Source of the DNA: a virus
Lineage: Duplodnaviria; Heunggongvirae; Uroviricota; Caudoviricetes
Length of the DNA stretch: 47,402 bases
Virus record (IMG/VR): IMGVR_UViG_2531839180_000006
Strand: one strand, 5' to 3'
Shown: positions 1 through 47,402 of the stretch, piece after piece
Position numbering within the stretch: the stretch's first letter is position 1
Layout: each line of letters opens with the position of its first letter
Translations under genes and position numbers: made by a program
Notes under the pieces: generated by a model
What the model was told of the DNA's origin: nothing
Seen by the model: the letters and a program-made list of their open reading frames with translations, nothing else
Database searches by the model: none

Positions 1-235
1 TCAATAAATCCCATCATTGCGATCAACCTCATCCTTAACCATTGATGCGAGCAGTTCTTCCAGTTTCTGCGCTGACAGCTTTACCTGGTGATCTTCAGCA
101 TCTTCCCGGGCTATTGTGGTTCGCGCAGTGGCTGATTTTGCTGACATCACCACAGGGGGCAGACGGACCATTGAACCAGGGCCTCCGGAACAAATAAGGG
201 CAAAAATAACAACCACTATCGAAAGCTCACAAACT

Positions 236-406
236 AACCGCAGCACGTTCCTGCATACGACGTGTCTGCGGCATAATCCCAATGATTACTCCCTGACAGG
301 ATTTGCAGGCCACTCAATATCAGGTGCAGTTGATGTATCAACACGATTCAACAATACCCGATATTTATTCCATGCCTCCAGCAACGATCTTTCTTCCTCC
401 GTTGCG
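236..406. repeat. Direct repeat copy 1 (~170 bp): 3' end of tfa plus a hairpin; ~85-90% identical to 1286..1456
   Basis: By-eye alignment of 236-406 with 1286-1456 (shared 'ccgcagcacgttc...cataatcccaatgattactccctgacagg...'). Confidence 0.8.
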
Positions 407-555
407 ATTTCCAGATCTACAGCATCCTGCAGTGGCGCAATATACTCACTGAATTCCTGGATGTAGAACTGTGTGGTGACGGTCTTCCAGCCATTCGGCT
501 CCTGCTGTATCGAAGCATACCAGGCTATTTCAATATCGCTATGCTGCGGCAGCAT
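286..555 (-). CDS. tfa: Tail fiber assembly protein (Tfa) homolog, C-terminal half only (89 aa); possibly a truncated remnant
   Basis: C-terminus '[46 protein letters not shown]' matches lambda Tfa C-terminus; SD AAGGGG before ATG; N-terminal half of a full Tfa is missing. Confidence 0.65.
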
Positions 556-623
556 TTAACCCCTTGTAATTCATCGCCATAATTGATTTAATTCACAAAT
601 AAAACTATAACATGGTGAAATTA

Positions 624-1280
624 ATGAAAAAAAACACAGATGATGGGGCTAAAATTTACACACCACTTACCCTAAAGCTTTATGACTGGTGGGTTTTGGG
701 AGTATCAAATCGGCTTGCATGGGGATGTCCTACAAAGGAACACCTTCTTCCACACTTTCTGGAACATTTAGGTAACAACCATCTGGATATTGGTGTTGGA
801 ACTGGGTTTTACCTTACTCACGTACCTGAGAGTAGTCTGATATCTTTAATGGATTTGAACGAAGCTAGCCTGAACGCGGCATCTACAAGGGCTGGGGAAT
901 CAAAAATTAAACATAAAATTAGCCATGATGTTTTTGAACCTTATCCCGCGACGTTACATGGTCAATTTGATTCCATTTCCATGTTTTACCTTCTTCACTG
1001 CCTGCCTGGAAATATATCTACAAAAAGCTGTGTAATACGCAATGCGGCGCAGGCCTTAACTGACGATGGAACTCTATACGGAGCCACAATTCTTGGCGAT
1101 GGAGTTGTGCACAATAGCTTCGGTCAAAAACTGATGCGCATTTACAATCAGAAAGGCATCTTTTCAAACACAAAAGATTCCGAAGAAGGCTTAACACATA
1201 TACTCTCAGAGCATTTCGAGAATGTTAAAACCAAGGTTCAAGGTACTGTAGTAATGTTTTCCGCTTCAGGGAAAAAATAG
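624..1280 (+). CDS. Class I SAM-dependent methyltransferase (cargo gene; alternative start at 612)
   Basis: Motif I 'LDIGVGTG' in a Rossmann-like context; AT-rich relative to flanking phage genes; opposite strand to tail genes. Confidence 0.7.
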   Translation: MKKNTDDGAKIYTPLTLKLYDWWVLGVSNRLAWGCPTKEHLLPHFLEHLGNNHLDIGVGTGFYLTHVPESSLISLMDLNEASLNAASTRAGESKIKHKISHDVFEPYPATLHGQFDSISMFYLLHCLPGNISTKSCVIRNAAQALTDDGTLYGATILGDGVVHNSFGQKLMRIYNQKGIFSNTKDSEEGLTHILSEHFENVKTKVQGTVVMFSASGKK

Positions 1281-1285
1281 CATCC

Positions 1286-1456
1286 AACCGCAGCACGTTC
1301 TTGCTTAAGACGTGCTGCGGCATAATCCCAATGATTACTCCCTGACAGGGTTCACAGGCCACTCAATATCAGGTGCAGTTGATGTATCAACACGGTTCAG
1401 CAACACCCGATACTTTTTCCAGGCTTCCCGCAACGAGGTTTCTTCCTCCGTTGCAT
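1286..1456. repeat. Direct repeat copy 2 (tfa 3' end plus hairpin)
   Basis: Near-identical to 236-406 in the same orientation. Confidence 0.8.
1288..1320. terminator. Hairpin (11-bp perfect stem CCGCAGCACGT/ACGTGCTGCGG) between convergent methyltransferase and tfa fragment; possible bidirectional terminator
   Basis: Perfect inverted repeat read directly; T6 run on minus strand ~10 nt downstream. Confidence 0.4.
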
Positions 1457-1463
1457 ATACAGC
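1335..1463 (-). pseudogene. tfa 3' fragment (42 codons of Tfa C-terminus, preceded by in-frame stop, no start codon)
   Basis: Minus-strand translation gives '...[37 protein letters not shown]' bounded upstream by TGA at 1464-1466. Confidence 0.6.
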
Positions 1464-1790
1464 TCACCTTTTTTCACCCACGATTAACCAACAGCCAGAC
1501 CAGCAGACACGCCACCACCGGCACAGCAAAATCCATCAGGCTTGCCACATCCCACACGCGTGGATCAAAACCGCCCCACCACGGCATATTCATACGCTTG
1601 CCATGTCCGAACATTTCAATCCAGCGATATTATGCCTGGGGTGTTCAAGCGCAATGAAGTACGTATTGTATCTTCGCGATTTTTTATAGGCTAATTGACG
1701 CGCAATTCTGAGCGGGGAGCGCACAATCAAACAGCACAGAATGGATCGCTGATATTTATCCTTTTGTCGGTTTATCAAACAACAAGAGAG

Positions 1791-3620
1791 TCAATAGCGG
1801 ATTGTCCCTACATCCATTTCTGGCGAATCCACTAACCAGAAATTATCTGGCTTTACAGCCAGAATGATCCAGGCAGTGTTTGTTGTTGATGACCAGGAAG
1901 GCAGCACATCGTATGCCGGGTCATCGCAAGAATCACGATAACCGTACTCATTAAAAAGTGGAGCCATTGCTGCCACAAGATTCACCGCATTCAGCTCATT
2001 ACCCAGCTTGCGCTCAAAAAGTGCCACACCTGCCGTTCCTTCCACCCACACGCCACGGCTGTGACCACTATAACCATAATCAGGGTGGTACGGTGTGTAA
2101 CCCGTGGTTTCCCTCGTACCAAATAAAAAACGCCCCATATATTTTCGGCACTTAGCCGCTTTCTCAGCATCAATATTGGCAACAAACAATCCGCCCCAGG
2201 AAGACTGATCCAGCGCCGCTGCGTTGTCATAGTGGGTTGAATGAACCCCCTGTCGAAATCGGCCTTCATCTTCCACCCACAGACCTCTGATGATGCTCTT
2301 TGCCAGCCTGTCAGCCCGCTCACTGAAACCGTCAAATCCCAGCCGTCCCATCAGTTCAAACAAAAACCAGATATCAACGTTATGCTCCAGTGCGCACCAT
2401 TCGGCGACAAAAGTTTCATCAAAATTGCCGTCCACATAACGCCCCTGCCCCCCTTTATACAGGCCTTCACGCAGGTCGCCTGGTGTGCTCACCAGAAAAG
2501 TATCCAGCCAGGCAATGCCTGCCAATAGCTTTTCTCTGACCCGCGCAGTCTGAGTACCGTCCGGATACTTCTCCAGATAGAAAGCAAGAGCATAATAAAC
2601 CCATGCCGCATTGCCCAAGCGGTAATAGGTACGCGGTGACATGGCAGACAGCCTGTTAACAAAAAACTTTACTCCACCGTTTTCATCAACAAGCGCACAC
2701 AAGCCCGCAACGTATCTTTCTACAGCCTCATGTCGCTGAACCATCAACGCCAGTGCTGCCAGCGCCTGGTCATACGTGTAACACCGATCTTTCATCACCC
2801 TGATCACTTCGGGGTCTGCGTCCTCCGGCATCCAGTAGCTACGAATGAGCAGTGGAAACTCCAGCGTTGTGATCCACGCATTATCCTCAATCCGAATAAG
2901 ACGAAACTGTTTTGCTCCCGTCCAGCAACGTCTGAAATAGAAAGTTCCGTCACTATTCAAATTAGCGTCGCCGTTAAAATACTCTCCGGTTGTATAAGCA
3001 TACATATCGACTTTATACTTTTCAGGTTCAGGAATATCGCAATATCCGTTAACTGCACCGACATAATTAAAATCGATATTTTCTTTTATTTTTAAAGATA
3101 TTGATGTATTAACAACCTCGGGTTGTTCCAGTTTTAACATTGCAGTAGTGCAACGACTCACGATGTCGTCAAAGTTCTCAAAGCGCAAACCGGGAAAACT
3201 ATCGGCTATTCCCTGCATTTCAGACAGTAACGCTTCTGCCCTTTTTGTCGCTGATATTGCCACATCTGCACTTCGTTGCGCCTGACTTGTCAAATCTTCA
3301 AATCGTTTCACCACATCTGGCTTCAGGTCGCCTTCGTCGGGGGCAGTCAGAAAATCATTCAGCGTACCTGGTCTGGAACCTTCATAAACGGTAATGGTCC
3401 CGGCATGTGAAGGCGGAAAACCTTCAACCAACAGGGTGACGCTGTACTGACCATACTCAACATCCATGCTGTAACGTCCAGCTTCATCCGGATTTTCTGA
3501 GGCCACCGTGTTCACCACAACCGTTGTGCTGTTACGTTTTGCCTTCAGTTGAATAGTGCAGTTCTGTATTGGTTTTCCCGCACCATCTTTCAGCACACCT
3601 GAGATTTTTACTGCTGCCAT
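1791..3620 (-). CDS. stf: Side tail fiber protein: lambda Stf-like N-terminal anchor (~90 aa) fused to a large non-lambda C-terminal domain
   Basis: N-terminus 'MAAVKISGVLKDGAGKPIQNCTIQLKAKRNSTTVVVNTV...GTLNDFL' matches lambda Stf N-terminus; the remainder lacks lambda Stf Ala/Ser-rich repeats. Confidence 0.8.
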   Translation of the reverse strand: MAAVKISGVLKDGAGKPIQNCTIQLKAKRNSTTVVVNTVASENPDEAGRYSMDVEYGQYSVTLLVEGFPPSHAGTITVYEGSRPGTLNDFLTAPDEGDLKPDVVKRFEDLTSQAQRSADVAISATKRAEALLSEMQGIADSFPGLRFENFDDIVSRCTTAMLKLEQPEVVNTSISLKIKENIDFNYVGAVNGYCDIPEPEKYKVDMYAYTTGEYFNGDANLNSDGTFYFRRCWTGAKQFRLIRIEDNAWITTLEFPLLIRSYWMPEDADPEVIRVMKDRCYTYDQALAALALMVQRHEAVERYVAGLCALVDENGGVKFFVNRLSAMSPRTYYRLGNAAWVYYALAFYLEKYPDGTQTARVREKLLAGIAWLDTFLVSTPGDLREGLYKGGQGRYVDGNFDETFVAEWCALEHNVDIWFLFELMGRLGFDGFSERADRLAKSIIRGLWVEDEGRFRQGVHSTHYDNAAALDQSSWGGLFVANIDAEKAAKCRKYMGRFLFGTRETTGYTPYHPDYGYSGHSRGVWVEGTAGVALFERKLGNELNAVNLVAAMAPLFNEYGYRDSCDDPAYDVLPSWSSTTNTAWIILAVKPDNFWLVDSPEMDVGTIRY

Positions 3621-3637
3621 ATCCACCCCACAAAAAA

Positions 3638-3657
3638 GCCCGCCAGAATATGCGGGC
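3638..3657 (-). terminator. Intrinsic terminator-like hairpin downstream of lom (GCCCGC...GCGGGC followed by U-run on minus strand)
   Basis: Inverted repeat gcccgccagaatatgcgggc with A-run 3632-3637 on plus strand (U-run on minus transcript). Confidence 0.5.
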
Positions 3658-3674
3658 TGTCATAACACTGCTAA

Positions 3675-4274
3675 TCAGAATTTATAACCGACACCCACGA
3701 TAAAACCGTCAGTGCGCCAGTCACCACTGCCGGAGCCTTCATAAGCAATATCAATGGCCACGGATTCGGTCGGGTTAAACTGCACGCCAGCTCCCCACGC
3801 CAGAGAGGTGTTACTGTGGCGAGCGTCATCACTTCCGGTCAGCACGTCGTGCGTTTTTCCCTTGTTGTCAGTTACGCGGAGATAATCCCCGGAAAAAGTC
3901 GACACACGGCTGTAAGCCACGCCTGCCATCGCATACGCGCTGAACCATTCATTCACGCGCACAGATGGCCCCGCCATCATGCTGAACCAGCGGTTACGCA
4001 CTGAATCTTCATGCCAGCGGGTATCACTGTAACGGGTAATCTGGCGATTCTTGTCTCCGGCATAACTGAATGACGTCACCAGCCCCAGCGTGTCCGTAAA
4101 TTCATAACGGTATTTCACGTTAATGCCCTTCAGGTCATCGTTGCCGGGCATATCAGTATGGGACTGAATATACCCGGAGCTTAGTGTGGACTGATGCTCT
4201 GCTGCACTCGCTGGCGTACCAGCGGCAACCAGCCAGACTACTGCGGACAGAATAACAGCACATAATTTACGCAT
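3675..4274 (-). CDS. lom: Lom outer-membrane protein (Ail/Lom family beta-barrel)
   Basis: Signal peptide then C-terminus '[26 protein letters not shown]', as in lambda Lom; position right after J. Confidence 0.9.
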
Positions 4275-4298
4275 AATTACCTCTCGCTTTTCTGCAAT

Positions 4299-4322
4299 AA
4301 AAAAGGCGCCATTTCTGGCGCC
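4299..4322 (-). terminator. Intrinsic terminator-like hairpin downstream of J (GGCGCC-ATTTCT-GGCGCC + U-run on minus)
   Basis: Perfect 6-bp GC stem with A6 run on plus strand immediately 5' (U-run after hairpin on minus transcript). Confidence 0.5.
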
Positions 4323-4341
4323 CGTATCTGGGTTATAAAAT

Positions 4342-7300
4342 TCAGCTAATCGTGATGCCTGCAGTGGCTTTCTTCATCACAACAACCAGCAAATCGCTGA
4401 TACTTGCTGTGGGATACCAACCATTTACCCACCATGCTGATACAGAAAACTCCAGTGTCATTACGCCACTGCCTGCAGGCATATCAATAACACCCGTGTA
4501 TATCAGCGTATTATCCAGAGCCGTTCGGTTATAAATTTCAGCCCCGTTTTTCTTCACTATCAGGCGGCATGACGAATAAGTATCGCTATTCTCCCGCTCA
4601 TGTCTGGCACCGCTGAAAGCCACCGCAGGAATAACAATTTGCCGGTCAAACGGCTGATCGTCATAAACCCTGACGGTAATGGTCCCTGATGGCCACCGCT
4701 CCGGTGCACGGGAGTCCCGGGGGAAAGCTTTGCCCACTGTTTTAACGAGATCGCCTTCAATCTGGTTCGCGGACAGTTTTCCCAGAACCCGACAGTTCTC
4801 GTTAATCGTGACGTTGTTGAGCGTCCCTGAATTTGCATTCACATTACCGCTGATATCCGCATTTTTAGCGGTCAACTTTCCGTCCGGTGTCAGGGAAAAT
4901 GCCGGCGGATTTCCACCGCTGGTAATGGTGGGAGCCGTCAGGCGTTTCAGGAACACGTCGTTCATGAATATCTGGTTGCCCTGCGCCACAAACATCGGCG
5001 TTTCATTCCCGTTTGCCGGGTCAATAAACGCGATACGATTGGCGGCAACCAGAAACTGGCTCAGCTTGCCTTCCTCCGTGTCCTCCATGCTGAGGCCAAT
5101 ACCCGCGACATAATGTTTGCCGTCTTTGGTCTGCTCAATTTTGACGCCCCACATAGCATTCCATTTATCGTTAGCGTCCTTCCACTCTTTCGAAAACTCA
5201 TCCAGTCTGCTGGCGTTATCCTCCGTCAGGTCGACTTTTTTCAGCAGCTCTTTACCGAGATGGGATTCGGTTATCTTGCCTTTGAAAAAATCCAGGTAAC
5301 CTTCCGCATCATCGCTCGCCCGACCGACGGCCTCCACGAATGCCGATTTGCCAACGGTGTTCACACTGCGGATATAAAAGTAATAATCATGGCCCGGTTT
5401 GATATTGATACTGGCGGCTATCCAGTACAGCGCCGTACCAAGATAGCGGGCTGTGGTTTCAACCTGCCTGATATCGGTAATCCGCTTTTCCGAGAACCAG
5501 AACTCAAACTGTACCGTCGGGTCATAAACAGCAAGATGCGGCGTGGCGGTTATCTGAAAATAGCCCGGCGTCAGCTCAATCCTCGACGGTGCTGCCGGTG
5601 CGGCAATCCGGAACGATACCGATGCCGGATCGCCCTGCTGCCCCCACGCATTTACTGCCCGGACTGTCAGCCTGTAGTTCCCCAGAGCCAGTTGTGTGAA
5701 GCGGTAAGTGGTTTCCGTCGTCCGGGCCGTGCTGACCAGCCGCTCACGGCCGTCATCCGCTGCCACGGTCAGGCGAAGCAGGAAGCTCACGCCCTTCACC
5801 ACCTTCGGCGTGTCCCAGCGGGCCAGCACCTGGTATTCCCCGCTGTCTGCGGTGACTTCTGCGGTCAGGTGCTGCACCGCTGGCGGCGTGACACCATTTA
5901 CCGTGCCGCTCTGGTCGCCGTCAAAGTGCGCCCCGTTATCCACGATGGCCTCTTTTTCCGGTACATGCTGCACGGCAGTGATGGCATACGTGCCGTCGTC
6001 GTTCTCACGGATACTCACGCAGCGGAACAGGCGCTGGCGCAACGTCGGCAGCTTCAGCCCCCATACGCTGTATTCAGCAACGCCGTCAGGAACACGGCTC
6101 ACTTTCACCTTCACGCCGTCGGTGACGGACTGAACCTCCACGCTGACCGGACTCCCCTGCCCGTCAACCAGGCTTATCAGCGTGGTACCGGAGGATGGCA
6201 GCGTGATTTCACGGTCGAGCGTCAGCGTCCGGGTCTGGCTGTTCACCGCCAGCACACGACCACCGGTGCTGATACCGGCATAGTCATCATCACAGATTTC
6301 AATAACATCGCCCGGCACATGGCGAAGCCCTTCTGCGCCCACGCTGAAGTCCACGGTCTGCGTTTCCAGCAGTTCTGTTTTAATCAGCCACAGCCCGGCG
6401 CGGTGTGCCTGCCCCCGGCTGGTACAGCCAAAAGCATCCATCTTCGTGACGTTACGACCGTAACGGGCAATAGCCTGCGTATCCTCCACAAGCTCTGTCG
6501 CCGTCTCCCAGCCGTTGTTCGGGTCAATCCAGTTCACCTCAACGGCATTATGGCGGTCCTTCAGGGCGCTGAAGCTGTAGCGGAACGGCGCGCCATCATC
6601 CGGCATCACCACATTACTGCGGTTATAGGTCCACACCTTATCTGATGGTCGGTCCTGCACGAACGTCAGCGTCTGCCCGTTCCATACCGGCATACAGCGC
6701 ATCGCCGAGCAGAAATCACTGAGCACATCCCACGCCTTACGCTGCGTGGTCAGCCAGGCATTACAGGTGATGCGCGGCTCCGTGCCGCCAAAACCGTCCG
6801 GCACCGACTGGTCGCAGTACTGGCCGATGACATACAGCGCCCATTTATCCACATCTGCCGCACCAAGACGTTTCCCCATGCCGTAGCGCGGATGGGTCAG
6901 CATATCCCACATACACCAGGCCATGTTGTTGCTGTATGCCGGTTTAAACGTTCCGTCCCAGATACCGCTGTATTGCCGCGTCTGCGGGTTATAATTCGAC
7001 GGCACCTGCAGAATACGCCCGCGCAGATGATAATTACGGCTCACCTGCTGGCTGCCGAACTGCTCCGAGTCCACCTGCACGCCGAACAGTGCCGTGTTCG
7101 GGTAGCACTGTTTCACATCGATGATTTCGGTGTATGACGACCAGAGCGTTTTGTTCTGCAGCTGGTCTGTGGTGCTGTCCGGCGTCATTCTGCGCATCCG
7201 GATATTAAACGGGCGCGGCGGCAGGTTATCCACCACCACCGAGGCCAGATACTGCGAGGTGGTTTTGCCCTTAATGGTGATGTCTTTTTCCGTCACCCAG

Positions 7301-7737
7301 CCACCGTTACGTTGTATCTGAACCAGCAGACGGACTTCCGACGGATTCCGGTCCCCCTTTGAGGTGGTTTCCACCAGTGCCTGCACACCGAAGGTAAAGC
7401 GCAGTCGGTCGATGTTTGCCGACGTGATGGCGCGGGTGATCGGCGTGTCGTATTTCACTTCTGTACCGAGCACCGTCTCGGAGCCGGAGGATTCAAATCC
7501 CTCCGGCGGAGTCTGCTCCTGCTCACCAGCCAGGAACACCACCGTGACACCGGCGATGTTGGTATTCCCCTCACTGTCCAGCACCGGCGTACTGTTCAGC
7601 AGCACGCTTTTTAATCCATCCACCGGACCTTCAACCGGCCCTTCACTGATGGCATCAATCACACTCAGCAACTGCGTGGATTTCAGGTTGTCCTTCGCTT
7701 CGCGCGGGGTATGCCCCTTACTGCTGCCTTTACCCAT
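4342..7737 (-). CDS. J: Tail tip / host specificity protein J (central tail fiber)
   Basis: 1131 aa, begins '[34 protein letters not shown]' as lambda J; lambda gene order. Confidence 0.95.
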
Positions 7738-7796
7738 TCGTCACGCTCCATAAACGACAAAACCGCCCGCAGGCGGTTTCACATAAACGTTTTTCA

Positions 7797-8468
7797 TCAT
7801 CGACCAATCACCACAACCTGACCACCATCCCCTTCGTCTGCCGTGCTGATCTCCTGAGAGACCACCCGCGACCCCACGCGCATTTCACCGTACAGAACCG
7901 GCAGAACATTGCCCTGGGCAACCATGTTATCCAGTGAGGAGAAATAGGTGTTCTGTTTGCCGTTATCCGTTGTCTGTGTACGGGGAGTTCTGGCTTTCGG
8001 TGCCAGCATCTGCGCCACACCACCGAGCACCATACTGGCACCGAGAGAAAACAGGATGCCGGTCATACCACCGGCCCCAATGGCTGCCCCCCATGCTGCA
8101 AGGGTGGCCCCGGCGGTAAAGAATGATCCGGCAATGGCGGCAGCCCCCAGGACAATCTGGAATACGCCACCTGACTTGGCCCCGGCGACTCTGGGAACAA
8201 TATGAATCACAGCGCCATCAGGCAGAGTCTCATGTAACTGCGCCGTTAATCCGGACGTGCTGACATCCTGCCCGGCAATCCGTACCTGATACCAGCCGTC
8301 GCTCAGTTTCTGACGAAACGCCGGGAGCTGTGTGGCCAGTGCGCGGATGGCTTCAGCCCCCGTTTTCACACGAAGGTCGATGCGGCGGCCAAATCGTTGT
8401 AAATCCCCGTAAAGGCAGATGCGCGCCATGCCCGGTGACGCCAGAGGGAGTGTGTGCGTCGCTGCCAT
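7797..8468 (-). CDS. I: Tail assembly protein I
   Basis: 223 aa, lambda I-like with ubiquitin-like N-terminus and Gly/Ala-rich hydrophobic C-terminus; synteny. Confidence 0.9.
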   Translation of the reverse strand: MAATHTLPLASPGMARICLYGDLQRFGRRIDLRVKTGAEAIRALATQLPAFRQKLSDGWYQVRIAGQDVSTSGLTAQLHETLPDGAVIHIVPRVAGAKSGGVFQIVLGAAAIAGSFFTAGATLAAWGAAIGAGGMTGILFSLGASMVLGGVAQMLAPKARTPRTQTTDNGKQNTYFSSLDNMVAQGNVLPVLYGEMRVGSRVVSQEISTADEGDGGQVVVIGR

Positions 8469-9109
8469 TTGTCGGTGTACCTCTCTCGTTTGCTCAGTTG
8501 TTCAGGAATATGGTGCAGCAGCTCGCCGTCACCGCAGTAAATTGCGGCGTGATTCGGCACTGATGAACCAAAACAGCACAGCAGCACATCGCCCGGCTGT
8601 GCCGCTGACAACGGCACCTGATACAGCCCCGTCGCCTCCAGATTATCCAGATAGAGATTCTGGCCGTTACGCCACCAGTCATCCTCACGATAAAAGTCCG
8701 GCATCTCAATCCCCGCCAGATGATAAGCATCCCGGAACAGTGTGTAACAGTCCGTCACACCGTGCTCAAAGCGCCGCCCGGTGAGATGCGGCACACAGCG
8801 GAACTTATGAATCGTCCCCCGGCAGACCAGCCACCACGGCAAATCACTCTGCACCTGCAGCCGCCGGTCGGCCTCACTCAGCCAGGGCAGACCACCGGGG
8901 TGGCTGTGGACCAGCGCCACAATCTCACCCTGCATTTCTGCCTGCAGCCAGTCTTCCGGCGACATACGGAAATACGCCTCCGGCTCACCGGAGATATTCA
9001 CGCAGGGGAAATATCTTTCCCCCTCCGGCGTGCTTACCACGAAGCCGCACGACTCCGCTGGCGCACATCGCCGGGCGTGCGCCAGAATCGCTGATTCTGT
9101 CTGTGTCAT
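8366..9109 (-). CDS. K: Tail assembly protein K (JAB/MPN + NlpC/P60-like)
   Basis: JAMM motif 'HSHPGG...SEAD'; overlaps I as in lambda; synteny. Confidence 0.9.
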   Translation of the reverse strand: MTQTESAILAHARRCAPAESCGFVVSTPEGERYFPCVNISGEPEAYFRMSPEDWLQAEMQGEIVALVHSHPGGLPWLSEADRRLQVQSDLPWWLVCRGTIHKFRCVPHLTGRRFEHGVTDCYTLFRDAYHLAGIEMPDFYREDDWWRNGQNLYLDNLEATGLYQVPLSAAQPGDVLLCCFGSSVPNHAAIYCGDGELLHHIPEQLSKRERYTDKWQRRTHSLWRHRAWRASAFTGIYNDLAAASTFV

Positions 9110-9114
9110 GGGAT

Positions 9115-9813
9115 TTACTGCGAAAGTTTGTTAATGGAAAGGAAGCCGCCAAAGTTGCCGACGTTATTGCGGAACTTACAACCGCTCAGGCATTTGCTGC
9201 ATTTATCCTTCGTGATATCGGACGTTGGCTGGTCATATTCATCCGCGACAGCCGGACCGCTATAACCGCACTCGTCACCGCGATAGGTCCAGGTGCAGGT
9301 GTTGGCCAGCATGATACGTCCCGGAAAAACAGCGCCATCCGTTTCCGTCGGCGTGGACAGTACAAAAGAGGCACTCACCGCGCTCAGTTCGCTGCACTGC
9401 TCAATGCGCCAGCGGCTGATCACCTCCTGCTCCGGATCGGCGCCACTGTTTCCGTTGACGAAGTTCACCGCATCCAGAAAACGGGCGTAAACCTTACGCC
9501 GGACCACCGTTCCACCGACCAGACTCTGCAGATCTTCCGCCATCCCGGTGACCATACCGTACAGGTTAGAAACCGTCAGTGTGGGGCGCGTACTGGTGCC
9601 TTTGCCATTCAGTTCAAAACCACTCCCCTGAATGGGATACGGCTGATACTGTCGCCCCTGCCAGGTGACCGGCTCACCTTTTTCGTTCTGCTCATTACAG
9701 AAAAAATAACGTTCTCCACCGACCTCTGTCAGGTCGATTTCCCAGAGCACCACGCTGGCCGACTGCTCCGCACGGGTGCATTCATTCAGTGTTTCCTGCC
9801 GGATATCCTGCAT
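9115..9813 (-). CDS. L: Minor tail protein L
   Basis: 232 aa, lambda L-like with C-terminal Cys cluster (CSKCLSGC); synteny. Confidence 0.9.
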   Translation of the reverse strand: MQDIRQETLNECTRAEQSASVVLWEIDLTEVGGERYFFCNEQNEKGEPVTWQGRQYQPYPIQGSGFELNGKGTSTRPTLTVSNLYGMVTGMAEDLQSLVGGTVVRRKVYARFLDAVNFVNGNSGADPEQEVISRWRIEQCSELSAVSASFVLSTPTETDGAVFPGRIMLANTCTWTYRGDECGYSGPAVADEYDQPTSDITKDKCSKCLSGCKFRNNVGNFGGFLSINKLSQ

Positions 9814-10142
9814 CAGTTCACCACCTGTTCAAACTCTGCGCTGAACTCAACACGCAGCATACTGACCCGCGACGACCATTTTGCGCAGGTCACCTTTATC
9901 TGCCGCCACTCATAAGGCGGCGTCCACAGAAAGGCTTTCCAGCCCCCGTGCTCAGCCAGAAACGACTCCAGCGCCGTGGCCTCCCAACGGGGAACAGAAA
10001 GCGTCACGCTGTACGTTTTCAGGTCGGCATTCAGCCCGGCAGGCGCTCGCTGGGAATAGCCATCACCAAAGCGCACTTTCCTGACGGAAGGGGCCGAAGC
10101 CACATCCATACCGGGTTTCACTTTCCAGCGGAAGGTCTTCAT
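9813..10142 (-). CDS. M: Minor tail protein M
   Basis: 109 aa, lambda M-like; synteny between H and L. Confidence 0.9.
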   Translation of the reverse strand: MKTFRWKVKPGMDVASAPSVRKVRFGDGYSQRAPAGLNADLKTYSVTLSVPRWEATALESFLAEHGGWKAFLWTPPYEWRQIKVTCAKWSSRVSMLRVEFSAEFEQVVN

Positions 10143-12712
10143 CGTCCACCTCCGGAGAACAGACCACCATCGCGCATCTGTGCCTGAATTTCATCACGGG
10201 CACCCTTGCGGGCCATGTCATACACTGCCTTCATCATCTGTGGACCTGGCAGACCATTCGTACCGTCGTTCTGAATCACCACGTGATTGTTCTGATTAAA
10301 ATTAATGCCTTCAGCCCGCCGCATCTGCGCCGGACTTCCGGCACCGCCCACATAACCACCTTCCGCATAGCCCCGCATCAGGCGGTACAGGTTGCCGACA
10401 CCAATTCGGCTGGTTGCCTCCTTCGTGAAGACAAATTCACCACGGTGAACAATCCCCGCTGGCTCATATTTGCCGCCGGTTCCCGTAAATCCTCCGGTTG
10501 CAAAATGGAATTTCGCCGCAGCGGCCTGAATGGCTGTACCGCCTGATGCGGATGCGCCGCCACCAACAGCCCCGCCAATGGCGCTACCGATACTCCCGAC
10601 AATCCCCACCATTGCCTGCTTAAGCAGAATTTCTGTCATCATGGACAGCACGGAACGGGTGAAGCTGCGCCAGTTCTGCTCACTGCCGGTCAGCATCGCC
10701 GCCATATTCTGTGCAATACCGTCAAAGGTCTGCGTGGCCACGCTTTTAACCTGCGAAAAACTGTCCGTCGCACTTTCCGCCCACTCGCCCCAGCCGGACT
10801 TCATCCCGGCCATCCAGCTTCCACGAAGCTGCTCCTCCGCAGACCAGGTGTTCTTCAGTGCAGATGTGGCCTTCGCCAGCGCAGCCGGATTATCACCGTA
10901 CACCTCACGAAGGCGCTGCTCTTCCGACTCCCGCTGCGCCTGACGGTCGGTGAGTCCGCGGGCTTTTGCGCTGATTGCCGCCTGCTTCGCGCTCTGCTGC
11001 TGTTCAAACCGCGCCGCCTGCTGTGCCAGCTCATTCAGCCGTTTCTGGTGTTCAATCTTGTCGCCCAGCTCAGCCAGCTGGCGTTTGTACTCCAGCGTCT
11101 CTTTCTCATGAGCCAGCAGGGATTTTTCCTGCTCAGATAACTGCCGTTTCGTGGCGGCCTCTTTCAGGACCACATACTGATTTTCCGCTTTCCATAAATC
11201 ACGGCGCTGCTGGCTGATTTTTTCATTCGCACCGCTGTGCTTCTCCAGCGTCCTGAGCTCAGTTTCAAGCGCCAGCAGGGCTGCATGCGCCTGGTCTTCC
11301 TGGCGCTCACCGGCAGACACCTTCACACCGGACGGCTTTTTCTGCGTCGACTCATAATCCTTTTTTGCCGACGCCATCAGCGTGTTGTAATCCGCCTGCA
11401 GGATTTTCCCGTCTTTCAGGGCCTTATTCAGCTCTTCCTGCCGGGCGGTATATTTCTCCAGTGGCGTCAGCAGGCGCTCATACGCCTTCTGCGCCTCTCC
11501 GGTATACTTCAGCTGTGACGACTCACGCTCAGCCCTGTCCCTTGCCGCCAGTTCACCGGCTTTTTCCATATCCGACTGCAGCGTTGCCGCTGCCAGACCC
11601 AGACGGGCATTTTCCCGGTCATCCCATGCTCCCTGAAGGTTGGCCCGGAAAGAGGAGGTTTTACCGCGGCGCTGGCTCCGACTCTGGTACCACTGCCATT
11701 TTTTATCCGCCTCATCAAATGCCTTCTGCGCACTGGCGAGCATATCCGCAGAAGATTCCGGACGACCGATATCCAGGATGGCATCCCACATCGATTTGAA
11801 CGCCTTCCCTGTTTTATCCGCCCAGGTCTCCAGCGTCCCCATGTTTTCTTTCAGGCGACGGGTCTGCTCATCAAAGCCTTTCGTGGCAATATCGTTCGCC
11901 GCCTGCAATGCCCCGGCCTCATCACCGGAACGCTGTAACTGTGCAACATACGCAATCTGCTCTGCCGTCACGTTATGGAACTGCTTCGCCATCGCAATCA
12001 GCCCCGACGTCGGGTCAGTGGTCAGTTTTCCGAAAGCCTCTGCAACCTTGTCCACCTCCACGCCGGATGCAGAAGCAAAACGCGCGACACTCTGGTTGAT
12101 GGCATCAAACTGTTCACCACCACGCACACCGGCATTCACCATGGCTGCCAGTGACTCACTCGCCTGGTTAAACGTCAGCCCTGCGGCCTGTCCGGCTCTG
12201 GAGAGCGTCAGCATGCGATCGGCAGTCAGTCCGGACTGATTACCGGAAAGAACCAGGGTTTTATTAAACGCAGAAAGCGTGGAATCCCCCTGGTACCAGG
12301 CGTACGCTAGCGCACCTGTCGCCACCGCCAGCGAGGTGACCCCGACCATCGGCAGGGTGATCGCACCGGCAAGCCCCCTGAACATGGGGATCATCCCGCC
12401 GAAGGAGTCCTTCACCTGACCGCCCTGTTGCAGCAGGATCAGCCAGGGATTCTGACCACCGGCAAGCTGCGTGGCCACGTCGGTGAACTGCATGGGTAGC
12501 GTACGCATGGCCTGTTTATACTGCCCGACGGAAATCCCGGCTTTTTGTGCAGCCAGCGCCTGGCGGCTCAGCCCCTGCTCAACGACAGTTGCGGTTTTTC
12601 TGGCGTCAGTATCCAGACCTGAAAAATGACGCCTTACCCGGCTCATCTGCTCATCGAAACGGACCGCATCCAGACTCAGGTCAATAACAAGATCACCAAC
12701 CGGCTGGGACAT
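10139..12712 (-). CDS. H: Tail tape measure protein H
   Basis: 857 aa coiled-coil-rich protein with lambda H-like N- and C-termini ('...MRDGGLFSGGGR'). Confidence 0.95.
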   Translation of the reverse strand: MSQPVGDLVIDLSLDAVRFDEQMSRVRRHFSGLDTDARKTATVVEQGLSRQALAAQKAGISVGQYKQAMRTLPMQFTDVATQLAGGQNPWLILLQQGGQVKDSFGGMIPMFRGLAGAITLPMVGVTSLAVATGALAYAWYQGDSTLSAFNKTLVLSGNQSGLTADRMLTLSRAGQAAGLTFNQASESLAAMVNAGVRGGEQFDAINQSVARFASASGVEVDKVAEAFGKLTTDPTSGLIAMAKQFHNVTAEQIAYVAQLQRSGDEAGALQAANDIATKGFDEQTRRLKENMGTLETWADKTGKAFKSMWDAILDIGRPESSADMLASAQKAFDEADKKWQWYQSRSQRRGKTSSFRANLQGAWDDRENARLGLAAATLQSDMEKAGELAARDRAERESSQLKYTGEAQKAYERLLTPLEKYTARQEELNKALKDGKILQADYNTLMASAKKDYESTQKKPSGVKVSAGERQEDQAHAALLALETELRTLEKHSGANEKISQQRRDLWKAENQYVVLKEAATKRQLSEQEKSLLAHEKETLEYKRQLAELGDKIEHQKRLNELAQQAARFEQQQSAKQAAISAKARGLTDRQAQRESEEQRLREVYGDNPAALAKATSALKNTWSAEEQLRGSWMAGMKSGWGEWAESATDSFSQVKSVATQTFDGIAQNMAAMLTGSEQNWRSFTRSVLSMMTEILLKQAMVGIVGSIGSAIGGAVGGGASASGGTAIQAAAAKFHFATGGFTGTGGKYEPAGIVHRGEFVFTKEATSRIGVGNLYRLMRGYAEGGYVGGAGSPAQMRRAEGINFNQNNHVVIQNDGTNGLPGPQMMKAVYDMARKGARDEIQAQMRDGGLFSGGGR

Positions 12713-13157
12713 ATCTCACACCTCCCGGAATCCCCGCTGAAGCCATCATTAATGCGGCATCATCCACCATGACATCCGCCACATCCGCAGACGATAAAAT
12801 ATCGCCCCCTCCGTCCCCACCGAACCGGACGCCTCCGGCAAGTCCTGCCGCTTTCTGCATCAGCATTTTGTCCTCATCCAGCCTCTCCACCTGCTCTTCC
12901 TCATGCCGGGGGACAAGCAGACTGAAATCAGAGGGATGCATATCCGGATCGCAAAAAAACAGGCTGAGTACAGCGTACGTCAGCCCGGAAAAATGCATAT
13001 CCAGCTGGGTATCCTGAAAATAATGCGTGCGGTAAAAATGGTGCCAGTCGGCATATTCGGTGGATGTCATCCCGGCAAGCATGGCGCGCCAGTCGGGTCT
13101 CCCCATCTCACGCGCCAGTCTGAGGGCAAAGTTCAGCTCGCCGTCGAAGACTTTCCC
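12693..13157 (-). CDS. T: Tail assembly chaperone T, expressed as G-T fusion by -1 programmed ribosomal frameshift
   Basis: -1 frame ORF continuing from the slippery site in G; lambda GT synteny. Confidence 0.85.
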   Translation of the reverse strand, partial: GKVFDGELNFALRLAREMGRPDWRAMLAGMTSTEYADWHHFYRTHYFQDTQLDMHFSGLTYAVLSLFFCDPDMHPSDFSLLVPRHEEEQVERLDEDKMLMQKAAGLAGGVRFGGDGGGDILSSADVADVMVDDAALMMASAGIPGGVRYVPAGW

Positions 13158-13564
13158 GCAGAAAAATCATCATCAGTCAGCGTGTTATTTTTCGCCACTT
13201 CAGTAATATCAGTATCCGGACGAACAGCTTCGATCATCCCGGACAGGCACAACACCACGTCTTCCGCCCGGGCAATGGCATCGGCAGGCCAGGTGGTGAG
13301 CACTTCCTGCTCTATCTTCATCACGGCCTCATTCATTGACGGTGACTGCGTTTTCTGTGGATGGTTATGCCACAGGGACATCGCCACCAGAAACGCGCCG
13401 GTTCTGACAAGATCTTCCACACTCACCTGCAGGTTGCCGCTGGCTTCAGCCTCTTCTGCCCGCCGTTTCAGGAGGGCAAGATGCTCAATACGCTGCAGCG
13501 CAGACAGCTCAGAAAGCGTGACGGATACACCGTTATATTCAAATTGTTCTGTTTTCAGGAACAT
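13133..13564 (-). CDS. G: Tail assembly chaperone G
   Basis: 143 aa beginning 'MFLKTEQFEYNGVSVTLSELSALQRIEHLAL', lambda G-like. Confidence 0.9.
   Translation of the reverse strand: MFLKTEQFEYNGVSVTLSELSALQRIEHLALLKRRAEEAEASGNLQVSVEDLVRTGAFLVAMSLWHNHPQKTQSPSMNEAVMKIEQEVLTTWPADAIARAEDVVLCLSGMIEAVRPDTDITEVAKNNTLTDDDFSAGKSSTAS
13151..13157 (-). promoter_or_regulatory. Slippery heptamer G_GGA_AAG for G-T -1 programmed frameshift
   Basis: Minus strand reads ...GCG GGA AAG TCT... in G frame; -1 shift continues in-frame into the T ORF. Confidence 0.85.
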
Positions 13565-13582
13565 CGCTTATCTCTCAGCTCT

Positions 13583-14329
13583 TTAGCCACCCGGCACATT
13601 ATTAACGGTAATTTCAGCCACCGCAGCAAACTGACCATTACCGGAAATCACAGGGATGCTGACTTTTCCATCCTTAACCCCCGTCACAGTAATCGTCATA
13701 TCTTTCACGCTAATGGTGGCTTTTGATGGATCGGCGGAAATCGCCCTGAATGTCTTATCCGTTGCATTTTCCGGTTCCACAGTAACGGTCAGGGTGGTTG
13801 TTTTCCCTTTTTCAACCGTACCTGTCGGCGTTACCTTAATCGCAGTGACCGGCGTAATTTTGCTGCGTTCTTCCGCTACAGAAGGTTTACCCACGTTAGT
13901 GACTTTCACCGTGCGGGTGATCACTTCTTTCGCCGTCACGGCCTTACCGATACTGCTGACCCAGCCACGAAACACATCCACCGTGCCATTCGGAAAACGG
14001 ATTTTATAGGCCCGGACATCGCCGCTTTCAAACCAGCCTATAAGCCCTTTCTGACCTTCCTCTCCCGGTTTCCAGGCCAGAGTAAAACTGGTATCACCTG
14101 CAGATTTCTGCCCCTGCCCGGTCGCGGTCCAGTCTGCGTCTTCATCATCCAGGTAGTTATCATCGTAGGATTCTGCCGTCATCTCGCCCGGCGTCAGATC
14201 CTTCACCTTAGCCAGTCGCTGCCAGTCAGCGTCTGACAACGGGTTTGCATAAGCATCACCCTTGCCGTTGTAAACCCACAGAGTGGTACCGGCACCTTTT
14301 ACTGGCTCCAGGGGATTTGGTGTTGCCAT
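13583..14329 (-). CDS. V: Major tail protein V (tube protein with C-terminal Ig-like domain)
   Basis: 248 aa, lambda V-like; synteny. Confidence 0.95.
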
Positions 14330-14336
14330 ATCGTCC

Positions 14337-14732
14337 TCACATCTCGTATGTAATGGAATAAGTCAGATCCGCAGAGCTCCATAACGCCATATCGTCATCA
14401 CGACGATACTCATAGCCCTGCGTAACCATCGTGGTAATCAGTCCTGCCAGTGCCGGGATCGCAGTCATCGCCGGATAAATCCGGCTTTCCATCCACTGAT
14501 CAAGCTCTGAATCCGGTACCTGTGCCGGTAAAAACACCTCAATATGCAGTGTGGCCCGCCAGGTATCTGCATCCAGCTCTTCACCGGTATACTCTGCATC
14601 CGTCAGATAAACCGCGATCGCAGGAAAATCCTCTTCGTCAAAAACAACGGGGCGACCATCAAACAGCGTCGCCCCGTGTTCATGCTGCTCGAGTGCATCC
14701 AGCACTGCAGCACGGATATCAGTGTGTTTCAT
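14337..14732 (-). CDS. U: Tail terminator protein U
   Basis: 131 aa, lambda U-like; synteny. Confidence 0.95.
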
Positions 14733-15304
14733 CGTTTTATCGCAATCCTCAGTTGTTGTTTCAGCGCGGATGCCAGTTCTCCGGGCAGGCGTTCACGCCG
14801 GATACGGTCAACATTCTCATCAAATGCCTGTTTCAGTGGGGTCGCCATCGGGATTTTCACCACCTGAATGGGAAGGCGATTACGCTTTTTCCTTCCCTTG
14901 TCGTCATTGCCCTCCTCATATCTGGCCTGGGGAAGACGTTGCATAACATGCCAGCGCCCATTATTTAATCGCTGGATAAATGCCCGCTGATAACGATGCT
15001 GACCGGCTTTGAGTATGCTGTTCGGACGACGCCCCAGCATTCTGATCCCCAGCTTAATCACAGGGAGATCACCGCGGTTAACGATAATTCTGGCATTCGG
15101 ATTTCTGACCGTCGCCCGTTTCAGTCTGGACCGTTCCTTTACCAGTTTCCGTCTCACCCTGGTTTCCCGGGCAACCTGTGACGAAGACTGATTAATCGCC
15201 GTTGTGGCCACGCGGTTAATGGTCATTGCAGAAGCAGCCGGAATGGCGTTTTTACGAACCCGGCTCAGATTGTCAATCGCCTGATCAAGCCCTTTTATCG
15301 CCAT
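14729..15304 (-). CDS. Z: Tail completion protein Z
   Basis: 191 aa, lambda Z-like; synteny. Confidence 0.9.
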   Translation of the reverse strand: MAIKGLDQAIDNLSRVRKNAIPAASAMTINRVATTAINQSSSQVARETRVRRKLVKERSRLKRATVRNPNARIIVNRGDLPVIKLGIRMLGRRPNSILKAGQHRYQRAFIQRLNNGRWHVMQRLPQARYEEGNDDKGRKKRNRLPIQVVKIPMATPLKQAFDENVDRIRRERLPGELASALKQQLRIAIKR

Positions 15305-15318
15305 AATTCACCCTGCGT

Positions 15319-15672
15319 TTATCGTCGCCGGTTAACTGCGGGTGGTTGCCCACGGTTGAGCCAGAGATAACAGCTACCCCCGTCATCCGGAGAAACACGA
15401 TCCACCCAGAATGTCTCACCATTAATGGTCAGCGTGTCACCACGCCGCACGGCACGAACCGTATCCGTCCGCACAAATAATGACGGGCTGCTTCCTTCAA
15501 TACGGACCCCGCTACCGGCAAACCCCAGCGACTCCGGATCGTCAAAAACCCCCTGAACTTCGCTGCCACACTGTGCCCCCGAGGTGAACTGCGCACAGAG
15601 CCCCATCACTTCAACAATCGTTCTGTCCACCCCAGCAAGGGCAGCATCAAAGGAATTCTCAAAATCACGCAT
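15319..15672 (-). CDS. FII: Head-tail connector protein FII
   Basis: 117 aa; 'GSSPSLFVRTD...TFWVDRVSPDDGGSCYLWL' matches lambda FII. Confidence 0.95.
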   Translation of the reverse strand: MRDFENSFDAALAGVDRTIVEVMGLCAQFTSGAQCGSEVQGVFDDPESLGFAGSGVRIEGSSPSLFVRTDTVRAVRRGDTLTINGETFWVDRVSPDDGGSCYLWLNRGQPPAVNRRR

Positions 15673-16033
15673 AAACGGCCATTCCGCTCCTGACCATGTC
15701 TTTTGCCACTGAGGGGGGCATCAGAATTACTCTGCCAGCATCAACATGCTCAACAGGCTCACCTGTTTTATCGTCAACACCGCACAGGTAAAAACACTTC
15801 AGAAGCCTGATACGTTCCAGAATACCAACGTCATCCTCACCGGTGTGCCTGCATGCCTGCTCATGAACGGTATCATCAACATCTGCGATTTCATTTTCCG
15901 AGGCGCAAACCTCCTCTTCCCACTCTGCCACACGCTGTGCGATATCCGCAGCACTCCCCGACATATCCGCCTCGCGCCCCAGCAGACCAGCCAGTTCACG
16001 AAGACGTTTCTGATTTTCTTCTTTTGTTGCCAT
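15665..16033 (-). CDS. FI: DNA packaging protein FI (divergent)
   Basis: Position between E and FII; acidic ~120-aa protein; start MATKEEN with GGGAG SD. Confidence 0.7.
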   Translation of the reverse strand: MATKEENQKRLRELAGLLGREADMSGSAADIAQRVAEWEEEVCASENEIADVDDTVHEQACRHTGEDDVGILERIRLLKCFYLCGVDDKTGEPVEHVDAGRVILMPPSVAKDMVRSGMAVYA

Positions 16034-16058
16034 ATCCAGCTCCCTGTGAAAAAAACAC

Positions 16059-16075
16059 GGGGGCATTTCGCCCCC
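16059..16075 (-). terminator. Hairpin (GGGGGC-loop-GCCCCC) + U7 run between E and FI on minus strand; terminator/attenuator-like
   Basis: Perfect 6-bp GC stem with 7-nt T-run immediately 3' on minus strand. Confidence 0.45.
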
Positions 16076-16084
16076 GCTCACGGA

Positions 16085-17113
16085 TTATTTCACCTGTACC
16101 ACCACAAACTCATCCGGATCCGGCAGCACCATCAGCGGCGCGGACTGCGTCATGGTGAATTCACAGGACGGATCGCCCACGGTCAGCCAGTGTTTCGGGT
16201 AACGGGAAGAAGCCACCACTCCTTCAGACAACGCCTGTGCATCCTTAATGGCTCCATAGCAACGAATCCCCTCTGCTGCCGTATTCCCCAGCACCAGCGT
16301 GCCCTCCGGCAGATAACGTTTTTCGGTACCGTCCTCTGCCACATAAGACGTTTTCGCTACCACAATGGCCAGATCGCCGTAATACCCCTTGAAGGATACC
16401 ACTGCGCCCAGATCTTTCACTGCCGTTTCGAGTTGTGAATTTGAACCGCGACGGGTATCCAGTTTTTCGCGGAAAAGCTTAAAGCCATTCAGCAGACGCC
16501 AGACGGTACCGTCCATAATGGCAATATTCGCAAGACCACTGGCCTGATCACAGAAAAGGTCGATATCATATGTCGGGTCGAACGTGTCACGATCCTGTTT
16601 TGACCACTCCTTACCGCTACCTTGTATGATGTTATTCTTCGTCGATCGGCCAAAATCGACTTCAATTTTCTCGAACTGGTCTCCTTCCATCGTATATTTG
16701 CCATACAGCACGGCATTCACCGCCTGCATTTCTTCCACCTGCACAATAGCGTGCTCTTCCTGTTTGAGGTTATCAGTGATGATACGCAGACGACGGTAGG
16801 CCGGGTCGTTCAGCTGAGCCGGATCTTCACCGGGAAGGCGTTCAACCGCCTGCTGGTAATTAAATTCGTGTTTCGGCTTGACGTAGCCCGGACGTAACAC
16901 GCGGGTTTCACCCCCACGATGACGCAGCACTTTTCCTTCAACGACCGGGGAGACATAGGCCGCCACCGGCGTTTTTCCGGTAATTTTGTCCAGCATCACC
17001 TCTTCGGTGTGGAAATTCACCGTACGGCGGAAAAACAGTTCCAGAAACAGCGCACGAAATTTAACTTTTTGTTCGGTATAACCGAGTAACTGGCGGGTCG
17101 TAAACAATCCCAT
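16085..17113 (-). CDS. E: Major capsid protein E
   Basis: 342 aa, lambda E-like throughout; synteny. Confidence 0.95.
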   Translation of the reverse strand: MGLFTTRQLLGYTEQKVKFRALFLELFFRRTVNFHTEEVMLDKITGKTPVAAYVSPVVEGKVLRHRGGETRVLRPGYVKPKHEFNYQQAVERLPGEDPAQLNDPAYRRLRIITDNLKQEEHAIVQVEEMQAVNAVLYGKYTMEGDQFEKIEVDFGRSTKNNIIQGSGKEWSKQDRDTFDPTYDIDLFCDQASGLANIAIMDGTVWRLLNGFKLFREKLDTRRGSNSQLETAVKDLGAVVSFKGYYGDLAIVVAKTSYVAEDGTEKRYLPEGTLVLGNTAAEGIRCYGAIKDAQALSEGVVASSRYPKHWLTVGDPSCEFTMTQSAPLMVLPDPDEFVVVQVK

Positions 17114-17170
17114 AAATCAGTTCCTTTCATTCAGAAATCAGTCAGGCCACCATGGTGGCCTGATAACGTG

Positions 17171-17518
17171 TTACGGCAGAGCCGCGTGACTCAGGGCTGT
17201 GCCGGCAAAGGCATTTGCCTTTTTGTGTTCATCCACACTGTCAGGCCAGCGGATTGCCTCCGTCGCAAAGGTCCCCGACTTGTAATAGGTCAGCACCGTC
17301 TCTGTGCCTTCAAGCGGCAGTACCAGTATGCCAACCGCACTACCGGCTTTCTGTCCATCCCAGACCACCAGTTTCCCGGTGGCTTCATCCAGCATCAGGG
17401 GCGTCAGAGCCGGTGTTGCAGAAGAAATCCCGCTGCTGCCTGTGGCGGTATGAGCCGGATCATTACCAGCAAAAATACGTACTTCCGCACGCTGTTCAGT
17501 GATGGTTTTCGTCACCAT
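17171..17518 (-). CDS. D: Head decoration protein D
   Basis: 115 aa; 'DPAHTAT...TPLMLD...LVVWDG...VGIL...YKSGTF' matches lambda gpD. Confidence 0.95.
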   Translation of the reverse strand: MVTKTITEQRAEVRIFAGNDPAHTATGSSGISSATPALTPLMLDEATGKLVVWDGQKAGSAVGILVLPLEGTETVLTYYKSGTFATEAIRWPDSVDEHKKANAFAGTALSHAALP

Positions 17519-17554
17519 TTTGTTAAAACCTCATATTGATGGTCAGCACTGACT

Positions 17555-19060
17555 TCATGGCATGGCCATGAGCATTTTCACGTCCGCATCACCGTCTGCT
17601 GACGTCTGTGACACGCCACCCCGCACCGCTGCCGGTGAATGATTCGCCATGAAATGTTCAAACAGGGCGGTTGTGGATGCAGAGACCGGTTCGGCCTTAC
17701 CTGATCCCGCAGCCAGCACAGCCCGGGCGTTCTCCACGGTCATTCCCGGGCAGGCCGCCAGTTTTTCAGCCTGCGCTTCTGCCCCTTTTGCCTCATCCAG
17801 GGCCATGATCTGATCACGAAGTGAGGGCCCGGCATCCGCCAGTGGTGCAGCCGCCAGGATCGGGCGTGCTTTTTCCACCGTCATCTCCGGCATCGCCGCC
17901 AGCGTTGCCGCCAGTTGTTCACGACCTTTCGCTTCTTCACACGCCATAATGCGATCGGCTTCACTCTGCGCGGATGCCACCGGCTGCTGCGGTGCCGCCG
18001 CGGCCAGAATCGCCCGGGCCTGTTCAACGCTCATGCCCTGTTGTCCTGCCAGCATCGTGGCAAGCTGTTCACGTCCTTTCGCTTCCTGGCATGTCAGGAT
18101 CCCCATCACTCGCTGGTTCTCCTGCGCGGCGGCTTCCGTTGCAGTTAATTGCGGCATAGTGCCTCCTCTGACATTACTGTTCAGCGCCGTGGCCATCACA
18201 CTGATGGCATCCGACGCATTGATTAATTCATCCGCCAGCCCGGCCTCAATGCCGGACTGACCTTCAAAAACGGCGGCCTCTGTTCCCGTGACTGCATCAA
18301 CAGACAACCCGGTATACATCGCCACTTTTTCGGCAAACATCCGGCGCGCCGCATCAATCCGCTGCTGCATGTCCTGGCGAACCTCTGCCGGCAACGCTTC
18401 AAACTGATTGCCATCCACCTTGTGCGCCCCGGCATAAATCAGCGTGATATCCACCCCGGCCTGCGCCAGATGACCGGCATAGCTGACATGGCTCATCATC
18501 ACGCCAATGGAGCCGATACGGGATGTCTGGGTAACCAGCCGTCGGGAGCAGGCCGACGCCAGCAGCATGGCCGCAGAACAGGCCGTGTCATTACACAGTG
18601 CCCAGACCGGCTTCTGCTGCCGGAGGCGGTAAATCATGTCAGCGCAGTCAAACGCGCCGGCGGCCTGCCCGCCCGGACTGTCAATGTCCAGCAGTATGCC
18701 CCGCACCTGGCTATCTGCCATTGCCTGCTGAAGACAGGCGACAATGCCGTCATAGCCAGTCATTCCGGAAAATGGCCGCATCCCCCCCAGCCGGTGCACC
18801 AGCGTGCCGGTCACCGGCAGTACCGCAATACCGTTCACCACCCGGTAAACACGGGCCGGTCGTTTACCTCCGGCCATGTACTCGTCCGTTTCAGCCAGCA
18901 TCCCGGGAGCATCAAGCTGTACCTGCTGTTGCGGTACCGAAAGACTTGCTGCCCCCATCTCGCGCCCCAGCGCGCAAAAGAAAACCCGCGCATAGGCGGG
19001 CTCCAGAAGCAGCGGTTCATTGAATGCTGCTGCAATAATGTGTGAAAGATTACGTCTCAC
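17555..19060 (-). CDS. C: Prohead protease / minor capsid protein C (S49 family), with scaffold (Nu3-like) region nested in its 3' part
   Basis: 501 aa, lambda C-like N-terminal protease domain; C-terminal Ala-rich triplicated segment typical of Nu3 scaffold. Confidence 0.9.
   Translation of the reverse strand: MRRNLSHIIAAAFNEPLLLEPAYARVFFCALGREMGAASLSVPQQQVQLDAPGMLAETDEYMAGGKRPARVYRVVNGIAVLPVTGTLVHRLGGMRPFSGMTGYDGIVACLQQAMADSQVRGILLDIDSPGGQAAGAFDCADMIYRLRQQKPVWALCNDTACSAAMLLASACSRRLVTQTSRIGSIGVMMSHVSYAGHLAQAGVDITLIYAGAHKVDGNQFEALPAEVRQDMQQRIDAARRMFAEKVAMYTGLSVDAVTGTEAAVFEGQSGIEAGLADELINASDAISVMATALNSNVRGGTMPQLTATEAAAQENQRVMGILTCQEAKGREQLATMLAGQQGMSVEQARAILAAAAPQQPVASAQSEADRIMACEEAKGREQLAATLAAMPEMTVEKARPILAAAPLADAGPSLRDQIMALDEAKGAEAQAEKLAACPGMTVENARAVLAAGSGKAEPVSASTTALFEHFMANHSPAAVRGGVSQTSADGDADVKMLMAMP
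17690..18130. repeat. Three tandem ~147-150-bp repeats inside C/Nu3 coding region
   Basis: Repeated units 'ctgttcacg(a/t)cctttcgcttc...' on plus strand; protein repeats 'EAKGREQLA..LA.....V/SVE.AR.ILAAA'. Confidence 0.7.
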
Positions 19061-20642
19061 GTGGTGTTGTCTCCTCTTCCGGCCTGCGACTCTCCGCTAT
19101 CTGCTGCTGATACGCCTGCGCTATCCACACCGGACGTGAGAGTCCGGCTTTTTCCCGCTCTGCAGATTCCCTGACCTGCTGGCGGAAAATGTCCTGATAA
19201 TCCTCGCCCATCAGCGCCAGCTCTTTCTCATACGTGCTCAGTCCGGCCTCAATGCGCATCACTGATTCCTGAACCTCCTTGAGCCCGTCAATGGCCATTC
19301 TTCCGGCTCCAATCCACTCAGCCCGTGACCAGGCTGATCGCGCCTGATAAAAATCAAACCGTGCCCGTGGCGGACGAATAATCCCCCGAAGAAGTGCCTC
19401 TTCCAGCCAGCAGGAAAACATCTGCGTGGCCAGCCGGGACGCAATAAATTTTCGCCGCCCCATAAAATAGCGCCACGACTCATTGGCGGAGGCGCGGGCA
19501 CTTGAATAACTGACCTTCGAGTAATCACGGGACAACTGTTCGTAGGAAACGCCAAGACCGGCGGCGATATACCGCAGCAGCGCCTGTTCAAGCGCCGAAA
19601 ATCCATTGTCTGAATCCTGCGCGGTCTGAAGCTTCAGATCATCACCGGGGAAAAGGTGCGGAATTTTGACACCGCCCAGCGTCACGCTATTCGTGTCATA
19701 CCAGGTGGAGAACTTATCCAGAATATTAATAAGCGGATTATCCTTCTGCCCCTGCGGCGCACCGGCGATATATTCAAAGGCCTTTTCGGTATCAAGGTCA
19801 CTTTCAATCGTCGCTGCATACATCGCCTTCACTATGGCCGACTGAAGCTGTGTTGCCTGCAGGGAATCCAGCATCTTCAGCCGTTCCATAACGCTGTAAA
19901 ACTGATTGGCTCCACGGGTCTGTCCGTCCTCCACCGGCTCGAAAATATGCAGCATGGCCGGACGCCCGGTGGGTAGTTCACGCGGGATCCGTTCCCATCG
20001 TCCACTCCCGGAGCGAGGAAAATCATCCTCACAGATATGGTACGCAACGGCACGGCCATATCGATCAACCTCCACACCGGCCCGCAGAAAACGGTTCCCG
20101 ATACCGTGTCCTGGCGTGTCCACCCGTTTCGGACTCACGGCTTTAAAACGCGTACGAAACAGTTGCGTACTCTCCGTATCCCAGACCGGCTGCACAAAGA
20201 TTTCGCCGTTAAACGCATGAACGCCCACACCTTCACGGATAAATTCCGTAAACGTGCGTTTCCCTTCCACGTCGATCTCACCAAACATCCCTTCTGCGTA
20301 TTCTGACCAGGCCGCCTCCACCTCATCGACAAAACTTTTTGCCGCGGTCTCCCGCATCCCCAGCCAGCGCCAGTTCGGACGGTAGCTAATCAGAAACATA
20401 TGCCCGACAATGTGATCCTTATGCAGGGCCACCGCATTGGCCGCTATTCCGTTATTGCGCACCAGATCATCTGCACGGGCATTCCCCAGACGCAACGCGG
20501 GCAGCAGGGCCGCATCGGCACTCTGCGAGGGTGGCAACCACTCTGCCATTTGCCCGCCAAATCCTGCACCGCCCCCGTTGTAGCTGAGGCTCTCCCGAAG
20601 CGGAACGCCGTTCACATCAATCAGGATAGGCGTTCGTTTCAT
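19050..20642 (-). CDS. B: Portal protein B
   Basis: 530 aa, lambda B-like; synteny. Confidence 0.95.
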   Translation of the reverse strand: MKRTPILIDVNGVPLRESLSYNGGGAGFGGQMAEWLPPSQSADAALLPALRLGNARADDLVRNNGIAANAVALHKDHIVGHMFLISYRPNWRWLGMRETAAKSFVDEVEAAWSEYAEGMFGEIDVEGKRTFTEFIREGVGVHAFNGEIFVQPVWDTESTQLFRTRFKAVSPKRVDTPGHGIGNRFLRAGVEVDRYGRAVAYHICEDDFPRSGSGRWERIPRELPTGRPAMLHIFEPVEDGQTRGANQFYSVMERLKMLDSLQATQLQSAIVKAMYAATIESDLDTEKAFEYIAGAPQGQKDNPLINILDKFSTWYDTNSVTLGGVKIPHLFPGDDLKLQTAQDSDNGFSALEQALLRYIAAGLGVSYEQLSRDYSKVSYSSARASANESWRYFMGRRKFIASRLATQMFSCWLEEALLRGIIRPPRARFDFYQARSAWSRAEWIGAGRMAIDGLKEVQESVMRIEAGLSTYEKELALMGEDYQDIFRQQVRESAEREKAGLSRPVWIAQAYQQQIAESRRPEEETTPRET

Positions 20643-20845
20643 AACCTCACTCCCAGCGGACGACGGCGACGGCGGGTTGTCCCCAGTACCGACTCCGCAT
20701 CATTGATCGCCCGGTTAAGCTCATCCAGAGAAGCTGCCGTATATTCAATTCTGCGACCATCTTTCTGGACAGACACCACCCGTTTACCGGTTAATAAATC
20801 AAGGCGCGCCTGACGCAGCGCCTGCAGTTCAGCGACTGTAACCAT
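20639..20845 (-). CDS. W: Head-tail joining protein W
   Basis: 68 aa; 'LLTGKRVVSVQKDGRRIEYTAASLDEL' matches lambda W; strong SD GGAGGAG. Confidence 0.95.
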   Translation of the reverse strand: MVTVAELQALRQARLDLLTGKRVVSVQKDGRRIEYTAASLDELNRAINDAESVLGTTRRRRRPLGVRL

Positions 20846-22758
20846 TCACTCCTCCGGACAGCTTCGCTGCCAGTTCTTTAAGGGTTGGCCGGGTCGTCTC
20901 TTCTTCCCGGGATTTTGCCAGTACAGCCAGATCAAGCTGCCAGCGTTGCACGGACACACGTAATGCCGCGTAGGCATACACCAGGCAGTCCAGCGCTTCG
21001 TTACGCCGCTTTTTGTTATCCCACAGCAGACGCATCTTTCCTTTTTCCCACTTCTCCACAAGCTCTTCCGCCACCAGTTGCTGCGCCTCTGTCTGCGAAA
21101 AAATCTCCGGATCATCAGGAAAACGGATGGCATACGACGTGGCTTCATCCGCAGGCGTGGGATCGGCTTTCATACGGGCATAGAGAATTTCTTTTGCGGT
21201 GTCCGTCCCCACTTCGCACAGATACACGCCCCGCTGATTGCGGGTTTTTGGCATGGTGATCACCGGCTTGCCATAAACAGATGCACCTTTTACCGGCAGC
21301 ACCCGGAAAACACCGTGTTTTTTTGACCTCTGATAGACAATTTCGCCATCGATCCCCCCGGTGTCCCAGCAGACACGGGAAATGGTCATTTCGGTTCCGT
21401 CTGCATGGCGGTATTTTTTGTTGATCGCCACATCCACACGTAACAGCGTCTCTTCCTCATCGGGACGCCCCATAATGATGATTTTATCCACCAGAAAGGC
21501 TTCCTCTCCCGGAGCCCATCCCCAGACATACATCTCAAAACGATTTCGCTGCGAGTCAATGCCCGCCGTCAGATAAACCACCCGGGAAGGCACCGCAGCC
21601 GTGTAACGCACAACCTTATCCATCAGCACCTGGTGATCGAGTTTTTCGCCCACGGCCTCTTCCCAGGTCTCGCCCAGCGTGGTGTTCACAAAGGTTTTCA
21701 GGCCGTTGGGATCTTTCAGTGCATCCAGCCAGTCATAGACAATCTGTACCCAGGTGGTGAACGGACTGTACGCCGTCCAGATATGGAATGTGATGGAGCG
21801 CGGCGGCGGAATTTCATTATCCGCGGCGCTGAAAAACGTCAGACCGTCGCGGGTCCACATCCCCGTGTTTTCGCAGATCCACCGCCCGTTGCTCTGGTCA
21901 AGCTCAGACTGATGGATCACGCAGCCATGATGTTCACAGAGGTAGAAAACGCTTTCGGGGCTGTCCTTCTCCCATTTTAAGGCCAAAAGGCGTGGACTCA
22001 TCGCCAAATTTCAGATACTGCGCCTCCCCACAGTGCGGGCAGGGCACATAAAAACGCATGAAATGCGCCGACTCGTTGGCCGCTTTTTCGATCTGGCAGG
22101 AGCCTTTTATTTTAGGCGTCGAGCCGCGAATGGATTTTGGCCATACCGAGCCCTCAATACGCTTATCCCCCAGCAGGGTTGGCGAGCCCTCTTTTTCGAC
22201 ATCCGGCTCGAACGAGGAAAGTTCGTCATAGCAGACCACGTCCACGGATTTTTCACGGTAGTTTTTTGCTGCCGCACCACCCAGGCACCAGAAGCCCACC
22301 CCCGATGAAAAGCGTTTCAGCGTGAGAGTATTGTCACGATGTTTACGACCCAGCCACGGGGAAAGATCTTTCAGGCATGGCACGTCCCGAATCGTCGCCT
22401 CCACGTGAGACTTCATAAAATCTTCAGCGGCAGAATCCGTGGGCTGAAAAAGCATACTGTTTCGGGATTTATGCTCAATAAAATACCCGGCGACTCCCAG
22501 CAACATCTTTGTATAGCCAACACGGGCAGATTTAATCAGATTAACAGTGCGGATCTGATCATTCCCCATACTGTTCATGATGGCGATCTGGAACGGCAGC
22601 GTTTTCCATTCGCCGTCACCGTATGAGGATTCTTTCGGCAGATAATAATACTGGTCAGCCCATTCAACTGCCGTCATCGGTACAACCCTGACCAGAGGCT
22701 GCAGCGCAACCGAAACGGCGGCCACCATATTATTCAGTTGTTGCTCTAATATATTCAT
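20829..22758 (-). pseudogene. A: Terminase large subunit A, interrupted by a +1 frameshift in an A-run (minus-strand AAAA; plus-strand TTTT at 21975-21978)
   Basis: Two overlapping ORFs (21934..22815 and 20829..22007) together align to lambda gpA; frames switch at '...TPFGLK|W...' where an extra A is present. Confidence 0.85.
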
Positions 22759-23236
22759 CCAGCAAATCCGGTAATTTATCCCCTGCCCGCGCACACTGAT
22801 TTGCGCCCTTTGCAATAAGGGTTTTCAGATGGTCAATATGACGTGGCGTTAAATCCGGGAACTGTCGCTGCATGGATAACGGAATGGAATCAAGCGTACT
22901 GGACAATGCCATCGCCAGTTTGCTGAGGGCGAAAACGCAGAAGTCTGAATCGATGAGCTTACCTTCGGTTACCTGATTTTTAAGTTTTTGAGCTACAGCC
23001 TGTTCTTCTGTCAGTTCAGCTCTGGCCCGAAGCAGCCTTTCCTCCAGTTCTCCCCCGTCATCAGGTGTTCTCTGATTGTGTTGTCGCCGCTCGCGATCTA
23101 TCTCCAGTACAGTTTTAACGTCATATAAAACTTCCCTCCCCCGACGTTCAACAGGAGGAACGCCCCATTTATCAAATGCCTGAACAGAGATACCGATGGA
23201 GGAGGCCATATCACTTTTATTCAATAAAAAGGCCAT
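22730..23236 (-). CDS. nu1: Terminase small subunit Nu1
   Basis: N-terminal wHTH region and 'FCVFALSKLA...LDSIPLSMQRQFPDL' match lambda Nu1; GGAGAGGAG SD; immediately downstream of cos. Confidence 0.9.
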   Translation of the reverse strand: MAFLLNKSDMASSIGISVQAFDKWGVPPVERRGREVLYDVKTVLEIDRERRQHNQRTPDDGGELEERLLRARAELTEEQAVAQKLKNQVTEGKLIDSDFCVFALSKLAMALSSTLDSIPLSMQRQFPDLTPRHIDHLKTLIAKGANQCARAGDKLPDLLDEYIRATTE

Positions 23237-23439
23237 CTCCTCTCCATAAGTCATCGATAAAAAGCGAAACAACAACCATGTGTTTTTGCAAAACCATTTG
23301 ATATCATTGACATTTTTCGCATTGGCGACATCAAAACACATCGTAAGGTTGTTGTATTTATTTTATTTTCACCTTACTTATCAATTAGATATACCAAACA
23401 ATTAAACAACAACTACCCCCTCAAAAAATCTCATAAATA

Positions 23440-23480
23440 GTGAAAACGCGCGAGGTCGCCGCCCCGTAACCTGTCGGATC
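23440..23480 (-). other. cos: cos site (cosN): lambda-like cohesive-end sequence GGGCGGCGACCT (minus strand, plus 23453..23464)
   Basis: Minus strand reads 'ACGGGGCGGCGACCTCGCGCGTTTTCACTATTTATGAG', near-identical to the lambda left end. Confidence 0.85.
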
Positions 23481-23663
23481 ACCGGAAAGGACCCGTAAAG
23501 CGATAATGATTATCATCTACATATCACAACGTGCGTGGAGGCCATCAAACCACGTCAAATAATCAATTATGACGCAGGTATCGTATTAATTGATCTGCAT
23601 CAACTTAACGTAAAAACAACTTCAGACAATACAAATCAGCGACACTGAATACAGGGCAACCTC

Positions 23664-23897
23664 ATGTCAACGAAGAACAGAACCCGCAGAACAACAACCC
23701 GCAACATCCGCTTTCCTAACCAAATGATTGAACAAATTAACATCGCTCTTGTTCAAAAAGGGTCCGGGAATTTCTCAGCCTGGGTCATTGAAGCCTGCCG
23801 CCGGAGACTGTGCTCAGAAAAAAGAGTTTCGCCTGAAGCAAACAAAGAAAAGAGTGACATTACTGAATTGCTCAGAAAACAGGTCAGACCAGATTGA
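23664..23897 (+). CDS. Small ribbon-helix-helix (Arc/CopG-like) DNA-binding protein, hypothetical
   Basis: 77 aa with RHH-like 'TRNIRFPNQMIEQINIAL' segment; AT-rich; between cos and Rz on the opposite strand. Confidence 0.45.
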   Translation: MSTKNRTRRTTTRNIRFPNQMIEQINIALVQKGSGNFSAWVIEACRRRLCSEKRVSPEANKEKSDITELLRKQVRPD

Positions 23898-23954
23898 AGC
23901 AATTTAGATAATCGTGCAGACTACGCCCCCTCATATCACATGGAAGGTACTACA

Positions 23955-24365
23955 ATGGCTCAGGTTGCCATTTTTAAACAAATATTCGATAAAGTGCGAA
24001 ATAATTTAAACTATCACTGGTTTTATTCTGAACTAAAACGTCACAATGTCTCACATTACATTTACTATTTAGCCACAGAGAATATTCATCTTGTTCTTGA
24101 AAACGATAATACGGTTTTAATAAAAGGACAGGGTAAGGTTGTAAATGTAAGATTTTCAAAAAATAAATGCCTTATAGAAGCCACCTTAAAAGGATTCAAA
24201 TCAGGAGAGTTATCATTTTACGAATACAGGAAAAATCTTGCTACAGCAGGGGTTTTCAGATGGATTACAAATATCCACAAAAACAAAAGGTATTACTATA
24301 CCTTTGATAATTCATTACTCTTTACTGAGAACATTCAGAACACTACACAAATATTTCCGCACTAA
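23955..24365 (+). CDS. Hypothetical protein (DUF1398/YbcV-like by position and size)
   Basis: 136-aa ORF with GGAAGG SD; AT-rich; family assignment from memory only. Confidence 0.5.
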
Positions 24366-24672
24366 ATCATAACGTCCGGTTTCTTCCATGCCAGAACCGG
24401 ACTCGCTGGCATGATGAAATATGTGTACCCGGTAACCCCGGTGTGCATCGTTTTTGATTATTCCCCCACACTTGTGCAGAAGGAGTTCCCCGTCAGGCTA
24501 CAGTCATAATTAATGCAAGAGTACAGCGACGATACAGCGCACAGAAATAAATCAGGTATCCATTGACTTCACAAAGACGGTGCATAGCATCGACAGGAGT
24601 AATTGCGTAAATTGAACTCTTGGCACACTTTAGCCACCGGCGAATCTTCAGCGGATTATCCTTGGCCGGTTT

Positions 24673-25137
24673 TTATCTGAGGCATTGCTCTCGAATGTAT
24701 AGCTGTGCCCCTTCAAGTTGTTTTTGCATTATTATCAGTCGCGCTCTGAGGGTGAAATAATCCCGTTCAGCGGTGTCTGCCAGTCGGGGGGAGGCTGCAT
24801 TATCCACGCCGGAGGCGGTGGTGGCTTCACGCTCTGACTGACAGACTGCTTTGATGTGCAACCGACGACGACCAGCGGCAACATCATCACGCAGAGCATC
24901 ATTTTCAGCTTTCGCATCAGCTAACTCCTTCGTGTATTTTGCATCGAGCGCAGCAACATCACGCTGACGCATCTGCATGTCAGTAATTGCCGCGTTCGCC
25001 AGCTTCAGTTCTCTGACATTTTTGTCGCGCTGGGCTTTGTAGGTAATGGCGTTATCACGGTAATGATTCAGCCCCAGACTAAGCGCACCACAGGCCACCA
25101 GCAGGGCAATGATGACCACGCACAGTACGCGGTTCAT
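24673..25137 (-). CDS. Rz: Inner-membrane spanin Rz (i-spanin)
   Basis: 154 aa; '[78 protein letters not shown]' matches lambda Rz. Confidence 0.95.
24735..24917 (-). CDS. Rz1: Outer-membrane lipoprotein spanin Rz1 (o-spanin), embedded in the +1 frame of Rz
   Basis: 60 aa '[24 protein letters not shown]...[29 protein letters not shown]' matches lambda Rz1 with lipobox. Confidence 0.95.
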
Positions 25138-25238
25138 TTCACCACCAGCGTATCTGACCGATGAAATAACCGGAGGCCATAATCACAAACACCAGCCAGA
25201 TAAGAATGAACTTCCAGGTGGATAATTTTTCAGCCATC
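25134..25238 (-). CDS. Candidate small hydrophobic peptide (34 aa) translationally coupled to Rz
   Basis: ORF '[34 protein letters not shown]' preceded by GGGAGA SD; its TGA overlaps the Rz ATG (AAATGA). Below the 60-aa cut-off of the ORF track. Confidence 0.4.
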
Positions 25239-25313
25239 ACTCGAATCTCCCGAATCAGTTTGCTAAAATCAAACACACTTTCTCCTTTGACTTTTCCGGA
25301 GTCAGGAAACACA

Positions 25314-25346
25314 AAACCCCGCTTGGTGCCAACAAACGGGGTTTTT
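25314..25346 (-). terminator. Terminator-like hairpin (CCCCG...CGGGG flanked by A/T runs) downstream of the lysozyme gene
   Basis: plus 'aaaaccccgcttggtgccaacaaacggggttttt'; U-rich tract follows on minus strand. Confidence 0.35.
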
Positions 25347-25435
25347 ACTTTTATTCACTTACGTTTCGCCAGTTCGCAGGATTTCATGTTATCCGCCCGC
25401 GTGGCCATGCCTTATTTTTCAGCAAAATATTCTGC

Positions 25436-25969
25436 TTATCTGTAGATACCCCAGCACGCCAGCGCGCTCTCCTGGTCACGACGGGATACCTGACCGTAGC
25501 AGTTGTTTGAACGAATACGGCAGTCTCTGCCACCGTCCTTAATCCACCAGCGAATCGCCTCACACGCTCCCCTGCGATCACCTGCATTAATTCGTTTATA
25601 AAACGTCGACGGGAAACACTTACCGGGACCAATGTTGTACGGACAGAATGACGCGATCCCCGCTTTCTGGGGTTCGCTCAATGGCACTTTGATGTTTTTC
25701 TCCACCCATGCCAGCGCCTTATCACGCTCAATGGCGTTGACCTGGTCGCATTTTTCCTTCGACAGTTTCATACCGGGAAAAACGGGTTTTCCATCCACCA
25801 TCGTGGCCCCCCGACAGATGGTCCAGATGCCGGAACCATCGCGGTATGCCGTTGTGTGGTTACCCTCTTTTTCGTCCAGAAACTGGTCAAGTATCTGAGG
25901 AGCAGACGCGCCTGCAGCAATCAGCGCCAGAACAGCAGCTGACAGGCCGTATTTGATTTTTGCGCTCAT
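25436..25969 (-). CDS. Endolysin: T4-lysozyme-like muramidase with N-terminal signal-anchor-release (SAR) segment
   Basis: 177 aa; N-terminal 'LSAAVLALIAAGASAP' hydrophobic segment; E/D/T triad context ('EGNHTTAYRDGSGIWTICRGAT'); RrrQ/RrrD-like. Confidence 0.85.
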   Translation of the reverse strand: MSAKIKYGLSAAVLALIAAGASAPQILDQFLDEKEGNHTTAYRDGSGIWTICRGATMVDGKPVFPGMKLSKEKCDQVNAIERDKALAWVEKNIKVPLSEPQKAGIASFCPYNIGPGKCFPSTFYKRINAGDRRGACEAIRWWIKDGGRDCRIRSNNCYGQVSRRDQESALACWGIYR

Positions 25970-26024
25970 GGATATTTATCAGGATGCTACCAATGAAAGA
26001 TACCGGAAAGCCAACTGCAAAAAG

Positions 26025-26339
26025 CTAACAACCCGTAATCGAGTTATCAGAACTGTTAATTTTTATGGTATACCGCGCCTCTGAACAGGGGCGCGTTTCT
26101 GGCAACAGCTCGTCCCCTTCACATAACCCGGCAGCAACATCCAGGAAGACCTGTCTGATGCTCCTTCTGGCTGCTGCCTCATAAAACTCCAGCGCGGCAC
26201 CTTCAACACGGTCCAGCGAGATGTCCAGGTCAAAAATTTCACCGTCAAAGCGTTTTTTGTCCCGTAACGCTAAAGTTACCGTAACTTTATTCTCAAAATT
26301 GCGGATCCCTTTCACAATCAGTTCATAGTTTTGAGTCAT
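26025..26339 (-). CDS. Hypothetical protein between holin and endolysin (YdfR/DUF1327-like by position)
   Basis: 104-aa ORF with GGGGAGAG SD; same location as ydfR in the Qin lysis cassette; family from memory. Confidence 0.55.
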   Translation of the reverse strand: MTQNYELIVKGIRNFENKVTVTLALRDKKRFDGEIFDLDISLDRVEGAALEFYEAAARRSIRQVFLDVAAGLCEGDELLPETRPCSEARYTIKINSSDNSITGC

Positions 26340-26343
26340 TGAA

Positions 26344-26559
26344 TTACTCTCCCCGTGCAGCCTTACGACGGTCCTCTCTGATTTTGAAATACAGGTTAGT
26401 CAGATATGTCAGCAGCCCAAACAGCAGACTCCCCAGCACGCCTATTGCCGCCCACTGAGACGGGGAAACCCTGTCCAGCAACTGCAGGAACCAGTAGCCC
26501 GTTCCCACCGCTGACGTGGTGTATGACACACCTGTTGTGATTTTTTCCATCTGGTCCAT
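26344..26559 (-). CDS. Class II holin (S21/pinholin-like, EssQ/EssD family) with dual-start motif MDQMEK
   Basis: '[65 protein letters not shown]' matches lambdoid class II holins; two TMDs; GGAG SD. Confidence 0.9.
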
Positions 26560-26866
26560 ACCCCGTCTCCCGTTATCCGGAAGCTGACAACAATAAAAAA
26601 GCCACCAGTTAACTACTGATGGCTCTGATAACTCATGCAAGCGTCTCAGACGACCCACTGGCACTACCGGTGAGTTTAACGATACCTTCCATTTGACTGA
26701 CTCACTTTTTATGATGATGCCGGTGCATTTATCTCCAGCACCAGACTTTCTGTCTCAACGCCATACGTTGCATTTTTGGTAATATCCGTCAGCGTCAGTG
26801 CATTTAGTCCCACTGCCAGACTGTCTTTTATGGCCTGGAATGCCGGGCCAGTACGATGACGTAGTA

Positions 26867-27055
26867 TCACTCCGGCTCAGTTGCACCGCTGACCACCACA
26901 TCACCTTCTGCTGCAATCGCCTGCATCAGGGTATAAGGGGTTATGGCCACCGGACTACCAAACGGCTGCCAGCCCTCTTTCAGTTTATGTGTCAGCTTTT
27001 CCGCAAGATCTGACGGCGGCGCCGCCCTGACAACATCATAGTGTTTAAATGCCAT
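26867..27055 (-). CDS. Small hypothetical late-region protein (DUF1737-like)
   Basis: 62-aa ORF 'MAFKHYDVVRAAPPSDLAEKL...' upstream of holin; family from memory. Confidence 0.5.
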   Translation of the reverse strand: MAFKHYDVVRAAPPSDLAEKLTHKLKEGWQPFGSPVAITPYTLMQAIAAEGDVVVSGATEPE

Positions 27056-27314
27056 GGTTCTTTCCACCATCTGAAAAATAATTCTTTAAAATACCTGACA
27101 TGTAATACAGAAAAAACACAAAACCATACCTTAAATAAAAACCTGATTATCAAGCAGATATGCATGGATAAACTACAAGACGAGATATAAACCACCCTGC
27201 ATTTAAATAAACAATAAACAACATCAGAAAAATAATTCTGCTCTATGGTTTAATTCAAAAATATCATTTATACTTTTCAGAACATCACCAGCAAGGCATA
27301 AACAAGGAAAGTAA

Positions 27315-27650
27315 ATGAAGTGGATTGTGATTGATACAGTTATCCAGCCATCATGCGGAATATCTTTTTCAGTCATATGGAGTAAAATAAAATTAATAAT
27401 CTGGTATCAATCGGATGCTTTCTTACCTCCTGAAAGTATATTTACACTGACTCACACAGGCATCATGCTCAATAACAAAGTGCTACCTGTAACCATTTAC
27501 AACGTAGTACCATTCAATAAAACATTCTGGAATTTAATCAAAAACAGCCAGGAATGCCCTACAAATACAGATAACGTATTGAATGAATGCTTTAATAACC
27601 GTTGCACTCTGCAAATATGTCCTTATGGACTAAAACAACAAAGTCCATAA
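27315..27650 (+). CDS. Hypothetical AT-rich cargo protein (111 aa, Cys-rich C-terminus), anti-sense to the late operon
   Basis: ORF with SD AAGGAAAG 6 nt before ATG; preceded by ~245-bp very AT-rich region; no recognisable family. Confidence 0.5.
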
Positions 27651-27685
27651 GGAGTTTACTCACATCTGACAAAATCAATATAAAC

Positions 27686-27705
27686 AGCCCCTCCGGAGAG
27701 GGGCT
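27686..27705. terminator. Perfect hairpin AGCCCCTC-CGGA-GAGGGGCT downstream of the 111-aa ORF and of the tRNA cluster; possible bidirectional terminator
   Basis: 8-bp perfect GC-rich stem with tetraloop read directly. Confidence 0.4.
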
Positions 27706-27939
27706 GGAGAGTGGCGCTATGTGCCATTGCATGGTGCCGGGTGCCTCCCGGTGAATTCAGTACCAGCACCTGAATCCGCGATTATCCCATATACCTACTC
27801 GCTGATTGCCCCTCCGCACAGGGGGATTCACCATGCCAGTTTCTTTTAACAAACTCCCCGCAAACCAGACAACAGTCAACCGCCTGAATTGTGAGACATT
27901 TAAAAAAAGCCCGCAAAAGCGAGCCAAGGAAAATAAGTG

Positions 27940-28016
27940 TGGCGCGTTGTACTGGATTCGAACCAGTGACCGATTGCTTAGAAGGCAATTGCTCTGTCCG
28001 GCTGAGCTAACAACGC
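27940..28016 (-). tRNA. argO: tRNA-Arg (anticodon UCU), argO-like
   Basis: Minus strand GCGTTGTTAGCTCAGCCGGACAGAGCAATTGCCTTCTAAGCAATCGGTCACTGGTTCGAATCCAGTACAACGCGCCA folds as a canonical cloverleaf (7-bp acceptor, TTCGAAT T-loop, CCA). Confidence 0.85.
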
Positions 28017-28029
28017 AGGATACAGATAA

Positions 28030-28106
28030 TGGACCGCCTTCGGGGACCCGAACTCCGCGCAACCAGCTTCGAAAGCTGGCGCTCTTTCCTGATGAGCTAA
28101 TGGCGG
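28030..28106 (-). tRNA. argN: tRNA-like, probable tRNA-Arg (anticodon UCG by eye), argN-like; non-canonical pairs, possibly degenerate
   Basis: CCGCCATTAGCTCATCAGGAAAGAGCGCCAGCTTTCGAAGCTGGTTGCGCGGAGTTCGGGTCCCCGAAGGCGGTCCA: cloverleaf possible but A-A mismatch in acceptor stem, A-C mismatch in T-stem, G at position 58. Confidence 0.55.
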
Positions 28107-28113
28107 TATGTGA

Positions 28114-28189
28114 TGGTGGCCCTTGCTGGATTTGAACCAGCGACCTGGCGATTATGAGTCGCTCGCTCTCACCACTGAGCTAAAGGGCC
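28114..28189 (-). tRNA. ileZ: tRNA with anticodon CAU (Ile2/lysidine type, ileZ-like; formally Met/Ile)
   Basis: GGCCCTTTAGCTCAGTGGTGAGAGCGAGCGACTCATAATCGCCAGGTCGCTGGTTCAAATCCAGCAAGGGCCACCA; closely resembles E. coli tRNA-Ile2; perfect acceptor stem, TTCAAAT T-loop. Confidence 0.85.
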
Positions 28190-28238
28190 GGGAGCAGAAT
28201 AATAATGGTGCGTAATTAATTCTGCAATCTCATCCGTT

Positions 28239-29288
28239 TCAAACGATTAAATCCTGAACTTCCCTGACTGTCTGCTCAAAACGTCCGGTCTCCAGCTCAA
28301 CACCAATCGCACGACGCCCCAGTGCCATCGCCGCTTTTACCGTTGAACCCGACCCCATGAAAAAATCCGCAACCAGATCACCAGGACGACTACTTGCGCT
28401 GATTATCTGCTGCAGCATTTCTGCCGGTTTTTCGCACGGATGTTTCCCTGGATAGTGCTGCACCGGTTTATGCGTCCAGACATCGGTGTACGGAACCTGC
28501 GCCGTCACACCGAAATACCGCCGCAAATTTTTATATTCACTCAGCAGTTCCGTATACTGCCGGTTCAGCTCACTGTATGTGCTGACCAGCTGGTGGTGTG
28601 GCTTTTCCAGTTCCCCGCGCTGATGTTTTTCTGCCGCAACACGCGCAAACAACGCCTGCAATTTGTTGTAATCACCCTCGTTCGGTAACTGCCACTGACT
28701 GGTACCAAACCAGTGCGAAGCCATGTTTTTCTTTCCGGTGGCTTCCGCTATCTGTTTTGACGTTATTCCCAGTGATTTACGCGCATCACGAAAGTAAGAA
28801 ATCAGCGGGGCCATGACGTGCTGTTTTAGCTCGCGCCCCTGCTCCACATAGCCATCATCTTTCGGGCGATACGGTCCCTGATAATGTTCTGCAAACAGAA
28901 TGCGCTCTGTTGCCGGAAAATACGCCCGCAGACTTTCCTTATTGCACCCGTTCCAGCGTCCGGACGGCTTCGCCCAGATAATGTGGTTCAGCACATTAAA
29001 GCGCTCACGCATCATGATTTCGGTGTCAGATGCCAGGCGATGACCACAGAACAGGTAAAGACTTCCGGCAGGCTTCAGTACCCGCCAGAACTGCGCCAGA
29101 CACTGGTCCAGCCATTTCAGGTAATCATCGTCGCCCTCCCACTGGTTATCCCAGCTCTCGGGCTTCACTTTAAAGTATGGCGGGTCTGTGACTATCAGAT
29201 CGACAGAATTTTCCGGTAAGGTCTGGATAAATTCCAGGCAATCAGCGTTGATTAACTCACAACTGGATATTTTTACAGTATTGGCCAT
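28239..29288 (-). CDS. Orphan DNA methyltransferase (N6-adenine/N4-cytosine amino-MTase; DPPY motif IV followed by FxGxG motif I)
   Basis: 'LIVTDPPYF' near N-terminus and 'DFFMGSGST' near C-terminus; no adjacent restriction endonuclease candidate. Confidence 0.85.
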   Translation of the reverse strand: MANTVKISSCELINADCLEFIQTLPENSVDLIVTDPPYFKVKPESWDNQWEGDDDYLKWLDQCLAQFWRVLKPAGSLYLFCGHRLASDTEIMMRERFNVLNHIIWAKPSGRWNGCNKESLRAYFPATERILFAEHYQGPYRPKDDGYVEQGRELKQHVMAPLISYFRDARKSLGITSKQIAEATGKKNMASHWFGTSQWQLPNEGDYNKLQALFARVAAEKHQRGELEKPHHQLVSTYSELNRQYTELLSEYKNLRRYFGVTAQVPYTDVWTHKPVQHYPGKHPCEKPAEMLQQIISASSRPGDLVADFFMGSGSTVKAAMALGRRAIGVELETGRFEQTVREVQDLIV

Positions 29289-29438
29289 AGATCAATAAGC
29301 ACTTCTCTGATAGGCTCATACCGCTTTTGCGCAAAGCAGATGGGCCTGAGGTTTGCTTGTGACCCCAACGCATGAGCAGATGGCTGGCAGGTGCCGCTAA
29401 CACCCACCAGCCGCCCATTACCACAAATTAAAAAACCT

Positions 29439-29636
29439 TCACTGAGGAAGGCGTCTGTAACAACCGAACTGATAATCTGCCAGACCCGCCATAACAAGCT
29501 GAGTCAGTATTAACTGGCAGCGTTCGCGTGAAAGGTAAGTATTCTGCGCAATTTCCCCGACGGTCGCCGGTTCGGTGACGCTTAATTCATTAAACACCAC
29601 TCTGGCGGTTTCGGTCATATCCTGCTGTTTTAGCAT
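29439..29636 (-). CDS. Small hypothetical protein, possible winged-helix/HTH regulator (65 aa)
   Basis: ORF with AAGGGA SD; 'VGEIAQNTYLSRERCQLILTQLVMAGL' helix-turn-helix-like segment. Confidence 0.45.
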   Translation of the reverse strand: MLKQQDMTETARVVFNELSVTEPATVGEIAQNTYLSRERCQLILTQLVMAGLADYQFGCYRRLPQ

Positions 29637-29855
29637 GTCTTTTTCCCTTTTCTGGTTAACGTGACATACCAATAACTCTTGTCTAAAAAGCCAGCAAGCT
29701 GAAAGACCGGTATTCGCAACCACCAGCGCGTTTAACGTACTGCATCAATTTTCGAGCATAAAAAGACCGCCTGAGGGCAGCCTTTTTACATTAAAATTAA
29801 GTTTTCTTTAACTATGTTGTATGTGAAATTAGCATTCCCTACTGAGTTTATACAA

Positions 29856-30599
29856 CTAATCTGACGTCACACGCACCATTATACTTACTAAAGAAAAGTC
29901 ATCATCAGGTCCGGCTCTCTCTATACGACGCAAAATGCCATTAGAAAACTTCTGACTATTACTCATCGTATTTGATGTAAATCTGGGGCGTTTTTCCCAA
30001 ACGTTATGAACCCCATCAGACATGATACACAGATGATATACCCCGTTAATACTAGGTAAATCTTTCCATGTGATAAAATCACAGTCGTATTCCATATCAA
30101 CATTTGAGGCTATAGCCGTCGTTAAGATATTTTTGCCCGGTTTATCCTTCAAATCTCTGGGTTTAAAAATATTCTGATCAATTAGCATCTGATGCCTGGT
30201 ATCGTCCTTCGTCAATTGGTATGCTTTCTTCTCTCCAATGCAATACAAACGACAATCACCAATATGACCAATAATAATTCCGCTATCACAAACATAACAA
30301 AACGTAAGTGTAGTAGCAGCTTTATCGAACTCATCATTAACATCAGCTAACGACATAACCTTTCGCTTAACTTCATCAAATACATCCGGAACTGTGTCAA
30401 AAGATAAGCTTGTCAATGCTGAAAGCTCAGCAATTGCCATTGATGAAGCCTGACTGGCACCAGTGTATGAACCTACACCATCAGCTACGGCAAATAAGAT
30501 GCCATCCCCTACAATTTTGGGAGGAAGCAATGAATCTTCGTTGACCCTACCTGGTTCTTTTGGATACGAGAATGATGAAGTCGCTATCAGCTGAATCAT
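29856..30599 (-). CDS. PP2C-family (PPM) Ser/Thr protein phosphatase
   Basis: PPM motifs 'NEDS', 'FAVADGVGS', 'GDCRLY', 'MSDGV', 'DDDFS'; start overlaps kinase stop (ATGA); AT-rich. Confidence 0.8.
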   Translation of the reverse strand: MIQLIATSSFSYPKEPGRVNEDSLLPPKIVGDGILFAVADGVGSYTGASQASSMAIAELSALTSLSFDTVPDVFDEVKRKVMSLADVNDEFDKAATTLTFCYVCDSGIIIGHIGDCRLYCIGEKKAYQLTKDDTRHQMLIDQNIFKPRDLKDKPGKNILTTAIASNVDMEYDCDFITWKDLPSINGVYHLCIMSDGVHNVWEKRPRFTSNTMSNSQKFSNGILRRIERAGPDDDFSLVSIMVRVTSD

Positions 30600-31361
30600 G
30601 ACTCACTCCTTAAAAAAGAATGCACAAAATCAAACGCCACATCATCTATTGTCTGATATCTATCATCTTTATCCATCCTGGTACACTTCGCTATGATAGG
30701 CTTTATTTTTTTATCATCTAAATTTAAGTCCTCAATTAACCGCCCCACCGCATAAACATCAGTCTTAACTGAATACTCGGCATTATATAAAATCTCGGGA
30801 GCCATATATCTTGTACTTCCCATACGGGTACCGATCTCGGTCAATTTAGTGGTATCCCCTTCGGGATTTGTATCTTTTACCAGACCAAAATCAGACACCT
30901 TGTATGTTCCGTCGCTAAATCGCAAGACATTAAATGGTTTTATATCTCTGTGTAAATAGCCTTTCGCATGGATGTGAGCTACACCATCTAATACCATTTT
31001 CACTATTGAAATTTTTTGATCTGTTGTAAGAAGGTTGTTCGTTATTTCGTGCTCAAGATCACATTCTGCTTTATCCATAATGAACCATGGATTCTCGGCA
31101 AACAAATCGCACAAATAAATAGGAACAATATTGCTATGTACGCAATGTGATTGATACACGACCTCCCTTTTAAAACGCCTTCTAAACTGCTCTATTTGCG
31201 CCAAAAGCTCTGGTTTTTCGGGGGCTAAAACCTTTCTAGCATAATCCCCACATTCACCCTTGTTGAGGTTGTAAACCTTAACGTGTTCAACAAAGCCAAA
31301 TGCACCTCTTCCAATCAACTGAATTCGTTTTATAAAGTAATTACCGTGCTGTTCTTCCATT
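30596..31361 (-). CDS. Eukaryotic-like (Hanks-type) Ser/Thr protein kinase
   Basis: Gly-loop 'GRGAFGFV', 'YARKVL' lysine, catalytic loop 'HRDIKPFN', 'DFG', 'MAPE'; AT-rich; start MEEQHG chosen. Confidence 0.85.
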
Positions 31362-31378
31362 AAGCTCACCGACCTAAA

Positions 31379-31403
31379 TTGTAAGAATATCCATATCTTA
31401 CAA
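31379..31403. promoter_or_regulatory. 25-bp palindrome TTGTAAGAATATCCATATCTTACAA immediately upstream of the kinase RBS; operator-like
   Basis: Perfect 8-bp arms TTGTAAGA/TCTTACAA read directly on the plus strand. Confidence 0.4.
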
Positions 31404-31433
31404 CTACAGATAAAAAGGTCCACAGAGTTAAGC

Positions 31434-31458
31434 AAAAAACCCGCATTTAAGCGGGTTT
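31434..31458 (-). terminator. Intrinsic terminator downstream of the Q-like gene (AAACCCGC-TTAAAT-GCGGGTTTTTT on minus strand); candidate tR'
   Basis: GC-rich stem followed by U6 run on minus-strand transcript. Confidence 0.6.
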
Positions 31459-31504
31459 ACACACTATACGGCAAAATATCACATTTACATAAAATGTATG
31501 CGAT

Positions 31505-32194
31505 TTAATTGACTTTTGCAATATCTCGTCGTGAAAAGGTCGCTTTTTGTTGCGATCTCATTTTCACGGTGCAAATCAAGGATTCTGTATCGAGTTTCTT
31601 AAAAATGTCGCACATCTCACGCCAGTAGTTCGCATAATTATGGCTCCAGTTGTCAGGCTTAACTCCACACAGTCTGGCAAGTTCCTGTCGCTGGTAGACG
31701 TCACGCCCAGTAATCCTCCCCCTGACATCCTGCGCCGCCAGCCAGATTAATTTCTTCAGACGCTCAAGCGTTTTCCCTGTAATTTTTCTGGTGCCAAAAT
31801 GCACCTGAAACTTATCCCACGCCCATTTCGCAATGACCACCTGATAATCCCAACTCGGATTTTCACTGTATACCCACAGCACCCACGCCTTCTGATGCTC
31901 TTCAAGAGACAGAACGGCGCGTCGCCATGATGATGTCGAAAACTCAACCGGACTGACCAGGGCAATTGATGAACCTTTCGCCAGCGATTGCTTTCCCGGG
32001 ATTGGTGGATTATCCCGCGTTATCATTTTTCCAGTCACTTCATCGCGGTACCGGATTTTTTTACGCCTGTAACGCCCTGTATCGAACATGGCATTCTCTT
32101 GCCAGGCTTCAAGCTGACCTTTTGTTGCCCCACTCAAATCAGCGGTGGCGATAATGAGCTGCTCACGCACAAACTGTAAATACTGGTTATTCAT
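31505..32194 (-). CDS. Putative late-gene antiterminator Q (QuuQ/YdfT-like family)
   Basis: 229-aa ORF at the Q position (after rusA, before terminator and late genes); start overlaps rusA stop; family from memory, not lambda-Q-like. Confidence 0.55.
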   Translation of the reverse strand: MNNQYLQFVREQLIIATADLSGATKGQLEAWQENAMFDTGRYRRKKIRYRDEVTGKMITRDNPPIPGKQSLAKGSSIALVSPVEFSTSSWRRAVLSLEEHQKAWVLWVYSENPSWDYQVVIAKWAWDKFQVHFGTRKITGKTLERLKKLIWLAAQDVRGRITGRDVYQRQELARLCGVKPDNWSHNYANYWREMCDIFKKLDTESLICTVKMRSQQKATFSRRDIAKVN

Positions 32195-32556
32195 GCGCAC
32201 TCCAGTTCTGTGATTTTTATCCCCAGCCGCCCACCAGGAACGAGATGACCGCGCACAATATTGATTTCATCAAACTGCTCGTCGTCTATAAGTAGTCCGG
32301 CATGCGTCAGCGCATCCAGTGGTGCCTTCAGGATATTGTCCAGGTCGCGGCGGCGCTTATCCGGTGGCTCTGCAATAATCTTTATCGCCAGCCTTCCGGA
32401 CAGGTTTAATTTCAGCCGCTGCTGGCGAACAATTAGCGCCACATCACGGCGATAACGCTTTCCGGCTTCCGAGATGAAATACGTATTGCCATGACGTCGC
32501 CAGTAGGTATTCACCGTCGGCGGGTAAGGCAAAACAAATTCTATGCGTTCAGTCAT
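32191..32556 (-). CDS. rusA: Holliday junction resolvase RusA
   Basis: 121 aa; 'PPDKRRRDLDNILKAPLDALTHAGLLIDDEQ' matches RusA catalytic region. Confidence 0.85.
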   Translation of the reverse strand: MTERIEFVLPYPPTVNTYWRRHGNTYFISEAGKRYRRDVALIVRQQRLKLNLSGRLAIKIIAEPPDKRRRDLDNILKAPLDALTHAGLLIDDEQFDEINIVRGHLVPGGRLGIKITELECA

Positions 32557-33615
32557 TTATGCTTTCCACTTCAGGACACCCGAATTTCTCGCGTGCATTA
32601 AAAAACGAATCAGCAACAACAGCTGGCTGCCGTGTTTTTCTTCAAAATCTTTTACCCCGGCGTGTAGTTCGCTATGGCATATACGGCACAGCGGAATAAC
32701 AAACAAATCATCAGCCTTTGTTCCCATCCCTCCCAGTCCATGACCAATGATGTGATGCGGATCATCTGCCTGATTGCCACACGTCATGCATTTCTGCGTT
32801 TTTACCCAACGCGTGTATACAGGCATATCTTCCCGTTGTGGTTTCTGGCGCTGGAGATACTGAGCCGGTGACTCCGGATCAACGGCAATGCTGACCACCG
32901 TCTTTTCCTGTGGTGGATTCTGTTGCTGGTGGGCGTGAGGCAACGGCGCAATATTTTTTGTGCGCTGCTTCAGTATGCTGATGGCGGTCTGCTCTCCCGG
33001 TACGATGTCGCTCTCGCGGTATACTGAGCGGATTTTTTCACTCGGAAGCTTCAGGATTCGACGCGCCATATTTTCGGTCATGGCATCCACTACATCATTT
33101 ACAGAAGCCCAGCAGCACAATTCAGCCAGCGATAATTCCCGCTCCTGCGTGCCATTCACTGCATGGCGTATGACGTCAATCATCCATGCTGACAGGTTTT
33201 GATGAGCAAGTTGCCCGAGTGATTCGGAGGTCTGGTCACGCAGCTGGTTGTCGCAGTGCCAGCACAACACCATCGCGCCGGTACCGTAACGATGTATGAC
33301 GGTTTCGCTGTGATGGTAGTCACCATGAGGCCACTGGCAGGATTTAACATGGCGTAATAGCCAGTCAGACAGTGCGCCAGCGCCGCCAGCAGCACGAATC
33401 ACCCGCTCATCGCTGAAAAATGGCAGTAGTGATTTATCCTCCGCCAATGGCTGGCGAACGGCAGGAACGACTCCGGACGGCAGACCGCGCATGCTTTTCG
33501 GTTCCGGCTCCACCAGTACACGACCGCTGCGGAATACCTGCATGGATTCACGACCAGGCTTAAGGACCACCAGCCCAAGTTCCGGTACCGGAACAGATCG
33601 AAGTAATACCCGCAC
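32557..33615 (-). CDS. DUF968/YdfU-like protein with C-terminal Cys/His cluster (NinG-like region)
   Basis: 352 aa; C-terminal 'CMTCGNQADDPHHIIGHGLGG...LCRICHSELH'; same position as ydfU in Qin. Confidence 0.6.
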   Translation of the reverse strand: MRVLLRSVPVPELGLVVLKPGRESMQVFRSGRVLVEPEPKSMRGLPSGVVPAVRQPLAEDKSLLPFFSDERVIRAAGGAGALSDWLLRHVKSCQWPHGDYHHSETVIHRYGTGAMVLCWHCDNQLRDQTSESLGQLAHQNLSAWMIDVIRHAVNGTQERELSLAELCCWASVNDVVDAMTENMARRILKLPSEKIRSVYRESDIVPGEQTAISILKQRTKNIAPLPHAHQQQNPPQEKTVVSIAVDPESPAQYLQRQKPQREDMPVYTRWVKTQKCMTCGNQADDPHHIIGHGLGGMGTKADDLFVIPLCRICHSELHAGVKDFEEKHGSQLLLLIRFLMHARNSGVLKWKA

Positions 33616-33616
33616 G

Positions 33617-33895
33617 TTACCTCCAGATCCGTTGCTGGAATGTGCGGGACGGACGCGGTGGGCGTTCGGAATAAGGGAGTCTGACGGAAATTATCCAGTG
33701 TCGGAAGTCAGAACTGAGGTCTTTCTGAAACTCGTAACCACGTCTGCGGTAGTTCTGAATCAGCCACTCGGCCTGTTCTTCGGTGCAGGGGTCGTGCTGA
33801 TACCAGTCAGATTTGAATGTGTGAGGATACCGCTCGTGCGTACAGGCAAGAACGGTCGAATTATTATGATTGTAATATTTTGCGTTGCGTGCCAT
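33617..33895 (-). CDS. Hypothetical nin-region protein (92 aa)
   Basis: ORF with GGAGAAAA SD; stop adjacent to start of downstream gene. Confidence 0.5.
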   Translation of the reverse strand: MARNAKYYNHNNSTVLACTHERYPHTFKSDWYQHDPCTEEQAEWLIQNYRRRGYEFQKDLSSDFRHWIISVRLPYSERPPRPSRTFQQRIWR

Positions 33896-33961
33896 CGGTT
33901 TTCTCCGGTGGCACGGTGTTACTCAGCGGGAGTTCAGCCCCGCGCAAGATTGTAGATGAGT

Positions 33962-34225
33962 TTATTCTTCTGAAAAAGCAGAAAAGCCAGCTTTTATTCC
34001 GATCTCTTTCAATGCCTGTAATGAAGTGGCAAACTCATCGTCGCGCAAGATAAATCCGTCCGTCACCCGAGCATCCACAAAATTAATTAATGCAACCCCA
34101 CTCTTTCTTTGCTTCTTTCGCAAACACAGAACGCGGCAATGACTAACAATATTTCCATTTTCAACGCACACAGCATAGAGGCCATCTTCACAAAAAATTT
34201 TACGCAGTTCTTCGATGTTCATCAT
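33962..34225 (-). CDS. Hypothetical nin-region protein (87 aa)
   Basis: ORF with strong SD GGAAGGA 5 nt before ATG. Confidence 0.5.
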   Translation of the reverse strand: MMNIEELRKIFCEDGLYAVCVENGNIVSHCRVLCLRKKQRKSGVALINFVDARVTDGFILRDDEFATSLQALKEIGIKAGFSAFSEE

Positions 34226-34443
34226 CAGAATCCTTCCGGATAATTAGCTCTCCCCTTCAGGGGGCCATCCCTCTTATCCCTGCGCGCTACTTAAGTGTTT
34301 TGGATTCTATATCCGGTGTCTTAAAAAAAGTTAAAACGCATTGAAAATAAAACAAAAAACCGTCGAAGCGGGTTAAGCGCGGGTGCGTTGAGGATGCCGA
34401 CACATCAGAGGTGGCGGGAGATTACTCTCCCGCCAGGTCACTC

Positions 34444-34599
34444 TTACTCTCTAGATTCGTAGTCTACGAAAACAGCAACCTCCGTCTGGCCGGTTCGGAT
34501 TCGTACCTCGCAGAGGTCTTTCCTCGTTACCAGTGCCGTCACTATGACGGTTAAACAGATGACGATAAGGGCGATTAACATCGCCTTTTGCTGCTTCAT
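34444..34599 (-). CDS. hok: Hok-family type I toxin (HokD/RelF-like membrane peptide)
   Basis: 'MKQQKAMLIALIVICLTVIVTALVTRKDLCEVRIRTGQTEVAVF' matches Hok/Gef family; AAGGAG SD; in-frame upstream extension (to 34656) may be mok-like. Confidence 0.85.
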   Translation of the reverse strand: MKQQKAMLIALIVICLTVIVTALVTRKDLCEVRIRTGQTEVAVFVDYESRE

Positions 34600-35025
34600 A
34601 GCCTGCTTCTCCTTGCCTTTCGGCACGTAAGAGGCTAACCTACATTTGTGAGACATAGATTGGGCCTCAGATTAATGTTAAGCGTCTTGCAGGACGCGTA
34701 ATGTTAACTGGGGCTTTTCTCTATCTGCCTTTTGGTGTTCATGCCTGAGACAGATAGCCTCAAGCACCCGCAGCAATTCTACTTAACTCTCCTTTTCCCG
34801 CAAACCGTTTTTATCCTCAACGTAAATTTTACCAATATTGCCTAACACATCTCCCTTGCCCTGACGATGCTTACCTCTTTACACAGACCCAAATTTATGT
34901 ATTATCTTTTACAAACAAGCAGTTAAGAGCTATCGGTGGGTGAGTTCGCCCTGCGGTAGCTTTTCCTTTATGCATTGCATCTATTTATGTTCTAGTATAT
35001 TCCTATATGTTCAAAAGGACTTTTC

Positions 35026-35958
35026 ATGCACAGCGTTAATTTCTATTCATTCCGCGTATTGACCCATAAAGGCAGTCGAGCCAGCAAAAAACTTAATGAA
35101 TTGGGTTTAAGTAATAAAAAAACGGCATATGAACTTTTTGTTGATTATTTTACTCTATATAAAAACACCCCCATCGAGTTTGGCGTATCCAAAACTAAAA
35201 TATCTCTGGAACAACACGCTAAACTTCACTTTGATAACTCAAAGAAAATTATATATGGTTATATAAAAGTTGGGAAATATGGAGAAAGCAGTGAAATAAA
35301 AGATGTAAAACTCAAAAAAATCCACTACAGGACAACTGCTTATGATGTAACACTCAAAGAACGTTATATTTTAATATACCTACCAGACGCCCTTGAAGAA
35401 GGAATTATTGCATTCCACTCTTGCGATAATATTTCTGCCCGAGGTGTCCTTTCTGATTCTATCACTGAATATCTAAAAAACAAATTTCAACTCGAAGCAA
35501 GAATCAATCCATTACATCATAAGAAAATCCCTCAATATATTCTCAATTCCGAATTAAAACAAATTAAGGCTCAAGGATATAAAGCACCAAAAGACATTGC
35601 TGATTCCTTTGGTCAAAACAAAACAAACATCAAGACAGACTTAATAATAAAAGCAAACGATGGCATGTTCGGAAGTTTCAGGGATTTAAGAAACAAGAAT
35701 ATAGGAAACATCATTGAGATTATTGAAGATAAATGTGATGCAATAAAAGTAAGCTTACAACTCGGCAGTCGGACTGTCGTTTTCAATTATGAGACCATAC
35801 TAAAAAAAGGAATTTCTGCAGAGTTAGATGATAATGATTTAAAAATCGACCCATTAACAGGCATACCTGATCTAACAGCACTTCATGACACGATAAAAAA
35901 CCTTTCTAATGATATATTGTTAGAACTGCATAGCGGAAACAAAGGGGTGATTATATGA
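35026..35958 (+). CDS. Hypothetical soluble protein (310 aa), first gene of an AT-rich two-gene cassette; candidate sensor component
   Basis: Long ORF with SD AAAAGGA; very low GC compared with flanking phage genes; no recognisable catalytic motif by eye. Confidence 0.6.
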   Translation: MHSVNFYSFRVLTHKGSRASKKLNELGLSNKKTAYELFVDYFTLYKNTPIEFGVSKTKISLEQHAKLHFDNSKKIIYGYIKVGKYGESSEIKDVKLKKIHYRTTAYDVTLKERYILIYLPDALEEGIIAFHSCDNISARGVLSDSITEYLKNKFQLEARINPLHHKKIPQYILNSELKQIKAQGYKAPKDIADSFGQNKTNIKTDLIIKANDGMFGSFRDLRNKNIGNIIEIIEDKCDAIKVSLQLGSRTVVFNYETILKKGISAELDDNDLKIDPLTGIPDLTALHDTIKNLSNDILLELHSGNKGVII

Positions 35959-36509
35959 ATAAAATAAATGTGCTGGGTGTAATAATAAAACACTACAAAA
36001 CAATGTCAGATCAGCGTGGAACAATGTTGATGAGCGACATTATCGTACATTTTATTGTTCCGTTATCTCTTTCTTTCGTTCTGTGCCGGACATACGGAAT
36101 AATGAAACCGGCAATTGCTTCCGTCTTCGTTAACTTCGGGGCTATTACAACAGCACTATTAATGAGTGCAGTAATAATGATTTATGAACAAAAACAAAAA
36201 ACCATCACTAAGATATCAGACATAATTGAAGGAAACAAATCCCGAGACAAATTGATATCATTAAACACTAACAAAACCATATATGAGCAGTTATGCCACA
36301 ACGTCGCTTATGCAATATTAACTTCAATAGTATTGGTTATATTTTCAGTGATAATATATTTCCTGCCTGACAATGCAGTGGATTTAATGAAATGGTATTT
36401 TCGCGCACCTGCATATATTGTTAGCTTTTTAGCCTATACATCCTTTTTTATCACTGTTATAACGTTCTTAATGGTAATAAAAAGATTTAGCACAATTTTA
36501 GATAATTGA
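35955..36509 (+). CDS. Hypothetical integral membrane protein (184 aa, ~4 predicted TM helices), second gene of the cassette; candidate membrane effector
   Basis: Four hydrophobic ~20-aa segments; start overlaps upstream stop (ATGA); SD AAAGGGGTGA. Confidence 0.6.
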   Translation: MNKINVLGVIIKHYKTMSDQRGTMLMSDIIVHFIVPLSLSFVLCRTYGIMKPAIASVFVNFGAITTALLMSAVIMIYEQKQKTITKISDIIEGNKSRDKLISLNTNKTIYEQLCHNVAYAILTSIVLVIFSVIIYFLPDNAVDLMKWYFRAPAYIVSFLAYTSFFITVITFLMVIKRFSTILDN

Positions 36510-36520
36510 ACAGCGGAACA

Positions 36521-36538
36521 GCCGCCCTTTCGGGCGGC
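36521..36538. terminator. GC-rich hairpin GCCGCCC-TTTC-GGGCGGC between convergent genes; bidirectional terminator-like
   Basis: Perfect 7-bp stem read directly, between stop codons at 36509 and 36548. Confidence 0.45.
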
Positions 36539-36547
36539 CTCCTGACA

Positions 36548-36760
36548 TTAATCGTTGTGGTAACTCATGGCTTCATTTGCAGCATCAACTGGATCAACAT
36601 CCCACCAGCAATAATTTGGGTTGGCTCCTTCAGGTGTCCATGATTCTAATTCACTTTTTGCCGCATTCTCGTCGCCAGTAATTTTAAAAATCTGCTCAGA
36701 AAATTTTTTCACCCACTCGTTATATTTTTCCGCGTTAATGTTTTTTTGTGTATTTAACAT
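36548..36760 (-). CDS. Small acidic hypothetical protein (70 aa)
   Basis: ORF with strong SD GGAGGA; AT-rich; convergent with the two-gene cassette. Confidence 0.5.
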   Translation of the reverse strand: MLNTQKNINAEKYNEWVKKFSEQIFKITGDENAAKSELESWTPEGANPNYCWWDVDPVDAANEAMSYHND

Positions 36761-36859
36761 AGATACTCCTCCGGTTAAGGATTAAATTTTATTTACAGTG
36801 CTGAATTTAATTATTCAGATTTGGATTATGCTTTCTCTTCTTCACGCAGTGCCTGATAG

Positions 36860-37144
36860 TTAATTTCGCTCATTTTTCTCTTCACTCCGGTATACAAGAA
36901 TTACAACGTCACCTCTGCTAATCACGCGAGCTGGCTCTCCTGGTTCCATACTGTCAATATCGAAGGTCTCAAAAAACGCATTCATTGCCTTCTGCCGCTG
37001 CGTCTGTTTACAGCGTTTATTCCATTTTTTCAGTAACATCAGTGACAGCCACCGCCATGAGCAGAACATGACGTAGCACCAACCAAGAAGCGCCAGCCCC
37101 GTATTGAGGGCCGTACCAATCGTCATTGTTGCGTCGATATTCAC
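36860..37144 (-). CDS. Small hypothetical membrane protein (94 aa)
   Basis: Hydrophobic N-terminal segment; start overlaps stop of upstream gene. Confidence 0.45.
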   Translation of the reverse strand: MNIDATMTIGTALNTGLALLGWCYVMFCSWRWLSLMLLKKWNKRCKQTQRQKAMNAFFETFDIDSMEPGEPARVISRGDVVILVYRSEEKNERN

Positions 37145-37437
37145 TGTACCTCCTCCTGGAAAATAACTGCATGCCCCAGCCTCTCCGCCAGCGCCAGTTC
37201 CGCCTTAGCGCCTGCTGACCGCTGCCAGCCTTGCAGCATGTAAATCGCATCCACGCAACGAATCATCGCCATGCAGATATCCATGTAGTGTGGCTGTGTC
37301 AGCCCGTCCGGAAGTACTGCCGGGTTTAAGACGGTATGCCCTTCCCGTTTCAGTTCATCTTCCGCCTTGTGAAACGCCTCACGGTTGAAATTTTCATATC
37401 CCGTCATTGGACCGGCAATATAAACTCTCACCCTCAC
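37141..37437 (-). CDS. Hypothetical protein (DUF4406-like)
   Basis: 98 aa; 'VYIAGPMTGYENFNREAFHKAEDELKREGHTVLNPA'; family from memory. Confidence 0.5.
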   Translation of the reverse strand: MRVRVYIAGPMTGYENFNREAFHKAEDELKREGHTVLNPAVLPDGLTQPHYMDICMAMIRCVDAIYMLQGWQRSAGAKAELALAERLGHAVIFQEEVQ

Positions 37438-37862
37438 TCCATCACCTCCTGAAAGTTTCCCCGATAGAACGCCAGCACACGCTGCATAACTTCGCTCCTC
37501 CTGCTCTCACGACAAATTATGTTCTGGTGCCTGTCATAACGACGTATTTCTCCGTCTGGTAACTTTCGAATCAGTGTCTGGTCAGTTGTTTTCTCCGGTG
37601 TCTTACGCCATACGCGATACGCCTGCTCTGATGCAAAAACACCGTACTTCCCGGACATGTATAAATCGCCACAAGCCAGTACATCCACAAGGCAACGTCG
37701 GACCGAATGCCAGCCTGCTCCCGTCGCTCTCTCCAGTTGCGACATCGTCATGCGTTCATTTTTGCGCACCAGAGCGATGATTCGAGCCTTCAGCTCCTCC
37801 CTCTGTTCGGGTGTATATACTTTTGCCACAACTCCTCCTGAAAAATCACCTTCACAATTCAT
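37434..37862 (-). CDS. Hypothetical nin-region protein (142 aa)
   Basis: ORF translationally coupled to P (GTATGAA: TGA/ATG overlap). Confidence 0.5.
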   Translation of the reverse strand: MNCEGDFSGGVVAKVYTPEQREELKARIIALVRKNERMTMSQLERATGAGWHSVRRCLVDVLACGDLYMSGKYGVFASEQAYRVWRKTPEKTTDQTLIRKLPDGEIRRYDRHQNIICRESRRSEVMQRVLAFYRGNFQEVME

Positions 37863-38524
37863 ACAAAACCAGCTGCCTTCCGGCGCTCATATTCCTGTTT
37901 CAGCAACTCAATTGGCGTTGGCCCCGGTGGGCGTTCTGGTGCTGCCAGTTGTCGCCGGACTGGCGGAACACTCCGGCCCATACCAACCTGCTTTGCCCAT
38001 TTCGTCAGCTGCCGTTCTGCAAGCCGTTTTAATTCCCCTTCGGTCATCTGACGCTCAATCCCCTTTGAACGCATCTCGAGGCAAATGTGATACAGCACAG
38101 GCTGAGGCCACGGGTATTTATCGCTCCCGTCGTACCGCCAGGACTCATTGCGCCAGCGGCGGTACTCCTCCATCACAGCATCCACCGTCAGGCCAAAAGG
38201 ATTTGCCCCGCTCTCCGAAATCAGCGCCACAAACTCAGCCAGGTCCGGAGGCCATGTTTCACCCGCCCGGCAGCGGTCCATGCACTGGCGGCAGACCTGT
38301 CGGATTTGCTGCTCAGTCATCGCGCCAATCTGTGCAATCCAGAGCTTCGAAGGTGCGGCCCCGTTCTTCTGGGTCCAGCGGTTCGAATAAACCTCCCCCA
38401 TGAGTTCCCACAGCTTCCAGGCCGTTTCCGTCGCTGATAAATCCGTTTTCACGTTCCCACTGCTCACGTGCTGCCCGAATTTCCTGAACTGCCCGTGATG
38501 CGGTGCCACCTGGTGCTGCTGCAT
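37859..38524 (-). CDS. P: Replication protein P (DnaB helicase loader); start uncertain (38524, 38401 or 38320)
   Basis: C-terminal region matches lambda P ('...LKRLAERQLTKWAKQVGMG...PIELLKQEYERRKAAGFV'); SD AGGGGGTGA before the 38524 ATG. Confidence 0.8.
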   Translation of the reverse strand: MQQHQVAPHHGQFRKFGQHVSSGNVKTDLSATETAWKLWELMGEVYSNRWTQKNGAAPSKLWIAQIGAMTEQQIRQVCRQCMDRCRAGETWPPDLAEFVALISESGANPFGLTVDAVMEEYRRWRNESWRYDGSDKYPWPQPVLYHICLEMRSKGIERQMTEGELKRLAERQLTKWAKQVGMGRSVPPVRRQLAAPERPPGPTPIELLKQEYERRKAAGFV

Positions 38525-39353
38525 GGCTCACCCCCTTGCTGACTGGTTTAACCTGCGCCCTGACGTGATTTACGTGACGGGCGAATTTCTGCTCCCACTG
38601 AACCTGCGTGAACACTTTTCCCTCATCACTCCAGTAATCCCGGAATGCGGCAAGTTCAGCAGGCGTAAATTCTGTCTCCGGCAAAGCCATCCCCCACAAC
38701 GCAGCCCGTCGTCGAAAATCCCGCGACGGATGCCAGCTATCGGTCATCGGAAATTTTCCGATGGGTTCGCTCAGGCCATCCAGGAATACAAGGGGGGCTG
38801 CCTGTAACGACAAAACTTCCTGCTCACTGGTCGGAGCACTCTCGCGTGCGTTATGTGTGGGGTTTAGATCTTTGGGTTCCTTTGGGTTCCGTGATCCGTT
38901 TTTGGGTGTCTTTGATGGAAAATTTGGGTGTCTTTGGTTATTTTCCATGCAGCTAAGAGTTCCGTTTTTGGGTCTGTTTTGTGCTGAAACATAACCTTTT
39001 TCGGTACTGTTTTTATTAACAGCACCAATTTTACCCACCTTTAAAGACTCCCGTTTTTGGGTGTATTCAGGCTCGGCAACACTTTCTTCTACACCGATAA
39101 GTCGGTACACCACGATTTGCTTTGTTCTGCCTTTTCTCTCACCGGTATCAACAATTAACCCAATCTCCATCAGGTGTCGTAAGCTGTCCTGCACAGTCTT
39201 TTTGTTCAGTTCCGTTACTTCTGCCAGTGCAGATACAGACGGGTATGCACACAAATCGGCACCGCACATATCAGCAAGCCAGGTCAATACTGACTTACTG
39301 GATGAACTGCCGGTTTTCACCTTTTTAGCCCATCGTAGTGCATCGATACTCAT
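38313..39353 (-). CDS. O: Replication initiator O-like protein with ori iterons embedded in the coding region
   Basis: N-terminal wHTH domain, low-complexity linker encoded by iterons, position upstream of P; SD AGGGG before ATG at 39353. Confidence 0.75.
   Translation of the reverse strand: MSIDALRWAKKVKTGSSSSKSVLTWLADMCGADLCAYPSVSALAEVTELNKKTVQDSLRHLMEIGLIVDTGERKGRTKQIVVYRLIGVEESVAEPEYTQKRESLKVGKIGAVNKNSTEKGYVSAQNRPKNGTLSCMENNQRHPNFPSKTPKNGSRNPKEPKDLNPTHNARESAPTSEQEVLSLQAAPLVFLDGLSEPIGKFPMTDSWHPSRDFRRRAALWGMALPETEFTPAELAAFRDYWSDEGKVFTQVQWEQKFARHVNHVRAQVKPVSKGVSHAAAPGGTASRAVQEIRAAREQWERENGFISDGNGLEAVGTHGGGLFEPLDPEERGRTFEALDCTDWRDD
38860..39070. repeat. ori: Origin of replication: ~5 iterons of consensus CCGTTTTTGGGTGTCTTTG, plus an adjacent AT-rich segment (~38990-39045), inside the O gene
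   Basis: Repeated 'tttgggttcc', 'cgtttttgggtgtctttg', 'aatttgggtgtctttgg', 'ccgtttttgggtctgtttt', 'ccgtttttgggtgtatt' read directly. Confidence 0.7.
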
Positions 39354-39876
39354 ACGAACCCCTGGCAGACATTTGTTTATCTGCAAAGTAATATTGATAT
39401 TGCTGACGATACGCATGCTTGAAAGCAATAGCTTTTTCTATAAGCTCGTCAGTCTCACGTTCCACAACAGATGGATCCGCAAAAAGCAGCCCGGACTCCA
39501 CCACATCGCCATATTCTTTGTTTAATCCGGCGATCATGTATGTAATGCTTTTTCCGTCAGTAATTTCACAATACAACCTGAAATCGCTGATCCGGATAGC
39601 CTCCATAATTGCCGGAATCAGCGCCGTGAATTTTTCCCGCTTATCCCTGGTGTCGATAGCTTTCCAGCGTTCGAATATCTTCACCCGGTTAACGCCCAGC
39701 GCCCGTTGATCAACCTCGCCATCATTAAACGTGACGCGTTGAACATCGATGTTCGGGCGTTCTTTCAGAGCCCAGAATGCTTCTGTGATTAATATCGTCG
39801 CCTGCTCTTGTGTCATTCCTGGTCGGCATACCCAGGCATCCAGAGCTTCACAAACCTGTTCAGGGGTGATTTTCAT
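39325..39876 (-). CDS. YdaT-like protein at the cII position
   Basis: 183 aa; 'WKAIDTRDKREKFTALIPAIMEAIRISDFRLYCEITD' resembles Rac YdaT; located between cro-like gene and O. Confidence 0.5.
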   Translation of the reverse strand: MKITPEQVCEALDAWVCRPGMTQEQATILITEAFWALKERPNIDVQRVTFNDGEVDQRALGVNRVKIFERWKAIDTRDKREKFTALIPAIMEAIRISDFRLYCEITDGKSITYMIAGLNKEYGDVVESGLLFADPSVVERETDELIEKAIAFKHAYRQQYQYYFADKQMSARGSYEYRCTTMG

Positions 39877-40087
39877 TGTTCAACCGCCCCGCCCGCTTTG
39901 CCTTACGATATTCGTCATAAACTTTGGGGTCGTACTGAAGTTCCCCGCCGGATGCCTCTTGCAGGCGCATCGCGCGACCTTCAGGAACCAGTTCCCCCCA
40001 TTGAGAAACAGCAGATGGATCAACGCCAGCAGCTTTCGCTACTTTGGCTTTCGTGCCATAAAAATTAATTACGTCTGATTTAAACAT
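39860..40087 (-). CDS. dicC: Cro-like repressor (DicC/YdaS-type HTH)
   Basis: 75 aa; 'GTKAKVAKAAGVDPSAVSQW' HTH; strong SD GGAGGGG; divergent from the DicA-like gene. Confidence 0.75.
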   Translation of the reverse strand: MFKSDVINFYGTKAKVAKAAGVDPSAVSQWGELVPEGRAMRLQEASGGELQYDPKVYDEYRKAKRAGRLNNENHP

Positions 40088-40100
40088 CACCCCTCCAAAG

Positions 40101-40114
40101 TTGAGTTTTCTCAA
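40101..40114. promoter_or_regulatory. Operator-like palindrome TTGAGTTTTCTCAA in the dicA-dicC intergenic region
   Basis: Perfect inverted repeat; same motif recurs downstream of dicA (40634-40646, 40671-40682). Confidence 0.55.
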
Positions 40115-40164
40115 TGGTAATCACTCAAGGAATCTCAAGTCAAGGATTATTAAGATATCTAAAT

Positions 40165-40572
40165 ATGAACGAGAAAACTTTAGGTCAACGAATTAGAGAA
40201 AGACGCAAACAGGTTGGTTTAAGTCAAAACGATTTAAGCAAAGCTGCTGGCGTATCTGGCTCATCAATTTCACTATGGGAAAGCGACCATACAGCCCCGC
40301 GCGGGCAAAATTTGCATCGCCTGGCTGAGGTATTGCAATGCTCACCAACCTGGATACTGTTTGGTGACGAGGATAAAACACCAGATCCCCCAGTTGCACT
40401 TAACAGCGCCTTAGACTTATCGGAAGATGAGTTGGAGATGTTGCGATTGTATCGCGCACTTCCAAAATCAGAGCAGCAAGCACAAATCAGCGAACTCCGT
40501 GCCCGCGTTGAGAATTTTAATCGCCTATTCACCGAGCTACTAGAAGCTCGCAAACGTAACAAACATCAGTAA
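40165..40572 (+). CDS. dicA: Immunity repressor, DicA-like (XRE-family HTH)
   Basis: 135 aa; 'LQCSPTWILFGDEDK' and C-terminal region match E. coli DicA; HTH 'LSQNDLSKAAGVSGSSISLWE'. Confidence 0.85.
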   Translation: MNEKTLGQRIRERRKQVGLSQNDLSKAAGVSGSSISLWESDHTAPRGQNLHRLAEVLQCSPTWILFGDEDKTPDPPVALNSALDLSEDELEMLRLYRALPKSEQQAQISELRARVENFNRLFTELLEARKRNKHQ

Positions 40573-40633
40573 CCCCCTTCACAAATTTTAAAGCCTTACA
40601 TTTCAATGTATTGGCTTTATTTTGCATTAAATA

Positions 40634-40685
40634 TTGAGTTTTCTCATTAAAAATACTTGACCAACATTCATGAGAAAACTAAATT
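40634..40685 (+). promoter_or_regulatory. Candidate promoter of the ydfABC operon (-35 TTGACC, 17-bp spacer, -10 TAAATT) overlapped by two copies of the TGAGTTTTCTCA operator motif
   Basis: Sigma70-like hexamers with 17-bp spacing; operator motif copies at 40634-40646 and (inverted) 40671-40682. Confidence 0.5.
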
Positions 40686-40761
40686 ACCACCCATCAAGAC
40701 ACCGCACGGTGTTCTCAGCAAACAGTTCCGCTACCCGGCGTTAAGGGGAAATGAGGTCAAC

Positions 40762-40917
40762 ATGGATACTATCGATCTTGGCAACAACGAATCTCTGGTA
40801 TACGGCGTGTTTCCCAACCAGGACGGTACGTTCACCGCGATGACGTATACCAAAAGCAAAACGTTTAAAACCGAAAATGGTGCCCGTCGCTGGCTGGAAA
40901 GAAACTCAGGTGAGTGA
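40762..40917 (+). CDS. ydfA: YdfA-like small protein
   Basis: 51 aa 'MDTIDLGNNESLVYGVFPNQDGTFTAMTYTKSKTFKTENGARRWLERNSGE'; GAGG SD. Confidence 0.8.
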   Translation: MDTIDLGNNESLVYGVFPNQDGTFTAMTYTKSKTFKTENGARRWLERNSGE

Positions 40918-40918
40918 T

Positions 40919-41047
40919 ATGGATTTCGACACAATCATGGAAAAGGCTTACGAAGAATACTTCGAAGGTCTTGCCGAAGGCGAAGAAGCTCTCAGCTTCA
41001 ACGAATTTAAACAGGCGCTTTCCAGTTCGGCAAAATCTAACGGCTGA
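40919..41047 (+). CDS. ydfB: YdfB-like small protein
   Basis: 42-aa ORF 'MDFDTIMEKAYEEYFEGLAEGEEALSFNEFKQALSSSAKSNG' immediately after ydfA. Confidence 0.7.
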   Translation: MDFDTIMEKAYEEYFEGLAEGEEALSFNEFKQALSSSAKSNG

Positions 41048-41076
41048 TAAGCGAAACAGCACCGCGAGGAATCAGT

Positions 41077-41295
41077 ATGCAGAAACGAGAACCCGTCATC
41101 ATCGCGCCAGACTATACCGATGATGAACTTTATGAGTGGATGCACCAGAAAATTAATGCAGCGCAGGATCTGAAATGGGCCAATGAAGCCAGGACTAAGC
41201 AGGCTGAAAATCTGTCCGCTCTGGAGCAGGATATCACTAATCTGGAAAAAGCAGCGGCATTAAGCATTGCCAGAATGATTACATACCCGCGTTAA
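41077..41295 (+). CDS. ydfC: YdfC-like small protein
   Basis: 72-aa ORF following ydfB, as in Qin prophage. Confidence 0.7.
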   Translation: MQKREPVIIAPDYTDDELYEWMHQKINAAQDLKWANEARTKQAENLSALEQDITNLEKAAALSIARMITYPR

Positions 41296-41660
41296 TAGCT
41301 AACCAACGAAGCTAAGGTTGGTAATTAAGGAGTTCTCCACGGGTGAGGTGGAGTGCGTGCGCCGGACACGGGTGAGCATCCGGCACTGACAGTTTACTGA
41401 AAGGATATTTCCCTGAAAAGTCAGACCATAACGCGAAAGCGCACGGCGAGGTAGCTGGTTCATAGATAGCCTGTCGTTAAATTTTCGTCGACCGTGCGCT
41501 TCCGGTTGTGGCAATCCGCGAAATGGCGCGGCGGTAAGTATGGCGGGGTTATTCCTTCCCCCGTTGAGGACACCGGGTTGTCAGGTTGACCATACGCTTA
41601 AGTGACAACCCCGCCATAACTCATACTGCTATAGATATATGGGGTCTAACCGGAGGAAAA

Positions 41661-41882
41661 ATGATAGTTCAATGCACAGACGGGAATAATAAGCTGCTCT
41701 GGTCATACGATACCGTCAGCCAGAAACACATAATGAATATGACTTTTATAAAGGACGGTACTCAACAAAAAATCATTACCGCCCTTGCAAGTGCATTAAC
41801 TCAGGCGACAAGCCAAATTCTGCTATCTGATAACGTTAATGGAGTATCTGATATTGGCTCGATGACCGGGAGGGAGTGCTAA
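41661..41882 (+). CDS. Hypothetical small protein (73 aa)
   Basis: ORF with strong SD GGAGGAAAA; 3' end overlaps a convergent minus-strand ORF. Confidence 0.45.
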   Translation: MIVQCTDGNNKLLWSYDTVSQKHIMNMTFIKDGTQQKIITALASALTQATSQILLSDNVNGVSDIGSMTGREC

Positions 41883-42086
41883 TACAACATTCCAGTAACC
41901 CGAGTGGGGCACGGTAATATTGGCAGGGAATCGTTCATAGAAACCGCCGTAATAGGTAAAACGCCCGCCCCGCTTGAAAGCCTGGTAATTTGAATCATCC
42001 ATTAATAAAACATTAATCTGGTGTGAACATTGAACCCTGACAAGGTCACCATCATTCATGTGTTCACGACTATGTATATGGGACAT
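41823..42086 (-). CDS. Hypothetical small protein (87 aa)
   Basis: ORF with strong SD AAGGAG 5 nt before ATG. Confidence 0.5.
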   Translation of the reverse strand: MSHIHSREHMNDGDLVRVQCSHQINVLLMDDSNYQAFKRGGRFTYYGGFYERFPANITVPHSGYWNVVLALPPGHRANIRYSINVIR

Positions 42087-42603
42087 AAACACTCCTTTTT
42101 ACTGTGGAAAGCTAAATCATATCACGGTCTATGAAGTAAAAAGTGAATTTCGTGATGCGGTGAATGCGGCTCAGCGCACGCAGAACAGTTAAAAACACAA
42201 GTGTTATGGGTGAATCATCCGGCGTTAATTGTTAACTGGTTAACGTCACCTGGAGGCACCAGGCACCGCATCACAAAGTTCACTTAGGTGATGAAAGGTA
42301 GAGAAAATGTTGAATGTAGCTATTGAAAACCAGAACGGGTGGAATTATAGTGCACCTGCACCTCATAAAACGGGTGCCGGGCGTGGAAACCCGATGTTCA
42401 CTAACGCGCATAATCGCGCTCAGGCGGTTTTTTTATGCGTAATGCACAGCCACATTCAGATTATGGTGGGACGTGCAGGGCAGCCGCAAGGCTGGCCGGG
42501 TTCGTTAGTGACCGGTATTTCCACCCCTGTACGTCTCACCACCCTTATGGTCGTGGAAAACCTTGGTGGTGAGTTAATCAAATTCACTAACGAGGCTGCT
42601 ATC

Positions 42604-43158
42604 ATGGCTACTATCCCTACCCTTTCTCAACCTGACGTAACCATCGAAAATGGTCGCGCTGTCACTACGTCTGTTGCGATCGCCGAGTTCTTTGGCAAAC
42701 GCCACGACAATGTTATTCAAAAAATAAAATTACTGGATTGCTCCCCTGAATTCACTGCCCTTAATTTTAAGGTGAGCGAATACACCGACTCAACCGGGCG
42801 CAAACTCCCTATGTACCAAATCACCAAAAACGGCTTCGTTTTCCTGGTGATGGGCTTCACGGGCAAAAAAGCCGCAGCTTTCAAGGAAGCCTACATCGCT
42901 GAATTCGATCGCATGGAGGCAGAGTTGTACCAGCTTAATACCACTACCACAGACAAAATAATTCCTGGTGATGGTCGCACTCTCGTTGTTTACTTCGACG
43001 AACGCGGCAATATCAAATTCACCGAAACCGTTCCTGACGGCGCTCTCGTCTGTACTCTGGATACTTTCCGCTTTTATCTGGAGAAGCAGGGGTGGACTCT
43101 TGTAAACAGGAGCGCAATTAAAAATATGACCGTCGAGCAGTTGCTGAGTATTAAATAG
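42604..43158 (+). CDS. rha: Rha-family phage regulatory protein (start uncertain; ORF extends in-frame to 42307)
   Basis: 'RAVTTSVAIAEFFGKRHDNVIQKI' Rha signature; upstream in-frame extension lacks protein-like composition. Confidence 0.7.
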   Translation: MATIPTLSQPDVTIENGRAVTTSVAIAEFFGKRHDNVIQKIKLLDCSPEFTALNFKVSEYTDSTGRKLPMYQITKNGFVFLVMGFTGKKAAAFKEAYIAEFDRMEAELYQLNTTTTDKIIPGDGRTLVVYFDERGNIKFTETVPDGALVCTLDTFRFYLEKQGWTLVNRSAIKNMTVEQLLSIK

Positions 43159-43204
43159 TTTTCTGGAATTTTCTTAATGCGACAAATTTATTAAGGAGAT
43201 AATT

Positions 43205-43426
43205 ATGATTGCTCATCACTTCGGAACTGATGATATTCCTCGTCAGTGCGTGACTCCCGGTGATTATGTTATTCATAAAGGAAGAACATATATTGCTTCG
43301 GTAAACAATATAAAAAAACACCGGCTCTATATTCGTGATTTTTCCACACAACACTGTATTAATGAAACCATGATTAAAGTCTTCCTTGATCGTGATGGTT
43401 TACCTGTAAAGGCGGAGTCGTGGTGA
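43205..43426 (+). CDS. Hypothetical small protein (73 aa)
   Basis: ORF with strong SD AAGGAG. Confidence 0.5.
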
Positions 43427-43543
43427 GCTGTAATAAAATAACTACCCCAATACGACATTCAGTTTAATAAATACATCAGATTCGATTCTTATATGCCAGC
43501 AATGGCAGTGACTTGTTCACCCCTAAATCTGTAATGAGGTTTA

Positions 43544-45982
43544 TTGATGAGCACGAATAAAGAAGTGTTTGCGCTATATTGCGAAGCTAAAAATGACAAG
43601 GTCAGAAAGCGTCTCGGTATTAAAGGTGGCTTTTTCTGGATCGAAGCCAAAAAACTTTCCGTTGCAGTTTCCCGCTGTATTGCCGCTATGGACGATGCTG
43701 GCTACGACGAAGATGATTTCAAAAAAACAGTTCGCATCCATTTGCCTGTTGTAAATGACCTGCCACCTGAAGGCGTATTTGATACTGATTTCTGTAACCG
43801 TTACGAAAAAGGTGGAGAAGATGGCATCACAATGATGCCGGTACCGTCCAGCAACAGCGATGAAAACAGTAACGCCGCTAATACTAACGTCAACGGCGAA
43901 GACATGATTGAGATTGAGGAGAATATTCTTCTGCCGGTTTCAGGTCAGCTTCTGCCTGTTAGATGGCTGGCACAGCACGGCAGCGAAAAACCTGTCACGC
44001 ATGTTTCACGGGATGAACTGCGGGCATTACATAACGCACAGGAAGAAAAACTTCCCGCCGTTACCGCTCTGGCCATCTCAAATAAAGCAGTGCAACTCGA
44101 ACCGCTGGAGATTCGGGATTTGTACAAACTGGTGCGGGACACTGACAAAGTTTTTCCCGCCCCCGTAAATTCAGACCTGGGACTGATGACTTCCTTCATC
44201 GAAGCATACCTGGACGCTGACTACACCAATCGCGGTCTGCTTACAAAAGAGTGGATGAAAGGAAATCATGTTTCGCGAATCAGCCGCACACCATCCGGCG
44301 CTAACGCTGGCGGCGGTATTCTTACCGATCGCGGCGAAGGTTTTGTACACGATGATGCATCACTGGCGCGCGACGTAGCCACTGGCGTGCTGGCCCGTTC
44401 AATGGACGTGGACATTTATAACCTTCATCCGGCACACGCTAAACGCGTCGAGGAAATTATCGCTGAAAATAAACCGCCCTTTTCTGTTTTCTTCAGCAAA
44501 TTCATCACCATGCCGGGCCACAAGGATTTCTCCCGTGCCATCGTGGTTGCCTCCGTGAAAGAAGCACCAGTTGGTATAGAGGCTATGCCCCACCGTGTCA
44601 CCGAATACCTGAATAAAGTGCTGACTGAAACCGATCATGCCAACCCTGATCCGGAAATCGTGGATATTGCCTGCGGTCGCTCCTCTGCCCCGATGCCGCA
44701 GCGTGTAACTGAAAAAGAAAAACATGATGAAGAAAAACCGCAACCATCTGGCGCAATGGCAGATGAACAGGCAACGGCTGAAACAGTGGAACCGGATGCA
44801 ACTGAACATCATCCGGACACGCAGCCGGTGGATGCTCAGCCACAGGTGAATTCTGTTGATGCGAAATATCAGAAACTGCGGGCAGAACTCCATGAAGCCA
44901 GGAAAAACATTTCGCCTAAAAATCCTGTCGACGCAAACAAATTACTGGCAGCCTCTCGCGGAGAATTTGTTGAAGGGATTAGTGACCCGAATGATCCGAA
45001 ATGGGTTAAGGGGCTCCAGACTCGCGAGTCTTCGAACCAGAATCAACCAGAAGTGGAACAAACCAAGCCAGAATCGGGACAAAATAGCCAGGATGCACAC
45101 CAAAATGAACCAAAAACGATACATCCGGAGCCAGCAGCGCAACATGCACAGAAAAATCCCTGTAATGTTTGTGGGGAAACTGGCGGGGGCACATGCCCTG
45201 ACTGTGCCTCAGTAATGGGTGACGCAACTTACCATGAGACATTCTGCGAGGAAGATTCAGATGAATCTCAGGAAAAAGCTCCGGAGGAGATGGAAAACCC
45301 TGAACATCCGCATCCGGAAAATACTGACAGCAATCAGCATAACAATAGCGGTGATAAAACTGACAGGACGACAAATTCCTTAATTAATATGCACGGTCAT
45401 CAGAAAAGAACATCCACCAGCAGAATGTGTCACCATCTGATGATCGACCTTGAAACAATGGGAAAAAATCCTGATTCCCCGATTATCTCAATAGGTGCAA
45501 TATTTTTCGATCCGCAAACCGGAGAGATGGGACCAGAATTTAATAAAACCATCGATCTGGAAACTGCTGGCGGAGTCATTGATCGGGACGCGATCAAGTG
45601 GTGGCTGAAGCAATCACGCGAAGCGCAATCTGCCATTCTGACCGATGAAATCCCGTTAGATGATGCACTGCTGCAATTGCGGGAATTTATCGCCGAAAAC
45701 TCCGGTGAATTGTTTGTTCAGGTCTGGGGAAATGGAGCCAACTTCGACAACGTGATTTTGCGCCGTTCATATGAACGGCAGGGTATCCCCTGCCCGTGGC
45801 GCTACTACAACGATCGCGATGTACGCACAATCATTGAACTGGGAAAATCCATAGACTTCGATGCCAGGACGCCTATTCAATTCGAAGACATACGCCACAA
45901 TGCGCTGGATGATGCCCGTCACCAGGCGAAATACGTTTCAGCAATCTGGCAAAAACTGATCCCGAATCAGTCTGATTTTTAA
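43544..45982 (+). CDS. RecE-like exonuclease VIII family protein with Zn-ribbon and C-terminal DEDDh (DnaQ-like) 3'-5' exonuclease domain
   Basis: N-terminal ~570 aa resembles E. coli RecE N-terminal region; '[15 protein letters not shown]'; C-terminal Exo I-III motifs 'MIDLETMG', 'VWGNGANFD', 'HNALDDARH'. Confidence 0.75.
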
Positions 45983-46045
45983 TGTTCAACCCCGGTCGTC
46001 GCCCCCAGCTATAGTGGCGGCGACCATGATTAGCGAACGATACTC

Positions 46046-46294
46046 ATGGCAAGACTTATTCTGCTCACTGAGTGGGCAAAAGAGGAATTCAGCGATCCGG
46101 TCCCTACTCCGGGCACGTTAAGTAAATACGCTAAAGCCGGAATGATATTTCCTCTCCCCAAAAAAGTTGGAAGACACTGGCGAGTGGATCCGCGAGCTCG
46201 CTTTGTCGGAATGGTAAACAAGCCGGAGGTGATCGCCACAGATCACCCTGCTTTAAAGAGGATACTGGAAGATGGCACGCCCGCGAAAATATAA
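46046..46294 (+). CDS. xis: Excisionase (Xis-like DNA-binding protein)
   Basis: 82-aa ORF immediately upstream of and overlapping int; wing-helix-like 'LSKYAKAGMIFPLPKKVGRHWRV'. Confidence 0.7.
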   Translation: MARLILLTEWAKEEFSDPVPTPGTLSKYAKAGMIFPLPKKVGRHWRVDPRARFVGMVNKPEVIATDHPALKRILEDGTPAKI

Positions 46295-47402
46295 AACCGC
46301 TGTTCCGGGATTATCTCCGTATTTTGACAAAAGAAATAACAAAGTTTACTGGCGTTACAGGCATCCCATCACAGGTAAAAATCATGGACTCGGCAGTATT
46401 GACCAGAAACTGGCGGAAACCATTGCAGCAGAAGCGAACAGCCGTCTTGCCAGACAACAAATGGAGCAAATGCTCAGTCTGCAGGAGAAAATTATTAATG
46501 ATACCGGCGGTTCATCAACCGTTTCCATTTTTCTGAATAATTACAGAAAAATTCAACAGGAAAGATATGAAAACGGAGAAATCAAACTCAACACGCTGAA
46601 ACAGAAAGCGGCCCCTCTCAGGGTTTTTGATGAACGTTTTGGCACCAGACCGTTAGATGCCATAACCGTAAAGGATGTGGTATCGGTGCTGGAAGAGTAC
46701 AAGTCCAGAGGACATAACAGAATGGGACAAATTTTCAGGAAGGTACTGATCGATGTTTTCCGGGAGGCTCAGCAAACGGGCGATGTCCCGCCAGGCTTTA
46801 ACCCTGCAGAATCGGCAAAAAAACCACAGGTGCGGATATCAAGACAGCGACTGACTTTTGATGAGTGGACGATGATTTATAACGCAGCGGAAAAGGATGG
46901 TTACTTTTTACAGCGCGGTATGCTGCTGGCACTGATGACAGGCCAGCGCCTTTCAGATATTTGCAAAATGCAATTTTCGGATATCCGGGATGGTTATCTT
47001 CATGTCGAACAGCAAAAAACAGGAACCCGGATTGCCATCCCTCTGGCTCTGCGTTGCGATAAATTAAATCTCACCCTGGATGATGTGGTGTCATCCTGTC
47101 GCGATTGCGTTCTTAGTCCGTGGCTATTGCACCATCATCACGCGAAAGGGACAGCTAAGCGCGGCGGGATGGTTAAGCCAGCAACGTTAACCGTTGCATT
47201 TAAAAAAGCGCGGGATTCTGTGGATTACAACTGGCGTGCTAATGGCACCCCACCCTCTTTCCATGAGCAGAGATCTTTATCAGAGCGATTGTTCAGAGAG
47301 CAGGGAATTGATACCCAAATTTTGCTGGGTCATTCGAATCAAAAAATGACCGATATTTACAACGATGCACGCGGCAAGGAGTGGAAAAAACTGGTCATTT
47401 GA
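46272..47402 (+). CDS. int: Tyrosine integrase (lambda Int family)
   Basis: 376 aa; N-terminal arm-binding region, C-terminal catalytic 'HEQRSLSERLF...LLGHSNQKMTDIY'; stop TGA is the last codon of the window. Confidence 0.9.
   Translation: MARPRKYKTAVPGLSPYFDKRNNKVYWRYRHPITGKNHGLGSIDQKLAETIAAEANSRLARQQMEQMLSLQEKIINDTGGSSTVSIFLNNYRKIQQERYENGEIKLNTLKQKAAPLRVFDERFGTRPLDAITVKDVVSVLEEYKSRGHNRMGQIFRKVLIDVFREAQQTGDVPPGFNPAESAKKPQVRISRQRLTFDEWTMIYNAAEKDGYFLQRGMLLALMTGQRLSDICKMQFSDIRDGYLHVEQQKTGTRIAIPLALRCDKLNLTLDDVVSSCRDCVLSPWLLHHHHAKGTAKRGGMVKPATLTVAFKKARDSVDYNWRANGTPPSFHEQRSLSERLFREQGIDTQILLGHSNQKMTDIYNDARGKEWKKLVI

Follow-up and report, generated by a model that had tools for sequence, protein, structure and literature searches.

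A mobile kinase/PP2C gene pair in the late region of an E. coli lambdoid prophage, a candidate two-gene phage defence module

Why would a lambdoid prophage carry, among its late genes, a gene for a Ser/Thr protein kinase followed at once by one for a PP2C-type phosphatase? The two genes were found in a 47,402 nt stretch of DNA (hereafter, the window) corresponding to an E. coli lambdoid prophage, within a foreign, AT-rich insert of about 1.68 kb. A first-pass annotation had described them as a translationally coupled pair governed by a palindromic operator, and had suggested a toxin/antidote-like or resettable phosphosignalling module. These observations were partly confirmed in the analysis reported here, and the interpretation found partial support. 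The coordinates of the relevant features are collected in Table 1.

Table 1. Features of the kinase/PP2C cassette and its flanks (positions in the window)
Feature	Position	Strand	Details
Late antiterminator Q (flank)	31505..32200	-	Phage_antiter_Q E=4e-84
Whole cassette	29788..31469	-	5′ terminator hairpin, leader with promoter-like element, kinase, PP2C, 3′-UTR; GC ~0.39
Intrinsic terminator hairpin, cassette 5′ edge	31431..31458	-	AAACCCGC-6-GCGGGTTT plus T run; terminator scan and repeat search
Sigma-70-like element	31395..31422	-	-35 TGGACC (31422..31417), 16-nt spacer, -10 TAAGAT (31400..31395)
Inverted repeat	31379..31403	.	8-bp arms, 9-nt spacer; overlaps the -10-like element and the predicted start site
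Shine-Dalgarno-like GGTGAG of the kinase gene	31365..31370	-	read from the sequence
Minimal Hanks-type Ser/Thr kinase, catalytic domain only	30596..31360	-	254 aa; Pfam Pkinase E=2e-33
Kinase-PP2C junction	30596..30610	-	AGGAG Shine-Dalgarno (30606..30610) in the kinase 3′ end; ATGA at 30596..30599
PPM/PP2C Ser/Thr phosphatase	29856..30599	-	247 aa; PP2C_2 E=2e-14, NCBIfam Stp1_PP2C E=1e-26
Ancestral tR′-type terminator (backbone flank, not cargo)	29759..29788	-	inverted repeat I2
65-aa backbone gene	29439..29636	-	phrog_331; TrmB-like wHTH E=0.0026, below the Pfam cut-off

The pair is a foreign insertion within the PR′-tR′ leader

The limits of the insert were set by comparison with two prophages of the same Q family that have an empty site, in which Q is followed by ~27 nt, a terminator and then a small gene. 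Homology to these prophages stopped at position 31469/70 and restarted at 29787. The terminator that now lies 3′ of the PP2C gene is homologous to that found directly after Q/PR′ in the empty-site prophages, and Q and the small gene are adjacent in RM13516 and AR_0067. The kinase/PP2C pair is thus an insertion between Q/PR′ and the ancestral tR′ terminator, i.e. within the PR′-tR′ leader; as in a moron, it separates two genes that are neighbours in related phages. The direct comparison with empty sites bears out the first-pass claim of a late-region insert. The placement given for the pair, between Q with its terminator and the MTase/tRNA/lysis genes, also held, except that the terminator assigned to Q (31437..31458) travels with the cassette. 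The AT-richness reported earlier was evident too: the GC content was 0.37–0.39 over the pair against ~0.50 in the flanks (0.39 against 0.49 for the whole cassette), and in all 15 loci examined the cassette lay 6–13 points below its flanks, the composition expected of a moron. No Rfam family matched inside the cassette.

In different genomes the Q-tR′ junction contained nothing, the kinase/PP2C pair, a GIY-YIG nuclease or a DUF5677 protein; this junction of the phage backbone is a hot spot for cargo. In related phages stx2 is cargo of the same late region and, like stx2, the pair heads the late operon in the window and could therefore be mainly Q-dependent. This position raises the possibility of a lytic-cycle function. 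Expression of the pair would then depend on PR′ and Q antitermination alone, the kinase remodelling host proteins or disarming defences late on, in the manner of the T7 kinase, and the phosphatase limiting the damage. The T7 kinase is reported to counter bacterial defences broadly (bioRxiv 10.1101/2024.12.20.629319).

Both genes code for recognizable and apparently complete enzymes

The kinase gene of the first-pass annotation was confirmed, but was off by one in its end (31361, now 31360) and length (255 aa, now 254). The core Hanks motifs were all present: GRGAFG (residues 17–22), HRDIKPFN (137–144), DFG (157–159) and APE (187–189). Residues G17, G19, G22, K43, E66, H137-R138-D139-K141-N144, D157-F158-G159, P188-E189, D201 and R234 were invariant in 21 kinase homologues; among them are the glycines of the Gly-rich loop, the VAIK Lys (K43), the alpha-C Glu (E66), the alpha-F Asp (D201) and the alpha-H/I Arg (R234). 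The Lys in HRDxK is the mark of the Ser/Thr type, not of the Tyr type. The AF2 model (pLDDT 87.8, pTM 0.85) showed the bilobal kinase fold, with disorder only in the activation loop (residues 163–179); its best Foldseek matches in the PDB were BTK, PknB and Src (E ~1e-14, TM ~0.72). The C-lobe was compact, with one short helix (220–226) between alpha-F and R234. The activation loop carries a conserved T174, and a Ser/Thr is found at position 182. Domain matches were to Pkinase and PK_Tyr_Ser-Thr only, and the family is listed in PHROGs as phrog_2361, ‘serine-threonine kinase’. Judging from its motifs, the kinase is catalytically intact and looks active. When genome contigs were searched with the kinase alignment and the motifs HRDxKPxN and YKxSDFGL, which are generic, only unrelated Hanks kinases of 24–37% identity were recovered.

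The phosphatase gene was as described initially, in both extent and PPM/PP2C motifs. Residues N20, D22, D40-G41, G114-D115, D195-G196 and D233-D234 were invariant in 22 homologues, position 21 being E or Q, so that the metal-binding Asp residues of motifs I, II, VIII and XI are all in place. The AF2 model (pLDDT 92.0) had the PP2C beta-sandwich fold and matched Stp1, PstP, tPphA and PppA in Foldseek (TM 0.75–0.81). The profile searches and the structure predictions, both of them confident, that had been suggested as checks therefore agree on a kinase fold and a PP2C fold. In PHROGs the phosphatase family is phrog_5650, its function listed as unknown. The family is small, with roughly 200 members and ~20 clusters at 50% identity, beyond which scores merge into those of generic PP2Cs.

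The two genes are kept together as an obligate unit

The kinase gene was found directly upstream of the PP2C gene in all 80 IMG/VR loci containing this PP2C family (35 lineages), which makes the pair an obligate unit. The ATGA stop/start overlap pointed out earlier, which would couple translation of the two genes, is present in the window, together with a Shine-Dalgarno sequence for the second gene, and is conserved in most lineages: it occurred in 26 of the 35 viral lineages, while 32 had an overlap or a gap of no more than 3 nt. ATGA was read directly in the Yersinia, Pseudomonas, Flotzy and phiES15 loci, and a 4-nt overlap followed from the gene coordinates in Xanthomonas, Enterobacter, Raoultella and Hafnia. 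The identities of the kinase and PP2C dropped in parallel across lineages, and the catalytic residues were invariant among homologues of 43–82% identity.

Among 50 E. coli carriers, three independent lesions disrupted the kinase (a 1-bp frameshift, a 10-bp deletion and an IS1 insertion) and none removed the PP2C alone. This three-to-zero count is not statistically significant, and is a weak hint that the kinase has a cost. The 50 carriers were found among 5426 complete E. coli genomes, so the pair is rare in this species, and several of them have a broken kinase or a degraded prophage. Rarity, decay and the small size of the family would suit inert or selfish cargo, either an addiction-type pair stabilizing only itself or its prophage, or a functionless passenger. 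This explanation is nevertheless very improbable. The catalytic residues, the overlap and the pairing are kept down to ~40% identity in Enterobacterales, Vibrio, Pseudomonas, Xanthomonas and Pasteurellaceae, which points to long-term purifying selection on both activities.

The cassette carries its own candidate expression signals

The stem of the hairpin at the 5′ edge of the cassette also precedes the cassette behind a different Q in another lineage, and is absent from empty sites. This hairpin would stop PR′ transcripts when Q is absent. The predicted fold of the read-through leader RNA had a z of -3.2 and was dominated by the same hairpin. Between it and the kinase gene lies a sigma-70-like element with a predicted transcription start near 31388. 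Taken alone the element is weak (8 of 12 consensus matches); a generic promoter scan and a PWM scan against shuffles found no single sequence significant, and a MAFFT alignment of the upstream regions was uninformative as to the promoter. A motif-anchored comparison, however, found the pattern T[AG]GA[CT]N-16/17-TAnnnT ending 30–36 nt 5′ of the start codon in nine of nine enterobacterial loci (seven independent lineages), with the surrounding sequence diverged; the chance rate of this pattern is 1.4% per sequence, although it was defined post hoc. The Shine-Dalgarno-like sequence of the kinase gene is GGTGAG in Yersinia, as in the window, and GGTGGA in Raoultella. At the other end of the cassette, nearly every lineage read has a hairpin resembling an intrinsic terminator after the PP2C gene.

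These signals bear on the lytic-cycle reading in two ways. A pair located between PR′ and the ancestral tR′, behind a hairpin that blocks Q-independent read-through, is what that reading would expect; a conserved internal promoter-like element, along with the terminator-like hairpin after PP2C, speaks against it.

The 25-bp palindromic operator of the first-pass annotation did not hold up. What is present is a perfect 8-bp inverted repeat (TTGTAAGA/TCTTACAA) with a non-palindromic 9-nt spacer; the chance of finding such a repeat in the 76-nt leader is 0.7%, a figure judged post hoc and only modestly unlikely. The left arm is the -10-like element itself, while the right arm carries a DNA mismatch in the 96% E. 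coli allele, is missing in a 94%-identical variant and has an unrelated sequence in its place in other lineages. An operator is therefore not supported, and the idea was discarded: conservation of the repeat breaks down beyond the E. coli alleles, and both proteins lack a DNA-binding domain.

The cassette occupies diverse genomic slots

The pair was seen in Yersinia, Cronobacter, Enterobacter, Hafnia, Providencia, Vibrio, Pseudomonas and Pasteurellaceae. The slot between Q, the lysis genes and the terminase was used in 17 of the 35 viral lineages, and was also found in Yersinia, Hafnia, Raoultella, Providencia, Enterobacter, phiES15 and Flotzy. Other lineages had other arrangements. In L194 and L178 the pair comes straight after cI without an intervening terminator, in the position of rexAB and of the 933W stk gene; in L187 it follows cI and N. 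In a Mu-like phage it adjoins SieB, in Xanthomonas a NACHT/nSTAND3 gene and a SymE toxin gene, and in P. putida it is part of a transposon-rich island. Further settings were near int, next to a PM2-like prophage and on non-phage islands. The pair is a horizontally mobile, apparently self-contained accessory cassette (a ‘moron’) of temperate phages.

This distribution weakens the case for a lytic-cycle function, which is judged unlikely. Every copy of the pair in enterobacterial phages reads in the same direction as the late operon and lies between Q and the terminase, but such an orientation is expected of any insert tolerated in a long operon; and where the same cassette lies after cI, next to SieB, near int or on non-phage islands, the late promoter cannot drive it.

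Relationship to known kinase-based systems

Literature searches found no publication on this two-gene pair, and returned KKP, Stk, PD-T4-6 and the T7 kinase. KKP (PfpC-PfkB-PfkA), a module of Pf6, P2, P4 and Mu-like prophages, is a toxin/antitoxin system with the phosphatase as antitoxin; it defends against T4, T1, T5 and T7, its PfpC is inhibited by T4 Gp59, and it steers Pf prophage induction via MvaU phosphorylation (Guo et al. 2024, PMC11341870). The pair resembles KKP in being prophage-borne accessory cargo that combines one or more Hanks Ser/Thr kinases with a PP2C (PF13672), in the reversible, toxin/antitoxin-like logic that would follow from a phosphatase opposing a kinase, and in its occurrence in temperate phages of Gram-negative hosts and on mobile islands. 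KKP, however, has three genes with the phosphatase first and two kinases, both needed for toxicity, whereas here there are two genes with the kinase first. Further, PfkA ends in a cold-shock domain and PfkB carries an FHA domain, while the pair includes only one kinase, which is 254 aa long and lacks accessory domains: a domain search found neither CSD nor FHA in it, and there is no room for an extra domain. Membership in KKP was rejected because the window, like each of the 80 viral loci, has two genes in the order kinase then PP2C; the comparison covered published gene order and domains.

The role of KKP in Pf induction also lends weight to a different explanation, a module for lysogenic conversion or prophage regulation. 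The pair would set the phosphorylation of specific regulators of the host or the prophage (nucleoid-associated silencers or repressors, for instance) and so tune induction or host physiology rather than block phages. In Shewanella, CP4So excision is reported to be controlled by H-NS phosphorylation (PMC8034616), and the three lineages with the pair near cI would also fit. A reversible enzyme pair under strict co-expression would likewise suit a set-point regulator. The E. coli carriers include pathotypes, e.g. E24377A and 55989, an ETEC and an EAEC strain, respectively. On the other hand, the cassette moves among lambdoid and Mu-like phages, a site beside a PM2-like prophage and non-phage islands, which argues against a phage-specific regulatory target, and the pair has no DNA-binding or sensor domain. 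A regulatory role, to which a low probability is given, would be compatible with defence, given that KKP does both.

A second point of comparison is the Stk kinase of the Stx phages 933W and Phi24B. The 933W stk gene is transcribed from pRM in lysogens (PMC3430580), and Stk is reported to block HK97 (PMC6356687). Both this Stk and the kinase studied here belong to lambdoid prophages, and the pair sits at the corresponding place after cI in L194 and L178. Unlike the pair, Stk is encoded by a single gene with no phosphatase partner, and in the window the pair lies in the late region, not in the immunity region. A tblastn search of 50,697 phage records with the kinase (E<=1e-8) did not detect this Stk.

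PD-T4-6 (Vassallo et al. 2022) and Stk2 (Depardieu et al. 2016) share a Ser/Thr kinase domain with the pair and are both experimentally anti-phage. Their PADLOC models matched the kinase domain (E=1e-34 and E=5e-28, respectively). PD-T4-6, however, consists of a single 1311-nt ORF for a 436-aa kinase that has a C-terminal extension, and was cloned and active with no phosphatase, while here a 254-aa kinase comes with an obligate PP2C; membership was rejected, as the match spans only positions 11–201 of the 327 in the model. Stk2, a single host-encoded kinase locus with a PADLOC profile of ~500 positions, is reportedly activated by a phage protein. Its match spans only positions 160–347 of 500, i.e. 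the kinase domain, and Stk2 membership was likewise rejected. More generally, the PADLOC matches to mad6, PD-T4-6, Stk2 and MkoA are at the level of the domain and were not accepted as evidence of membership; those to PD-T4-6 and Stk2 scored no better than generic Pkinase or PknB models. The PP2C had no significant PADLOC match.

The two folds are also those of the housekeeping pairs PknB-PstP, Stk1-Stp1 and PpkA-PppA, and PknB, Stp1, PstP and PppA were among the best structural matches. Housekeeping kinases are large, usually membrane-anchored products of chromosomal core genes, with PASTA, FHA or other sensor domains, and their PP2C partners dephosphorylate the kinase activation loop as well as the kinase substrates. 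In contrast to these sensor-bearing core genes, the pair studied here is sensor-less, AT-rich and mobile. Stk1/PknB and Stp1/IreP equivalogs were excluded by the NCBIfam scores, which fell far short of the curated equivalog cut-offs (104 bits against a cut-off of 450 for the kinase, 93.5 against 230 for the phosphatase).

In terms of genomic logic, with two overlapping accessory genes located after cI or in late-region slots, the pair resembles lambda RexAB and other lysogen-expressed exclusion morons (SieB, HK97 gp15). These are, like the cassette, terminator-flanked, and protect the lysogen; their proteins are nevertheless unrelated and act through an ion-channel or membrane mechanism rather than by phosphorylation.

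The pair may act as a phosphorylation-based defence module

In type VII toxin-antitoxin systems a toxin arrests growth and an enzymatic antitoxin neutralizes it by chemical modification. The obligate pairing, the conserved overlap and the kinase-only lesions in E. coli bear indirectly on whether the pair is of this type. From its sequence, and by analogy with KKP, the leading reading of the kinase/PP2C pair, given an even chance, is that of a phosphorylation-based toxin/antidote module protecting the lysogen against other phages. The location of the pair in accessory slots (post-cI, beside SieB, beside NACHT), of the sort occupied by lysogen-expressed or exclusion genes, fits a toxin/antidote or exclusion role, as do the kinase-only lesions, and the experimentally characterized KKP provides a precedent (PMC11341870). 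Most likely the pair works like KKP, as a two-gene relative in logic, while being a member of neither KKP, PD-T4-6 nor Stk2. Several points count against this reading: the weakness of the promoter-like element taken alone, a possible dependence on Q in the window, PADLOC matches confined to the generic kinase domain, the lack of a recognizable sensor domain, a lesion count short of significance and a gene order opposite to that of KKP.

Under the defence reading, low-level transcription of the cassette in a lysogen would start at its own promoter-like element, the 5′ hairpin shielding it from the constitutive PR′ promoter, and the start-codon overlap would ensure that phosphatase is made whenever kinase is made. 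In an uninfected cell the PP2C would keep the activation loop of the kinase (T174, Ser/Thr 182) and its substrates dephosphorylated. Infection by another phage might tip this balance, either because a phage protein inhibits the PP2C (compare T4 Gp59 acting on PfpC) or because the phosphatase is lost after host shut-off. The kinase would then auto-activate and phosphorylate proteins of the host or phage on which growth or phage replication depends, leading to cell arrest or aborted infection, a state that dephosphorylation could reverse. Upon prophage induction, RNA polymerase modified by Q would transcribe past the 5′ hairpin, and the pair would be co-expressed with the late genes.

A more specific version of this proposal, advanced tentatively from sequence features and given somewhat less than an even chance, is that the pair constitutes a minimal two-gene ‘KP’ abortive-infection or exclusion system. 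In it, a sensor-less kinase of ~250 aa would be the reversible toxin and the coupled PP2C both the antidote and the phage sensor; no recognizable sensor domain was found in either protein. The system would spread as a cassette of ~1.6 kb among temperate phages and islands of Gammaproteobacteria, with an architecture, and probably a trigger, distinct from those of KKP, PD-T4-6 and Stk2. If the pair is a defence system, it would be the simplest kinase/phosphatase immune module so far, with ~500 codons and no accessory domains. This small size would make it a tractable model for the arrest of cell or phage by phosphorylation and for the sensing of infection by a PP2C, and its carriage by inducible lambdoid phages of E. 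coli pathotypes and in many genera could affect phage-therapy host range and prophage competition.

A neighbouring small gene belongs to the phage backbone

The first-pass annotation also listed a small putative HTH gene downstream of the pair. The gene exists and has a weak TrmB match, but it has no link to the kinase/PP2C module, and its candidacy as a regulator of the module was rejected: it is a backbone gene, found next to Q or other cargo in phiP27, Stx2 phages, RM13516 and AR_0067, all of which lack the pair. In the window, the ancestral terminator separates it from the kinase/PP2C pair.

The kinase and phosphatase genes

The window comprises a complete lambdoid prophage, adjoining potC, whose genes lie on the minus strand. 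The first-pass annotation had proposed a coupled Ser/Thr kinase and PP2C phosphatase pair within it, and this was confirmed by Pfam and NCBIfam profile matches, by the conservation of catalytic residues and by structure models. In an alignment of 21 homologues (43–75% identity), the catalytic residues of the kinase were all kept (G17/G19/G22, K43, E66, HRDxKxxN 137–144, DFG 157–159, APE, D201 and R234), as were the metal-binding aspartates of the PP2C (D22, D40, D195 and D233/D234) in an alignment of 22 PP2C homologues. The AlphaFold models were confident for both the kinase (pLDDT 87.8; matches to PknB/BTK, TM ∼0.72) and the PP2C (pLDDT 92.0; matches to Stp1/PstP/tPphA, TM 0.75–0.81). Both proteins are genuine members of their superfamilies, the Hanks kinases and the PPM/PP2C phosphatases. 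The kinase consists of the catalytic domain alone; its C-lobe is compact and its activation loop (residues 163–179) disordered. No sensor, membrane or DNA-binding domain was found in either protein. In PHROGs, the kinase falls into phrog_2361 ('serine-threonine kinase') and the PP2C into phrog_5650, listed as of unknown function. The PP2C aligns to positions 273–520 of the 565-position phrog_5650 profile; some members of this group may therefore be kinase-PP2C fusions, or gene calls merged across the ATGA overlap.

Features of the window and of two comparison loci
Feature	Position	Strand	Remarks
Kinase	30596..31360	-	254 aa; Pfam Pkinase E=2e-33
Phosphatase	29856..30599	-	247 aa; PP2C_2 E=2e-14; NCBIfam Stp1_PP2C E=1e-26, far under equivalog cut-off
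Kinase/PP2C junction		-	ATGA, kinase stop overlapping PP2C start; AGGAG Shine-Dalgarno 6 nt 5′ of PP2C start codon
Insert	29788..31469	-	From empty-site comparison
Hairpin	31437..31458	-	5′ edge of cassette
Terminator 3′ of PP2C	29759..29788	-	Ancestral tR′ of backbone
-35-like / -10-like	31422..31417 / 31400..31395	-	Bipartite element
Inverted repeat	31379..31403		8-bp perfect arms, 9-nt spacer
Small 65-aa gene	29439..29636	-	Weak TrmB match, E=0.0026; phrog_331
Second AT-rich cassette	35026..36509	+	GC ∼0.33
sok antisense RNA	34594..34769	-	Rfam, 120 bits
isrK and C4 antisense RNA	42358..42546	+	Rfam, 62 and 80 bits
STnc100 and three-tRNA cluster	27676..27865 and 27940..28189	-	STnc100, 132 bits
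Pair after cI-type repressor	L194, 4392..6708		Directly 3′, co-oriented
Pair after cI-type repressor	L178, 4719..6702		Directly 3′, co-oriented

Insertion between Q and the late genes

The pair has a GC content of 0.37–0.39, versus ∼0.50 for its flanks. The late antiterminator (Q) family of the window occurs in about 319 complete Escherichia coli genomes, and in 50 of these the junction between Q, with its late promoter PR′, and the small 65-aa gene holds the pair. The same junction is empty in prophages RM13516 and AR_0067, where Q is followed by ∼27 nt, a terminator (aaaaaactgccgccaggcggttttttt) and then the small gene. In pairwise alignments, homology between the window and these prophages ended at 31469/70 and restarted at 29787, which defines the limits of the insert and establishes the foreign insertion in the late region suggested earlier. 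The hairpin previously taken for the terminator of Q turned out to be part of the cassette: it is missing at the empty sites, and an identical stem precedes the 94%-identical cassette that sits behind a different Q in locus L113, so it moves with the cassette.

In the Stx2e phage phiP27, this junction contains a gene for a 409-aa GIY-YIG nuclease (L22; locus L002, 6453..7682), and in strain VTB97585v (L130, 2543..3403) the gene immediately preceding the holins, behind the same Q family, encodes a DUF5677 protein. The junction (window 31469/29787) is a hot spot for cargo. Another protein of the GIY-YIG class, PD-T4-3, is a validated defence gene (Vassallo et al.).

Sequences flanking the pair

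A 25-bp palindromic operator had been described upstream of the kinase gene. An inverted repeat is indeed present, but only its 8-bp arms are palindromic, and the probability of finding a comparable repeat in the 76-nt leader, judged post hoc, is ∼0.7%. A role as operator was not supported, and the repeat is not conserved: in the 96% E. coli allele, mirrored changes leave T facing G, which would mispair in DNA but could form a wobble in RNA; the right arm is missing from the 94% variant; and more distant lineages carry unrelated sequence at that site. The Pseudomonas putida island copy (L007, 7850..7880) has an 11-bp perfect inverted repeat, CGCGACATCAT-6-ATGATGTCGCG, ∼100 nt 5′ of the kinase gene and unrelated in sequence to that of E. 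coli.

The left arm of the repeat in the window coincides with the -10-like part of a bipartite element, T[AG]GA[CT]-N16/17-TAnnnT, that was kept in all nine enterobacterial loci compared (seven independent lineages); its -10 part ends 30–36 nt 5′ of the start codon, while spacer and flanks have diverged. Although single-sequence scoring rated the element as weak and not above shuffled sequences, its conserved position suggests that it is probably an internal promoter.

The small gene downstream, regarded earlier as a putative helix-turn-helix gene linked to the pair, was discarded as a component of the module, since it belongs to the phage backbone, occurring in phiP27, Stx2 phages and many prophages devoid of the pair.

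Pairing, mobility and genomic settings

Homologue searches recovered parallel kinase and PP2C families of equal size (∼205–210 clusters each at 90% identity), from the same host genera and in many cases on common contigs. The PP2C gene lay directly 3′ of the kinase gene in 34 of 34 loci of a first set and in all 80 IMG/VR loci, which were found via the PP2C and fall into 35 clusters at ≥90% nucleotide identity. The ATGA overlap was present in 26 of these clusters; in 32, the genes overlapped or were no more than 3 nt apart. Identities to the window (kinase/PP2C, %) drop jointly: 100/100, 99/96, 94/82, 63/59, 48/45, 47/48, 45/41 and 40/42. The two genes are co-inherited and form an obligate mobile unit. 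When 1.84 billion representatives were searched with a profile, the PP2C family yielded only ∼20 clusters (50% identity) before scores merged into those of generic PP2Cs. Cassette GC was 6–13 points below that of the flanks in 15 of 15 loci examined. That the pair is inert or selfish cargo is highly improbable.

In enterobacterial lambdoid phages the pair always points in the same direction as the late operon. It lies between Q and the holin gene in the window, phiES15, Yersinia (three phage backgrounds), Raoultella and Hafnia, between a methyltransferase gene and the holin gene in Providencia, and between Rz and terminase in phage Flotzy and Enterobacter; the Q genes of these loci belong to three different families. 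Marker mapping placed the pair in this late interval in 17 of the 35 viral lineages. This position in the window keeps alive a Q-dependent role in the lytic cycle or in counter-defence, like that reported for the T7 kinase, but a purely late function is opposed by the flanking terminators and by the post-cI and island locations described below; such a role is considered unlikely.

In two lineages (L194 and L178) with a cro- and YdaT-like operon divergent from cI, the pair follows cI; in L194 they are separated by 95 nt without a terminator. The arrangement is that of lambda cI-rexA-rexB, and the site is also that of stk in phage 933W, a gene that stable lysogens transcribe from pRM (PMC3430580) and that reportedly blocks HK97 (PMC6356687). 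The 933W Stk protein showed no detectable similarity to the kinase at E ≤ 1e-8. It is rather doubtful, to a similar degree as the lytic role, that the pair regulates lysogeny or host physiology. Further settings are a site after cI and N (L187), one beside SieB, Mor and GemA in a Mu-like phage (L190), one near int in a Haemophilus prophage and, outside phages, one beside a NACHT/nSTAND3 gene and a SymE toxin gene in Xanthomonas and a transposase-rich island in P. putida.

Relation to known systems and possible function

Literature searches found no paper on this two-gene family. The closest characterised system is KKP, a prophage-borne module in which a PP2C gene precedes two kinase genes, one product having a cold-shock and the other an FHA domain; toxicity requires both kinases together, the phosphatase acts as antitoxin and is inhibited by T4 Gp59, and, besides conferring protection against T4 and T-odd phages, KKP modules regulate Pf induction (PMC11341870). 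The pair differs from KKP itself in the number and order of its genes and in lacking the accessory domains, and is not a member. It does not belong to PD-T4-6, a single 436-aa gene, or to Stk2, and scores far under the cut-offs exclude the PknB/Stp1 equivalogs. The pair is an uncharacterised two-gene version of the prophage kinase-phosphatase modules.

The analogy with KKP, together with the anatomy of the cassette, makes it plausible, at about even chances, that the pair is a phosphorylation-based toxin/antidote module for defence or exclusion. In this model, phosphate groups would be kept off the kinase and its substrates by the PP2C until infection upset the balance between the two enzymes. 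Among the 50 E. coli carriers, three independent kinase lesions were detected: a 1-bp frameshift common to five genomes (L119, 118UI), a 10-bp deletion removing the N-terminus (L120, 510016) and an IS1 insertion (L121, SY033); in SY033 an IS3 element also truncates the PP2C. None of the 50 combined an intact kinase with a broken PP2C, the latter never being lost alone. These lesions are a weak hint of a toxin/antidote relationship, their number being too small for significance. To a specialist familiar with KKP this would be no great surprise; the pair is nevertheless a good experimental target, being a minimal two-gene module that is widespread, uncharacterised and carried by phages of pathogenic E. 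coli.

Other elements of the window

The second AT-rich cassette, located between hokD/sok and a DUF4752 gene and oriented opposite to its neighbours, contains two genes with a 4-nt overlap, whose products have 310 aa and 184 aa, the latter multi-pass membrane in appearance. No Pfam or PADLOC match was obtained, and the only PHROGs matched (phrog_15676 and phrog_15250) are of unknown function; the cassette may represent a further moron or exclusion system. The sok RNA, with the hokD type I toxin gene, lies just upstream of it. The isrK and C4 matches, adjacent to each other, correspond to small RNAs of P1/P7-type immunity and anti-Q regulation, here within a lambdoid prophage. The sRNA STnc100 is found directly downstream of the three-tRNA cluster, whose CAT-anticodon tRNA was called 'Met' by ARAGORN but is annotated as tRNA-Ile (ileZ-like) in RefSeq entries for identical prophages.

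What the first reader, a model, noticed from the sequence alone, without database searches (positions are those of the whole stretch)
34400..34700. Stand-alone hok-family type I toxin gene in the nin region
A 51-aa Hok/Gef-family toxin with a strong SD (34444..34599) sits without relBE neighbours. An in-frame upstream ATG (34656) gives a mok-like extension, and a GC-rich terminal hairpin (34411..34432) lies just past the stop. Functional hok loci normally need an antisense sok RNA from the opposite strand around the leader; I could not identify it by eye. The gene is adjacent to the AT-rich two-gene cassette.
Basis: partly seen in the sequence, partly recalled or inferred. Interest (0 to 1): 0.45.

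Follow-up and report, generated by a model that had tools for sequence, protein, structure and literature searches.

The report
Complete hok/mok/sok toxin–antitoxin module
The small toxin gene is real, but it is not alone: its antisense antidote RNA and all the usual RNA switches are present, so this is an ordinary, already described prophage copy of the hok/sok killer system.

Summary
A 51-aa Hok/Gef toxin ORF (34599..34444, minus strand; Pfam E 4e-23), an in-frame 70-aa mok extension from ATG 34656 and a stable hairpin just after the stop are all present, in the nin-equivalent region of a lambdoid prophage. The 'stand-alone' reading does not hold. The locus is about 94% identical to the tested hokW-sokW module of phages 933W/Sp5. 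By alignment its antisense Sok RNA maps to 34648..34718 (plus strand). Its promoter, TTGCCT-17-TAACCT, is identical to the sokW promoter whose -10 was inactivated by mutation in the literature. The other family elements are also present: 5' tac, ucb, a metastable partner, mok SD, the 3' fbi (34393..34381) and the 3' stem-loop of the processed mRNA. Fifty distinct phage alleles support the pairings, some with compensatory changes. The true unit spans about 34803..34352, wider than the reported interval. K-12 hokD/relF is the same module cut at the hok SD by relBE. Three points were not in the finding: a degraded terminator after fbi, a hypervariable Sok 5' end, and Tyr47 sitting in a CUACGAA loop identical to the tRNA-Arg(ACG) anticodon loop, the TadA editing substrate. 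Expression and toxicity were not tested. Already known; low interest.

The parts
34776..34803 (-). Putative hok/mok promoter: -35 TTGCGG (34803..34798), 16-nt spacer, -10 TAGAAT (34781..34776), then 6 nt to +1 G at 34769
   Evidence: Read. The geometry matches R1 (TATGAT, 6 nt, G). The -10 block is conserved and sequence upstream of it diverges among 56 alleles. The strict promoter scan did not call it. Inferred, not mapped.
34379..34769 (-). Full-length mok-hok mRNA, about 391 nt to just past fbi; it may extend to the T-tract at 34354
   Evidence: The Rfam leader model starts exactly at 34769. The block conserved across alleles is about 34781..34371. R1 full-length mRNA is quoted from memory as 398 nt; that figure places its end just past fbi in L085. 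Fold z -5.6.
34758..34769 (-). tac (translational activator) element, GGGUGCUUGAGG, nt 1-12
   Evidence: Invariant in 50 alleles (pi 0.000). It has three alternative partners in the folds.
34741..34751 (-). Partner of tac in the predicted metastable 5' hairpin (nt 19-29, GUCUCAGGCAU)
   Evidence: Folds of the 175-nt and truncated RNAs pair nt 3-13 with nt 19-29. The element is as described for R1 in PMC9841398.
34710..34717 (-). ucb / anti-SD (AAAGCCCC, nt 53-60). It pairs with the mok SD in the full-length form and with tac in the tac-stem
   Evidence: (duplex -10.7 kcal/mol). pi 0.004.
34665..34668 (-). mok Shine-Dalgarno GAGG (nt 102-105)
   Evidence: It lies 8 nt before the mok AUG. It is paired with ucb in the full-length fold. 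The same GAGG motif is present in R1.
34444..34656 (-). mok ORF, 70 aa, in frame with hok (19-aa N-terminal extension)
   Evidence: Same arrangement as the annotated mokW and mokC.
34444..34599 (-). hok ORF, 51 aa, SD AAGGAG at 34614..34609
   Evidence: Pfam HOK_GEF E 4.3e-23. 49/51 identical to HokW, 44% to R1 Hok, 47/51 to K-12 HokD (own count from the alignment).
34452..34466 (-). tRNA-Arg(ACG)-like arm: stem UAGA/UCUA with heptaloop CUACGAA (34462..34456). The editable A of the Tyr47 codon UAC is at 34460
   Evidence: The local +/-25 nt fold gives exactly this hairpin. The loop is identical to the K-12 argQ anticodon loop. UACG is invariant in 50 alleles. Editing itself was not tested here.
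34412..34435 (-). Stable hairpin 8 nt after the stop; equivalent of the 3' stem-loop of the processed (truncated) hok mRNA
   Evidence: dG -20.5, z -6.9. Three base pairs carry compensatory changes across 50 alleles (helix 18). Same position as the R1 hairpin. Its role in R1 is described in PMC9841398.
34381..34393 (-). fbi (fold-back inhibition) element, CCUCAACGCACCC, pairing with tac
   Evidence: Duplex -21.0 kcal/mol. It is present in the MFE of the full-length RNA. All 12 pairs are standard in 50/50 alleles (helix 1). U4-A here corresponds to C3-G in R1.
34354..34372 (-). Degraded intrinsic terminator, CCCGCUUCGACGGUUUUUU
   Evidence: dG -2.6, z +0.7, against -12.3, z -3.5 for the consensus CCCGCUUCGGCGGGUUUUU. 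The same variant is in L002 and L021. It is intact in K-12 hokD and absent from 933W.
34613..34641 (+). Sok promoter: -35 TTGCCT (34613..34618), 17-nt spacer, -10 TAACCT (34636..34641)
   Evidence: Identical to 933W. R1 has TTGCGC-17-TATCCT. The -10 was mutated in Takada 2021, with release of toxicity. pi 0.03. The strict consensus scan did not call it.
34648..34718 (+). Sok antisense RNA, about 71 nt: 9-nt single-stranded 5' tail, long hairpin, U-tract. It is complementary to hok mRNA nt 52-122 (ucb, mok SD, mok AUG)
   Evidence: Mapped from the sokW misc_RNA of AF125520 through alignment A1. Fold dG -30.7, z -5.75. It overlaps the mok start by 9 nt, as in K-12 sokC/mokC and 933W. The transcript was not observed here.

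Best explanation
This is a complete, probably functional hok/mok/sok type I toxin-antitoxin module of the hokW/hokD lineage, carried as a roughly 410-bp cassette in the nin-equivalent region of a lambdoid prophage.

Proposed mechanism, inferred from the R1 hok/sok paradigm and from hokW-sokW:
1. A weak constitutive promoter makes a roughly 390-nt mok-hok mRNA starting at G34769.
2. While it is being transcribed, the 5' tac element is held in a metastable hairpin.
3. In the finished transcript tac pairs with fbi near the 3' end. The ucb then sequesters the mok SD, so the RNA is neither translated nor bound by Sok.
4. Slow 3' trimming removes fbi and stops at the stable hairpin at 34435..34412.
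5. tac then pairs with ucb, which exposes the mok SD in a small hairpin. That hairpin is both the ribosome entry site and the Sok target.
6. Sok (34648..34718, plus strand) is unstable and made from its own promoter. It base-pairs through its 5' tail, and RNase III destroys the duplex.
7. If Sok supply stops, mok is translated. Coupled hok translation follows, and the 51-aa peptide damages the inner membrane.
8. A further likely gate is TadA A-to-I editing of the Tyr47 codon (UAC to UGC), which would supply the second periplasmic cysteine.

Biological role, by analogy with hokW-sokW: helping lysis and phage release after prophage induction. Prophage retention and exclusion of other phages are alternatives.

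What is shown here is sequence, homology, predicted structures and covariation. Transcription, processing, toxicity and editing are inferred.
For: **Toxin.** Pfam HOK_GEF E 4e-23. 49/51 identical to HokW.

**Whole-locus homology.** About 94% nucleotide identity to mokW/hokW/sokW of 933W and VT2-Sakai, where sokW is annotated. 98.6% identity to loci in complete E. coli genomes.

**Experimental support for the near-identical hokW-sokW** (PMC8621323):
- HokW is toxic.
- sokW neutralises it from its own promoter.
- Mutating the -10 (the AGGTTA motif that is identical here) releases toxicity.
- The antitoxin effect depends on RNase III and Hfq.
- sokW disappears and HokW appears after mitomycin C.
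- Deletion halves phage release.

**Sok candidate.** It folds as a 5' tail plus terminator-like hairpin, z -5.75.

**RNA switch elements.**
- tac-fbi duplex is -21 kcal/mol and is in the MFE.
- In the 391-nt RNA the tac-fbi form is 11 kcal/mol better than the tac-stem form. After removal of fbi the tac-stem form is within 2.3 kcal/mol of the optimum.
- Across 50 distinct alleles, 95.9% of cells are paired against 34-41% for slid controls, and 10 pairs carry changes on both sides against 4.3 in shuffles.

**Layout.** The element order matches R1 (mok AUG nt 114 vs 116, hok AUG nt 171 vs 174, fbi at nt 377 vs 384). Hairpin and fbi positions fit R1's truncated (361 nt) and full-length (398 nt) mRNA lengths, which are quoted from memory.

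**Family description.** PMC9841398.

**Editing site.** UACG is invariant, and the heptaloop is identical to the tRNA-Arg(ACG) loop. Family precedent is in PMC5630033 and PMC12214031 and in the preprint 10.1101/2025.08.07.668861.
Against: - No expression data exist for this locus.
- The strict sigma-70 scan called neither the hok nor the Sok promoter. The Sok -10 TAACCT matches only 3 of 6 consensus positions.
- The intrinsic terminator after fbi is broken in this allele, so the transcript's 3' end may differ.
- The tac-fbi helix shows no change on both sides within the 50 close alleles, because it is almost invariant. Its support therefore rests on conservation, predicted energy and one comparison with R1.
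- ViennaRNA's optimum for the truncated RNA is the metastable-type hairpin, not the tac-stem.
- Chromosomal hok loci of E. coli were reported unable to mediate post-segregational killing (as cited in the preprint).
- In the global fold the editable A lies in an internal loop of a long-range helix, not in the tRNA-like hairpin.
Confidence: 0.87

Rival explanations
1. Inactive remnant: the sequence is hok-like but the module no longer kills or is no longer regulated, as reported for the hok loci of the K-12 chromosome.
For: The terminator hairpin after fbi is lost in this allele (dG -2.6 vs -12.3). The K-12 loci are inactivated: hokD is cut by relBE and hokC has IS186 next to it. Chromosomal loci were reported not to mediate post-segregational killing. 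Both promoters are weak matches to consensus.
Against: The ORFs are intact, with no IS element or rearrangement. tac, ucb, mok SD, the Sok promoter, hok SD, the hairpin and fbi are all present and nearly invariant across 50 alleles. 933W lacks this terminator altogether, yet hokW-sokW is active. In the preprint's toxicity assay 42 of 45 tested Hok homologues were toxic.
Confidence: 0.09
2. One reading: a stand-alone toxin gene with no cognate antisense RNA, controlled only by its own mRNA structure or by a Sok encoded elsewhere in the genome.
For: No canonical promoter is called on the plus strand at 34600..34700. Many E. coli genomes carry several hok loci (median 2, up to 10), so antitoxin supplied in trans is conceivable.
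Against: The plus strand carries the same promoter and the same terminator-like hairpin as the annotated and tested sokW. The promoter region is among the most conserved parts of the module (pi 0.03). The extreme Sok 5' end differs between alleles (13 hexamers in 50), which argues against a shared Sok acting in trans.
Confidence: 0.02
3. The module is intact, but its main role here is anti-phage exclusion or prophage addiction, not help with lysis on induction.
For: hok/sok of R1 is a plasmid addiction system and has been reported to act in phage defence (cited in the preprint). hok is enriched in prophages (23% vs 5% expected). It sits next to an AT-rich accessory cassette of unknown function.
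Against: hok loci are not enriched near known defence systems (12% vs 9.4%). The cassette matches no PADLOC model and accompanies hok in only 1 of 80 phage loci. The only direct experiment on a prophage hok of this lineage found an effect on lysis and phage release.
Confidence: 0.3

Closest known systems
hokW-mokW-sokW of Stx2 phages 933W / Sp5 (VT2-Sakai)
   Same: About 94% nucleotide identity over roughly 430 bp. Hok is 49/51 identical. mok is in frame and 70 aa long. The Sok promoter, hok SD, tac, ucb and fbi are identical. The CUACGAA loop is the same.
   Different: The Sok 5' end and mok codons 2-4 differ (GUGAGA vs GUUCAG; Mok starts MSHK vs MLNT). Hok ends RE instead of EK. It lies in the nin region, not beside attR. 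Sequence after fbi is unrelated: the window has a degraded terminator and 933W has none.
hokD (relF) of the K-12 Qin prophage
   Same: Near-identical from the hok SD through the CDS, the post-stop hairpin, fbi and the terminator into rem. The downstream context is the same: rem, DUF968/ydfU, Q. PGAP names close copies 'HokD'.
   Different: In K-12 the whole leader (tac, ucb, mok start, Sok promoter and Sok gene) is replaced by the end of relE. The window has the intact leader. HokD has UUACGAA instead of CUACGAA at the Tyr codon and an intact terminator.
hok/sok (parB) of plasmid R1
   Same: The elements are the same, in the same order and with near-identical spacing. The Sok promoter geometry is TTGxxx-17-TAxCCT. 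There is a tac-fbi lock, a hairpin that in R1 ends the truncated mRNA, and a TACG Tyr codon near the C-terminus. Rfam RF01794 hits both.
   Different: Hok is only 44% identical. R1 mok is in the +1 frame relative to hok, while here it is in frame. R1 is a plasmid addiction module; this one is in a prophage.
hokC (gef)/mokC/sokC of the E. coli chromosome
   Same: The 5' end is the same (GGGTGCTTGAGG). mok is in frame (69 aa). SokC overlaps the mok start by 9 nt, as Sok does here. The Rfam hit is 118 bits.
   Different: The leader is shorter (hok AUG at nt 151 vs 171). The K-12 copy has IS186 immediately downstream of the ORF.

Membership tests
[quoted passage not shown] | Small (about 50 aa) Hok/Gef membrane peptide with an N-terminal hydrophobic helix and conserved Cys | tested here: met
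   PF01848 is matched over 42/42 positions, E 4.3e-23. The hydrophobic stretch AMLIALIVICLTVIVTALV and Cys15 and Cys30 are read from the translation.
[quoted passage not shown] | Overlapping upstream mok reading frame with its own SD, through which hok is translated | tested here: met
   ATG 34656 with GAGG 8 nt upstream gives a 70-aa ORF covering hok. Translational coupling itself was not tested.
[quoted passage not shown] | Cis-encoded antisense Sok RNA with its own promoter, complementary to the mok translation initiation region | tested here: met
   The sequence features are met by homology to the annotated sokW. The promoter is identical. The fold is a 5' tail plus hairpin plus U-tract, z -5.75. 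Sok covers hok nt 52-122, including the mok SD and AUG. Transcription was not observed.
[quoted passage not shown] | Long-range 5'-3' pairing (tac-fbi) that locks the full-length mRNA | tested here: met
   The duplex is -21.0 kcal/mol and is in the MFE. All 12 pairs are standard in 50/50 alleles; 3 of the 12 pairs carry a G-C to G-U change in one to three alleles. One change is compensatory relative to R1.
[quoted passage not shown] | Alternative pairings of tac (metastable hairpin; tac-ucb stem) and of the mok SD (with ucb, or with dcb) | tested here: met
   All are found in folds of nested 5' fragments and in constrained folds. These are thermodynamic predictions only.
[quoted passage not shown] | Stable stem-loop that becomes the 3' end of the processed, translatable mRNA | tested here: met
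   Hairpin 34435..34412, dG -20.5, z -6.9. Three pairs carry compensatory changes. Its position matches R1.
[quoted passage not shown] | 3' exonucleolytic processing, RNase III cleavage of the Sok-hok duplex, toxicity, and killing when Sok supply stops | not testable with these tools
   Toxicity, RNase III dependence and loss of sokW before HokW production were shown for the 94%-identical hokW-sokW (PMC8621323). The two hok mRNA forms were shown for R1 (PMC9841398).
TadA-edited hok transcripts (Tyr-to-Cys recoding) | Tyr codon UAC followed by G (UACG) at the second conserved Cys position | tested here: met
   Codon 47 is UAC followed by GAA. UACG is invariant in 50 alleles. The family pattern is described in the papers read.
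TadA-edited hok transcripts (Tyr-to-Cys recoding) | The edited A is presented in a stem-loop that resembles the tRNA-Arg(ACG) anticodon arm | tested here: inconclusive
   The local fold gives a 4-bp stem with heptaloop CUACGAA, identical to the argQ loop. The 51-nt fold is not significantly more stable than shuffles (z -1.4). The global fold places the A in an internal loop of a long-range helix.
TadA-edited hok transcripts (Tyr-to-Cys recoding) | A-to-I change observed in RNA but not in DNA | not testable with these tools
   No RNA data are available. [quoted passage not shown]

The most novel reading that the evidence does not exclude
The module may act as an induction-coupled lysis accessory wired into the phage's own transcription programme. 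In this window (PR operon), and in 933W (PL read-through across attP after excision), hok lies co-directionally inside an early phage operon; N-type antitermination is assumed by analogy with lambda and was not checked in this prophage. Induction-driven read-through would then run head-on into the convergent Sok promoter and deplete Sok. That would explain the RecA-dependent loss of sokW. Two further layers may add to this. The hypervariable six nucleotides at the Sok 5' end (pi 0.45; 13 variants in 50 alleles) could give each co-resident prophage a private antitoxin. A perfect tRNA-Arg(ACG) anticodon-loop mimic at Tyr47 could make toxin potency depend on TadA editing. None of the three is shown here; each is compatible with the data.
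Probability: 0.2. Interest if true: 0.45.

Novelty: already known. Interest (0 to 1): 0.12.

Why it matters
There is little new here. hok/sok modules in lambdoid prophages have been annotated since the 933W genome, and one 94%-identical copy has been characterised by experiment. hok is known to be enriched in prophages.

The practical value is corrective:
- The locus should be annotated as a full mok-hok-sok module spanning about 34803..34352, not as an orphan toxin.
- The antisense gene is on the plus strand, even though the Rfam 'sok' hit falls on the minus strand.

The window also gives a clean intact counterpart to the truncated K-12 hokD/relF. The side observations are cheap to test: the private Sok 5' ends, the exact tRNA-Arg loop mimic at the editable Tyr codon, and the orientation inside early operons. 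They could refine how prophage hok loci are triggered.

Tried and rejected
- **Consensus promoter/terminator scan.** It found neither the hok nor the Sok promoter, and it called only a chance-level terminator inside the hok CDS. I relied instead on homology to tested promoters.
- **Rfam 'sok' hit as evidence for the antisense gene.** Rejected, because the model matches the hok-sense leader. In K-12 it hits the hokC strand while sokC is annotated on the opposite strand.
- **The post-stop hairpin as the transcription terminator.** Rejected, because the conserved block and the fbi lie downstream of it.
- **First R1-type plasmid copy fetched (L084).** Unusable, because IS150 replaces its leader. 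I used L085 instead.
- **Covariation in tac-fbi among close alleles.** Uninformative, because the helix is nearly invariant.
- **A link between the prophage tRNAs and TadA competition.** Rejected, because the tRNAs are Arg-UCU, Arg-UCG and Met/Ile-CAU, with no ACG.
- **The AT-rich cassette as a partner of hok or a known defence system.** There is no Pfam, NCBIfam or PADLOC hit and no meaningful PDB match (only E about 0.6-0.9 to ATP synthase subunit b). It accompanies hok in only 1 of 80 phage loci and 37 of 5426 genomes.
- **YUNR U-turn motif in the Sok target loop.** I looked for it by eye only. It was not consistent across alleles, so I make no claim.

Full report
**Observation.** On the minus strand there is a 51-aa ORF at 34599..34444. 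It matches Pfam HOK_GEF over the whole model (E 4.3e-23) and the PHROG family 'MokW-like host killing' (E 1.3e-32). AAGGAG lies 9 nt before its ATG. An in-frame ATG at 34656 extends the frame to 70 aa. A 10-bp hairpin at 34435..34412 follows the stop by 8 nt (dG -20.5, z -6.9).

Rfam's RF01794 ('sok') hits 34594..34769 at 120 bits, but on the hok strand. The same model hits the hok-sense strand in K-12 hokC, where sokC is annotated on the opposite strand inside the hit, and also in 933W and in an R1-type plasmid. The model therefore marks the hok leader, not the antisense gene.

The antisense gene was located by homology. The region is about 94% identical to mokW/hokW/sokW of phage 933W and VT2-Sakai, whose records annotate sokW. 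Alignment A1 places the equivalent RNA at window 34648..34718 on the plus strand. Upstream lies TTGCCT, then 17 nt, then TAACCT (34613..34641). This is identical to 933W and equivalent to TTGCGC-17-TATCCT of R1. The candidate RNA folds as a 9-nt free 5' tail, a long hairpin and a U-tract (dG -30.7, z -5.75). It overlaps the mok start by 9 nt, exactly as in 933W and in K-12 sokC/mokC.

Takada et al. 2021 (PMC8621323) showed the following:
- HokW is toxic.
- sokW expressed from its own promoter neutralises it.
- Changing the -10 releases toxicity. Their primers YO-421/422 alter the AGGTTA motif that is identical here.
- The antitoxin effect needs RNase III and Hfq.

**The rest of the machinery.** The family's regulatory logic is summarised in PMC9841398. 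A 5' tac element pairs with a 3' fbi element in the full-length mRNA. The ucb then masks the mok SD. After 3' trimming tac pairs with ucb instead, and during transcription a metastable hairpin holds tac. All of these elements are present here:
- The 5' end GGGUGCUUGAGG (34769..34758) pairs with CCUCAACGCACCC at 34393..34381 (-21.0 kcal/mol). This pairing is in the MFE of the full-length RNA (z -5.6).
- In that fold the mok SD (GAGG, 34668..34665) pairs with the ucb (34717..34710).
- Shorter 5' fragments fold into the tac-stem, or into a hairpin pairing nt 3-13 with nt 19-29.
- Enforcing the tac-stem costs 11 kcal/mol in the 391-nt RNA but only 2.3 kcal/mol once fbi is removed. This is the expected direction for the switch.
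- Element positions track R1 closely: mok AUG at nt 114 vs 116, hok AUG at nt 171 vs 174, fbi at nt 377 vs 384.
- R1's truncated mRNA (361 nt, a figure quoted from memory) ends right after the equivalent hairpin.

**Comparative support.** A scan of IMG/VR gave 80 loci encoding close relatives. Fifty distinct alleles were aligned (A2).
- The conserved block runs from the hok -10 (about 34781) to just past fbi (about 34371). Both flanks diverge sharply, so the unit behaves as a mobile cassette of about 410 bp.
- On the predicted full-length structure 95.9% of cells are standard pairs, against 34-41% when partners are slid. Ten pairs carry changes on both sides, against 4.3 in shuffles.
- Compensatory changes fall in the post-stop hairpin (three pairs) and in the 5' hairpin (A-U to G-C in 15 alleles).
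- The tac-fbi helix is 100% paired, but it is too conserved to covary within this set. Against R1 it shows U-A replaced by C-G.

**Context and relatives.** About half of the 80 phage loci have the same downstream 92-aa and DUF968 genes, and a quarter have the 933W context near attR. The nin position is therefore the common one. K-12 hokD/relF aligns with the window from the hok SD onward, through the hairpin, fbi, an intact terminator and rem. Everything upstream in K-12 is relE. The window thus holds the intact form of what K-12 retains only as a truncated gene. Matches to the 501-nt query, at any coverage and down to roughly 60-80% identity, occur in 4941 of 5426 complete E. coli genomes (3860 of them covering at least 80% of the query), with a median of 2 per genome. 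hok is known to be enriched in prophages and not near defence systems (preprint 10.1101/2025.08.07.668861).

**Departures and extras.**
1. The intrinsic terminator that follows fbi in most alleles (CCCGCUUCGGCGGGUUUUU, -12.3 kcal/mol) has two substitutions here and no longer folds (-2.6). Because 933W lacks it altogether and its locus is still active, this is unlikely to be disabling.
2. The six nucleotides at the extreme 5' end of Sok are hypervariable. pi is 0.45 with 13 variants in 50 alleles, against 0.04-0.06 at hok third codon positions. The window's version (GUGAGA) differs from sokW (GUUCAG).
3. Tyr47 is encoded by UAC followed by G. UACG is invariant in all alleles. In a local fold the site sits in the heptaloop CUACGAA closed by UAGA/UCUA. 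That loop is identical to the K-12 tRNA-Arg(ACG) anticodon loop. TadA editing of this Tyr to Cys is documented in hokB and at lower levels in hokC, hokD and hokE, and in HokB it affects disulfide formation and toxicity. Editing at this locus is an inference.

**Function.** The best-supported role, by analogy with hokW-sokW, is help with lysis and phage release after induction. Addiction and exclusion remain possible. One observation may bear on the trigger. hok is co-oriented with the early rightward operon here. In 933W it is co-oriented with PL transcription once the genome is excised: int and xis are on the minus strand at attL, and the hokW block is on the minus strand at attR. Read-through would meet the Sok promoter head-on in both cases. 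This is speculation. It fits the reported RecA-dependent loss of sokW and the suggestion of transcription inhibition.

**Verdict.** The finding is real, but it is an ordinary and already described prophage hok/mok/sok module. The 'stand-alone' aspect that gave it interest does not hold. Nothing about expression, processing, toxicity or editing was or could be tested here.

Noticed in passing
window 34648..34653 (+), equal to hok mRNA nt 117-122: The extreme 5' end of Sok (also mok codons 2-3) is hypervariable among 50 phage-borne alleles. pi is 0.45 with 13 different hexamers, against 0.04-0.06 at hok third codon positions and 0.16 in an unpaired loop. This could reflect private antitoxin specificity or simply relaxed constraint.
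   Followed up: partly
window 34452..34466 (-); editable A at 34460: The Tyr47 codon lies in the heptaloop CUACGAA closed by UAGA/UCUA. The loop is identical to the K-12 tRNA-Arg(ACG) anticodon loop. 29 of 50 alleles have CUACGAA and 19 have UUACGAA, as in K-12 hokD. This predicts TadA Tyr-to-Cys editing, which was not tested.
   Followed up: partly
window 34354..34372 (-): The intrinsic terminator after fbi is degraded by two substitutions (dG -2.6, against -12.3 for the consensus allele). The hok transcript may therefore read into the rem-like gene at 34225..33962.
   Followed up: partly
window 34594..34769 (-); L003 502..654: Rfam RF01794, named 'sok antitoxin', models the hok-sense leader. 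In K-12 it hits the hokC strand while sokC is annotated on the other strand. Taking the hit's strand at face value would mis-annotate sok.
   Followed up: yes
window 35026..36509 (+), with a promoter-like site at 34878..34905 (+): A two-gene cassette of about 33% GC (310 aa and 184 aa; PHROG 15676 and 15250, function unknown) is transcribed divergently from hok. It has no Pfam, NCBIfam or PADLOC hit and no meaningful PDB match (only E about 0.6-0.9 to ATP synthase subunit b). It occurs with hok in 37 of 5426 E. coli genomes, such as ETEC E24377A, and in 1 of 80 phage hok loci.
   Followed up: partly
L089 (K-12 Qin, NC_000913.3 1643000..1648500) compared with window 33950..34800: K-12 hokD/relF is the same module truncated at the hok SD by relBE. 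Downstream, rem, ydfU (DUF968) and Q match the window's gene order.
   Followed up: yes
window 34769..31505 (-); L001 and L090 (933W): hok is co-oriented with the early operon in both known positions: PR here, and PL across attP after excision in 933W. Read-through on induction would therefore oppose the Sok promoter.
   Followed up: partly
window 27676..28189 (-) and 42358..42546 (+): Other RNA genes are present: STnc100 (27676..27865), three tRNAs (Arg-UCU, Arg-UCG and Met/Ile-CAU) at 27940..28189, and isrK (42358..42434) next to a C4 antisense RNA (42459..42546).
   Followed up: no
PP818812.1 13200..13649 (hit H1): The best match among phage records (95.1%) is a record named 'Actinobacillus phage vB_Apl-pPE4'. 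That is an unexpected host for an E. coli-type hok module.
   Followed up: no
L084 (NZ_CP141206.1 70437..71992): An R1-type hok on an IncF plasmid has an IS150 transposase gene ending about 110 bp upstream of the hok ATG, and it lacks the tac sequence. This is inactivation by IS insertion, like that known for K-12 chromosomal hok loci.
   Followed up: no

What the first reader, a model, noticed from the sequence alone, without database searches (positions are those of the whole stretch)
41296..41660. Highly structured 365-bp intergenic region at the dicF position downstream of ydfABC
After ydfC the next ORF starts only at 41661. The gap contains a duplicated decamer CACGGGTGAG, a GCCGGA...TCCGGC hairpin, a 10-bp long-range inverted repeat AAGCGCACGG...CCGTGCGCTT (41436..41500), GTTGTCA...TGACAAC, and GGCGGGG...CCCCGCC. 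In Qin this location encodes the DicF sRNA processed from the ydfABC transcript. The canonical DicF sequence is not present, so this may be a divergent processed sRNA or RNase III/E substrate.
Basis: partly seen in the sequence, partly recalled or inferred. Interest (0 to 1): 0.45.

Follow-up and report, generated by a model that had tools for sequence, protein, structure and literature searches.

The report
Orphaned leader RNA of DicF precursor
The gap after ydfC is the conserved non-coding leader that normally precedes the DicF small RNA; it contains a strongly conserved, unannotated folded RNA domain found in about 80% of E. coli genomes and in phage P1, but here DicF itself has been swapped for a rare gene cassette.

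Summary
The sequence features are real. Window 41296-41620 is about 98% identical to the E. coli K-12 Qin ydfC-dicF spacer. It is not a divergent DicF. Homology stops at 41620, about 20 nt before the DicF 5' end. DicF and its terminator are replaced by a 520-bp cassette (orf73 plus a DUF1883 gene on the minus strand) seen in only 8 of 5426 E. coli genomes.

The leader has three parts: three small hairpins; a roughly 20-bp duplex (41426-46 with 41492-511); and a 117-nt domain, "block B" (41504-41623). Length arithmetic places the published K-12 RNase III cut, which makes the 190-nt "long DicF", inside the duplex. Block B is a three-way junction with a loop-to-internal-loop pseudoknot.

Block B has strong covariation: 16 of 39 pairs change on both sides, against 5.9±1.5 in shuffles. 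It has no Rfam match. It occurs in 4315 of 5426 E. coli genomes, in other Enterobacterales prophages, and behind Pban in P1 and P7. An intrinsic terminator follows it in 101 of 104 distinct loci.

Best reading: block B is the 5' body of a family of roughly 190-nt early phage RNAs, here missing its 3' module. Its own function is unknown. A put-like antiterminator role is not excluded.

The parts
41296..41313 (+). Spacer just after the ydfC stop codon (41293-95). It is a mosaic joint: strain STEC005 carries a 590-bp two-ORF insertion exactly here.
   Evidence: Alignment A1; annotation of L001
41335..41353 (+). Hairpin h1, CUCCAC-GGGUGAG-GUGGAG. It holds the first copy of the decamer. In some relatives an unrelated hairpin (ACCACACG/CGUGUGGU) sits at the same place.
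41361..41384 (+). Hairpin h2, GCCGGA-CACGGGUGAGCA-UCCGGC. It holds the second copy of the decamer. The stem is invariant in 20 distinct variants; the loop varies (for example CACGGAUAAGAA).
41386..41424 (+). Hairpin h3, CUGAC...GUCAG, with an inner GGAU..UCC stem. The stem is invariant, so there is no covariation evidence either way.
41426..41511 (+). Long stem 1. The 5' arm is CCAUAAC-GCGA-AAGCGCACGG (41426-46). The 3' arm is CCGUGCGCUU-CCG-GUUGUGG (41492-511). The apical region is about 45 nt. It forms a roughly 20-bp duplex of RNase III-substrate type. The predicted RNase III cut lies at about 41499-41505, by homology with K-12.
   Evidence: Fold z = -3.8. The duplex is kept in 33 distinct arm pairs from 4 sequence families, with dG from -12.7 (one Serratia outlier) to -36 kcal/mol, most -21 to -36. 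K-12 RNase III data: PMC10448788.
41504..41623 (+). Block B, a conserved three-way-junction and pseudoknot RNA domain. P0: 41505-12 with 41613-20. P1: 41516-20 with 41527-31. Pa: 41532-35 with 41572-75. Pseudoknot: 41538-43 with 41590-95. P2: 41544-48 with 41559-63. P3: 41576-83 with 41603-10. P3b: 41584-86 with 41596-98.
   Evidence: RNAalifold finds P0, P1, Pa, P2, P3 and P3b on its own. Covariation counts. Model R1 gives one hit in the window, 140.5 bits. The single-sequence MFE gives the same fold.
41621..42139 (.). Cassette that replaces the RNase E site, DicF and its terminator. It holds orf73 (41661-41882, +, phrog_21096) and a DUF1883 gene (41823-42092, -).
   Evidence: Homology break in A1. 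Present in 8 of 5426 genomes. No match in the phage collection. Pfam and PHROGs hits. The distance from block B to long stem 2 is 521 nt here against 40-99 nt (mostly 60-79) in 64 other loci.
42143..42283 (+). Long stem 2 (42143-62 with 42264-83; 20 bp with 1 mismatch). It encloses an STnc100-like module. It is homologous to the K-12 dicF-dicB spacer, where RNase III makes the 3' end of the 72-nt DicF.
   Evidence: Sequence. K-12 row of A1. Weak STnc100 match at 42155-42277, 33.8 bits. Literature: PMC9438474 and PMC5069750.
40657..40685 (+). Promoter-like site (TTGACC-17-TAAATT) between the dicA-like repressor gene and ydfA. It is the likely dicBp equivalent that transcribes the whole region.
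   Evidence: Gene identities.

Best explanation
The 365-bp gap is the non-coding leader of the dicB-type early-left operon of a Qin-like prophage. It is read on the + strand from the DicA-repressed promoter upstream of ydfA.

The leader is a chain of RNA modules: three small hairpins, a roughly 20-bp duplex (long stem 1), and a 117-nt compact domain (block B, a three-way junction locked by a pseudoknot).

In the normal arrangement, RNase III cuts long stem 1. This removes strand 'a' (CCAUAAC), which competes for strand 'b' (GUUGUGG). Strand 'b' can then pair with 'a-prime' (CCAUAAC, 41614-20) and close block B.

The product is a stable RNA of about 190 nt. It consists of block B, a short linker, and a terminator hairpin. 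In Qin the linker and hairpin are DicF, which RNase E then releases as the 53-nt form. P1 and P7 make the same layout directly from the C1-controlled Pban promoter.

Block B is therefore the conserved 5' body of a family of early phage small RNAs whose 3' modules vary. Its near-invariant loops and junctions imply that it is recognised by a conserved host partner, rather than serving only as a protective 5' structure.

In this window the 3' module (RNase E site, DicF, terminator) was replaced by an orf73/DUF1883 cassette. Block B is therefore an orphan. It is probably still excised at its 5' side, and it now forms the 5' end of the orf73-containing RNA.

What is shown: the homology, the fold, the distribution and the terminator linkage. 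[quoted passage not shown] What is inferred: the cut position here, the a/b/a-prime switch and the partner-binding role.
For: Identity
- 98% identity to the K-12 ydfC-dicF spacer up to 41620.
- The flanking genes are ydfA (DUF1391), ydfB and ydfC.
- No DicF match.

Processing in K-12
- RNase III makes the 5' end of a 190-nt DicF species, and RNase E makes the 53-nt form. There is no internal promoter (PMC10448788).
- Counting 190 nt back from the DicF 3' end gives L002:3246, which is window 41499. That is inside the 3' arm of long stem 1.
- Long stem 1 is kept as a roughly 20-22-bp duplex in four unrelated sequence families.

Fold
- 95.6% of cells are paired.
- 16 of 39 pairs have changes on both sides, against 5.9±1.5 in shuffles (0 of 500 reach the observed value) and 1-5 in slid controls. 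MAFFT alignments give the same result.
- RNAalifold finds the helices independently.
- The pseudoknot GUAUGG/CCAUAC becomes GCAUGG/CCAUGC in P1.
- The G-U pairs fit only the + strand.

Switch
- The unprocessed RNA has near-isoenergetic folds of -76.6 and -73.9 kcal/mol. After the cut, the P0 fold is the MFE.

Family
- Block B occurs in 4315 of 5426 E. coli genomes, with up to 8 copies, and is unannotated.
- It occurs in 61 phage records, including P1, P7, mEp460, 2H10 and cdtI, and in 510 plasmid records.
- It occurs in Citrobacter, Serratia, Trabulsiella, Erwinia and Izhakiella.
- 101 of 104 distinct loci have an intrinsic terminator 30-140 nt downstream, with 36 different hairpins.
- In P1, the distance from the Pban start to the terminator is about 180 nt.

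Cassette
- Present in 8 of 5426 genomes.
- The spacing outlier is unique to this arrangement.
Against: - There are no expression or processing data for this strain.
- The cut position is mapped by length arithmetic and a predicted transcription start, giving 41499-41505, not by a stated coordinate.
- A simple precursor or stabiliser role does not explain why loops and junctions are invariant from P1 to Erwinia prophages. No partner has been identified.
- Variants lacking strand b (L016, L063, Shigella L136) show that P0 is dispensable for retention of the domain.
- Helices P1 and Pa, and most of the pseudoknot, hardly vary. Their support rests on few changes.
- The fate of the block B fragment of about 137 nt after the RNase E cut has not been reported.
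Confidence: 0.55

Rival explanations
1. Block B is a cis-acting RNA that modifies the transcribing RNA polymerase, like the put RNAs of HK022. Early-left transcription could then pass the terminator that follows it, and later ones, in phages that have no N protein.
For: - Block B sits at or near the start of repressor-controlled early operons in three unrelated promoter contexts: DicA-type PL, the 'TTGTTGGGGA'-operator PL and P1 Pban.
- It is almost always followed within 30-140 nt by an intrinsic terminator.
- In 2H10 a roughly 590-nt untranslated leader with a strong terminator precedes the whole left operon.
- No N-like family was found among the early-left genes tested.
- N-less lambdoid phages are noted in the literature as possibly using RNA antitermination (PMC12315714).
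- The invariant loops fit a conserved host target such as RNA polymerase.
- In the window an intrinsic terminator (the isrK one, 42412-42435) still lies downstream.
Against: - Model R1 finds nothing in HK022 or HK639, including the annotated putL-like RNA. The architecture also differs: a three-way junction with a pseudoknot, against two stems.
- In K-12 the main ydfA-containing transcript ends at the dicF terminator despite block B upstream. Read-through is seen mainly when RNase E is inactive (PMC10448788).
- There is only one copy per phage and none in the rightward operon, unlike putL and putR.
- The early-left operon need not be essential.
Confidence: 0.15
2. Block B is an autonomous trans-acting RNA, for example a decoy or sponge for a host protein. 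It would be made in bulk early after derepression because most transcripts stop at the adjacent terminator. On this view DicF-type 3' modules are add-ons.
For: - P1 and P7 carry it as a promoter-to-terminator unit of about 180 nt.
- Block B is more conserved than the 3' modules, which comprise 36 different terminator hairpins.
- Loops and junctions are invariant.
- The 190-nt species is stable in stationary phase.
Against: - No partner is known, and no phenotype is assigned to the upstream part.
- 53 nt suffice for the DicF effects (literature).
- This overlaps with the best explanation and cannot be separated from it with these tools.
Confidence: 0.15
3. Block B is a riboswitch-like sensor that controls the adjacent terminator through alternative pairing.
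For: - The fold is compact and aptamer-like, with conserved junction nucleotides.
- A terminator lies downstream.
- A real alternative pairing exists, a:b against b:a-prime.
Against: - The alternative pairing is on the 5' side, not with the terminator.
- The distance to the terminator stem varies from 11 to about 30 nt or more, and no conserved antiterminator exists.
- The GGCGG competition idea fails in P1.
- The phage context gives no obvious ligand.
Confidence: 0.05
4. The region encodes a divergent DicF-like antisense small RNA.
For: It occupies the dicF position downstream of ydfABC.
Against: - The region aligns to the spacer upstream of dicF, not to dicF.
- There is no DicF model match even at E<=10.
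- No terminator follows (exception L001, which is identical to the window).
- DicF was removed by cassette replacement.
Confidence: 0.02
5. The conservation reflects a small protein gene or a minus-strand RNA. Annotators have called minus-strand ORFs over this element in Ayreon, 2H10 and pPE4.
For: - The minus-strand fold has a better z-score for the whole gap: -4.8 against -1.9.
- 'Hypothetical protein' calls overlap the element in several phage records.
Against: - Variable columns show no codon periodicity (26/21/24, chi2 0.5). Lengths differ by non-multiples of 3, from 116 to 124 nt.
- Invariant U-G and frequent G-U pairs would be A-C mismatches on the minus strand.
- The minus-strand MFE relies on the helix that comparative data do not support.
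- The K-12 RNA species are plus-strand.
Confidence: 0.03

Closest known systems
ydfC-dicF untranslated region of E. coli K-12 Qin, the 190-nt 'long DicF' (Faubladier 1990; Ragunathan 2023, PMC10448788)
   Same: About 98% identical over 41296-41620, with the same flanking genes ydfABC. It has the same long duplex, where RNase III makes the 5' end of the 190-nt RNA, and the same block B.
   Different: The window lacks the last 70 nt or so: the RNase E site, the 53-nt DicF and its terminator. A 520-bp cassette takes their place. I found no description in the literature of the fold of the upstream 137 nt, or of its occurrence apart from DicF.
'dicF-like region' behind Pban in phages P1 and P7 (GenBank AF234172, AF503408)
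   Same: It holds block B at 77-82% identity, with compensatory changes in P2, P3, Pa and the pseudoknot. It is followed by an intrinsic terminator and is controlled by the phage repressor.
   Different: It is transcribed directly from a promoter about 25 nt upstream, so no RNase III duplex is needed. It has an extra 3' hairpin and a different closing helix (AGCU/AGCU). There is no DicF by Rfam. tRNA genes and ban lie downstream.
put antiterminator RNAs of HK022 and HK639
   Same: They are structured, cis-encoded RNAs placed just after early promoters of N-less lambdoid phages, upstream of terminators.
   Different: They are about 70-125 nt, with two or three stems and no pseudoknotted three-way junction. 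Model R1 shows no similarity to them. put occurs in both early operons, whereas block B occurs only in the left one. No antitermination activity is shown for block B.
DicF small RNA (Rfam RF00039)
   Same: Same operon and same position. In most relatives DicF directly follows block B.
   Different: DicF is absent from the window.
STnc100 (Rfam RF02076), the dicF-dicB spacer module
   Same: It is another structured module of the same leader, also enclosed by a roughly 20-bp duplex that RNase III cuts in K-12. It is present in the window at 42143-42283.
   Different: The sequence and fold differ. It lies outside the finding's coordinates, and the match is below the gathering score (33.8 against 47 bits).

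Membership tests
DicF small RNA (RF00039) | Match to the DicF covariance model at or above the gathering score of 48 bits | tested here: not met
   There is no DicF hit in the whole window at gathering score, and none in 40900-42400 at E<=10. The same scan finds DicF at 76.7 bits in K-12 and mEp460.
DicF small RNA (RF00039) | Rho-independent terminator forming the 3' end | tested here: not met
   No terminator lies within 220 nt downstream of block B in the window type. The scan of 40000-47402 finds the next plus-strand terminator at 42412-42435.
DicF small RNA (RF00039) | Location downstream of ydfABC in a DicA-controlled operon | tested here: met
dicBF-operon leader, the precursor of the 190-nt long DicF | Sequence homology to the K-12 ydfC-dicF spacer | tested here: met
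   About 98% identity from 41296 to 41620.
dicBF-operon leader, the precursor of the 190-nt long DicF | RNase III-cleavable duplex that yields the 5' end of the 190-nt RNA | tested here: inconclusive
   The duplex is conserved (41426-46 with 41492-511). The K-12 190-nt start maps into its 3' arm by arithmetic. Cleavage in this strain cannot be tested here.
dicBF-operon leader, the precursor of the 190-nt long DicF | DicF and terminator at the 3' end of the unit | tested here: not met
   They are replaced by the cassette at 41621-42139.
Block B RNA domain (defined here, model R1) | Full-length match to R1, with helices P0, P1, Pa, P2, P3, P3b and the pseudoknot | tested here: met
   140.5 bits, E = 3e-37, model positions 1-120. 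All helices are formed in the window sequence. The window sequence was part of the seed alignment, so the match holds partly by construction.
put antiterminator RNA (HK022 and HK639) | Sequence and structure similarity to putL or putR | tested here: not met
   R1 gives no hit at the put sites of HK022 (L147, L148) or HK639 (L149) at E<=10. BLAST finds only matches of 10-13 nt.
put antiterminator RNA (HK022 and HK639) | Promotes terminator read-through in cis, dependent on the beta-prime zinc-binding domain | not testable with these tools
   This needs transcription assays.
RNase III substrate | About two helical turns (about 20 bp) of near-perfect double-stranded RNA | tested here: met
   Long stem 1 has 7 + 2 + 10 bp with small internal loops and a hairpin dG of -37.4 kcal/mol. 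Long stem 2 has 20 bp with 1 mismatch.
tRNA or tmRNA-like element | Detected by ARAGORN or the Rfam tRNA and tmRNA models | tested here: not met

The most novel reading that the evidence does not exclude
Block B is a new class of cis-acting RNA that binds the elongating RNA polymerase and alters termination. It would be a functional analogue of put, unrelated in sequence and fold. N-less lambdoid phages of Enterobacterales and P1-like phage-plasmids would use it to control passage from a short early RNA into the long early-left operon.
Probability: 0.15. Interest if true: 0.85.

Novelty: new variant of a known kind. Interest (0 to 1): 0.55.

Why it matters
DicF is a long-studied bacterial small RNA. 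The 137 nt that precede it in the 190-nt form have been treated as precursor material to be discarded.

The comparative data show that this part is the better-conserved unit. It is a pseudoknotted three-way-junction domain with near-invariant loops. It is present in about 80% of complete E. coli genomes, with up to 8 copies, in several other genera, and in P1-type phage-plasmids. It is coupled to 36 different terminator modules. It is absent from Rfam and from genome annotation, where spurious ORFs are sometimes called over it.

This points to an unrecognised functional RNA in the early programme of temperate enterobacterial phages. It also gives a concrete fold and concrete mutants to test.

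The window is a natural variant in which the domain is separated from DicF. It could be used to ask what the domain does on its own.

Tried and rejected
1. **Minus-strand RNA.** It has a better z-score for the whole gap (-4.8 against -1.9). I rejected it because invariant U-G and frequent G-U pairs fit only the plus strand, and because its MFE uses the unsupported helix.
It has no covariation. It appears only as the alternative fold of the unprocessed E. coli-type RNA.
3. **Protein coding.** There is no codon periodicity, and the indels break the reading frame.
4. **Known RNA families.** Rfam at E<=10 and ARAGORN find nothing.
5. **put membership.** Rejected.
6. **A second pseudoknot between the CU-rich P2 loop and the GAGGA of J2/3.** It pairs in E. 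coli, P7 and L022 types but not in P1, Erwinia, Izhakiella or Serratia. This was checked by eye, and dropped.
7. **Competition between GGCGGUA of block B and the identical start of the terminator 5' arm for the CCGCC 3' arm.** It is not possible in P1 or P7, so I dropped it.
8. **boxA-like UGCUCU in the 3' arm of long stem 1 of Erwinia-type loci.** It is buried in a duplex and absent from the E. coli type, so I dropped it.
9. **ops-like GGCGGTAAGTAT against the ops consensus GGCGGTAGnnTG (recalled from memory).** Position 8 is A, so the C3:G8 pair of the ops hairpin cannot form. I did not pursue it.
10. **A 'cargo slot' between block B and long stem 2.** Only the window type departs from the 40-99 nt spacing.
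11. **Papers not held.** The Faubladier 1994 paper, the P1 genome paper and King 2011 could not be read.
12. **Single-sequence folds of the whole P1 and K-12 RNAs of about 190 nt.** They were ambiguous.
Full report
**What is at the coordinates**

The window carries a Qin-like immunity and early-left region.
- A P22_Cro-type gene lies on the minus strand at 39860-40114.
- A DicA-like HTH repressor gene lies at 40114-40572.
- A promoter-like site lies at 40657-40685.
- ydfA (DUF1391), ydfB and ydfC follow, with ydfC ending at 41295. RefSeq gives the same names for the identical stretch in strain STEC005.

Rfam finds no family in 41296-41660, neither at gathering score over the whole window nor at E<=10 over 40900-42400. 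ARAGORN finds no tRNA or tmRNA there.

**Identity of the gap**

I aligned the window with K-12 Qin, where ydfC ends at L002:3042 and dicF is L002:3383-3435.
- Window 41296-41620 is about 98% identical to the ydfC-dicF spacer.
- Identity stops just after ...CCCCGCCAUAAC at 41620, about 20 nt before the DicF 5' end.
- Identity resumes at 42140 (AAAGTGAATTT...), which is the K-12 sequence directly after the DicF terminator.

The RNase E site, DicF and its terminator have therefore been replaced by about 520 bp. The insert carries orf73 (phrog_21096) and a minus-strand DUF1883 gene. This cassette is found in only 8 of 5426 complete E. coli genomes and in no phage record. Among 65 loci where both landmarks could be measured, the distance from block B to the next duplex is 40-99 nt (mostly 60-79) in 64. 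It is 521 nt only in the window type.

The region is therefore not a divergent DicF. It is the conserved upstream part of the DicF precursor, left without DicF.

**What is known experimentally about the homologous K-12 sequence**

Ragunathan et al. 2023 (PMC10448788) confirm and extend Faubladier 1990.
- DicF exists as a 190-nt and a 53-nt species.
- The 190-nt 5' end is made by RNase III. The cut lies between +813 and +814 of the dicBp transcript, and the species is absent in an rnc mutant.
- RNase E converts the 190-nt species to 53 nt, and the 190-nt species accumulates in rne-ts.
- There is no internal promoter.
- RNase III also makes the 3' end of a 72-nt form (PMC9438474 and PMC5069750).

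Counting 190 nt back from the DicF 3' end gives L002:3246, which is window 41499. Counting +813 from the predicted transcription start gives about 41504. Both fall in the 3' arm of the long duplex formed by 41426-46 and 41492-511. The 72-nt end falls in the 5' arm of a second 20-bp duplex (window 42143-62 with 42264-83).

These two mappings are my arithmetic, not coordinates stated in the papers.

**Long stem 1**

It reads CCAUAAC/GUUGUGG, then a small internal loop, then AAGCGCACGG/CCGUGCGCUU (fold z = -3.8).

Across relatives the duplex is kept in 33 distinct arm pairs from four unrelated sequence families. Examples are GAGAGCAUUG/CAGUGCUCUC in Erwinia-type loci and UAAGAGCAUUCC/GGAAUGCUCUUU in Trabulsiella. 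The dG ranges from -12.7 (one Serratia outlier) to -36 kcal/mol, most between -21 and -36, and the apical inserts from 31 to 128 nt. That is helix-level covariation.

**Block B**

BLAST against phages showed that window 41505-41620 travels as an independent block.
- It is 92% identical in Ayreon, cdtI, 2H10 and Stx2c phages.
- It is 77-82% identical in P1 and P7, where it lies just behind the C1-controlled Pban promoter. GenBank labels that stretch a "dicF-like region".
- Rfam finds DicF only in K-12 and mEp460 among these.

Pattern scans added about 73 distinct variants from viral contigs. They also added copies in E. albertii, E. ruysiae, Shigella, Citrobacter, Serratia symbiotica, Trabulsiella, Erwinia tracheiphila and Izhakiella.

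The consensus fold is a three-way junction closed by P0 (41505-12 with 41613-20). Its other elements are:
- hairpin P1;
- helix Pa, which encloses hairpin P2;
- hairpin P3/P3b;
- a pseudoknot between GUAUGG (41538-43, in the Pa/P2 internal loop) and CCAUAC (41590-95, in the P3b loop).

RNAalifold found P0, P1, Pa, P2, P3 and P3b on its own. The single-sequence MFE of the window copy gives the same fold.

Covariation results on three alignments:

| Alignment | Sequences | Pairs changed on both sides | Shuffle mean | Shuffles reaching observed |
|---|---|---|---|---|
| MAFFT (A3) | 51 | 11 | 4.2±1.4 | 0 of 500 |
| MAFFT (A4) | 23 | 12 | 4.7±1.5 | 0 of 500 |
| Model-guided (A5) | 60 distinct | 16 of 39 | 5.9±1.5 | 0 of 500 |

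In the model-guided alignment, slid controls give 1-5 such pairs and 95.6% of cells are paired.

Clear compensatory cases:
- P3 GGGUUGUCA/UGACAACCC becomes GGGUAACCA/UGGUUACCC in Izhakiella.
- UUGUCA/UGACAA becomes UUGCCA/UGGCAA in P1 and P7.
- P2 appears as CGGGG/CCCCG, CUGGG/CCCAG, CAGGG/CCCUG, CCCGGG/CCCGGG and CAGGUG/CACCUG.
- Pa CGGU/ACCG becomes CGGC/GCCG in P7.
- The pseudoknot GUAUGG/CCAUAC becomes GCAUGG/CCAUGC in P1.

Invariant U-G and frequent G-U pairs fix the strand as plus. The element is not coding. Variable columns fall 26/21/24 over the three codon phases, and lengths run from 116 to 124 nt.

It shows up only as the alternative fold of the uncut E. coli-type RNA.

**A processing-linked switch (inferred)**

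Strand b (GUUGUGG, 41505-11) can pair with strand a (CCAUAAC, 41426-32), which extends long stem 1. It can also pair with a-prime (CCAUAAC, 41614-20), which forms P0. The two CCAUAAC copies are the 7-nt direct repeat that one search reported.
- For the uncut RNA (41424-41623), the a:b fold (-76.6 kcal/mol) and the P0 fold (-73.9) are close in energy.
- After a cut at about 41499, the P0 fold is the MFE at -47.8 kcal/mol.

RNase III cleavage would thus commit the RNA to the closed block B fold. Variants that lack strand b (L016, L063, Shigella) show that P0 is not indispensable.

**Distribution and context**

- Block B occurs in 4315 of 5426 complete E. coli genomes, at 8968 places and with up to 8 copies per genome. 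RefSeq annotates nothing over it in the hits listed.
- It occurs in 61 phage records.
- It occurs in 510 plasmid records, mostly P1-like.
- In 101 of 104 distinct loci an intrinsic terminator follows within 30-140 nt, with 36 different hairpins. The three exceptions are the window type and two decayed copies.
- In P1 the distance from the Pban start to the terminator is about 180 nt. In K-12 the RNase III-to-terminator RNA is 190 nt.
- In 2H10 the element sits in a roughly 590-nt untranslated leader between PL and the first gene.
- In Erwinia, Izhakiella and Serratia-type prophages it lies shortly after an operator-flanked promoter.

The conserved unit is therefore block B, a short linker and a terminator hairpin. 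DicF is one version of the 3' part. Block B is better conserved than that 3' part.

**How it most likely works**

The best-supported account is this. The gap is a processed non-coding leader whose core, block B, is the 5' body of a family of roughly 190-nt early phage RNAs. In Qin-type prophages the RNA is released by RNase III at long stem 1 and trimmed by RNase E to free DicF. In P1 and P7 it is transcribed directly.

The invariance of loops and junctions from P1 to Erwinia prophages argues for recognition by a conserved host partner rather than mere 5' protection. No partner is identified.

In this window the unit has lost its 3' module. Block B would now be the 5' end of the orf73-containing RNA that lies between the two RNase III-type duplexes.

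**Rivals**

A put-like antiterminator role is attractive for several reasons.
- Block B sits behind early promoters.
- A terminator follows directly.
- No N-like family was found by PHROGs in the early-left genes tested.
- The literature remarks on N-less lambdoid phages.

Several points count against it.
- Block B is unrelated to put by model search.
- It is present only in the left operon.
- In K-12 the main transcript still ends at the dicF terminator.

Riboswitch, divergent-DicF, coding and minus-strand readings are weak or contradicted, as set out in the rival entries.

**Comparison with what is known, and novelty**

The locus and its RNase III and RNase E processing are known. I found none of the following in Rfam or in the papers I could search and read:
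- the fold of the upstream 137 nt;
- its covariation;
- its independence from DicF;
- its presence in P1 and P7 and in several genera;
- its tight linkage to varied terminators.

Three relevant older papers could not be read, so prior description cannot be excluded. I file this as a new variant of a known kind. It is a known precursor region that contains an unrecognised conserved RNA domain, seen here in a rare DicF-less arrangement.

Noticed in passing
window 42307-43158: The 283-aa ORF that RefSeq annotates as a Rha family regulator has Pfam Ash and Rha domains. It runs straight through strong Rfam matches to isrK (42358-42434, 62 bits) and C4 antisense RNA (42459-42546, 80 bits), plus a weak c4-a1b1 target match (42345-42397). 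This looks like a P1 immI-type antirepressor control module. The N-terminal third of the annotated protein, and perhaps the Pfam Ash match at residues 14-109, may be translated RNA genes.
   Followed up: partly
window 42143-42283: A 20-bp duplex (42143-62 with 42264-83) encloses an STnc100-like module (Rfam 33.8 bits, below the gathering score of 47). It is homologous to the K-12 dicF-dicB spacer. By arithmetic, the K-12 RNase III cut that makes the 72-nt DicF falls in its 5' arm.
   Followed up: partly
window 27676-28189 (-): A full-length STnc100 match (132 bits) lies directly downstream of three tRNA genes on the minus strand, in the late-region side of the prophage.
   Followed up: no
window 34594-34769 (-): A strong match to the sok antitoxin RNA (120 bits), suggesting a hok/sok-type toxin-antitoxin locus inside the prophage.
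   Followed up: no
L001 (E. coli STEC005) 2565-3155, which corresponds to window 41313/41314: An otherwise identical prophage has a 590-bp insertion with two opposed small ORFs exactly between the ydfC stop and the first leader hairpin. This marks another mosaic joint.
   Followed up: no
L145 (Erwinia tracheiphila), L146 (Izhakiella), L134 (Serratia symbiotica), L143 (Trabulsiella), L055: In these prophages the terminator hairpin after block B has a loop of about 45 nt. The loop contains a Shine-Dalgarno sequence and a conserved start, (A/G)UGUUCU(A/G)CCG, that runs into the 3' arm of the terminator. The downstream reading frame is not conserved between loci.
   Followed up: partly
L151 (phage 2H10) 5176-5263; the same module occurs in L005 (Ayreon), L039, L140 and L145: After the terminator comes a second long duplex (ACAAAACAGAGAAGAGCAUC... 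/ ...GGUGUUCUUCUCUGUUUUGU). It encloses a conserved module (CAUCACCGGGCGACGGGCUCAUAACCCAAUCCACCCGGG). It is paralogous in layout to long stem 1 and lies just before the first gene's ribosome-binding site.
   Followed up: no
L008 (Actinobacillus phage vB_Apl-pPE4) 1480-1800: A phage deposited as infecting Actinobacillus carries an E. coli-type dicA, block B and kil region. The ydfA start is fused directly to block B, and the linker-terminator unit is tandemly duplicated. The host assignment or the assembly may deserve a check.
   Followed up: no
Phage records MF807953 (Ayreon), NC_049950 (2H10), PP818812 (pPE4): Minus-strand 'hypothetical protein' or 'Phage protein' CDSs are annotated over block B and its terminator. 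Given the RNA evidence, these are probably spurious gene calls.
   Followed up: partly
window 41432-41448 and 41517-41533: There is a 17-nt direct repeat at 82% identity (CGCGAAAGCGCACGGCG and CGCGAAATGGCGCGGCG). Variants L016, L063 and Shigella L136 look like deletions between these repeats, which remove strand b and the 3' arm of long stem 1.
   Followed up: partly

Follow-up and report, generated by a model that had tools for sequence, protein, structure and literature searches.

Hfq-binding sRNAs carried by prophages in Salmonella and pathogenic E. coli include STnc100 (Rfam RF02076), the same RNA as EcOnc27/sRNA103, together with PasD1 and PasD2. Among the toxins of cryptic prophages in E. 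coli K-12, dicB and kilR have been studied best; whether cells survive loss of Rho/NusG, oxidative stress and some antibiotics depends on how leakily the two are expressed. Their upstream companions DicF and KilS are Hfq-dependent base-pairing sRNAs ending at an intrinsic terminator. Further described RNAs that invite comparison are the RNase III leader stems (lambda N leader, sib, rnc and pnp), the put RNA of phage HK022, which makes RNA polymerase terminator-resistant through the β′ zinc-binding domain, and the P1/P7 immI region (C4 antisense RNA) and isrK-anrP of Gifsy-1.

The locus described here was noticed in a tailed-phage sequence (the window, meaning the whole stretch of 47,402 nt that was analysed). 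A first-pass annotation had reported paired inverted repeats of about 22 bp bracketing two GTTAAC motifs, and a repeat search confirmed this: the two arms, at 42141-42162 and 42264-42285, are 22 nt each, 91% complementary and separated by a gap of 101 nt. Twenty of the 22 positions form Watson-Crick pairs, one U-G pair (42148/42278) brings the total to 21, and one C·A mismatch remains (42151/42275). The GTTAAC sites lie at 42231-42236 and 42239-42244. No other inverted repeat in the window combines arms of 22 nt with 20 or more matches and a gap not exceeding 200 nt, and equivalent repeats appeared in none of 40 first-order-Markov simulations of the window. Folded as + strand RNA, the 155-nt region reached -63.6 kcal/mol (z = -6.67), and none of 200 shuffled sequences folded as well.

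The repeat is the closing helix, P1, of a structured + strand RNA of about 145 nt, which was one of the possibilities raised by the first-pass annotation and turned out to be the correct one. Compensatory changes support every helix, and the G-U pairs fit the + strand only. Besides P1, the element consists of a hairpin P2, an H-type pseudoknot and the hairpins P4 and P5, and of the GTTAAC motifs the first belongs to the P4 loop and the second makes up the 3′ side of its stem. Its parts, and those of a second locus in the window with the same core, are as follows.

42141..42285, + strand: whole structured RNA domain, 'kil-leader' clade of the STnc100/PasD fold (from repeat search, folding, homology limits and models)
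42141..42162, + strand: 5′ strand of P1; the outer 15 nt are a clade-specific extension, the inner 7 nt (NNNGGUG) are family-wide
42165..42182, + strand: P2 hairpin (UGCGGC / GC-A-CGCA, loop UCAGC), invariant within the clade
42186..42192, + strand: pseudoknot strand a (CAGUUAA), partner 42232-42238, invariant in the clade
42208..42220, + strand: P3b, a small hairpin predicted by computed folding at the end of the variable insert
42221..42247, + strand: P4 hairpin (GGCGUUAA / UUAACGUC), from alignments
42249..42263, + strand: P5 hairpin (CCUGG-AGGCA-CCAGG), abutting the 3′ strand of P1 with no spacer
42264..42285, + strand: 3′ strand of P1; 42275 is equivalent to the helix-centre Term-seq 3′ end of K-12 Qin
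27676..27865, - strand: paralogue, a full STnc100 sRNA gene (Rfam 132.4 bits) with the same core fold and its own terminator

Homology with other phages begins and ends at the arms. In an alignment of 53 distinct copies of the clade, 93.4% of the cells were paired, compared to 35-40% when the partners were slid, and the covariation score was 0.155 against about 0.04, a value reached by none of 500 shuffles. When the alignment was extended to the superfamily (129 distinct copies of both types from many Enterobacterales), 96.4% of the cells were paired, 20 of 27 pairs had changed on both sides, and covariation amounted to 0.42 against 0.03-0.07. At the level of single helices, the 22 P1 pairs of the clade are paired in 90.9% of cells with eight changed on both sides, and seven of the eight inner P1 pairs covary across the superfamily. 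In the case of P4, pairs changed on both sides number four of eight in the clade and eight of eight in the superfamily. P5 reads U-A versus G-C in a proportion of 42:11 in the clade and is 99.4% paired in the superfamily. The P3b hairpin has weak support: no more than 73% of its cells are paired, in a region where the clade alignment can hardly be relied upon.

The P4 loop (42229-42239) contains the second pseudoknot strand, a′ (42232-42238), together with the first GTTAAC. The longest complementary run averaged 6.45 nt over 75 distinct P4 loops, compared to 4.84 ± 0.12 nt with the loops permuted, and none of 1000 permutations reached the observed value. The strand is likewise distinguished by the alignment: standard pairs make up 93.4% when the copies are read as + and 85.8% when they are read as -. 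About 9% of the paired cells are G-U, a combination that can pair neither in the complementary strand nor in a cruciform of DNA. Matches to the Rfam model and to our own clade model, R1, were confined to the + strand. The first-pass annotation had named loss of the repeat in related prophages as a point against its significance; the arms are conserved there, and in Klebsiella-type copies, whose arms are entirely unrelated in sequence, the helix is kept and so is the length of P1.

The element shares its core fold (a 7-bp P1, P2, the pseudoknot, P4 and P5) with the 5′ domain of the STnc100/PasD/EcOnc27 sRNAs. The Rfam STnc100 model matches it at 42155-42277 with 33.8 bits (E 3e-5), using only model positions 30-154 and staying below the gathering score of 47 bits; no other Rfam family was found for it at E values up to 10. 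Conversely, clade model R1, which scores 130.8 bits on the core of the element (42155-42271), recognizes the paralogue over its full model length (27729-27836, 56.3 bits, E 1.8e-10). This paralogue stands just after three tRNA genes. Helix for helix, the element reproduces the core structure of STnc100, with the closing stem, the 5′ hairpin, the penultimate hairpin and the GGAGGCACC hairpin. Both RNAs are prophage-borne, and common to both are NNNGGUG-AAU, a P2 with loop UNNGC, P4 and UCACC-NGGAGGCACCNGG-CACCNNN.

Several differences separate the two types. The element is without the 3′ linker and terminator of STnc100 (model positions 155-206). Its P2 reads GCGG/CGC, whereas P2 of STnc100-type copies reads CCCC/GGGG, with changes on both sides in three of six pairs. 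P1 is lengthened to about 22 bp, with mostly 26-30 pairs counted among copies of the kil-leader clade, compared to 6-9 in free-standing copies. The element lies in the early-left operon before kil/dicB, whereas copies of the STnc type are found in the late region, with Q or stx on one side and the lysis genes (holin/lysozyme) on the other. The pseudoknot described here is missing from the printed Rfam consensus structure of STnc100. Free-standing relatives carry a -10-like box 3-12 nt before P1 in 61% of cases (background 11%) and a terminator within 150 nt in 55% (background 18.5%), at a median distance of 27 nt. The copy at 42141 does not look like such a gene, as no promoter-like site precedes it and the sole nearby + strand terminator belongs to isrK. 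Tandem arrays of three to five units also occur, in which each unit has a different P1 sequence.

Regarding its distribution, the element was found in 4642 of 5426 complete E. coli genomes (about 85%), the Qin and Rac prophages of K-12 among them, at 10,433 sites in total and with a median of two copies per genome. In the matching genome records that were inspected, K-12 included, it carries no annotation, and gene callers instead predict spurious 'DicB' fragments there. It is co-oriented with the series dicA, kil/dicB and recE in all of the annotated phages that were examined. In 93 copies, the next gene starts 32-45 nt past the core and encodes DicB, KilR, TerB/TciA or another small protein. 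The usual spacing of the element is 12-25 nt before kilR, dicB or tciA. Directly before it, the DicF/KilS-type sRNA terminator (...CCGCCC-TTTTT) is present in about 77 of 92 copies, as tallied from tail counts. The K-12 copies sit at dicF-dicB and kilS-kilR. Other settings are the ban operon of P7 and late regions between Q and the lysis genes. Altogether, the element belongs to a fold that prophages of E. coli and its relatives put just upstream of small host-killing genes. As for DicF and KilS, they share the operon with the element in Qin and Rac and are its immediate upstream neighbours, next to which it would be a second processed RNA module, but they show no similarity to it in sequence or structure. 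The 'kilR upstream variants' of a machine-learning paper on O157 were considered as instances of the element and set aside, as they concern only positions -25 onward.

Published transcript-end data from K-12 give insight into how the RNA may be processed. The Term-seq data of Adams et al. (2021) list a 3′ end at 1649584 (1035 and 753 reads) with a Rho score of 0.95 ('No') and an intrinsic-terminator score of 1.2. By our own mapping, this end falls on pair 12 of the 23-bp Qin P1, thus at its exact centre, in a helix of which 22 of 23 pairs are formed. The end is neither intrinsic nor Rho-dependent, and its place at the helix centre suggests that P1 of Qin is cut by RNase III. Gordon et al. (2017) list position 1649470 within the same Qin copy, whose core spans 1649463-1649572; it is represented by 26 reads when rnc is deleted and by 0 in the wild type. 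For the Rac copy, no 3′ end is listed in the Term-seq data, and Altuvia et al. (2018), in their study of RNase III targets, do not mention the dicF-dicB spacer in the main text. The helix itself has the form expected of an RNase III substrate (about two turns, at least 20 bp, no large internal loops), with 22 bp in the window and a conserved length; the putative cut position in the window coincides with the C·A mismatch (42151/42275). Two positions which we take to be known RNase III sites behave in the tables as follows: the pnp site appears in both the Term-seq table (3311287) and the rnc-deletion table (3311286), and the rnc-leader end (2704184) in the Term-seq table only. Overall, two genome-wide K-12 data sets with modest read counts, mapped by ourselves, suggest that RNase III probably excises the element from its transcript. 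We also considered whether P1 might be the RNase III site already mapped in the dicBF operon, but the published site is upstream of DicF.

With the RNase III leader stems the element thus shares a long, near-perfect helix just upstream of a regulated gene and, in Qin, a 3′ end in the middle of the 3′ strand of that helix. In contrast to these leader stems, which are simple hairpins, its helix encloses a conserved core with a pseudoknot, and the same core is found in copies where the helix is short. The explanation that we favour, with moderate confidence, is that of a pseudoknotted, operon-embedded RNA domain in which RNase III cleavage of the long P1 tunes the toxin mRNA. Transcription of the + strand would take place within the early-left (dicB/kil) operon of a Rac/Qin-type prophage, under repressor control, and the domain would normally come after the intrinsic terminator of DicF or KilS and ahead of the ribosome-binding site that serves a small toxic gene (kilR, dicB, tciA or others). 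Read-through transcripts would fold the domain, and RNase III would cleave P1 near its centre. This cleavage would detach the message that follows from the sRNA and early RNA that precede it and free a stable core of about 110-135 nt, and the processing would set the amount of toxin mRNA that survives or is translated. The structure, strand, family, fixed position and insertion (see below) come from the present analysis and the helix-centre 3′ end from published K-12 data; that RNase III makes this end, and that expression is affected as a consequence, we infer. Translational occlusion is not claimed, because pairing at the ribosome-binding sites is inconsistent in the folded K-12 leaders: GAGG of dicB is paired and GGAG of kilR is mostly free.

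A plain long hairpin suffices for RNase III, so processing accounts neither for the conservation of the core and its pseudoknot nor for the retention of the same core by free-standing relatives with a P1 of only 6-9 bp. A possible alternative, if less probable than not, is that the operon releases the core as a product in its own right, as it does DicF: a stable RNA acting in trans, which would bind a conserved protein or RNA as decoy, sponge or cofactor. Conservation of sequence and pseudoknot far beyond the needs of a processing site argues for this, as do the promoter-like boxes and terminators of the free-standing genes, the discrete 3′ end that accumulates in K-12, and the tandem arrays with differing P1, which suggest that dosage of an autonomous unit matters. 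However, no partner is known, the Hfq RIL-seq candidates of Bar et al. (2021) hold no entry for the dicF-dicB spacer, and the strict spacing before the start of the toxic gene favours a role in cis. A trans-acting core overlaps with regulated processing of the leader and is not exclusive of it. We consider it improbable that the element acts on the nascent RNA by altering RNA polymerase or blocking Rho, thus permitting early-left read-through to kil, recE and beyond without an N gene. It does sit in long phage operons (early-left, P7 ban and late Q-lysis regions), NusG/Rho are known to limit kilR expression in K-12, and put, likewise a cis RNA in early operons of lambdoid phages without N, proves that such RNAs exist. 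The put RNAs, however, are about 70 nt with two stem-loops and lie just downstream of early promoters, whereas the element has 110-145 nt with four helices and a pseudoknot, so that it differs in size, architecture and placement, standing about 1.5-2 kb from the promoter and after rather than before the DicF/KilS terminator. The Qin 3′ end shows no Rho dependence, and the free-standing relatives have their own terminator close behind the core, which is the opposite of what antitermination predicts.

A tRNA-shaped mimic for RNase P or anticodon nucleases, serving as processing signal or decoy, seems no better founded to us. The outline is suggestive (a 7-bp P1, two unpaired nucleotides, a hairpin, a body, one nucleotide and a 5-bp hairpin abutting the 3′ strand of P1), copies often adjoin phage tRNA genes in the same orientation, back-to-back arrays recall tRNA operons, and the neighbouring C4 RNA is an RNase P substrate. 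ARAGORN was nevertheless silent at the element and found only the three true tRNAs, there is no Rfam match to tRNA or tmRNA at E values up to 10, the P5 loop has 5 nt instead of the 7 nt of a T-loop, a conserved CCA is lacking, and the extended P1 of the kil-leader clade would block RNase P. More doubtful still are features at the DNA level, which the first-pass annotation had proposed as paired binding sites or a recombination site. The repeat is long and nearly perfect, it comes with palindromes, and the gap between divergent genes in which it lies has a regulatory look, all of which might suggest a cruciform, a recombination site or paired operators (GTTAAC or the arms) to which DicA, Rha or some other protein binds. 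Conservation does not extend to the second GTTAAC, though; it reads GTTGCA, GCTGCC or ACTACT in other copies and changes freely together with its P4-stem partner, and the first is the loop half of the pseudoknot. The changes compensate RNA pairing, the G-U cells fail in a cruciform, the Klebsiella-type arms are unrelated in sequence, and copies occur with differing repressors and in P1-like plasmid prophages. Recombination fits poorly with copies that keep one fixed context, either the early-left operon before kil/dicB-type genes or the ban operon of P7/D6. The same very low probability is given to a selfish, MITE-like repeat or an RNA of the - strand (the 5′ UTR of the DUF1883 gene). Terminal inverted repeats and thousands of places in E. 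coli genomes recall a MITE, for which a dispersed distribution had been suggested as a check, but genomes hold few copies, and every examined copy occupies the same operon slot and orientation rather than unrelated contexts. The - strand folds well too (z = -5.5) and lies upstream of the DUF1883 start at 42092, but pairing is better on +, the models match + only, and the - strand neighbour varies between loci (sieB, rac10, hypotheticals or none).

In K-12, a conserved, apparently processed pseudoknotted RNA separates each toxin gene from its companion sRNA (DicF, KilS). Recognition of the element thus gives a concrete candidate layer of post-transcriptional control for the dicB/kilR toxins, and a structural definition, pseudoknot included, for the 5′ domain of the virulence-associated STnc100/PasD/EcOnc27 sRNAs; the K-12 copies are a tractable system for learning the role of the core domain. 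More speculatively, and with a low probability in our estimate, the core could be an autonomous RNA module of a new class that has its own specific partner (for instance a small ligand, a protein, an enzyme that handles tRNA, RNA polymerase or the ribosome), which enterobacterial prophages would use in three formats to gate what lies downstream. These formats would be the 5′ domain of Hfq sRNAs, tandem arrays and an RNase III-excised leader before host-killing genes. In that case the core, overlooked in the dicBF and kilR loci of K-12, would serve as a sensor or effector and be more than a passive stem.

In the window, the element is separated from its usual downstream gene by an insertion, the parts of which are listed here.

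42286..43194, + strand: inserted immI-like cassette of about 910 bp (isrK-C4-Rha), separating the element from kilR
42323-42351, + strand: cassette promoter, a promoter-like site (TTGAAA-17-TATAGT)
42358-42434, + strand: isrK, within the cassette
42459-42546, + strand: C4 RNA, within the cassette
~42604-43158, + strand: Rha/antirepressor gene, within the cassette
43205..43426, + strand: kilR, its translation matching annotated KilR proteins; the element normally lies about 19 nt before it

The first-pass annotation had placed the repeat inside a dubious N-terminal extension of the Rha open reading frame. The extension was rightly doubted, as it overlies the isrK and C4 RNA genes and the real start is at about 42604; the placement was not right, since the element ends at 42285 and the ATG of the long reading frame is at 42307, so that the element lies upstream. 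The RNAs of immI and isrK-anrP are processed, stem-closed phage RNAs, as the element probably is too, and in the window such a unit is the direct downstream neighbour, but it is a separate module. Membership of the element in the C4/isrK antirepressor control unit was thus rejected, as most copies run directly into kil or dicB without a C4 cassette. No promoter-like site was found directly upstream of the element on the + strand. The promoter that must drive its transcription is the dicB-type one, some 1.5 kb further upstream, and its transcripts have to cross the convergent DUF1883 gene. Parted from kilR by a cassette with its own promoter, this copy may be doing little there. Among the complete genomes in the collection there was no identical match over 41300-43500. 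That the cassette is an insertion follows from collinearity with phage Evi; each half of the 514-nt gap has its own set of matching phages, and homology breaks exactly between the element and the cassette. In the case of E24377A, the match to the window extends to 43145, after which dicB takes the place of the window's kilR.

The arms of the inverted repeat (42141-42162 and 42264-42285) are 22 nt each, 91% complementary and separated by 101 nt. GTTAAC occurs between them at 42231-42236 and 42239-42244; the sequence is as the first-pass annotation described it. This is the sole inverted repeat in the whole window (22-nt arms, at least 20 matches, gap of at most 200 nt), and comparable repeats appeared in 0 of 40 first-order-Markov simulations of the window. 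As RNA, the arms form 20 Watson-Crick pairs, one U-G pair and one C.A mismatch. The folding energy of the + strand RNA was -63.6 kcal/mol (z = -6.67), that of the - strand a weaker -54.1 kcal/mol (z = -5.54). The following pairings make up the structural model:

42141-42162 / 42264-42285, +, closing helix P1
42165-42170 / 42176-42182, +, hairpin P2
42186-42192 / 42232-42238, +, pseudoknot
42208-42212 / 42216-42220, +, hairpin P3b
42221-42228 / 42240-42247, +, hairpin P4
42249-42253 / 42259-42263, +, hairpin P5

The structure was tested on 53 distinct copies of the element's clade, the kil-leader clade (alignment A2). Standard pairs filled 93.4% of the cells, against 35-40% with slid partners, and the covariation score of 0.155 (versus about 0.04) was reached by 0 of 500 shuffles. 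Changes on both sides affected eight pairs in P1, four in P4 and one in P5. Klebsiella-type copies retain a long P1 of unrelated sequence (CAGGCUUUGCAAUGC / GCAUUGCAAAGCCUG). The second GTTAAC belongs to the 3' strand of P4 and varies jointly with its pairing partner; the first lies within the P4 loop. G-U makes up about 9% of the paired cells, and pairing drops from 93.4% to 85.8% when read from the - strand. The functional molecule is therefore the + strand RNA, and neither DNA nor a - strand transcript.

A covariance model (R1) built for the core of the clade matched the window exactly twice: at the element (130.8 bits) and at the core of an STnc100 gene (27729-27836, 56.3 bits, E 1.8e-10, full model length). 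On 99 loci of other Enterobacterales it found 138 copies, including Pantoea, Erwinia, Rahnella, Kosakonia, Klebsiella, Enterobacter, Citrobacter and Salmonella. In this superfamily alignment, which is itself fitted to the model, the nested structure was 96.4% paired, with both-side changes in 20 of 27 pairs and a covariation of 0.42 against 0.03-0.07 for slid partners. Because the pseudoknot is invariant inside the clade, it was tested on the superfamily instead. Over 75 distinct P4 loops, the longest stretch able to pair with the segment that follows P2 averaged 6.45 nt; permuting loops among sequences gave 4.84 +/- 0.12, and the observed value was reached 0 times in 1000. The complementary pairs are diverse (e.g. 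ACUGGAUA/UAUCCAGU, GAGCCACAA/UUGUGGCUU, AGGCCUGA/UCAGGUCU), and the pseudoknot is absent from the Rfam STnc100 consensus structure.

STnc100 is also the element's only Rfam match (42155-42277, +, model positions 30-154, E 3e-5), its 33.8 bits being below the gathering score of 47. STnc100-type copies behave as free-standing genes, with a TANNNT box 3-12 nt before P1 in 61% (background 11%) and a terminator within 150 nt in 55% (median 27 nt, background 18.5%), whereas the kil-leader clade is operon-embedded. Their P1 has 6-9 bp, in contrast to mostly 26-30 pairs in the kil-leader clade when flanking U-tract/A-run pairs are allowed. They are found between Q and an outer-membrane-protein gene, possibly lpxR, and holin and lysozyme genes. 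This location agrees with published STnc100, EcOnc27 and PasD. The element is a new variant of the STnc100/PasD fold that is embedded in an operon and marked by an extended closing helix, a pseudoknot beyond the Rfam consensus and a position upstream of prophage host-killing genes.

The full STnc100 gene of the window (27676-27865, -, 132 bits) immediately follows three tRNA genes. It shares the core fold with the element. The tRNA-Met/Arg/Arg cluster (27940-28189, -) is followed by a terminator-like hairpin and then by this gene, which is upstream of lysis-type ORFs (holin-like 26344-26664, lysozyme-like 25436-25969). Pantoea and relatives carry the fold in tandem arrays of 3-5 copies:

Locus L058, 6401-7017 (-), array upstream of a holin-like gene
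Locus L069, 4138-4754 (-), array
Locus L065, 3237-3600, array
Locus L043, 1121-1988 (-), array
Locus L102, 221-735, array

Some units are 12-20 nt apart with no intervening promoter or terminator, and P1 differs in sequence unit by unit (e.g. GCUAUG/CAUAGC, GGAACG/CGUUCC).

The early region in the window is that of a Rac/Qin-type prophage:

39860-40114, -, DicC-like gene
40114-40572, +, DicA-like repressor (HTH_3)
Ending at 41295, ydfA/B/C-like ORFs
41823-42092, strand opposite to the element, DUF1883 gene
42323-42351, TTGAAA-17-TATAGT, best σ70-like promoter of the right half of the gap, directly before isrK
42358-42434, isrK (Rfam 62 bits)
42459-42546, C4 antisense RNA (Rfam 80 bits)
43205-43426, kilR, downstream of Rha
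43544-45982, long ORF (812 aa), in the slot of the exonuclease VIII gene in related prophages

The DUF1883 gene is followed by a gap of about 510 nt, then by Rha, kilR and the long ORF; the element is the left half of this gap, isrK and the C4 RNA the right half. The element had been placed inside a dubious N-terminal extension of the Rha ORF; it ends at 42285, however, upstream of the start of the long ORF at 42307. The Pfam Rha domain begins at residue 120 of that ORF, so that the real Rha start is probably at about 42604 and the extension is translated isrK/C4 RNA. Residues 14-109 of the long ORF (window 42307-42603) match Pfam PF10554, 'Ash protein family' (64 bits), and several phage records carry an 'ash family protein' across their C4 region; this family may be largely translated non-coding RNA. 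A sok antitoxin RNA (34594-34769, -, 120 bits) implies a hok/sok-type type I toxin-antitoxin locus in the prophage.

BLAST of the gap (514-nt query) against phage genomes split it cleanly into two parts with two phage sets. Query positions 48-193 are exactly the repeat-bounded element, with matches in Rac-SA53, mEp460, Evi, PPompW, Shigella phages 75/02 Stx and POCJ13, P7 and D6; positions 253-514 (isrK-C4-Rha) match the other set. The element occurs in 4642 of 5426 complete E. coli genomes (median 2 copies per genome, maximum 9), and among the matches listed no annotated feature lies beneath it, save spurious 'DicB' fragments. In all annotated lambdoid records opened it is co-oriented with the early-left operon, in the order repressor, small ORFs, element, kil or dicB, ydaE/ydfD, racC and exonuclease VIII, with 12-25 nt from the end of the 3' arm to the kil/dicB start codon. 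P7 and D6 carry a short-stem version within their C1-controlled ban operon, past tRNA genes and 40 nt before terB/tciA. Among 93 clade copies taken from collections of phages, viral contigs and genomes, the distance from the core to the start of the next gene is 32-45 nt; this gene encodes DicB (62 aa), KilR (73 aa), TerB/TciA or one of a few others (a 94-aa cysteine-rich protein, a 40-aa Klebsiella peptide, 91-96-aa acidic proteins, small membrane proteins); the isrK-C4-Rha cassette also occurs as next unit. Directly 5' of the element, about 77 of 92 copies (tally of tail counts) carry ...CCGCCC-TTTTT, the intrinsic terminator of a DicF- or KilS-type sRNA. In K-12 MG1655 the element fills the dicF-dicB spacer of Qin and the kilS-kilR spacer of Rac, and annotation of it is absent at both.

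KilS (b4833; Rac, 1418405-1418502) is a northern-validated, Hfq-associated sRNA. Its 3' half (GGCGGCAUCAGUUUU...CCGCCCUUUUU) resembles DicF of Qin (GGCGGUAUCAGUUUU...GCCGCCCUUUUU), and both abut the element; KilS thus looks like a DicF paralogue in the equivalent operon slot. In E. coli E24377A, a PGAP/RefSeq partial 'cell division inhibition protein DicB' pseudogene (NC_009801.1 1423154-1423234; locus L251 3571-3651) spans the element's 3' half, and in the mEp460 record dicB extends into the element. Both overlaps look like artefacts caused by DicB entries with overlong N-termini.

The window is collinear with phage Evi through 42282 and again from 43195, the kil Shine-Dalgarno sequence and start, so that a cassette of about 910 bp with its own promoter takes the place of about 11 nt. 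The element/cassette junction sequence was found in at least 8 other loci, and the upstream DicF/KilS module is absent in the window. The window copy, third-best in score of all copies, is intact and displaced from kilR by the antirepressor cassette.

The C4 target repeats are intact in the window (42337-42406, 42502-42527, 42549-42593). GGGCGUGGAAACCC (42379-92) and GGUCGUGGAAAACC (42549-62) are complementary to C4 positions 42516-27, and UUCACUAACG (42397-406 and 42583-92) to the C4 loop 42502-11, its second copy adjoining the Rha Shine-Dalgarno sequence. The isrK-C4-Rha cassette is a fusion of a phage P1 immI-like antirepressor switch with a Gifsy-1-type isrK. To either side of window 40913-41356 (L251 2237-2730), the window and E24377A share 98% identity. 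Within this segment they differ: the window has ydfB/ydfC-like ORFs, and E24377A carries, on the other strand, a gene for the type V antitoxin GhoS. Beyond window 43145, E24377A has dicB and a DUF1482 gene, the window kilR. These differences show that small modules have been exchanged around the element in a mosaic manner.

RNase III requires a helix of about two turns. P1 is such a helix, and its length is conserved while its sequence is not, which fits what RNase III needs. The 3' ends in the rnc and pnp leaders are known RNase III sites. The Term-seq table of Adams et al. 2021 (PMC7815308) contains these ends and also one at K-12 1649584 (+), 25 nt before the dicB start, with 1035 reads in LB at OD 0.4 and 753 in a second condition, a Rho score of 0.95 ('No') and an intrinsic-terminator score of 1.2. 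As Qin P1 maps to 1649440-1649462 / 1649573-1649595 (22 of 23 pairs), this end falls on pair 12, exactly halfway along the 3' strand. A 3' end inside a stable helix would be an unexpected stop for termination or exonuclease trimming. Inside the Qin core, Gordon et al. 2017 (PMC5371410) report position 1649470, with 26 reads in a strain deleted for rnc as opposed to 0 in wild type. From these two published data sets, K-12 transcribes the element, and a cut appears to be made in the middle of P1. The previously known RNase III site in the dicB operon is distinct from this and lies upstream of DicF. Cleavage of P1 would uncouple the sRNA from the toxin mRNA and release the core. We hold RNase III processing, with moderate confidence, to be the best-supported mechanism. 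Folding of the full leaders gave an inconsistent picture of Shine-Dalgarno occlusion, and kilR is also held down by NusG/Rho.

Several other readings were weighed. The small structured RNA that the first-pass annotation had offered as one option proved correct, covariation and G-U pairs supporting a + strand RNA. RNA-type covariation, G-U pairs and the fixed context contradict its alternatives of an operator with paired binding sites or a recombination site, and also the readings as a MITE or a - strand RNA. The main rival to RNase III processing is a core that acts in trans or binds a partner, as core conservation is left unexplained by processing. A put-like antiterminator does not fit, since put RNAs, about 70 nt long, have two stem-loops and adjoin their promoter, whereas the element comes after a terminator and its relatives carry terminators of their own. 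Both the topology and the presence of tRNA genes nearby suggest a tRNA mimic, but the element fails tRNA and tmRNA detection and has neither T-loop nor CCA.

Regarding RNase III processing of the window copy, the sole C.A mismatch of its P1 (42151 / 42275) is the equivalent of pair 12, the Term-seq end in K-12 Qin, and this copy may be processed differently.

What the first reader, a model, noticed from the sequence alone, without database searches (positions are those of the whole stretch)
43544..45982. RecE-like protein carrying a DnaQ-type exonuclease domain; no RecT/Bet-like annealase gene seen
The 812-aa early-left-operon protein has a RecE-like N-terminal region, a Cys4 Zn-ribbon and a C-terminal DEDDh 3'-5' exonuclease domain rather than a lambda-Exo/RecE-type nuclease. 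It is followed directly by xis and int; I found no single-strand annealing protein ORF nearby. This is a non-canonical recombination module.
Basis: partly seen in the sequence, partly recalled or inferred. Interest (0 to 1): 0.4.

Follow-up and report, generated by a model that had tools for sequence, protein, structure and literature searches.

The report
Prophage RecE-head, DexA-like exonuclease fusion
The last early gene of this lambda-like prophage joins the front part of the RecE recombination nuclease to a 3'-5' exonuclease related to phage T4 DexA, with no strand-annealing partner; the gene type is common and already annotated in enteric prophages, and the phages that carry it appear to leave recombination to the host RecBCD enzyme.

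Summary
CDS 43547-45982 (811 aa from the ATG) is 70% identical to Rac RecE over RecE residues 50-591. Homology stops 14 residues before the solved RecE nuclease domain. A complete DEDDh domain follows (Pfam Rv2179c-like, 1.7e-65) with all five catalytic residues, and T4 DexA is the closest solved relative. No RecT, Bet, Erf, Exo or Gam is found in the window, and xis and int follow directly.

The interpretation as a recombination module is only partly supported. The architecture is ordinary: 613 of 5,426 complete E. coli genomes carry it, it recurs in about ten other enterobacterial genera, and two 2025 papers touch on it. In 20 of 21 related loci the gene sits just before xis or int, and none has an annealase nearby.

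These prophages are rich in Chi sites: 10 in the window against 1.8 expected, and 89 versus 23 by orientation across 22 relatives. [quoted passage not shown]

I read the gene as an early-lytic DNA 3'-end exonuclease. The swap itself is shown; the biological role is inferred. A DexA-type anti-phage role (HREX) is the main rival. New member of a known kind, modest interest.

The parts
43547..45982 (+). CDS of the fusion exonuclease (811 aa from the ATG; the mechanical ORF starts at TTG 43544)
43547..44698 (+). Folded N-terminal RecE-type region (aa 1-384). The Pfam Exonuc_VIII match covers nt 43709-44107. No informative fold relative was found in PDB or BFVD.
   Evidence: dN/dS 0.22
44699..45430 (+). 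Long acidic, Pro/Gln-rich region predicted to be disordered (aa 385-628). It evolves fast (dN/dS 0.3-1.7) except for the two elements listed next.
44954..45013 (+). Conserved linear motif [20 protein letters not shown] (aa 470-489). It is shared with Rac RecE, with the Tritos-type exonuclease and with distant fusions. dN/dS is 0.04-0.08.
45161..45205 (+). Cys4 motif [15 protein letters not shown] (aa 539-553), shared with RecE. Zinc binding is not shown.
45383..45385 (+). Last codon with homology to Rac recE (aa 613 = RecE 591). This is the swap point, 14 residues before the solved RecE nuclease domain.
45414..45421 (-). Chi octamer (GCTGGTGG on the - strand) between the swap point and the DEDDh domain. 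It is conserved in all 10 Escherichia-type loci examined.
45431..45949 (+). DEDDh 3'-5' exonuclease domain (Pfam Rv2179c-like; DexA-like fold). Catalytic residues are D634, E636, D734, H784 and D789.
45994..46025 (+). G+C-rich hairpin (10-bp stem, 12-nt loop) between the exonuclease stop codon and xis, with no T run after it
   Evidence: read from the sequence
43205..43426 (+). KilR/Kil-like gene immediately upstream, in the same operon
46046..46294 (+). Excisionase gene
46272..47402 (+). Integrase gene. In the closest relative the prophage sits next to ompW.
25095..36609 (-). Seven of the window's eight - strand Chi sites, lying 1.5-13 kb from the cos/lysis (right) end of the vegetative map

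Best explanation
The gene encodes a mosaic early-lytic DNA exonuclease. The first ~613 residues are the RecE N-terminal module: a folded region of unknown function, a disordered acidic linker, the conserved SRGEF...KWVKG motif and a Cys4 motif. At the point where RecE's 5'-3' PD-(D/E)XK nuclease would begin, a DexA-type DEDDh 3'-5' exonuclease domain takes its place. Compared with the Rac order, the segment holding the recE nuclease part, recT, ralR and rcbA is missing, so xis and int follow directly.

The protein is transcribed as the last gene of the leftward early operon before xis and int, so it would be made after induction or infection rather than in the lysogen. It most likely removes nucleotides from DNA 3' ends by two-metal catalysis, probably as a dimer like DexA, RNase T and Orn. 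The RecE-type head and the linker motif would supply targeting or partner binding.

It is not a self-contained recombination system. The phage has no annealase and no RecBCD inhibitor, and it carries many correctly oriented Chi sites. Homologous recombination is therefore delegated to host RecBCD and RecA, and the exonuclease is at most an accessory that processes 3' ends during lytic DNA metabolism.

Shown: the domain composition, the swap point, the intact active site, the absence of annealase genes, the Chi enrichment, and the conservation of the architecture and its position. Inferred: DNA as substrate, polarity, time of expression, and the biological role.
For: Domain swap.

Active site and fold. 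A family profile matches T4 DexA, a DNA 3'-5' exonuclease, at E 1.3e-20 over its full length.

Purifying selection acts on both folded parts (dN/dS about 0.22) and on the linker motif (0.04-0.08), while the linkers drift.

The fusion is old. Clusters only 55-72% identical in the DEDDh domain still carry Exonuc_VIII at the N-terminus. Full-length relatives occur in Enterobacter, Klebsiella, Citrobacter, Kluyvera, Kosakonia, Pluralibacter, Buttiauxella and others.

Position and partners: 20 of 21 full-length loci have xis or int within about 1 kb downstream. None has RecT, Bet, Erf, Exo, the RecE nuclease, Gam or Abc2 within 10 kb. PHROGs scans of two distant loci found only a repressor and small ORFs upstream. 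The context is the same in E. coli and in phages Tritos and PPompW.

[quoted passage not shown] In the 10-kb upstream flanks of 22 related loci the count is 89 against 23 (binomial p 2e-10). The active-strand density is 0.43 per kb, against 0.22 per kb for both strands together in the host flanks. Rac, lambda, P22 and HK620 segments have none. This matches the 'no Rec module, high Chi' class of PMC12315714.

Link of the domain to recombination genes: stand-alone members sit directly beside Erf or Abc2 in six loci, as that paper reports for epsilon34-type Rec modules.
Against: No experiment addresses this protein. Pfam names the domain an exoribonuclease, so RNA is not excluded as substrate.

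According to PMC12315714, 3'-5' exonucleases usually inhibit rather than promote homologous recombination. No specific step in RecBCD-Chi recombination is known to need one.

Mutual exclusion with annealases could simply reflect that both gene sets occupy the same genomic slot.

About 38% of the closest protein clusters (46 of 120), including the most abundant E. coli allele, have Lys in place of the catalytic Glu. Catalysis is therefore dispensable, or already lost, in many copies.

The Chi orientation bias is partly confounded with the coding strand.

My annealase panel for the related loci lacked Sak4 and Rad52-type queries, apart from the two loci scanned with PHROGs.
Confidence: 0.5

Rival explanations
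1. An inter-phage weapon of the HREX type. The DexA-like domain selectively degrades hydroxymethylcytosine-modified or otherwise modified DNA of competing T-even-like phages, as reported for the E. coli DexA homologue EcD, and so protects the lysogen or the induced cell.
For: DexA is the closest solved relative. Kang et al. 2025 (PMC12153337) showed that EcD degrades T4 DNA and protects against T4. Their census of DexA homologues is dominated by Escherichia, Citrobacter and Klebsiella. It includes URC08875.1, an 813-aa fusion protein in the same DicB-YdfD-exonuclease-xis-int context. Prophages commonly carry defence genes, and this one also carries a PD-T4-6/Stk2-like kinase.
Against: The gene lies at the end of the repressed early-left operon, not in a moron position with its own promoter. 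The tested EcD is a short protein starting MIDTET, and its sequence could not be recovered for comparison. The signature proposed for EcD is not met: DexA W152 aligns with Tyr754, and the tetramer residue D90 aligns with a retained Asp706; the alignment is loose in that stretch. PADLOC gives only a generic Cas-associated DEDDh match at 7.7e-5. This role would not explain the strict linkage to the RecE-type head or to prophages that lack an annealase and are rich in Chi.
Confidence: 0.2
2. Host-DNA scavenging or a host-takeover nuclease. Like T4 DexA in its other role, it would degrade nicked or broken host DNA, or host defence nucleic acids such as retron or reverse-transcriptase ssDNA products, from 3' ends during lytic growth.
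For: DexA's annotated role in the T4 record is host DNA degradation and replication (PMC12153337). Expression would be early and lytic, next to the host-killing gene kilR.
Against: Temperate lambdoid phages are not known to degrade the host chromosome. There is no accompanying endonuclease. This role would not explain the conserved RecE-type head.
Confidence: 0.1
3. An exoribonuclease, as the Pfam family name suggests, that trims or degrades RNA 3' ends. Possible targets are phage or host small RNAs of the same operon, or signalling oligonucleotides.
For: The Pfam family is named after the Mycobacterium tuberculosis exoribonuclease Rv2179c. Structural neighbours include RNase T, Orn and REXO2. 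Relatives carry DicF, and this window carries isrK and C4 RNAs in the same operon.
Against: A family profile finds DexA, a DNase, at 1.3e-20. Oligoribonucleases reach only about 1e-3, and Rv2179c itself is not found. The fusion partner is the head of a DNA exonuclease.
Confidence: 0.1
4. A decaying remnant. An illegitimate or Chi-stimulated recombination event replaced the working part of recE and recT, and the product persists in largely defective prophages without a function of its own.
For: The terminase large subunit of this prophage is split by a frameshift. Catalytic E636K and D734N alleles are common. YdfE of Qin (from my own knowledge) and several database entries are truncated or frameshifted copies. 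A Chi site sits at the junction.
Against: The ORF is intact with dN/dS about 0.22 in both folded parts. The architecture is kept across clusters down to 55% identity and across about ten genera. It is present in phage genome records (Tritos, vB_Eco series).
Confidence: 0.1

Closest known systems
RecE (exodeoxyribonuclease VIII) of the Rac prophage, with RecT
   Same: 70% identity over RecE residues 50-591, including the SRGEF motif and the Cys4 motif. The operon neighbourhood is the same: kilR upstream, xis and int downstream.
   Different: It lacks the C-terminal PD-(D/E)XK 5'-3' nuclease domain (RecE 605-866, PDB 3H4R) and the adjacent recT, ralR and rcbA genes. It carries a nuclease of the opposite expected polarity.
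Phage T4 DexA (exonuclease A; PDB 8KEL/8KEN)
   Same: The DEDDh fold and all catalytic residues. It is the best sequence and structure match among solved proteins.
   Different: Identity is only about 29%. DexA is a stand-alone 227-aa protein of a virulent phage with modified DNA. W152 is Tyr here, and several DexA loops are absent.
EcD / HREX, the E. coli DexA homologue reported to degrade 5hmC DNA (Kang et al. 2025, PMC12153337)
   Same: The same domain family and host range. A fusion protein of the window's type is in that paper's homologue list.
   Different: EcD is a short stand-alone protein starting MIDTET. The window protein does not show the proposed EcD signature, and it sits in a repressed lytic operon.
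DnaQ-type nuclease genes of lambdoid phages (Zheng, Casjens, Davidson, Amundsen, Smith 2025, PMC12315714)
   Same: [quoted passage not shown] The second description fits this gene.
   Different: The passages I read do not describe the fusion to the RecE N-terminal region, nor its consistent pairing with genomes that lack an annealase and are rich in Chi. It sets these genes aside as not belonging to the Rec module.
Tritos/PPompW-type prophage exonuclease (823 aa) and YdfE of Qin
   Same: The C-terminal ~350 residues (motif, Cys4, DEDDh) are about 84-89% identical, and the gene has the same position before xis and int.
   Different: The Tritos type has an unrelated N-terminal ~460 residues with no Pfam match. 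That YdfE is an IS-truncated N-terminal fragment comes from my own knowledge and was not tested here.

Membership tests
RecE / exodeoxyribonuclease VIII | N-terminal Exonuc_VIII region (PF06630) | tested here: met
   Pfam 5.7e-28; 70% identity to RecE 50-591
RecE / exodeoxyribonuclease VIII | C-terminal PD-(D/E)XK 5'-3' exonuclease domain (RecE 605-866) | tested here: not met
   There is no similarity after RecE 591. tblastn with the RecE nuclease domain gives E > 1. The NCBIfam equivalog matches positions 1-602 of 877 only and scores 972, below the 1269 cut-off. The fold search gives only DEDDh hits.
RecE / exodeoxyribonuclease VIII | Adjacent recT (annealase partner) | tested here: not met
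DEDDh (DnaQ-like) exonucleases, Pfam Rv2179c-like PF16473 | Profile match above the curated cut-off over the whole domain | tested here: met
   220.5 bits against a cut-off of 27, model positions 1-177 of 177
DEDDh (DnaQ-like) exonucleases, Pfam Rv2179c-like PF16473 | Exo I D-x-E, Exo II D and Exo III H-x4-D residues | tested here: met
   D634, E636, D734, H784 and D789
DEDDh (DnaQ-like) exonucleases, Pfam Rv2179c-like PF16473 | DnaQ-like fold | tested here: met
   The AlphaFold2 domain has pLDDT about 70-87. Foldseek puts DexA, RNase T and Orn at probability 1.0 with target TM-scores of 0.6-0.7.
DEDDh (DnaQ-like) exonucleases, Pfam Rv2179c-like PF16473 | 3'-5' exonuclease activity, and whether the substrate is DNA or RNA | not testable with these tools
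   Needs enzyme assays
HREX / EcD-type anti-phage DexA homologues | Homology to DexA with an intact active site | tested here: met
HREX / EcD-type anti-phage DexA homologues | Conserved Trp (DexA W152) and acidic residue (D169) proposed for 5hmC recognition | tested here: inconclusive
   W152 aligns with Tyr754. D169 aligns with Asp770, but in a poorly aligned stretch.
HREX / EcD-type anti-phage DexA homologues | Loss of the tetramer-forming Asp (DexA D90, Ala in EcD) | tested here: not met
   D90 aligns with a retained Asp706, and S87 aligns with Pro703
HREX / EcD-type anti-phage DexA homologues | Protection against T4 and selective cleavage of 5hmC DNA | not testable with these tools
   Needs plaque assays and nuclease assays
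Phage Rec module as described by Zheng et al. 2025 (annealase with or without nuclease, SSB and RecBCD inhibitor) | A strand-annealing protein gene | tested here: not met
Phage Rec module as described by Zheng et al. 2025 (annealase with or without nuclease, SSB and RecBCD inhibitor) | An anti-RecBCD gene (Gam, Abc2) | tested here: not met
   Gam by tblastn; no PHROGs match
[quoted passage not shown] | No recognisable Rec module genes | tested here: met
[quoted passage not shown] | Many Chi sites, mostly in the active orientation and towards the right end | tested here: met
   10 sites against 1.8 expected. Eight are on the strand of the late genes, and seven of those lie within 13 kb of the cos/lysis end.
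[quoted passage not shown] | Growth enhanced by RecBCD | not testable with these tools
   Needs plating on recBCD mutant hosts

The most novel reading that the evidence does not exclude
The RecE-type head plus the DexA-type 3'-5' exonuclease would be a dedicated accessory factor of lambdoid phages that rely on host RecBCD-Chi recombination instead of their own annealase system. It might trim 3' tails so that RecBCD can load on phage DNA ends, or process RecBCD products. The conserved linker motif would dock it to a host recombination or replication protein. That would make it a defined, widespread third kind of phage recombination gene set, alongside Red/RecET-type and Erf-type modules.
Probability: 0.15. 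Interest if true: 0.6.

Novelty: new member of a known kind. Interest (0 to 1): 0.3.

Why it matters
The RecE N-terminal ~600 residues are needed for efficient recombination between two linear DNAs, but their function is still described as unclear (PMC11610958). Here the same head, linker motif and Cys4 motif are kept under purifying selection while attached to a nuclease of opposite expected polarity, in phages that have no RecT. This shows that the head is an independent module whose partner is not RecT. It offers a natural comparison for working out what the head does.

The consistent pairing of this gene with lambdoid prophages that lack an annealase and are rich in Chi also gives the RecBCD-dependent phage class a candidate accessory gene that can be tested genetically.

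The gene type itself is very common and already annotated, so this is a refinement rather than a discovery.

Tried and rejected
- **EcD sequence.** I tried to recover the sequence of EcD (HAK9828821.1) for direct comparison. The paper's primers give only the start MIDTET. No protein among the 150 cluster representatives or the fetched loci fits. A scan of viral contigs with the reverse primer gave one chance hit with no exonuclease gene.
- **PADLOC.** It gave only a generic Cas-associated DEDDh match.
- **Rfam.** It found no DicF in the window, although relatives carry it.
- **Promoter and terminator scan.** The number of sites did not exceed the shuffled expectation, so it says nothing about expression.
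- **PD-(D/E)XK reading of the C-terminus.** Considered and rejected.
- **Recent accidental fusion.** Considered and rejected, because the architecture persists in diverged clusters and many genera.
- **Literature.** Searches for Rv2179c, PF16473 and ydfE found no study of this fusion protein.
Full report
**Setting.** The window is a complete lambda-like prophage.
- Tail, head and packaging genes are on the - strand from about 1 to 23.3 kb. These include the portal, a large terminase subunit split into two ORFs, and the small terminase subunit.
- Lysis genes lie at 24.7-26 kb, a Q-like antiterminator at 31.5-32.2 kb and RusA at 32.2-32.6 kb.
- O- and P-like replication genes lie at 37.9-39.4 kb, followed by cII-like and cro-like genes and a cI-like repressor at 40114-40572.
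- The leftward early operon runs on the + strand from 40.6 kb to the integrase gene, which ends at the last base of the window.
- In the closest relative the element is integrated next to ompW.

**The observation.**
- The ORF exists and is intact. Its likely start is the ATG at 43547, which has a GAGG 8 nt upstream and gives the 811 aa found in database homologues.
- Pfam finds Exonuc_VIII at the N-terminus and a complete Rv2179c-like DEDDh domain at the C-terminus (1.7e-65).
- The NCBIfam exodeoxyribonuclease VIII model matches only its first 602 of 877 positions and stays below the family cut-off.
- BLASTP against Rac RecE gives 70% identity from RecE 50 to 591 and nothing afterwards. The DNA alignment shows the same break.
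- The only solved part of RecE, its nuclease domain, spans 605-866. The swap therefore lies just in front of the catalytic domain.
- The Cys4 motif is real and shared with RecE. It is missing from more distant fusions and AlphaFold2 does not fold it, so 'zinc ribbon' remains a guess.
- All five DEDDh residues are present and almost invariant in a 72-sequence family alignment.
- T4 DexA is the only PDB sequence hit for the protein. It is the top hit of a family profile (1.3e-20) and the top structural match, followed by RNase T, Orn and REXO2.

**No annealase.**
- tblastn with RecT, Bet, Exo, Gam, RalR and RcbA against the whole window gives only chance-level hits.
- PHROGs scans of all six frames of 40573-46050 find small early genes, a Rha/Ash-type regulator, a Kil/KilR-like protein and the exonuclease, but no annealase, SSB or RecBCD inhibitor.
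- The large non-structural ORFs elsewhere are a methyltransferase, a kinase, Q, an HNH protein, replication proteins, Ren, RusA and proteins of unknown function.

**How common it is.**
- 613 of 5,426 complete E. coli genomes hold a near full-length copy, annotated 'exonuclease' or '3'-5' exonuclease'. 4,717 genomes hold at least a partial match.
- The protein database returned 8,000 hits, which is the cap. All of the best 120 have the same precomputed two-domain architecture, and one cluster was seen on at least 1,000 contigs.
- The DEDDh domain alone finds 11,849 clusters at 50% identity. Most are stand-alone proteins of about 180-200 aa.
- Long representatives only 55-72% identical to the window in the DEDDh domain still carry Exonuc_VIII at the N-terminus.
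- Full-length relatives occur in Enterobacter, Dryocola, Buttiauxella, Pluralibacter, Kluyvera, Klebsiella, Atlantibacter, Citrobacter, Phytobacter and Kosakonia.
- One representative, P0123, has the exact Rac RecE N-terminus joined to the DEDDh domain.
- A second type, found in phages Tritos and PPompW, has an unrelated N-terminal ~460 residues on the same C-terminal ~350 residues.

The fusion is old, modular and maintained.

**Selection.** I computed pairwise Nei-Gojobori estimates against an E. coli homologue.

| Region | dN/dS |
|---|---|
| RecE-type core | 0.22 |
| DEDDh domain | 0.22 |
| [20 protein letters not shown] motif | 0.08 |
| Flanking linkers | 0.3-0.7 |

Comparisons with Rac RecE and with Tritos give the same picture, with linker values reaching 1.0-1.7. 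AlphaFold2 agrees with this layout. Residues 1-384 are folded, 385-625 are disordered and 630-806 are folded. The N-terminal model has no informative match in PDB or in viral predicted structures.

**Context in relatives.**
- Of 21 loci from other species that carry the full-length architecture, 20 have xis or int within about 1 kb downstream. The remaining one is cut by its contig end.
- None has RecT, Bet, Erf, lambda Exo, the RecE nuclease domain, Gam or Abc2 within 10 kb.
- In a Klebsiella locus and an Enterobacter locus, PHROGs found only a repressor and small ORFs between the immunity region and the gene.
- E. coli strains and phages Tritos, PPompW and vB_EcoS-689R5 show the order cI, small ORFs, (DicF), dicB, ydfD, exonuclease, xis, int.
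- By contrast, six stand-alone members of the same domain family lie directly beside Erf or Abc2. This is the arrangement that Zheng et al. describe as a DnaQ-type nuclease inside a Rec module.

**Chi.** Zheng, Casjens, Davidson, Amundsen and Smith (2025, PMC12315714) showed that lambdoid phages without a Rec module mostly carry many Chi sites. The sites are oriented for RecBCD entering from the right end, and one such phage grows better with RecBCD.
- The window has 10 Chi sites against 1.8 expected, and none of 100 shuffles reached more than 5.
- Eight are on the strand of the late genes. Seven of those lie 1.5-13 kb from the cos/lysis end.
- In the 10-kb flanks on the immunity and replication side of 22 related loci, Chi occurs 89 times in that orientation and 23 times in the other (binomial p 2e-10). 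The active-strand density is 0.43 per kb, against 0.22 per kb for both strands together in the adjacent host DNA.
- The corresponding segments of Rac, lambda, P22 and HK620 have none.
- Part of the orientation bias may follow the coding strand.

The prophage thus belongs to the published class that delegates recombination to RecBCD and RecA. The fusion gene appears to be a regular companion of that class, at least in this lineage.

**What it does.** Established knowledge of DEDDh enzymes predicts two-metal hydrolysis from free 3' ends. The nearest characterised relative is a DNase. The partner module comes from a DNA-end exonuclease. The position as last gene before xis and int predicts expression after induction. 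I therefore read it as an early-lytic DNA 3'-end exonuclease whose RecE-type head and linker motif provide targeting.

Its biological role is not settled.
- **Accessory role in host-driven recombination.** This fits the genomic associations. However, 3'-5' exonucleases are generally anti-recombinogenic.
- **Defence role.** Kang et al. (2025, PMC12153337) showed that the short E. coli DexA homologue EcD degrades 5hmC DNA and protects against T4. Their homologue list includes a fusion protein of this type. The window protein does not show the proposed EcD signature, sits in a repressed operon, and has no specific PADLOC match.
- **Loss of activity in many copies.** 46 of the 120 closest clusters, including the most abundant allele, have Lys in place of the catalytic Glu, and two have Asn in place of the Exo II Asp. 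The window copy is intact.

**Verdict.** The label 'recombination module' is not earned. The gene is a well-populated, already annotated architecture that two recent papers touch on. The useful additions from this work are:
- the exact swap point;
- the age and modularity of the fusion;
- the conserved linker motif;
- the consistent pairing with prophages that lack an annealase and are rich in Chi;
- a conserved Chi site at the domain junction.

Noticed in passing
window 45414-45421 (- strand): A Chi octamer lies about 20 nt upstream of the DEDDh domain, just after RecE homology ends. It is conserved in all 10 Escherichia-type loci examined, although the surrounding linker evolves almost neutrally (peptide TSTSR). 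It could mark the recombination point of the domain swap, or it could simply be one of the phage's selected Chi sites.
   Followed up: partly
proteins P0007, P0031 and others; L001 9866: 46 of the 120 closest protein clusters have Lys in place of the catalytic Glu of the D-x-E motif (MIDLKT). These include the most abundant E. coli allele, seen on at least 1,000 contigs. P0001 and P0097 have Asn in place of the Exo II Asp. Many full-length copies are therefore probably catalytically dead.
   Followed up: partly
window 44954-45013: The motif [20 protein letters not shown] is the most conserved stretch of the protein (dN/dS 0.04-0.08), inside a region predicted to be disordered. It is shared by RecE, the Tritos-type exonuclease and distant fusions. 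It looks like a short partner-binding motif, and the partner cannot be RecT.
   Followed up: partly
window 20829-22815 (- strand): The large terminase subunit is split into two overlapping ORFs (profile positions 324-583 and 582-982). This suggests a frameshift, so the prophage may be unable to package DNA; a sequencing error is also possible.
   Followed up: partly
window 42358-42546 (+ strand): Rfam finds isrK (62 bits) and a C4 antisense RNA (80 bits) directly upstream of the Rha/Ash-type regulator. The mechanical 283-aa ORF 42307-43158 runs over both RNAs, so the real CDS probably starts later. This resembles the P1/P7 c4-ant and Gifsy isrK-antirepressor arrangement (that resemblance is from my own knowledge).
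   Followed up: no
window 29856-31435 (- strand): A Ser/Thr kinase matches the PADLOC PD-T4-6, Stk2 and mad6 models (down to 3e-40). A 247-aa protein of unknown function lies beside it. This is a likely prophage-borne defence gene pair downstream of Q.
   Followed up: no
window 34594-36509: A sok antitoxin RNA (120 bits) lies next to a low-G+C island (33-37% G+C) with two + strand ORFs of 310 and 184 aa. They match only PHROGs of unknown function and no PADLOC model. This is a possible moron or unrecognised defence pair.
   Followed up: no
window 27676-29288 (- strand): Three tRNA genes, the sRNA STnc100 and a type II-like DNA methyltransferase are clustered between the lysis genes and the kinase.
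   Followed up: no
window 41407-41586 (+ strand): PHROG 8854 (59 aa, unknown function) matches at 4e-30 across in-frame stop codons. This is either a pseudogene or conserved non-coding DNA once called as a gene. Relatives carry DicF in this part of the operon, but Rfam finds no DicF here.
   Followed up: no
window 45994-46025: A G+C-rich hairpin with a 10-bp stem lies between the exonuclease stop codon and xis, without a T run. It could be a processing or attenuation signal governing xis and int expression.
   Followed up: no
L036, L038, L045, L058, L065, L067: Stand-alone DEDDh genes of the same family (about 54-57% identical) lie directly next to Erf or Abc2 homologues. The same nuclease domain is therefore also used inside canonical Erf-type recombination modules.
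   Followed up: partly
protein P0123 (805 aa): This cluster representative has the exact Rac RecE N-terminus (MSTKPLFLLRKAKK...) joined to the DEDDh C-terminus. The nuclease domain has therefore been exchanged on more than one RecE-type head.
   Followed up: no
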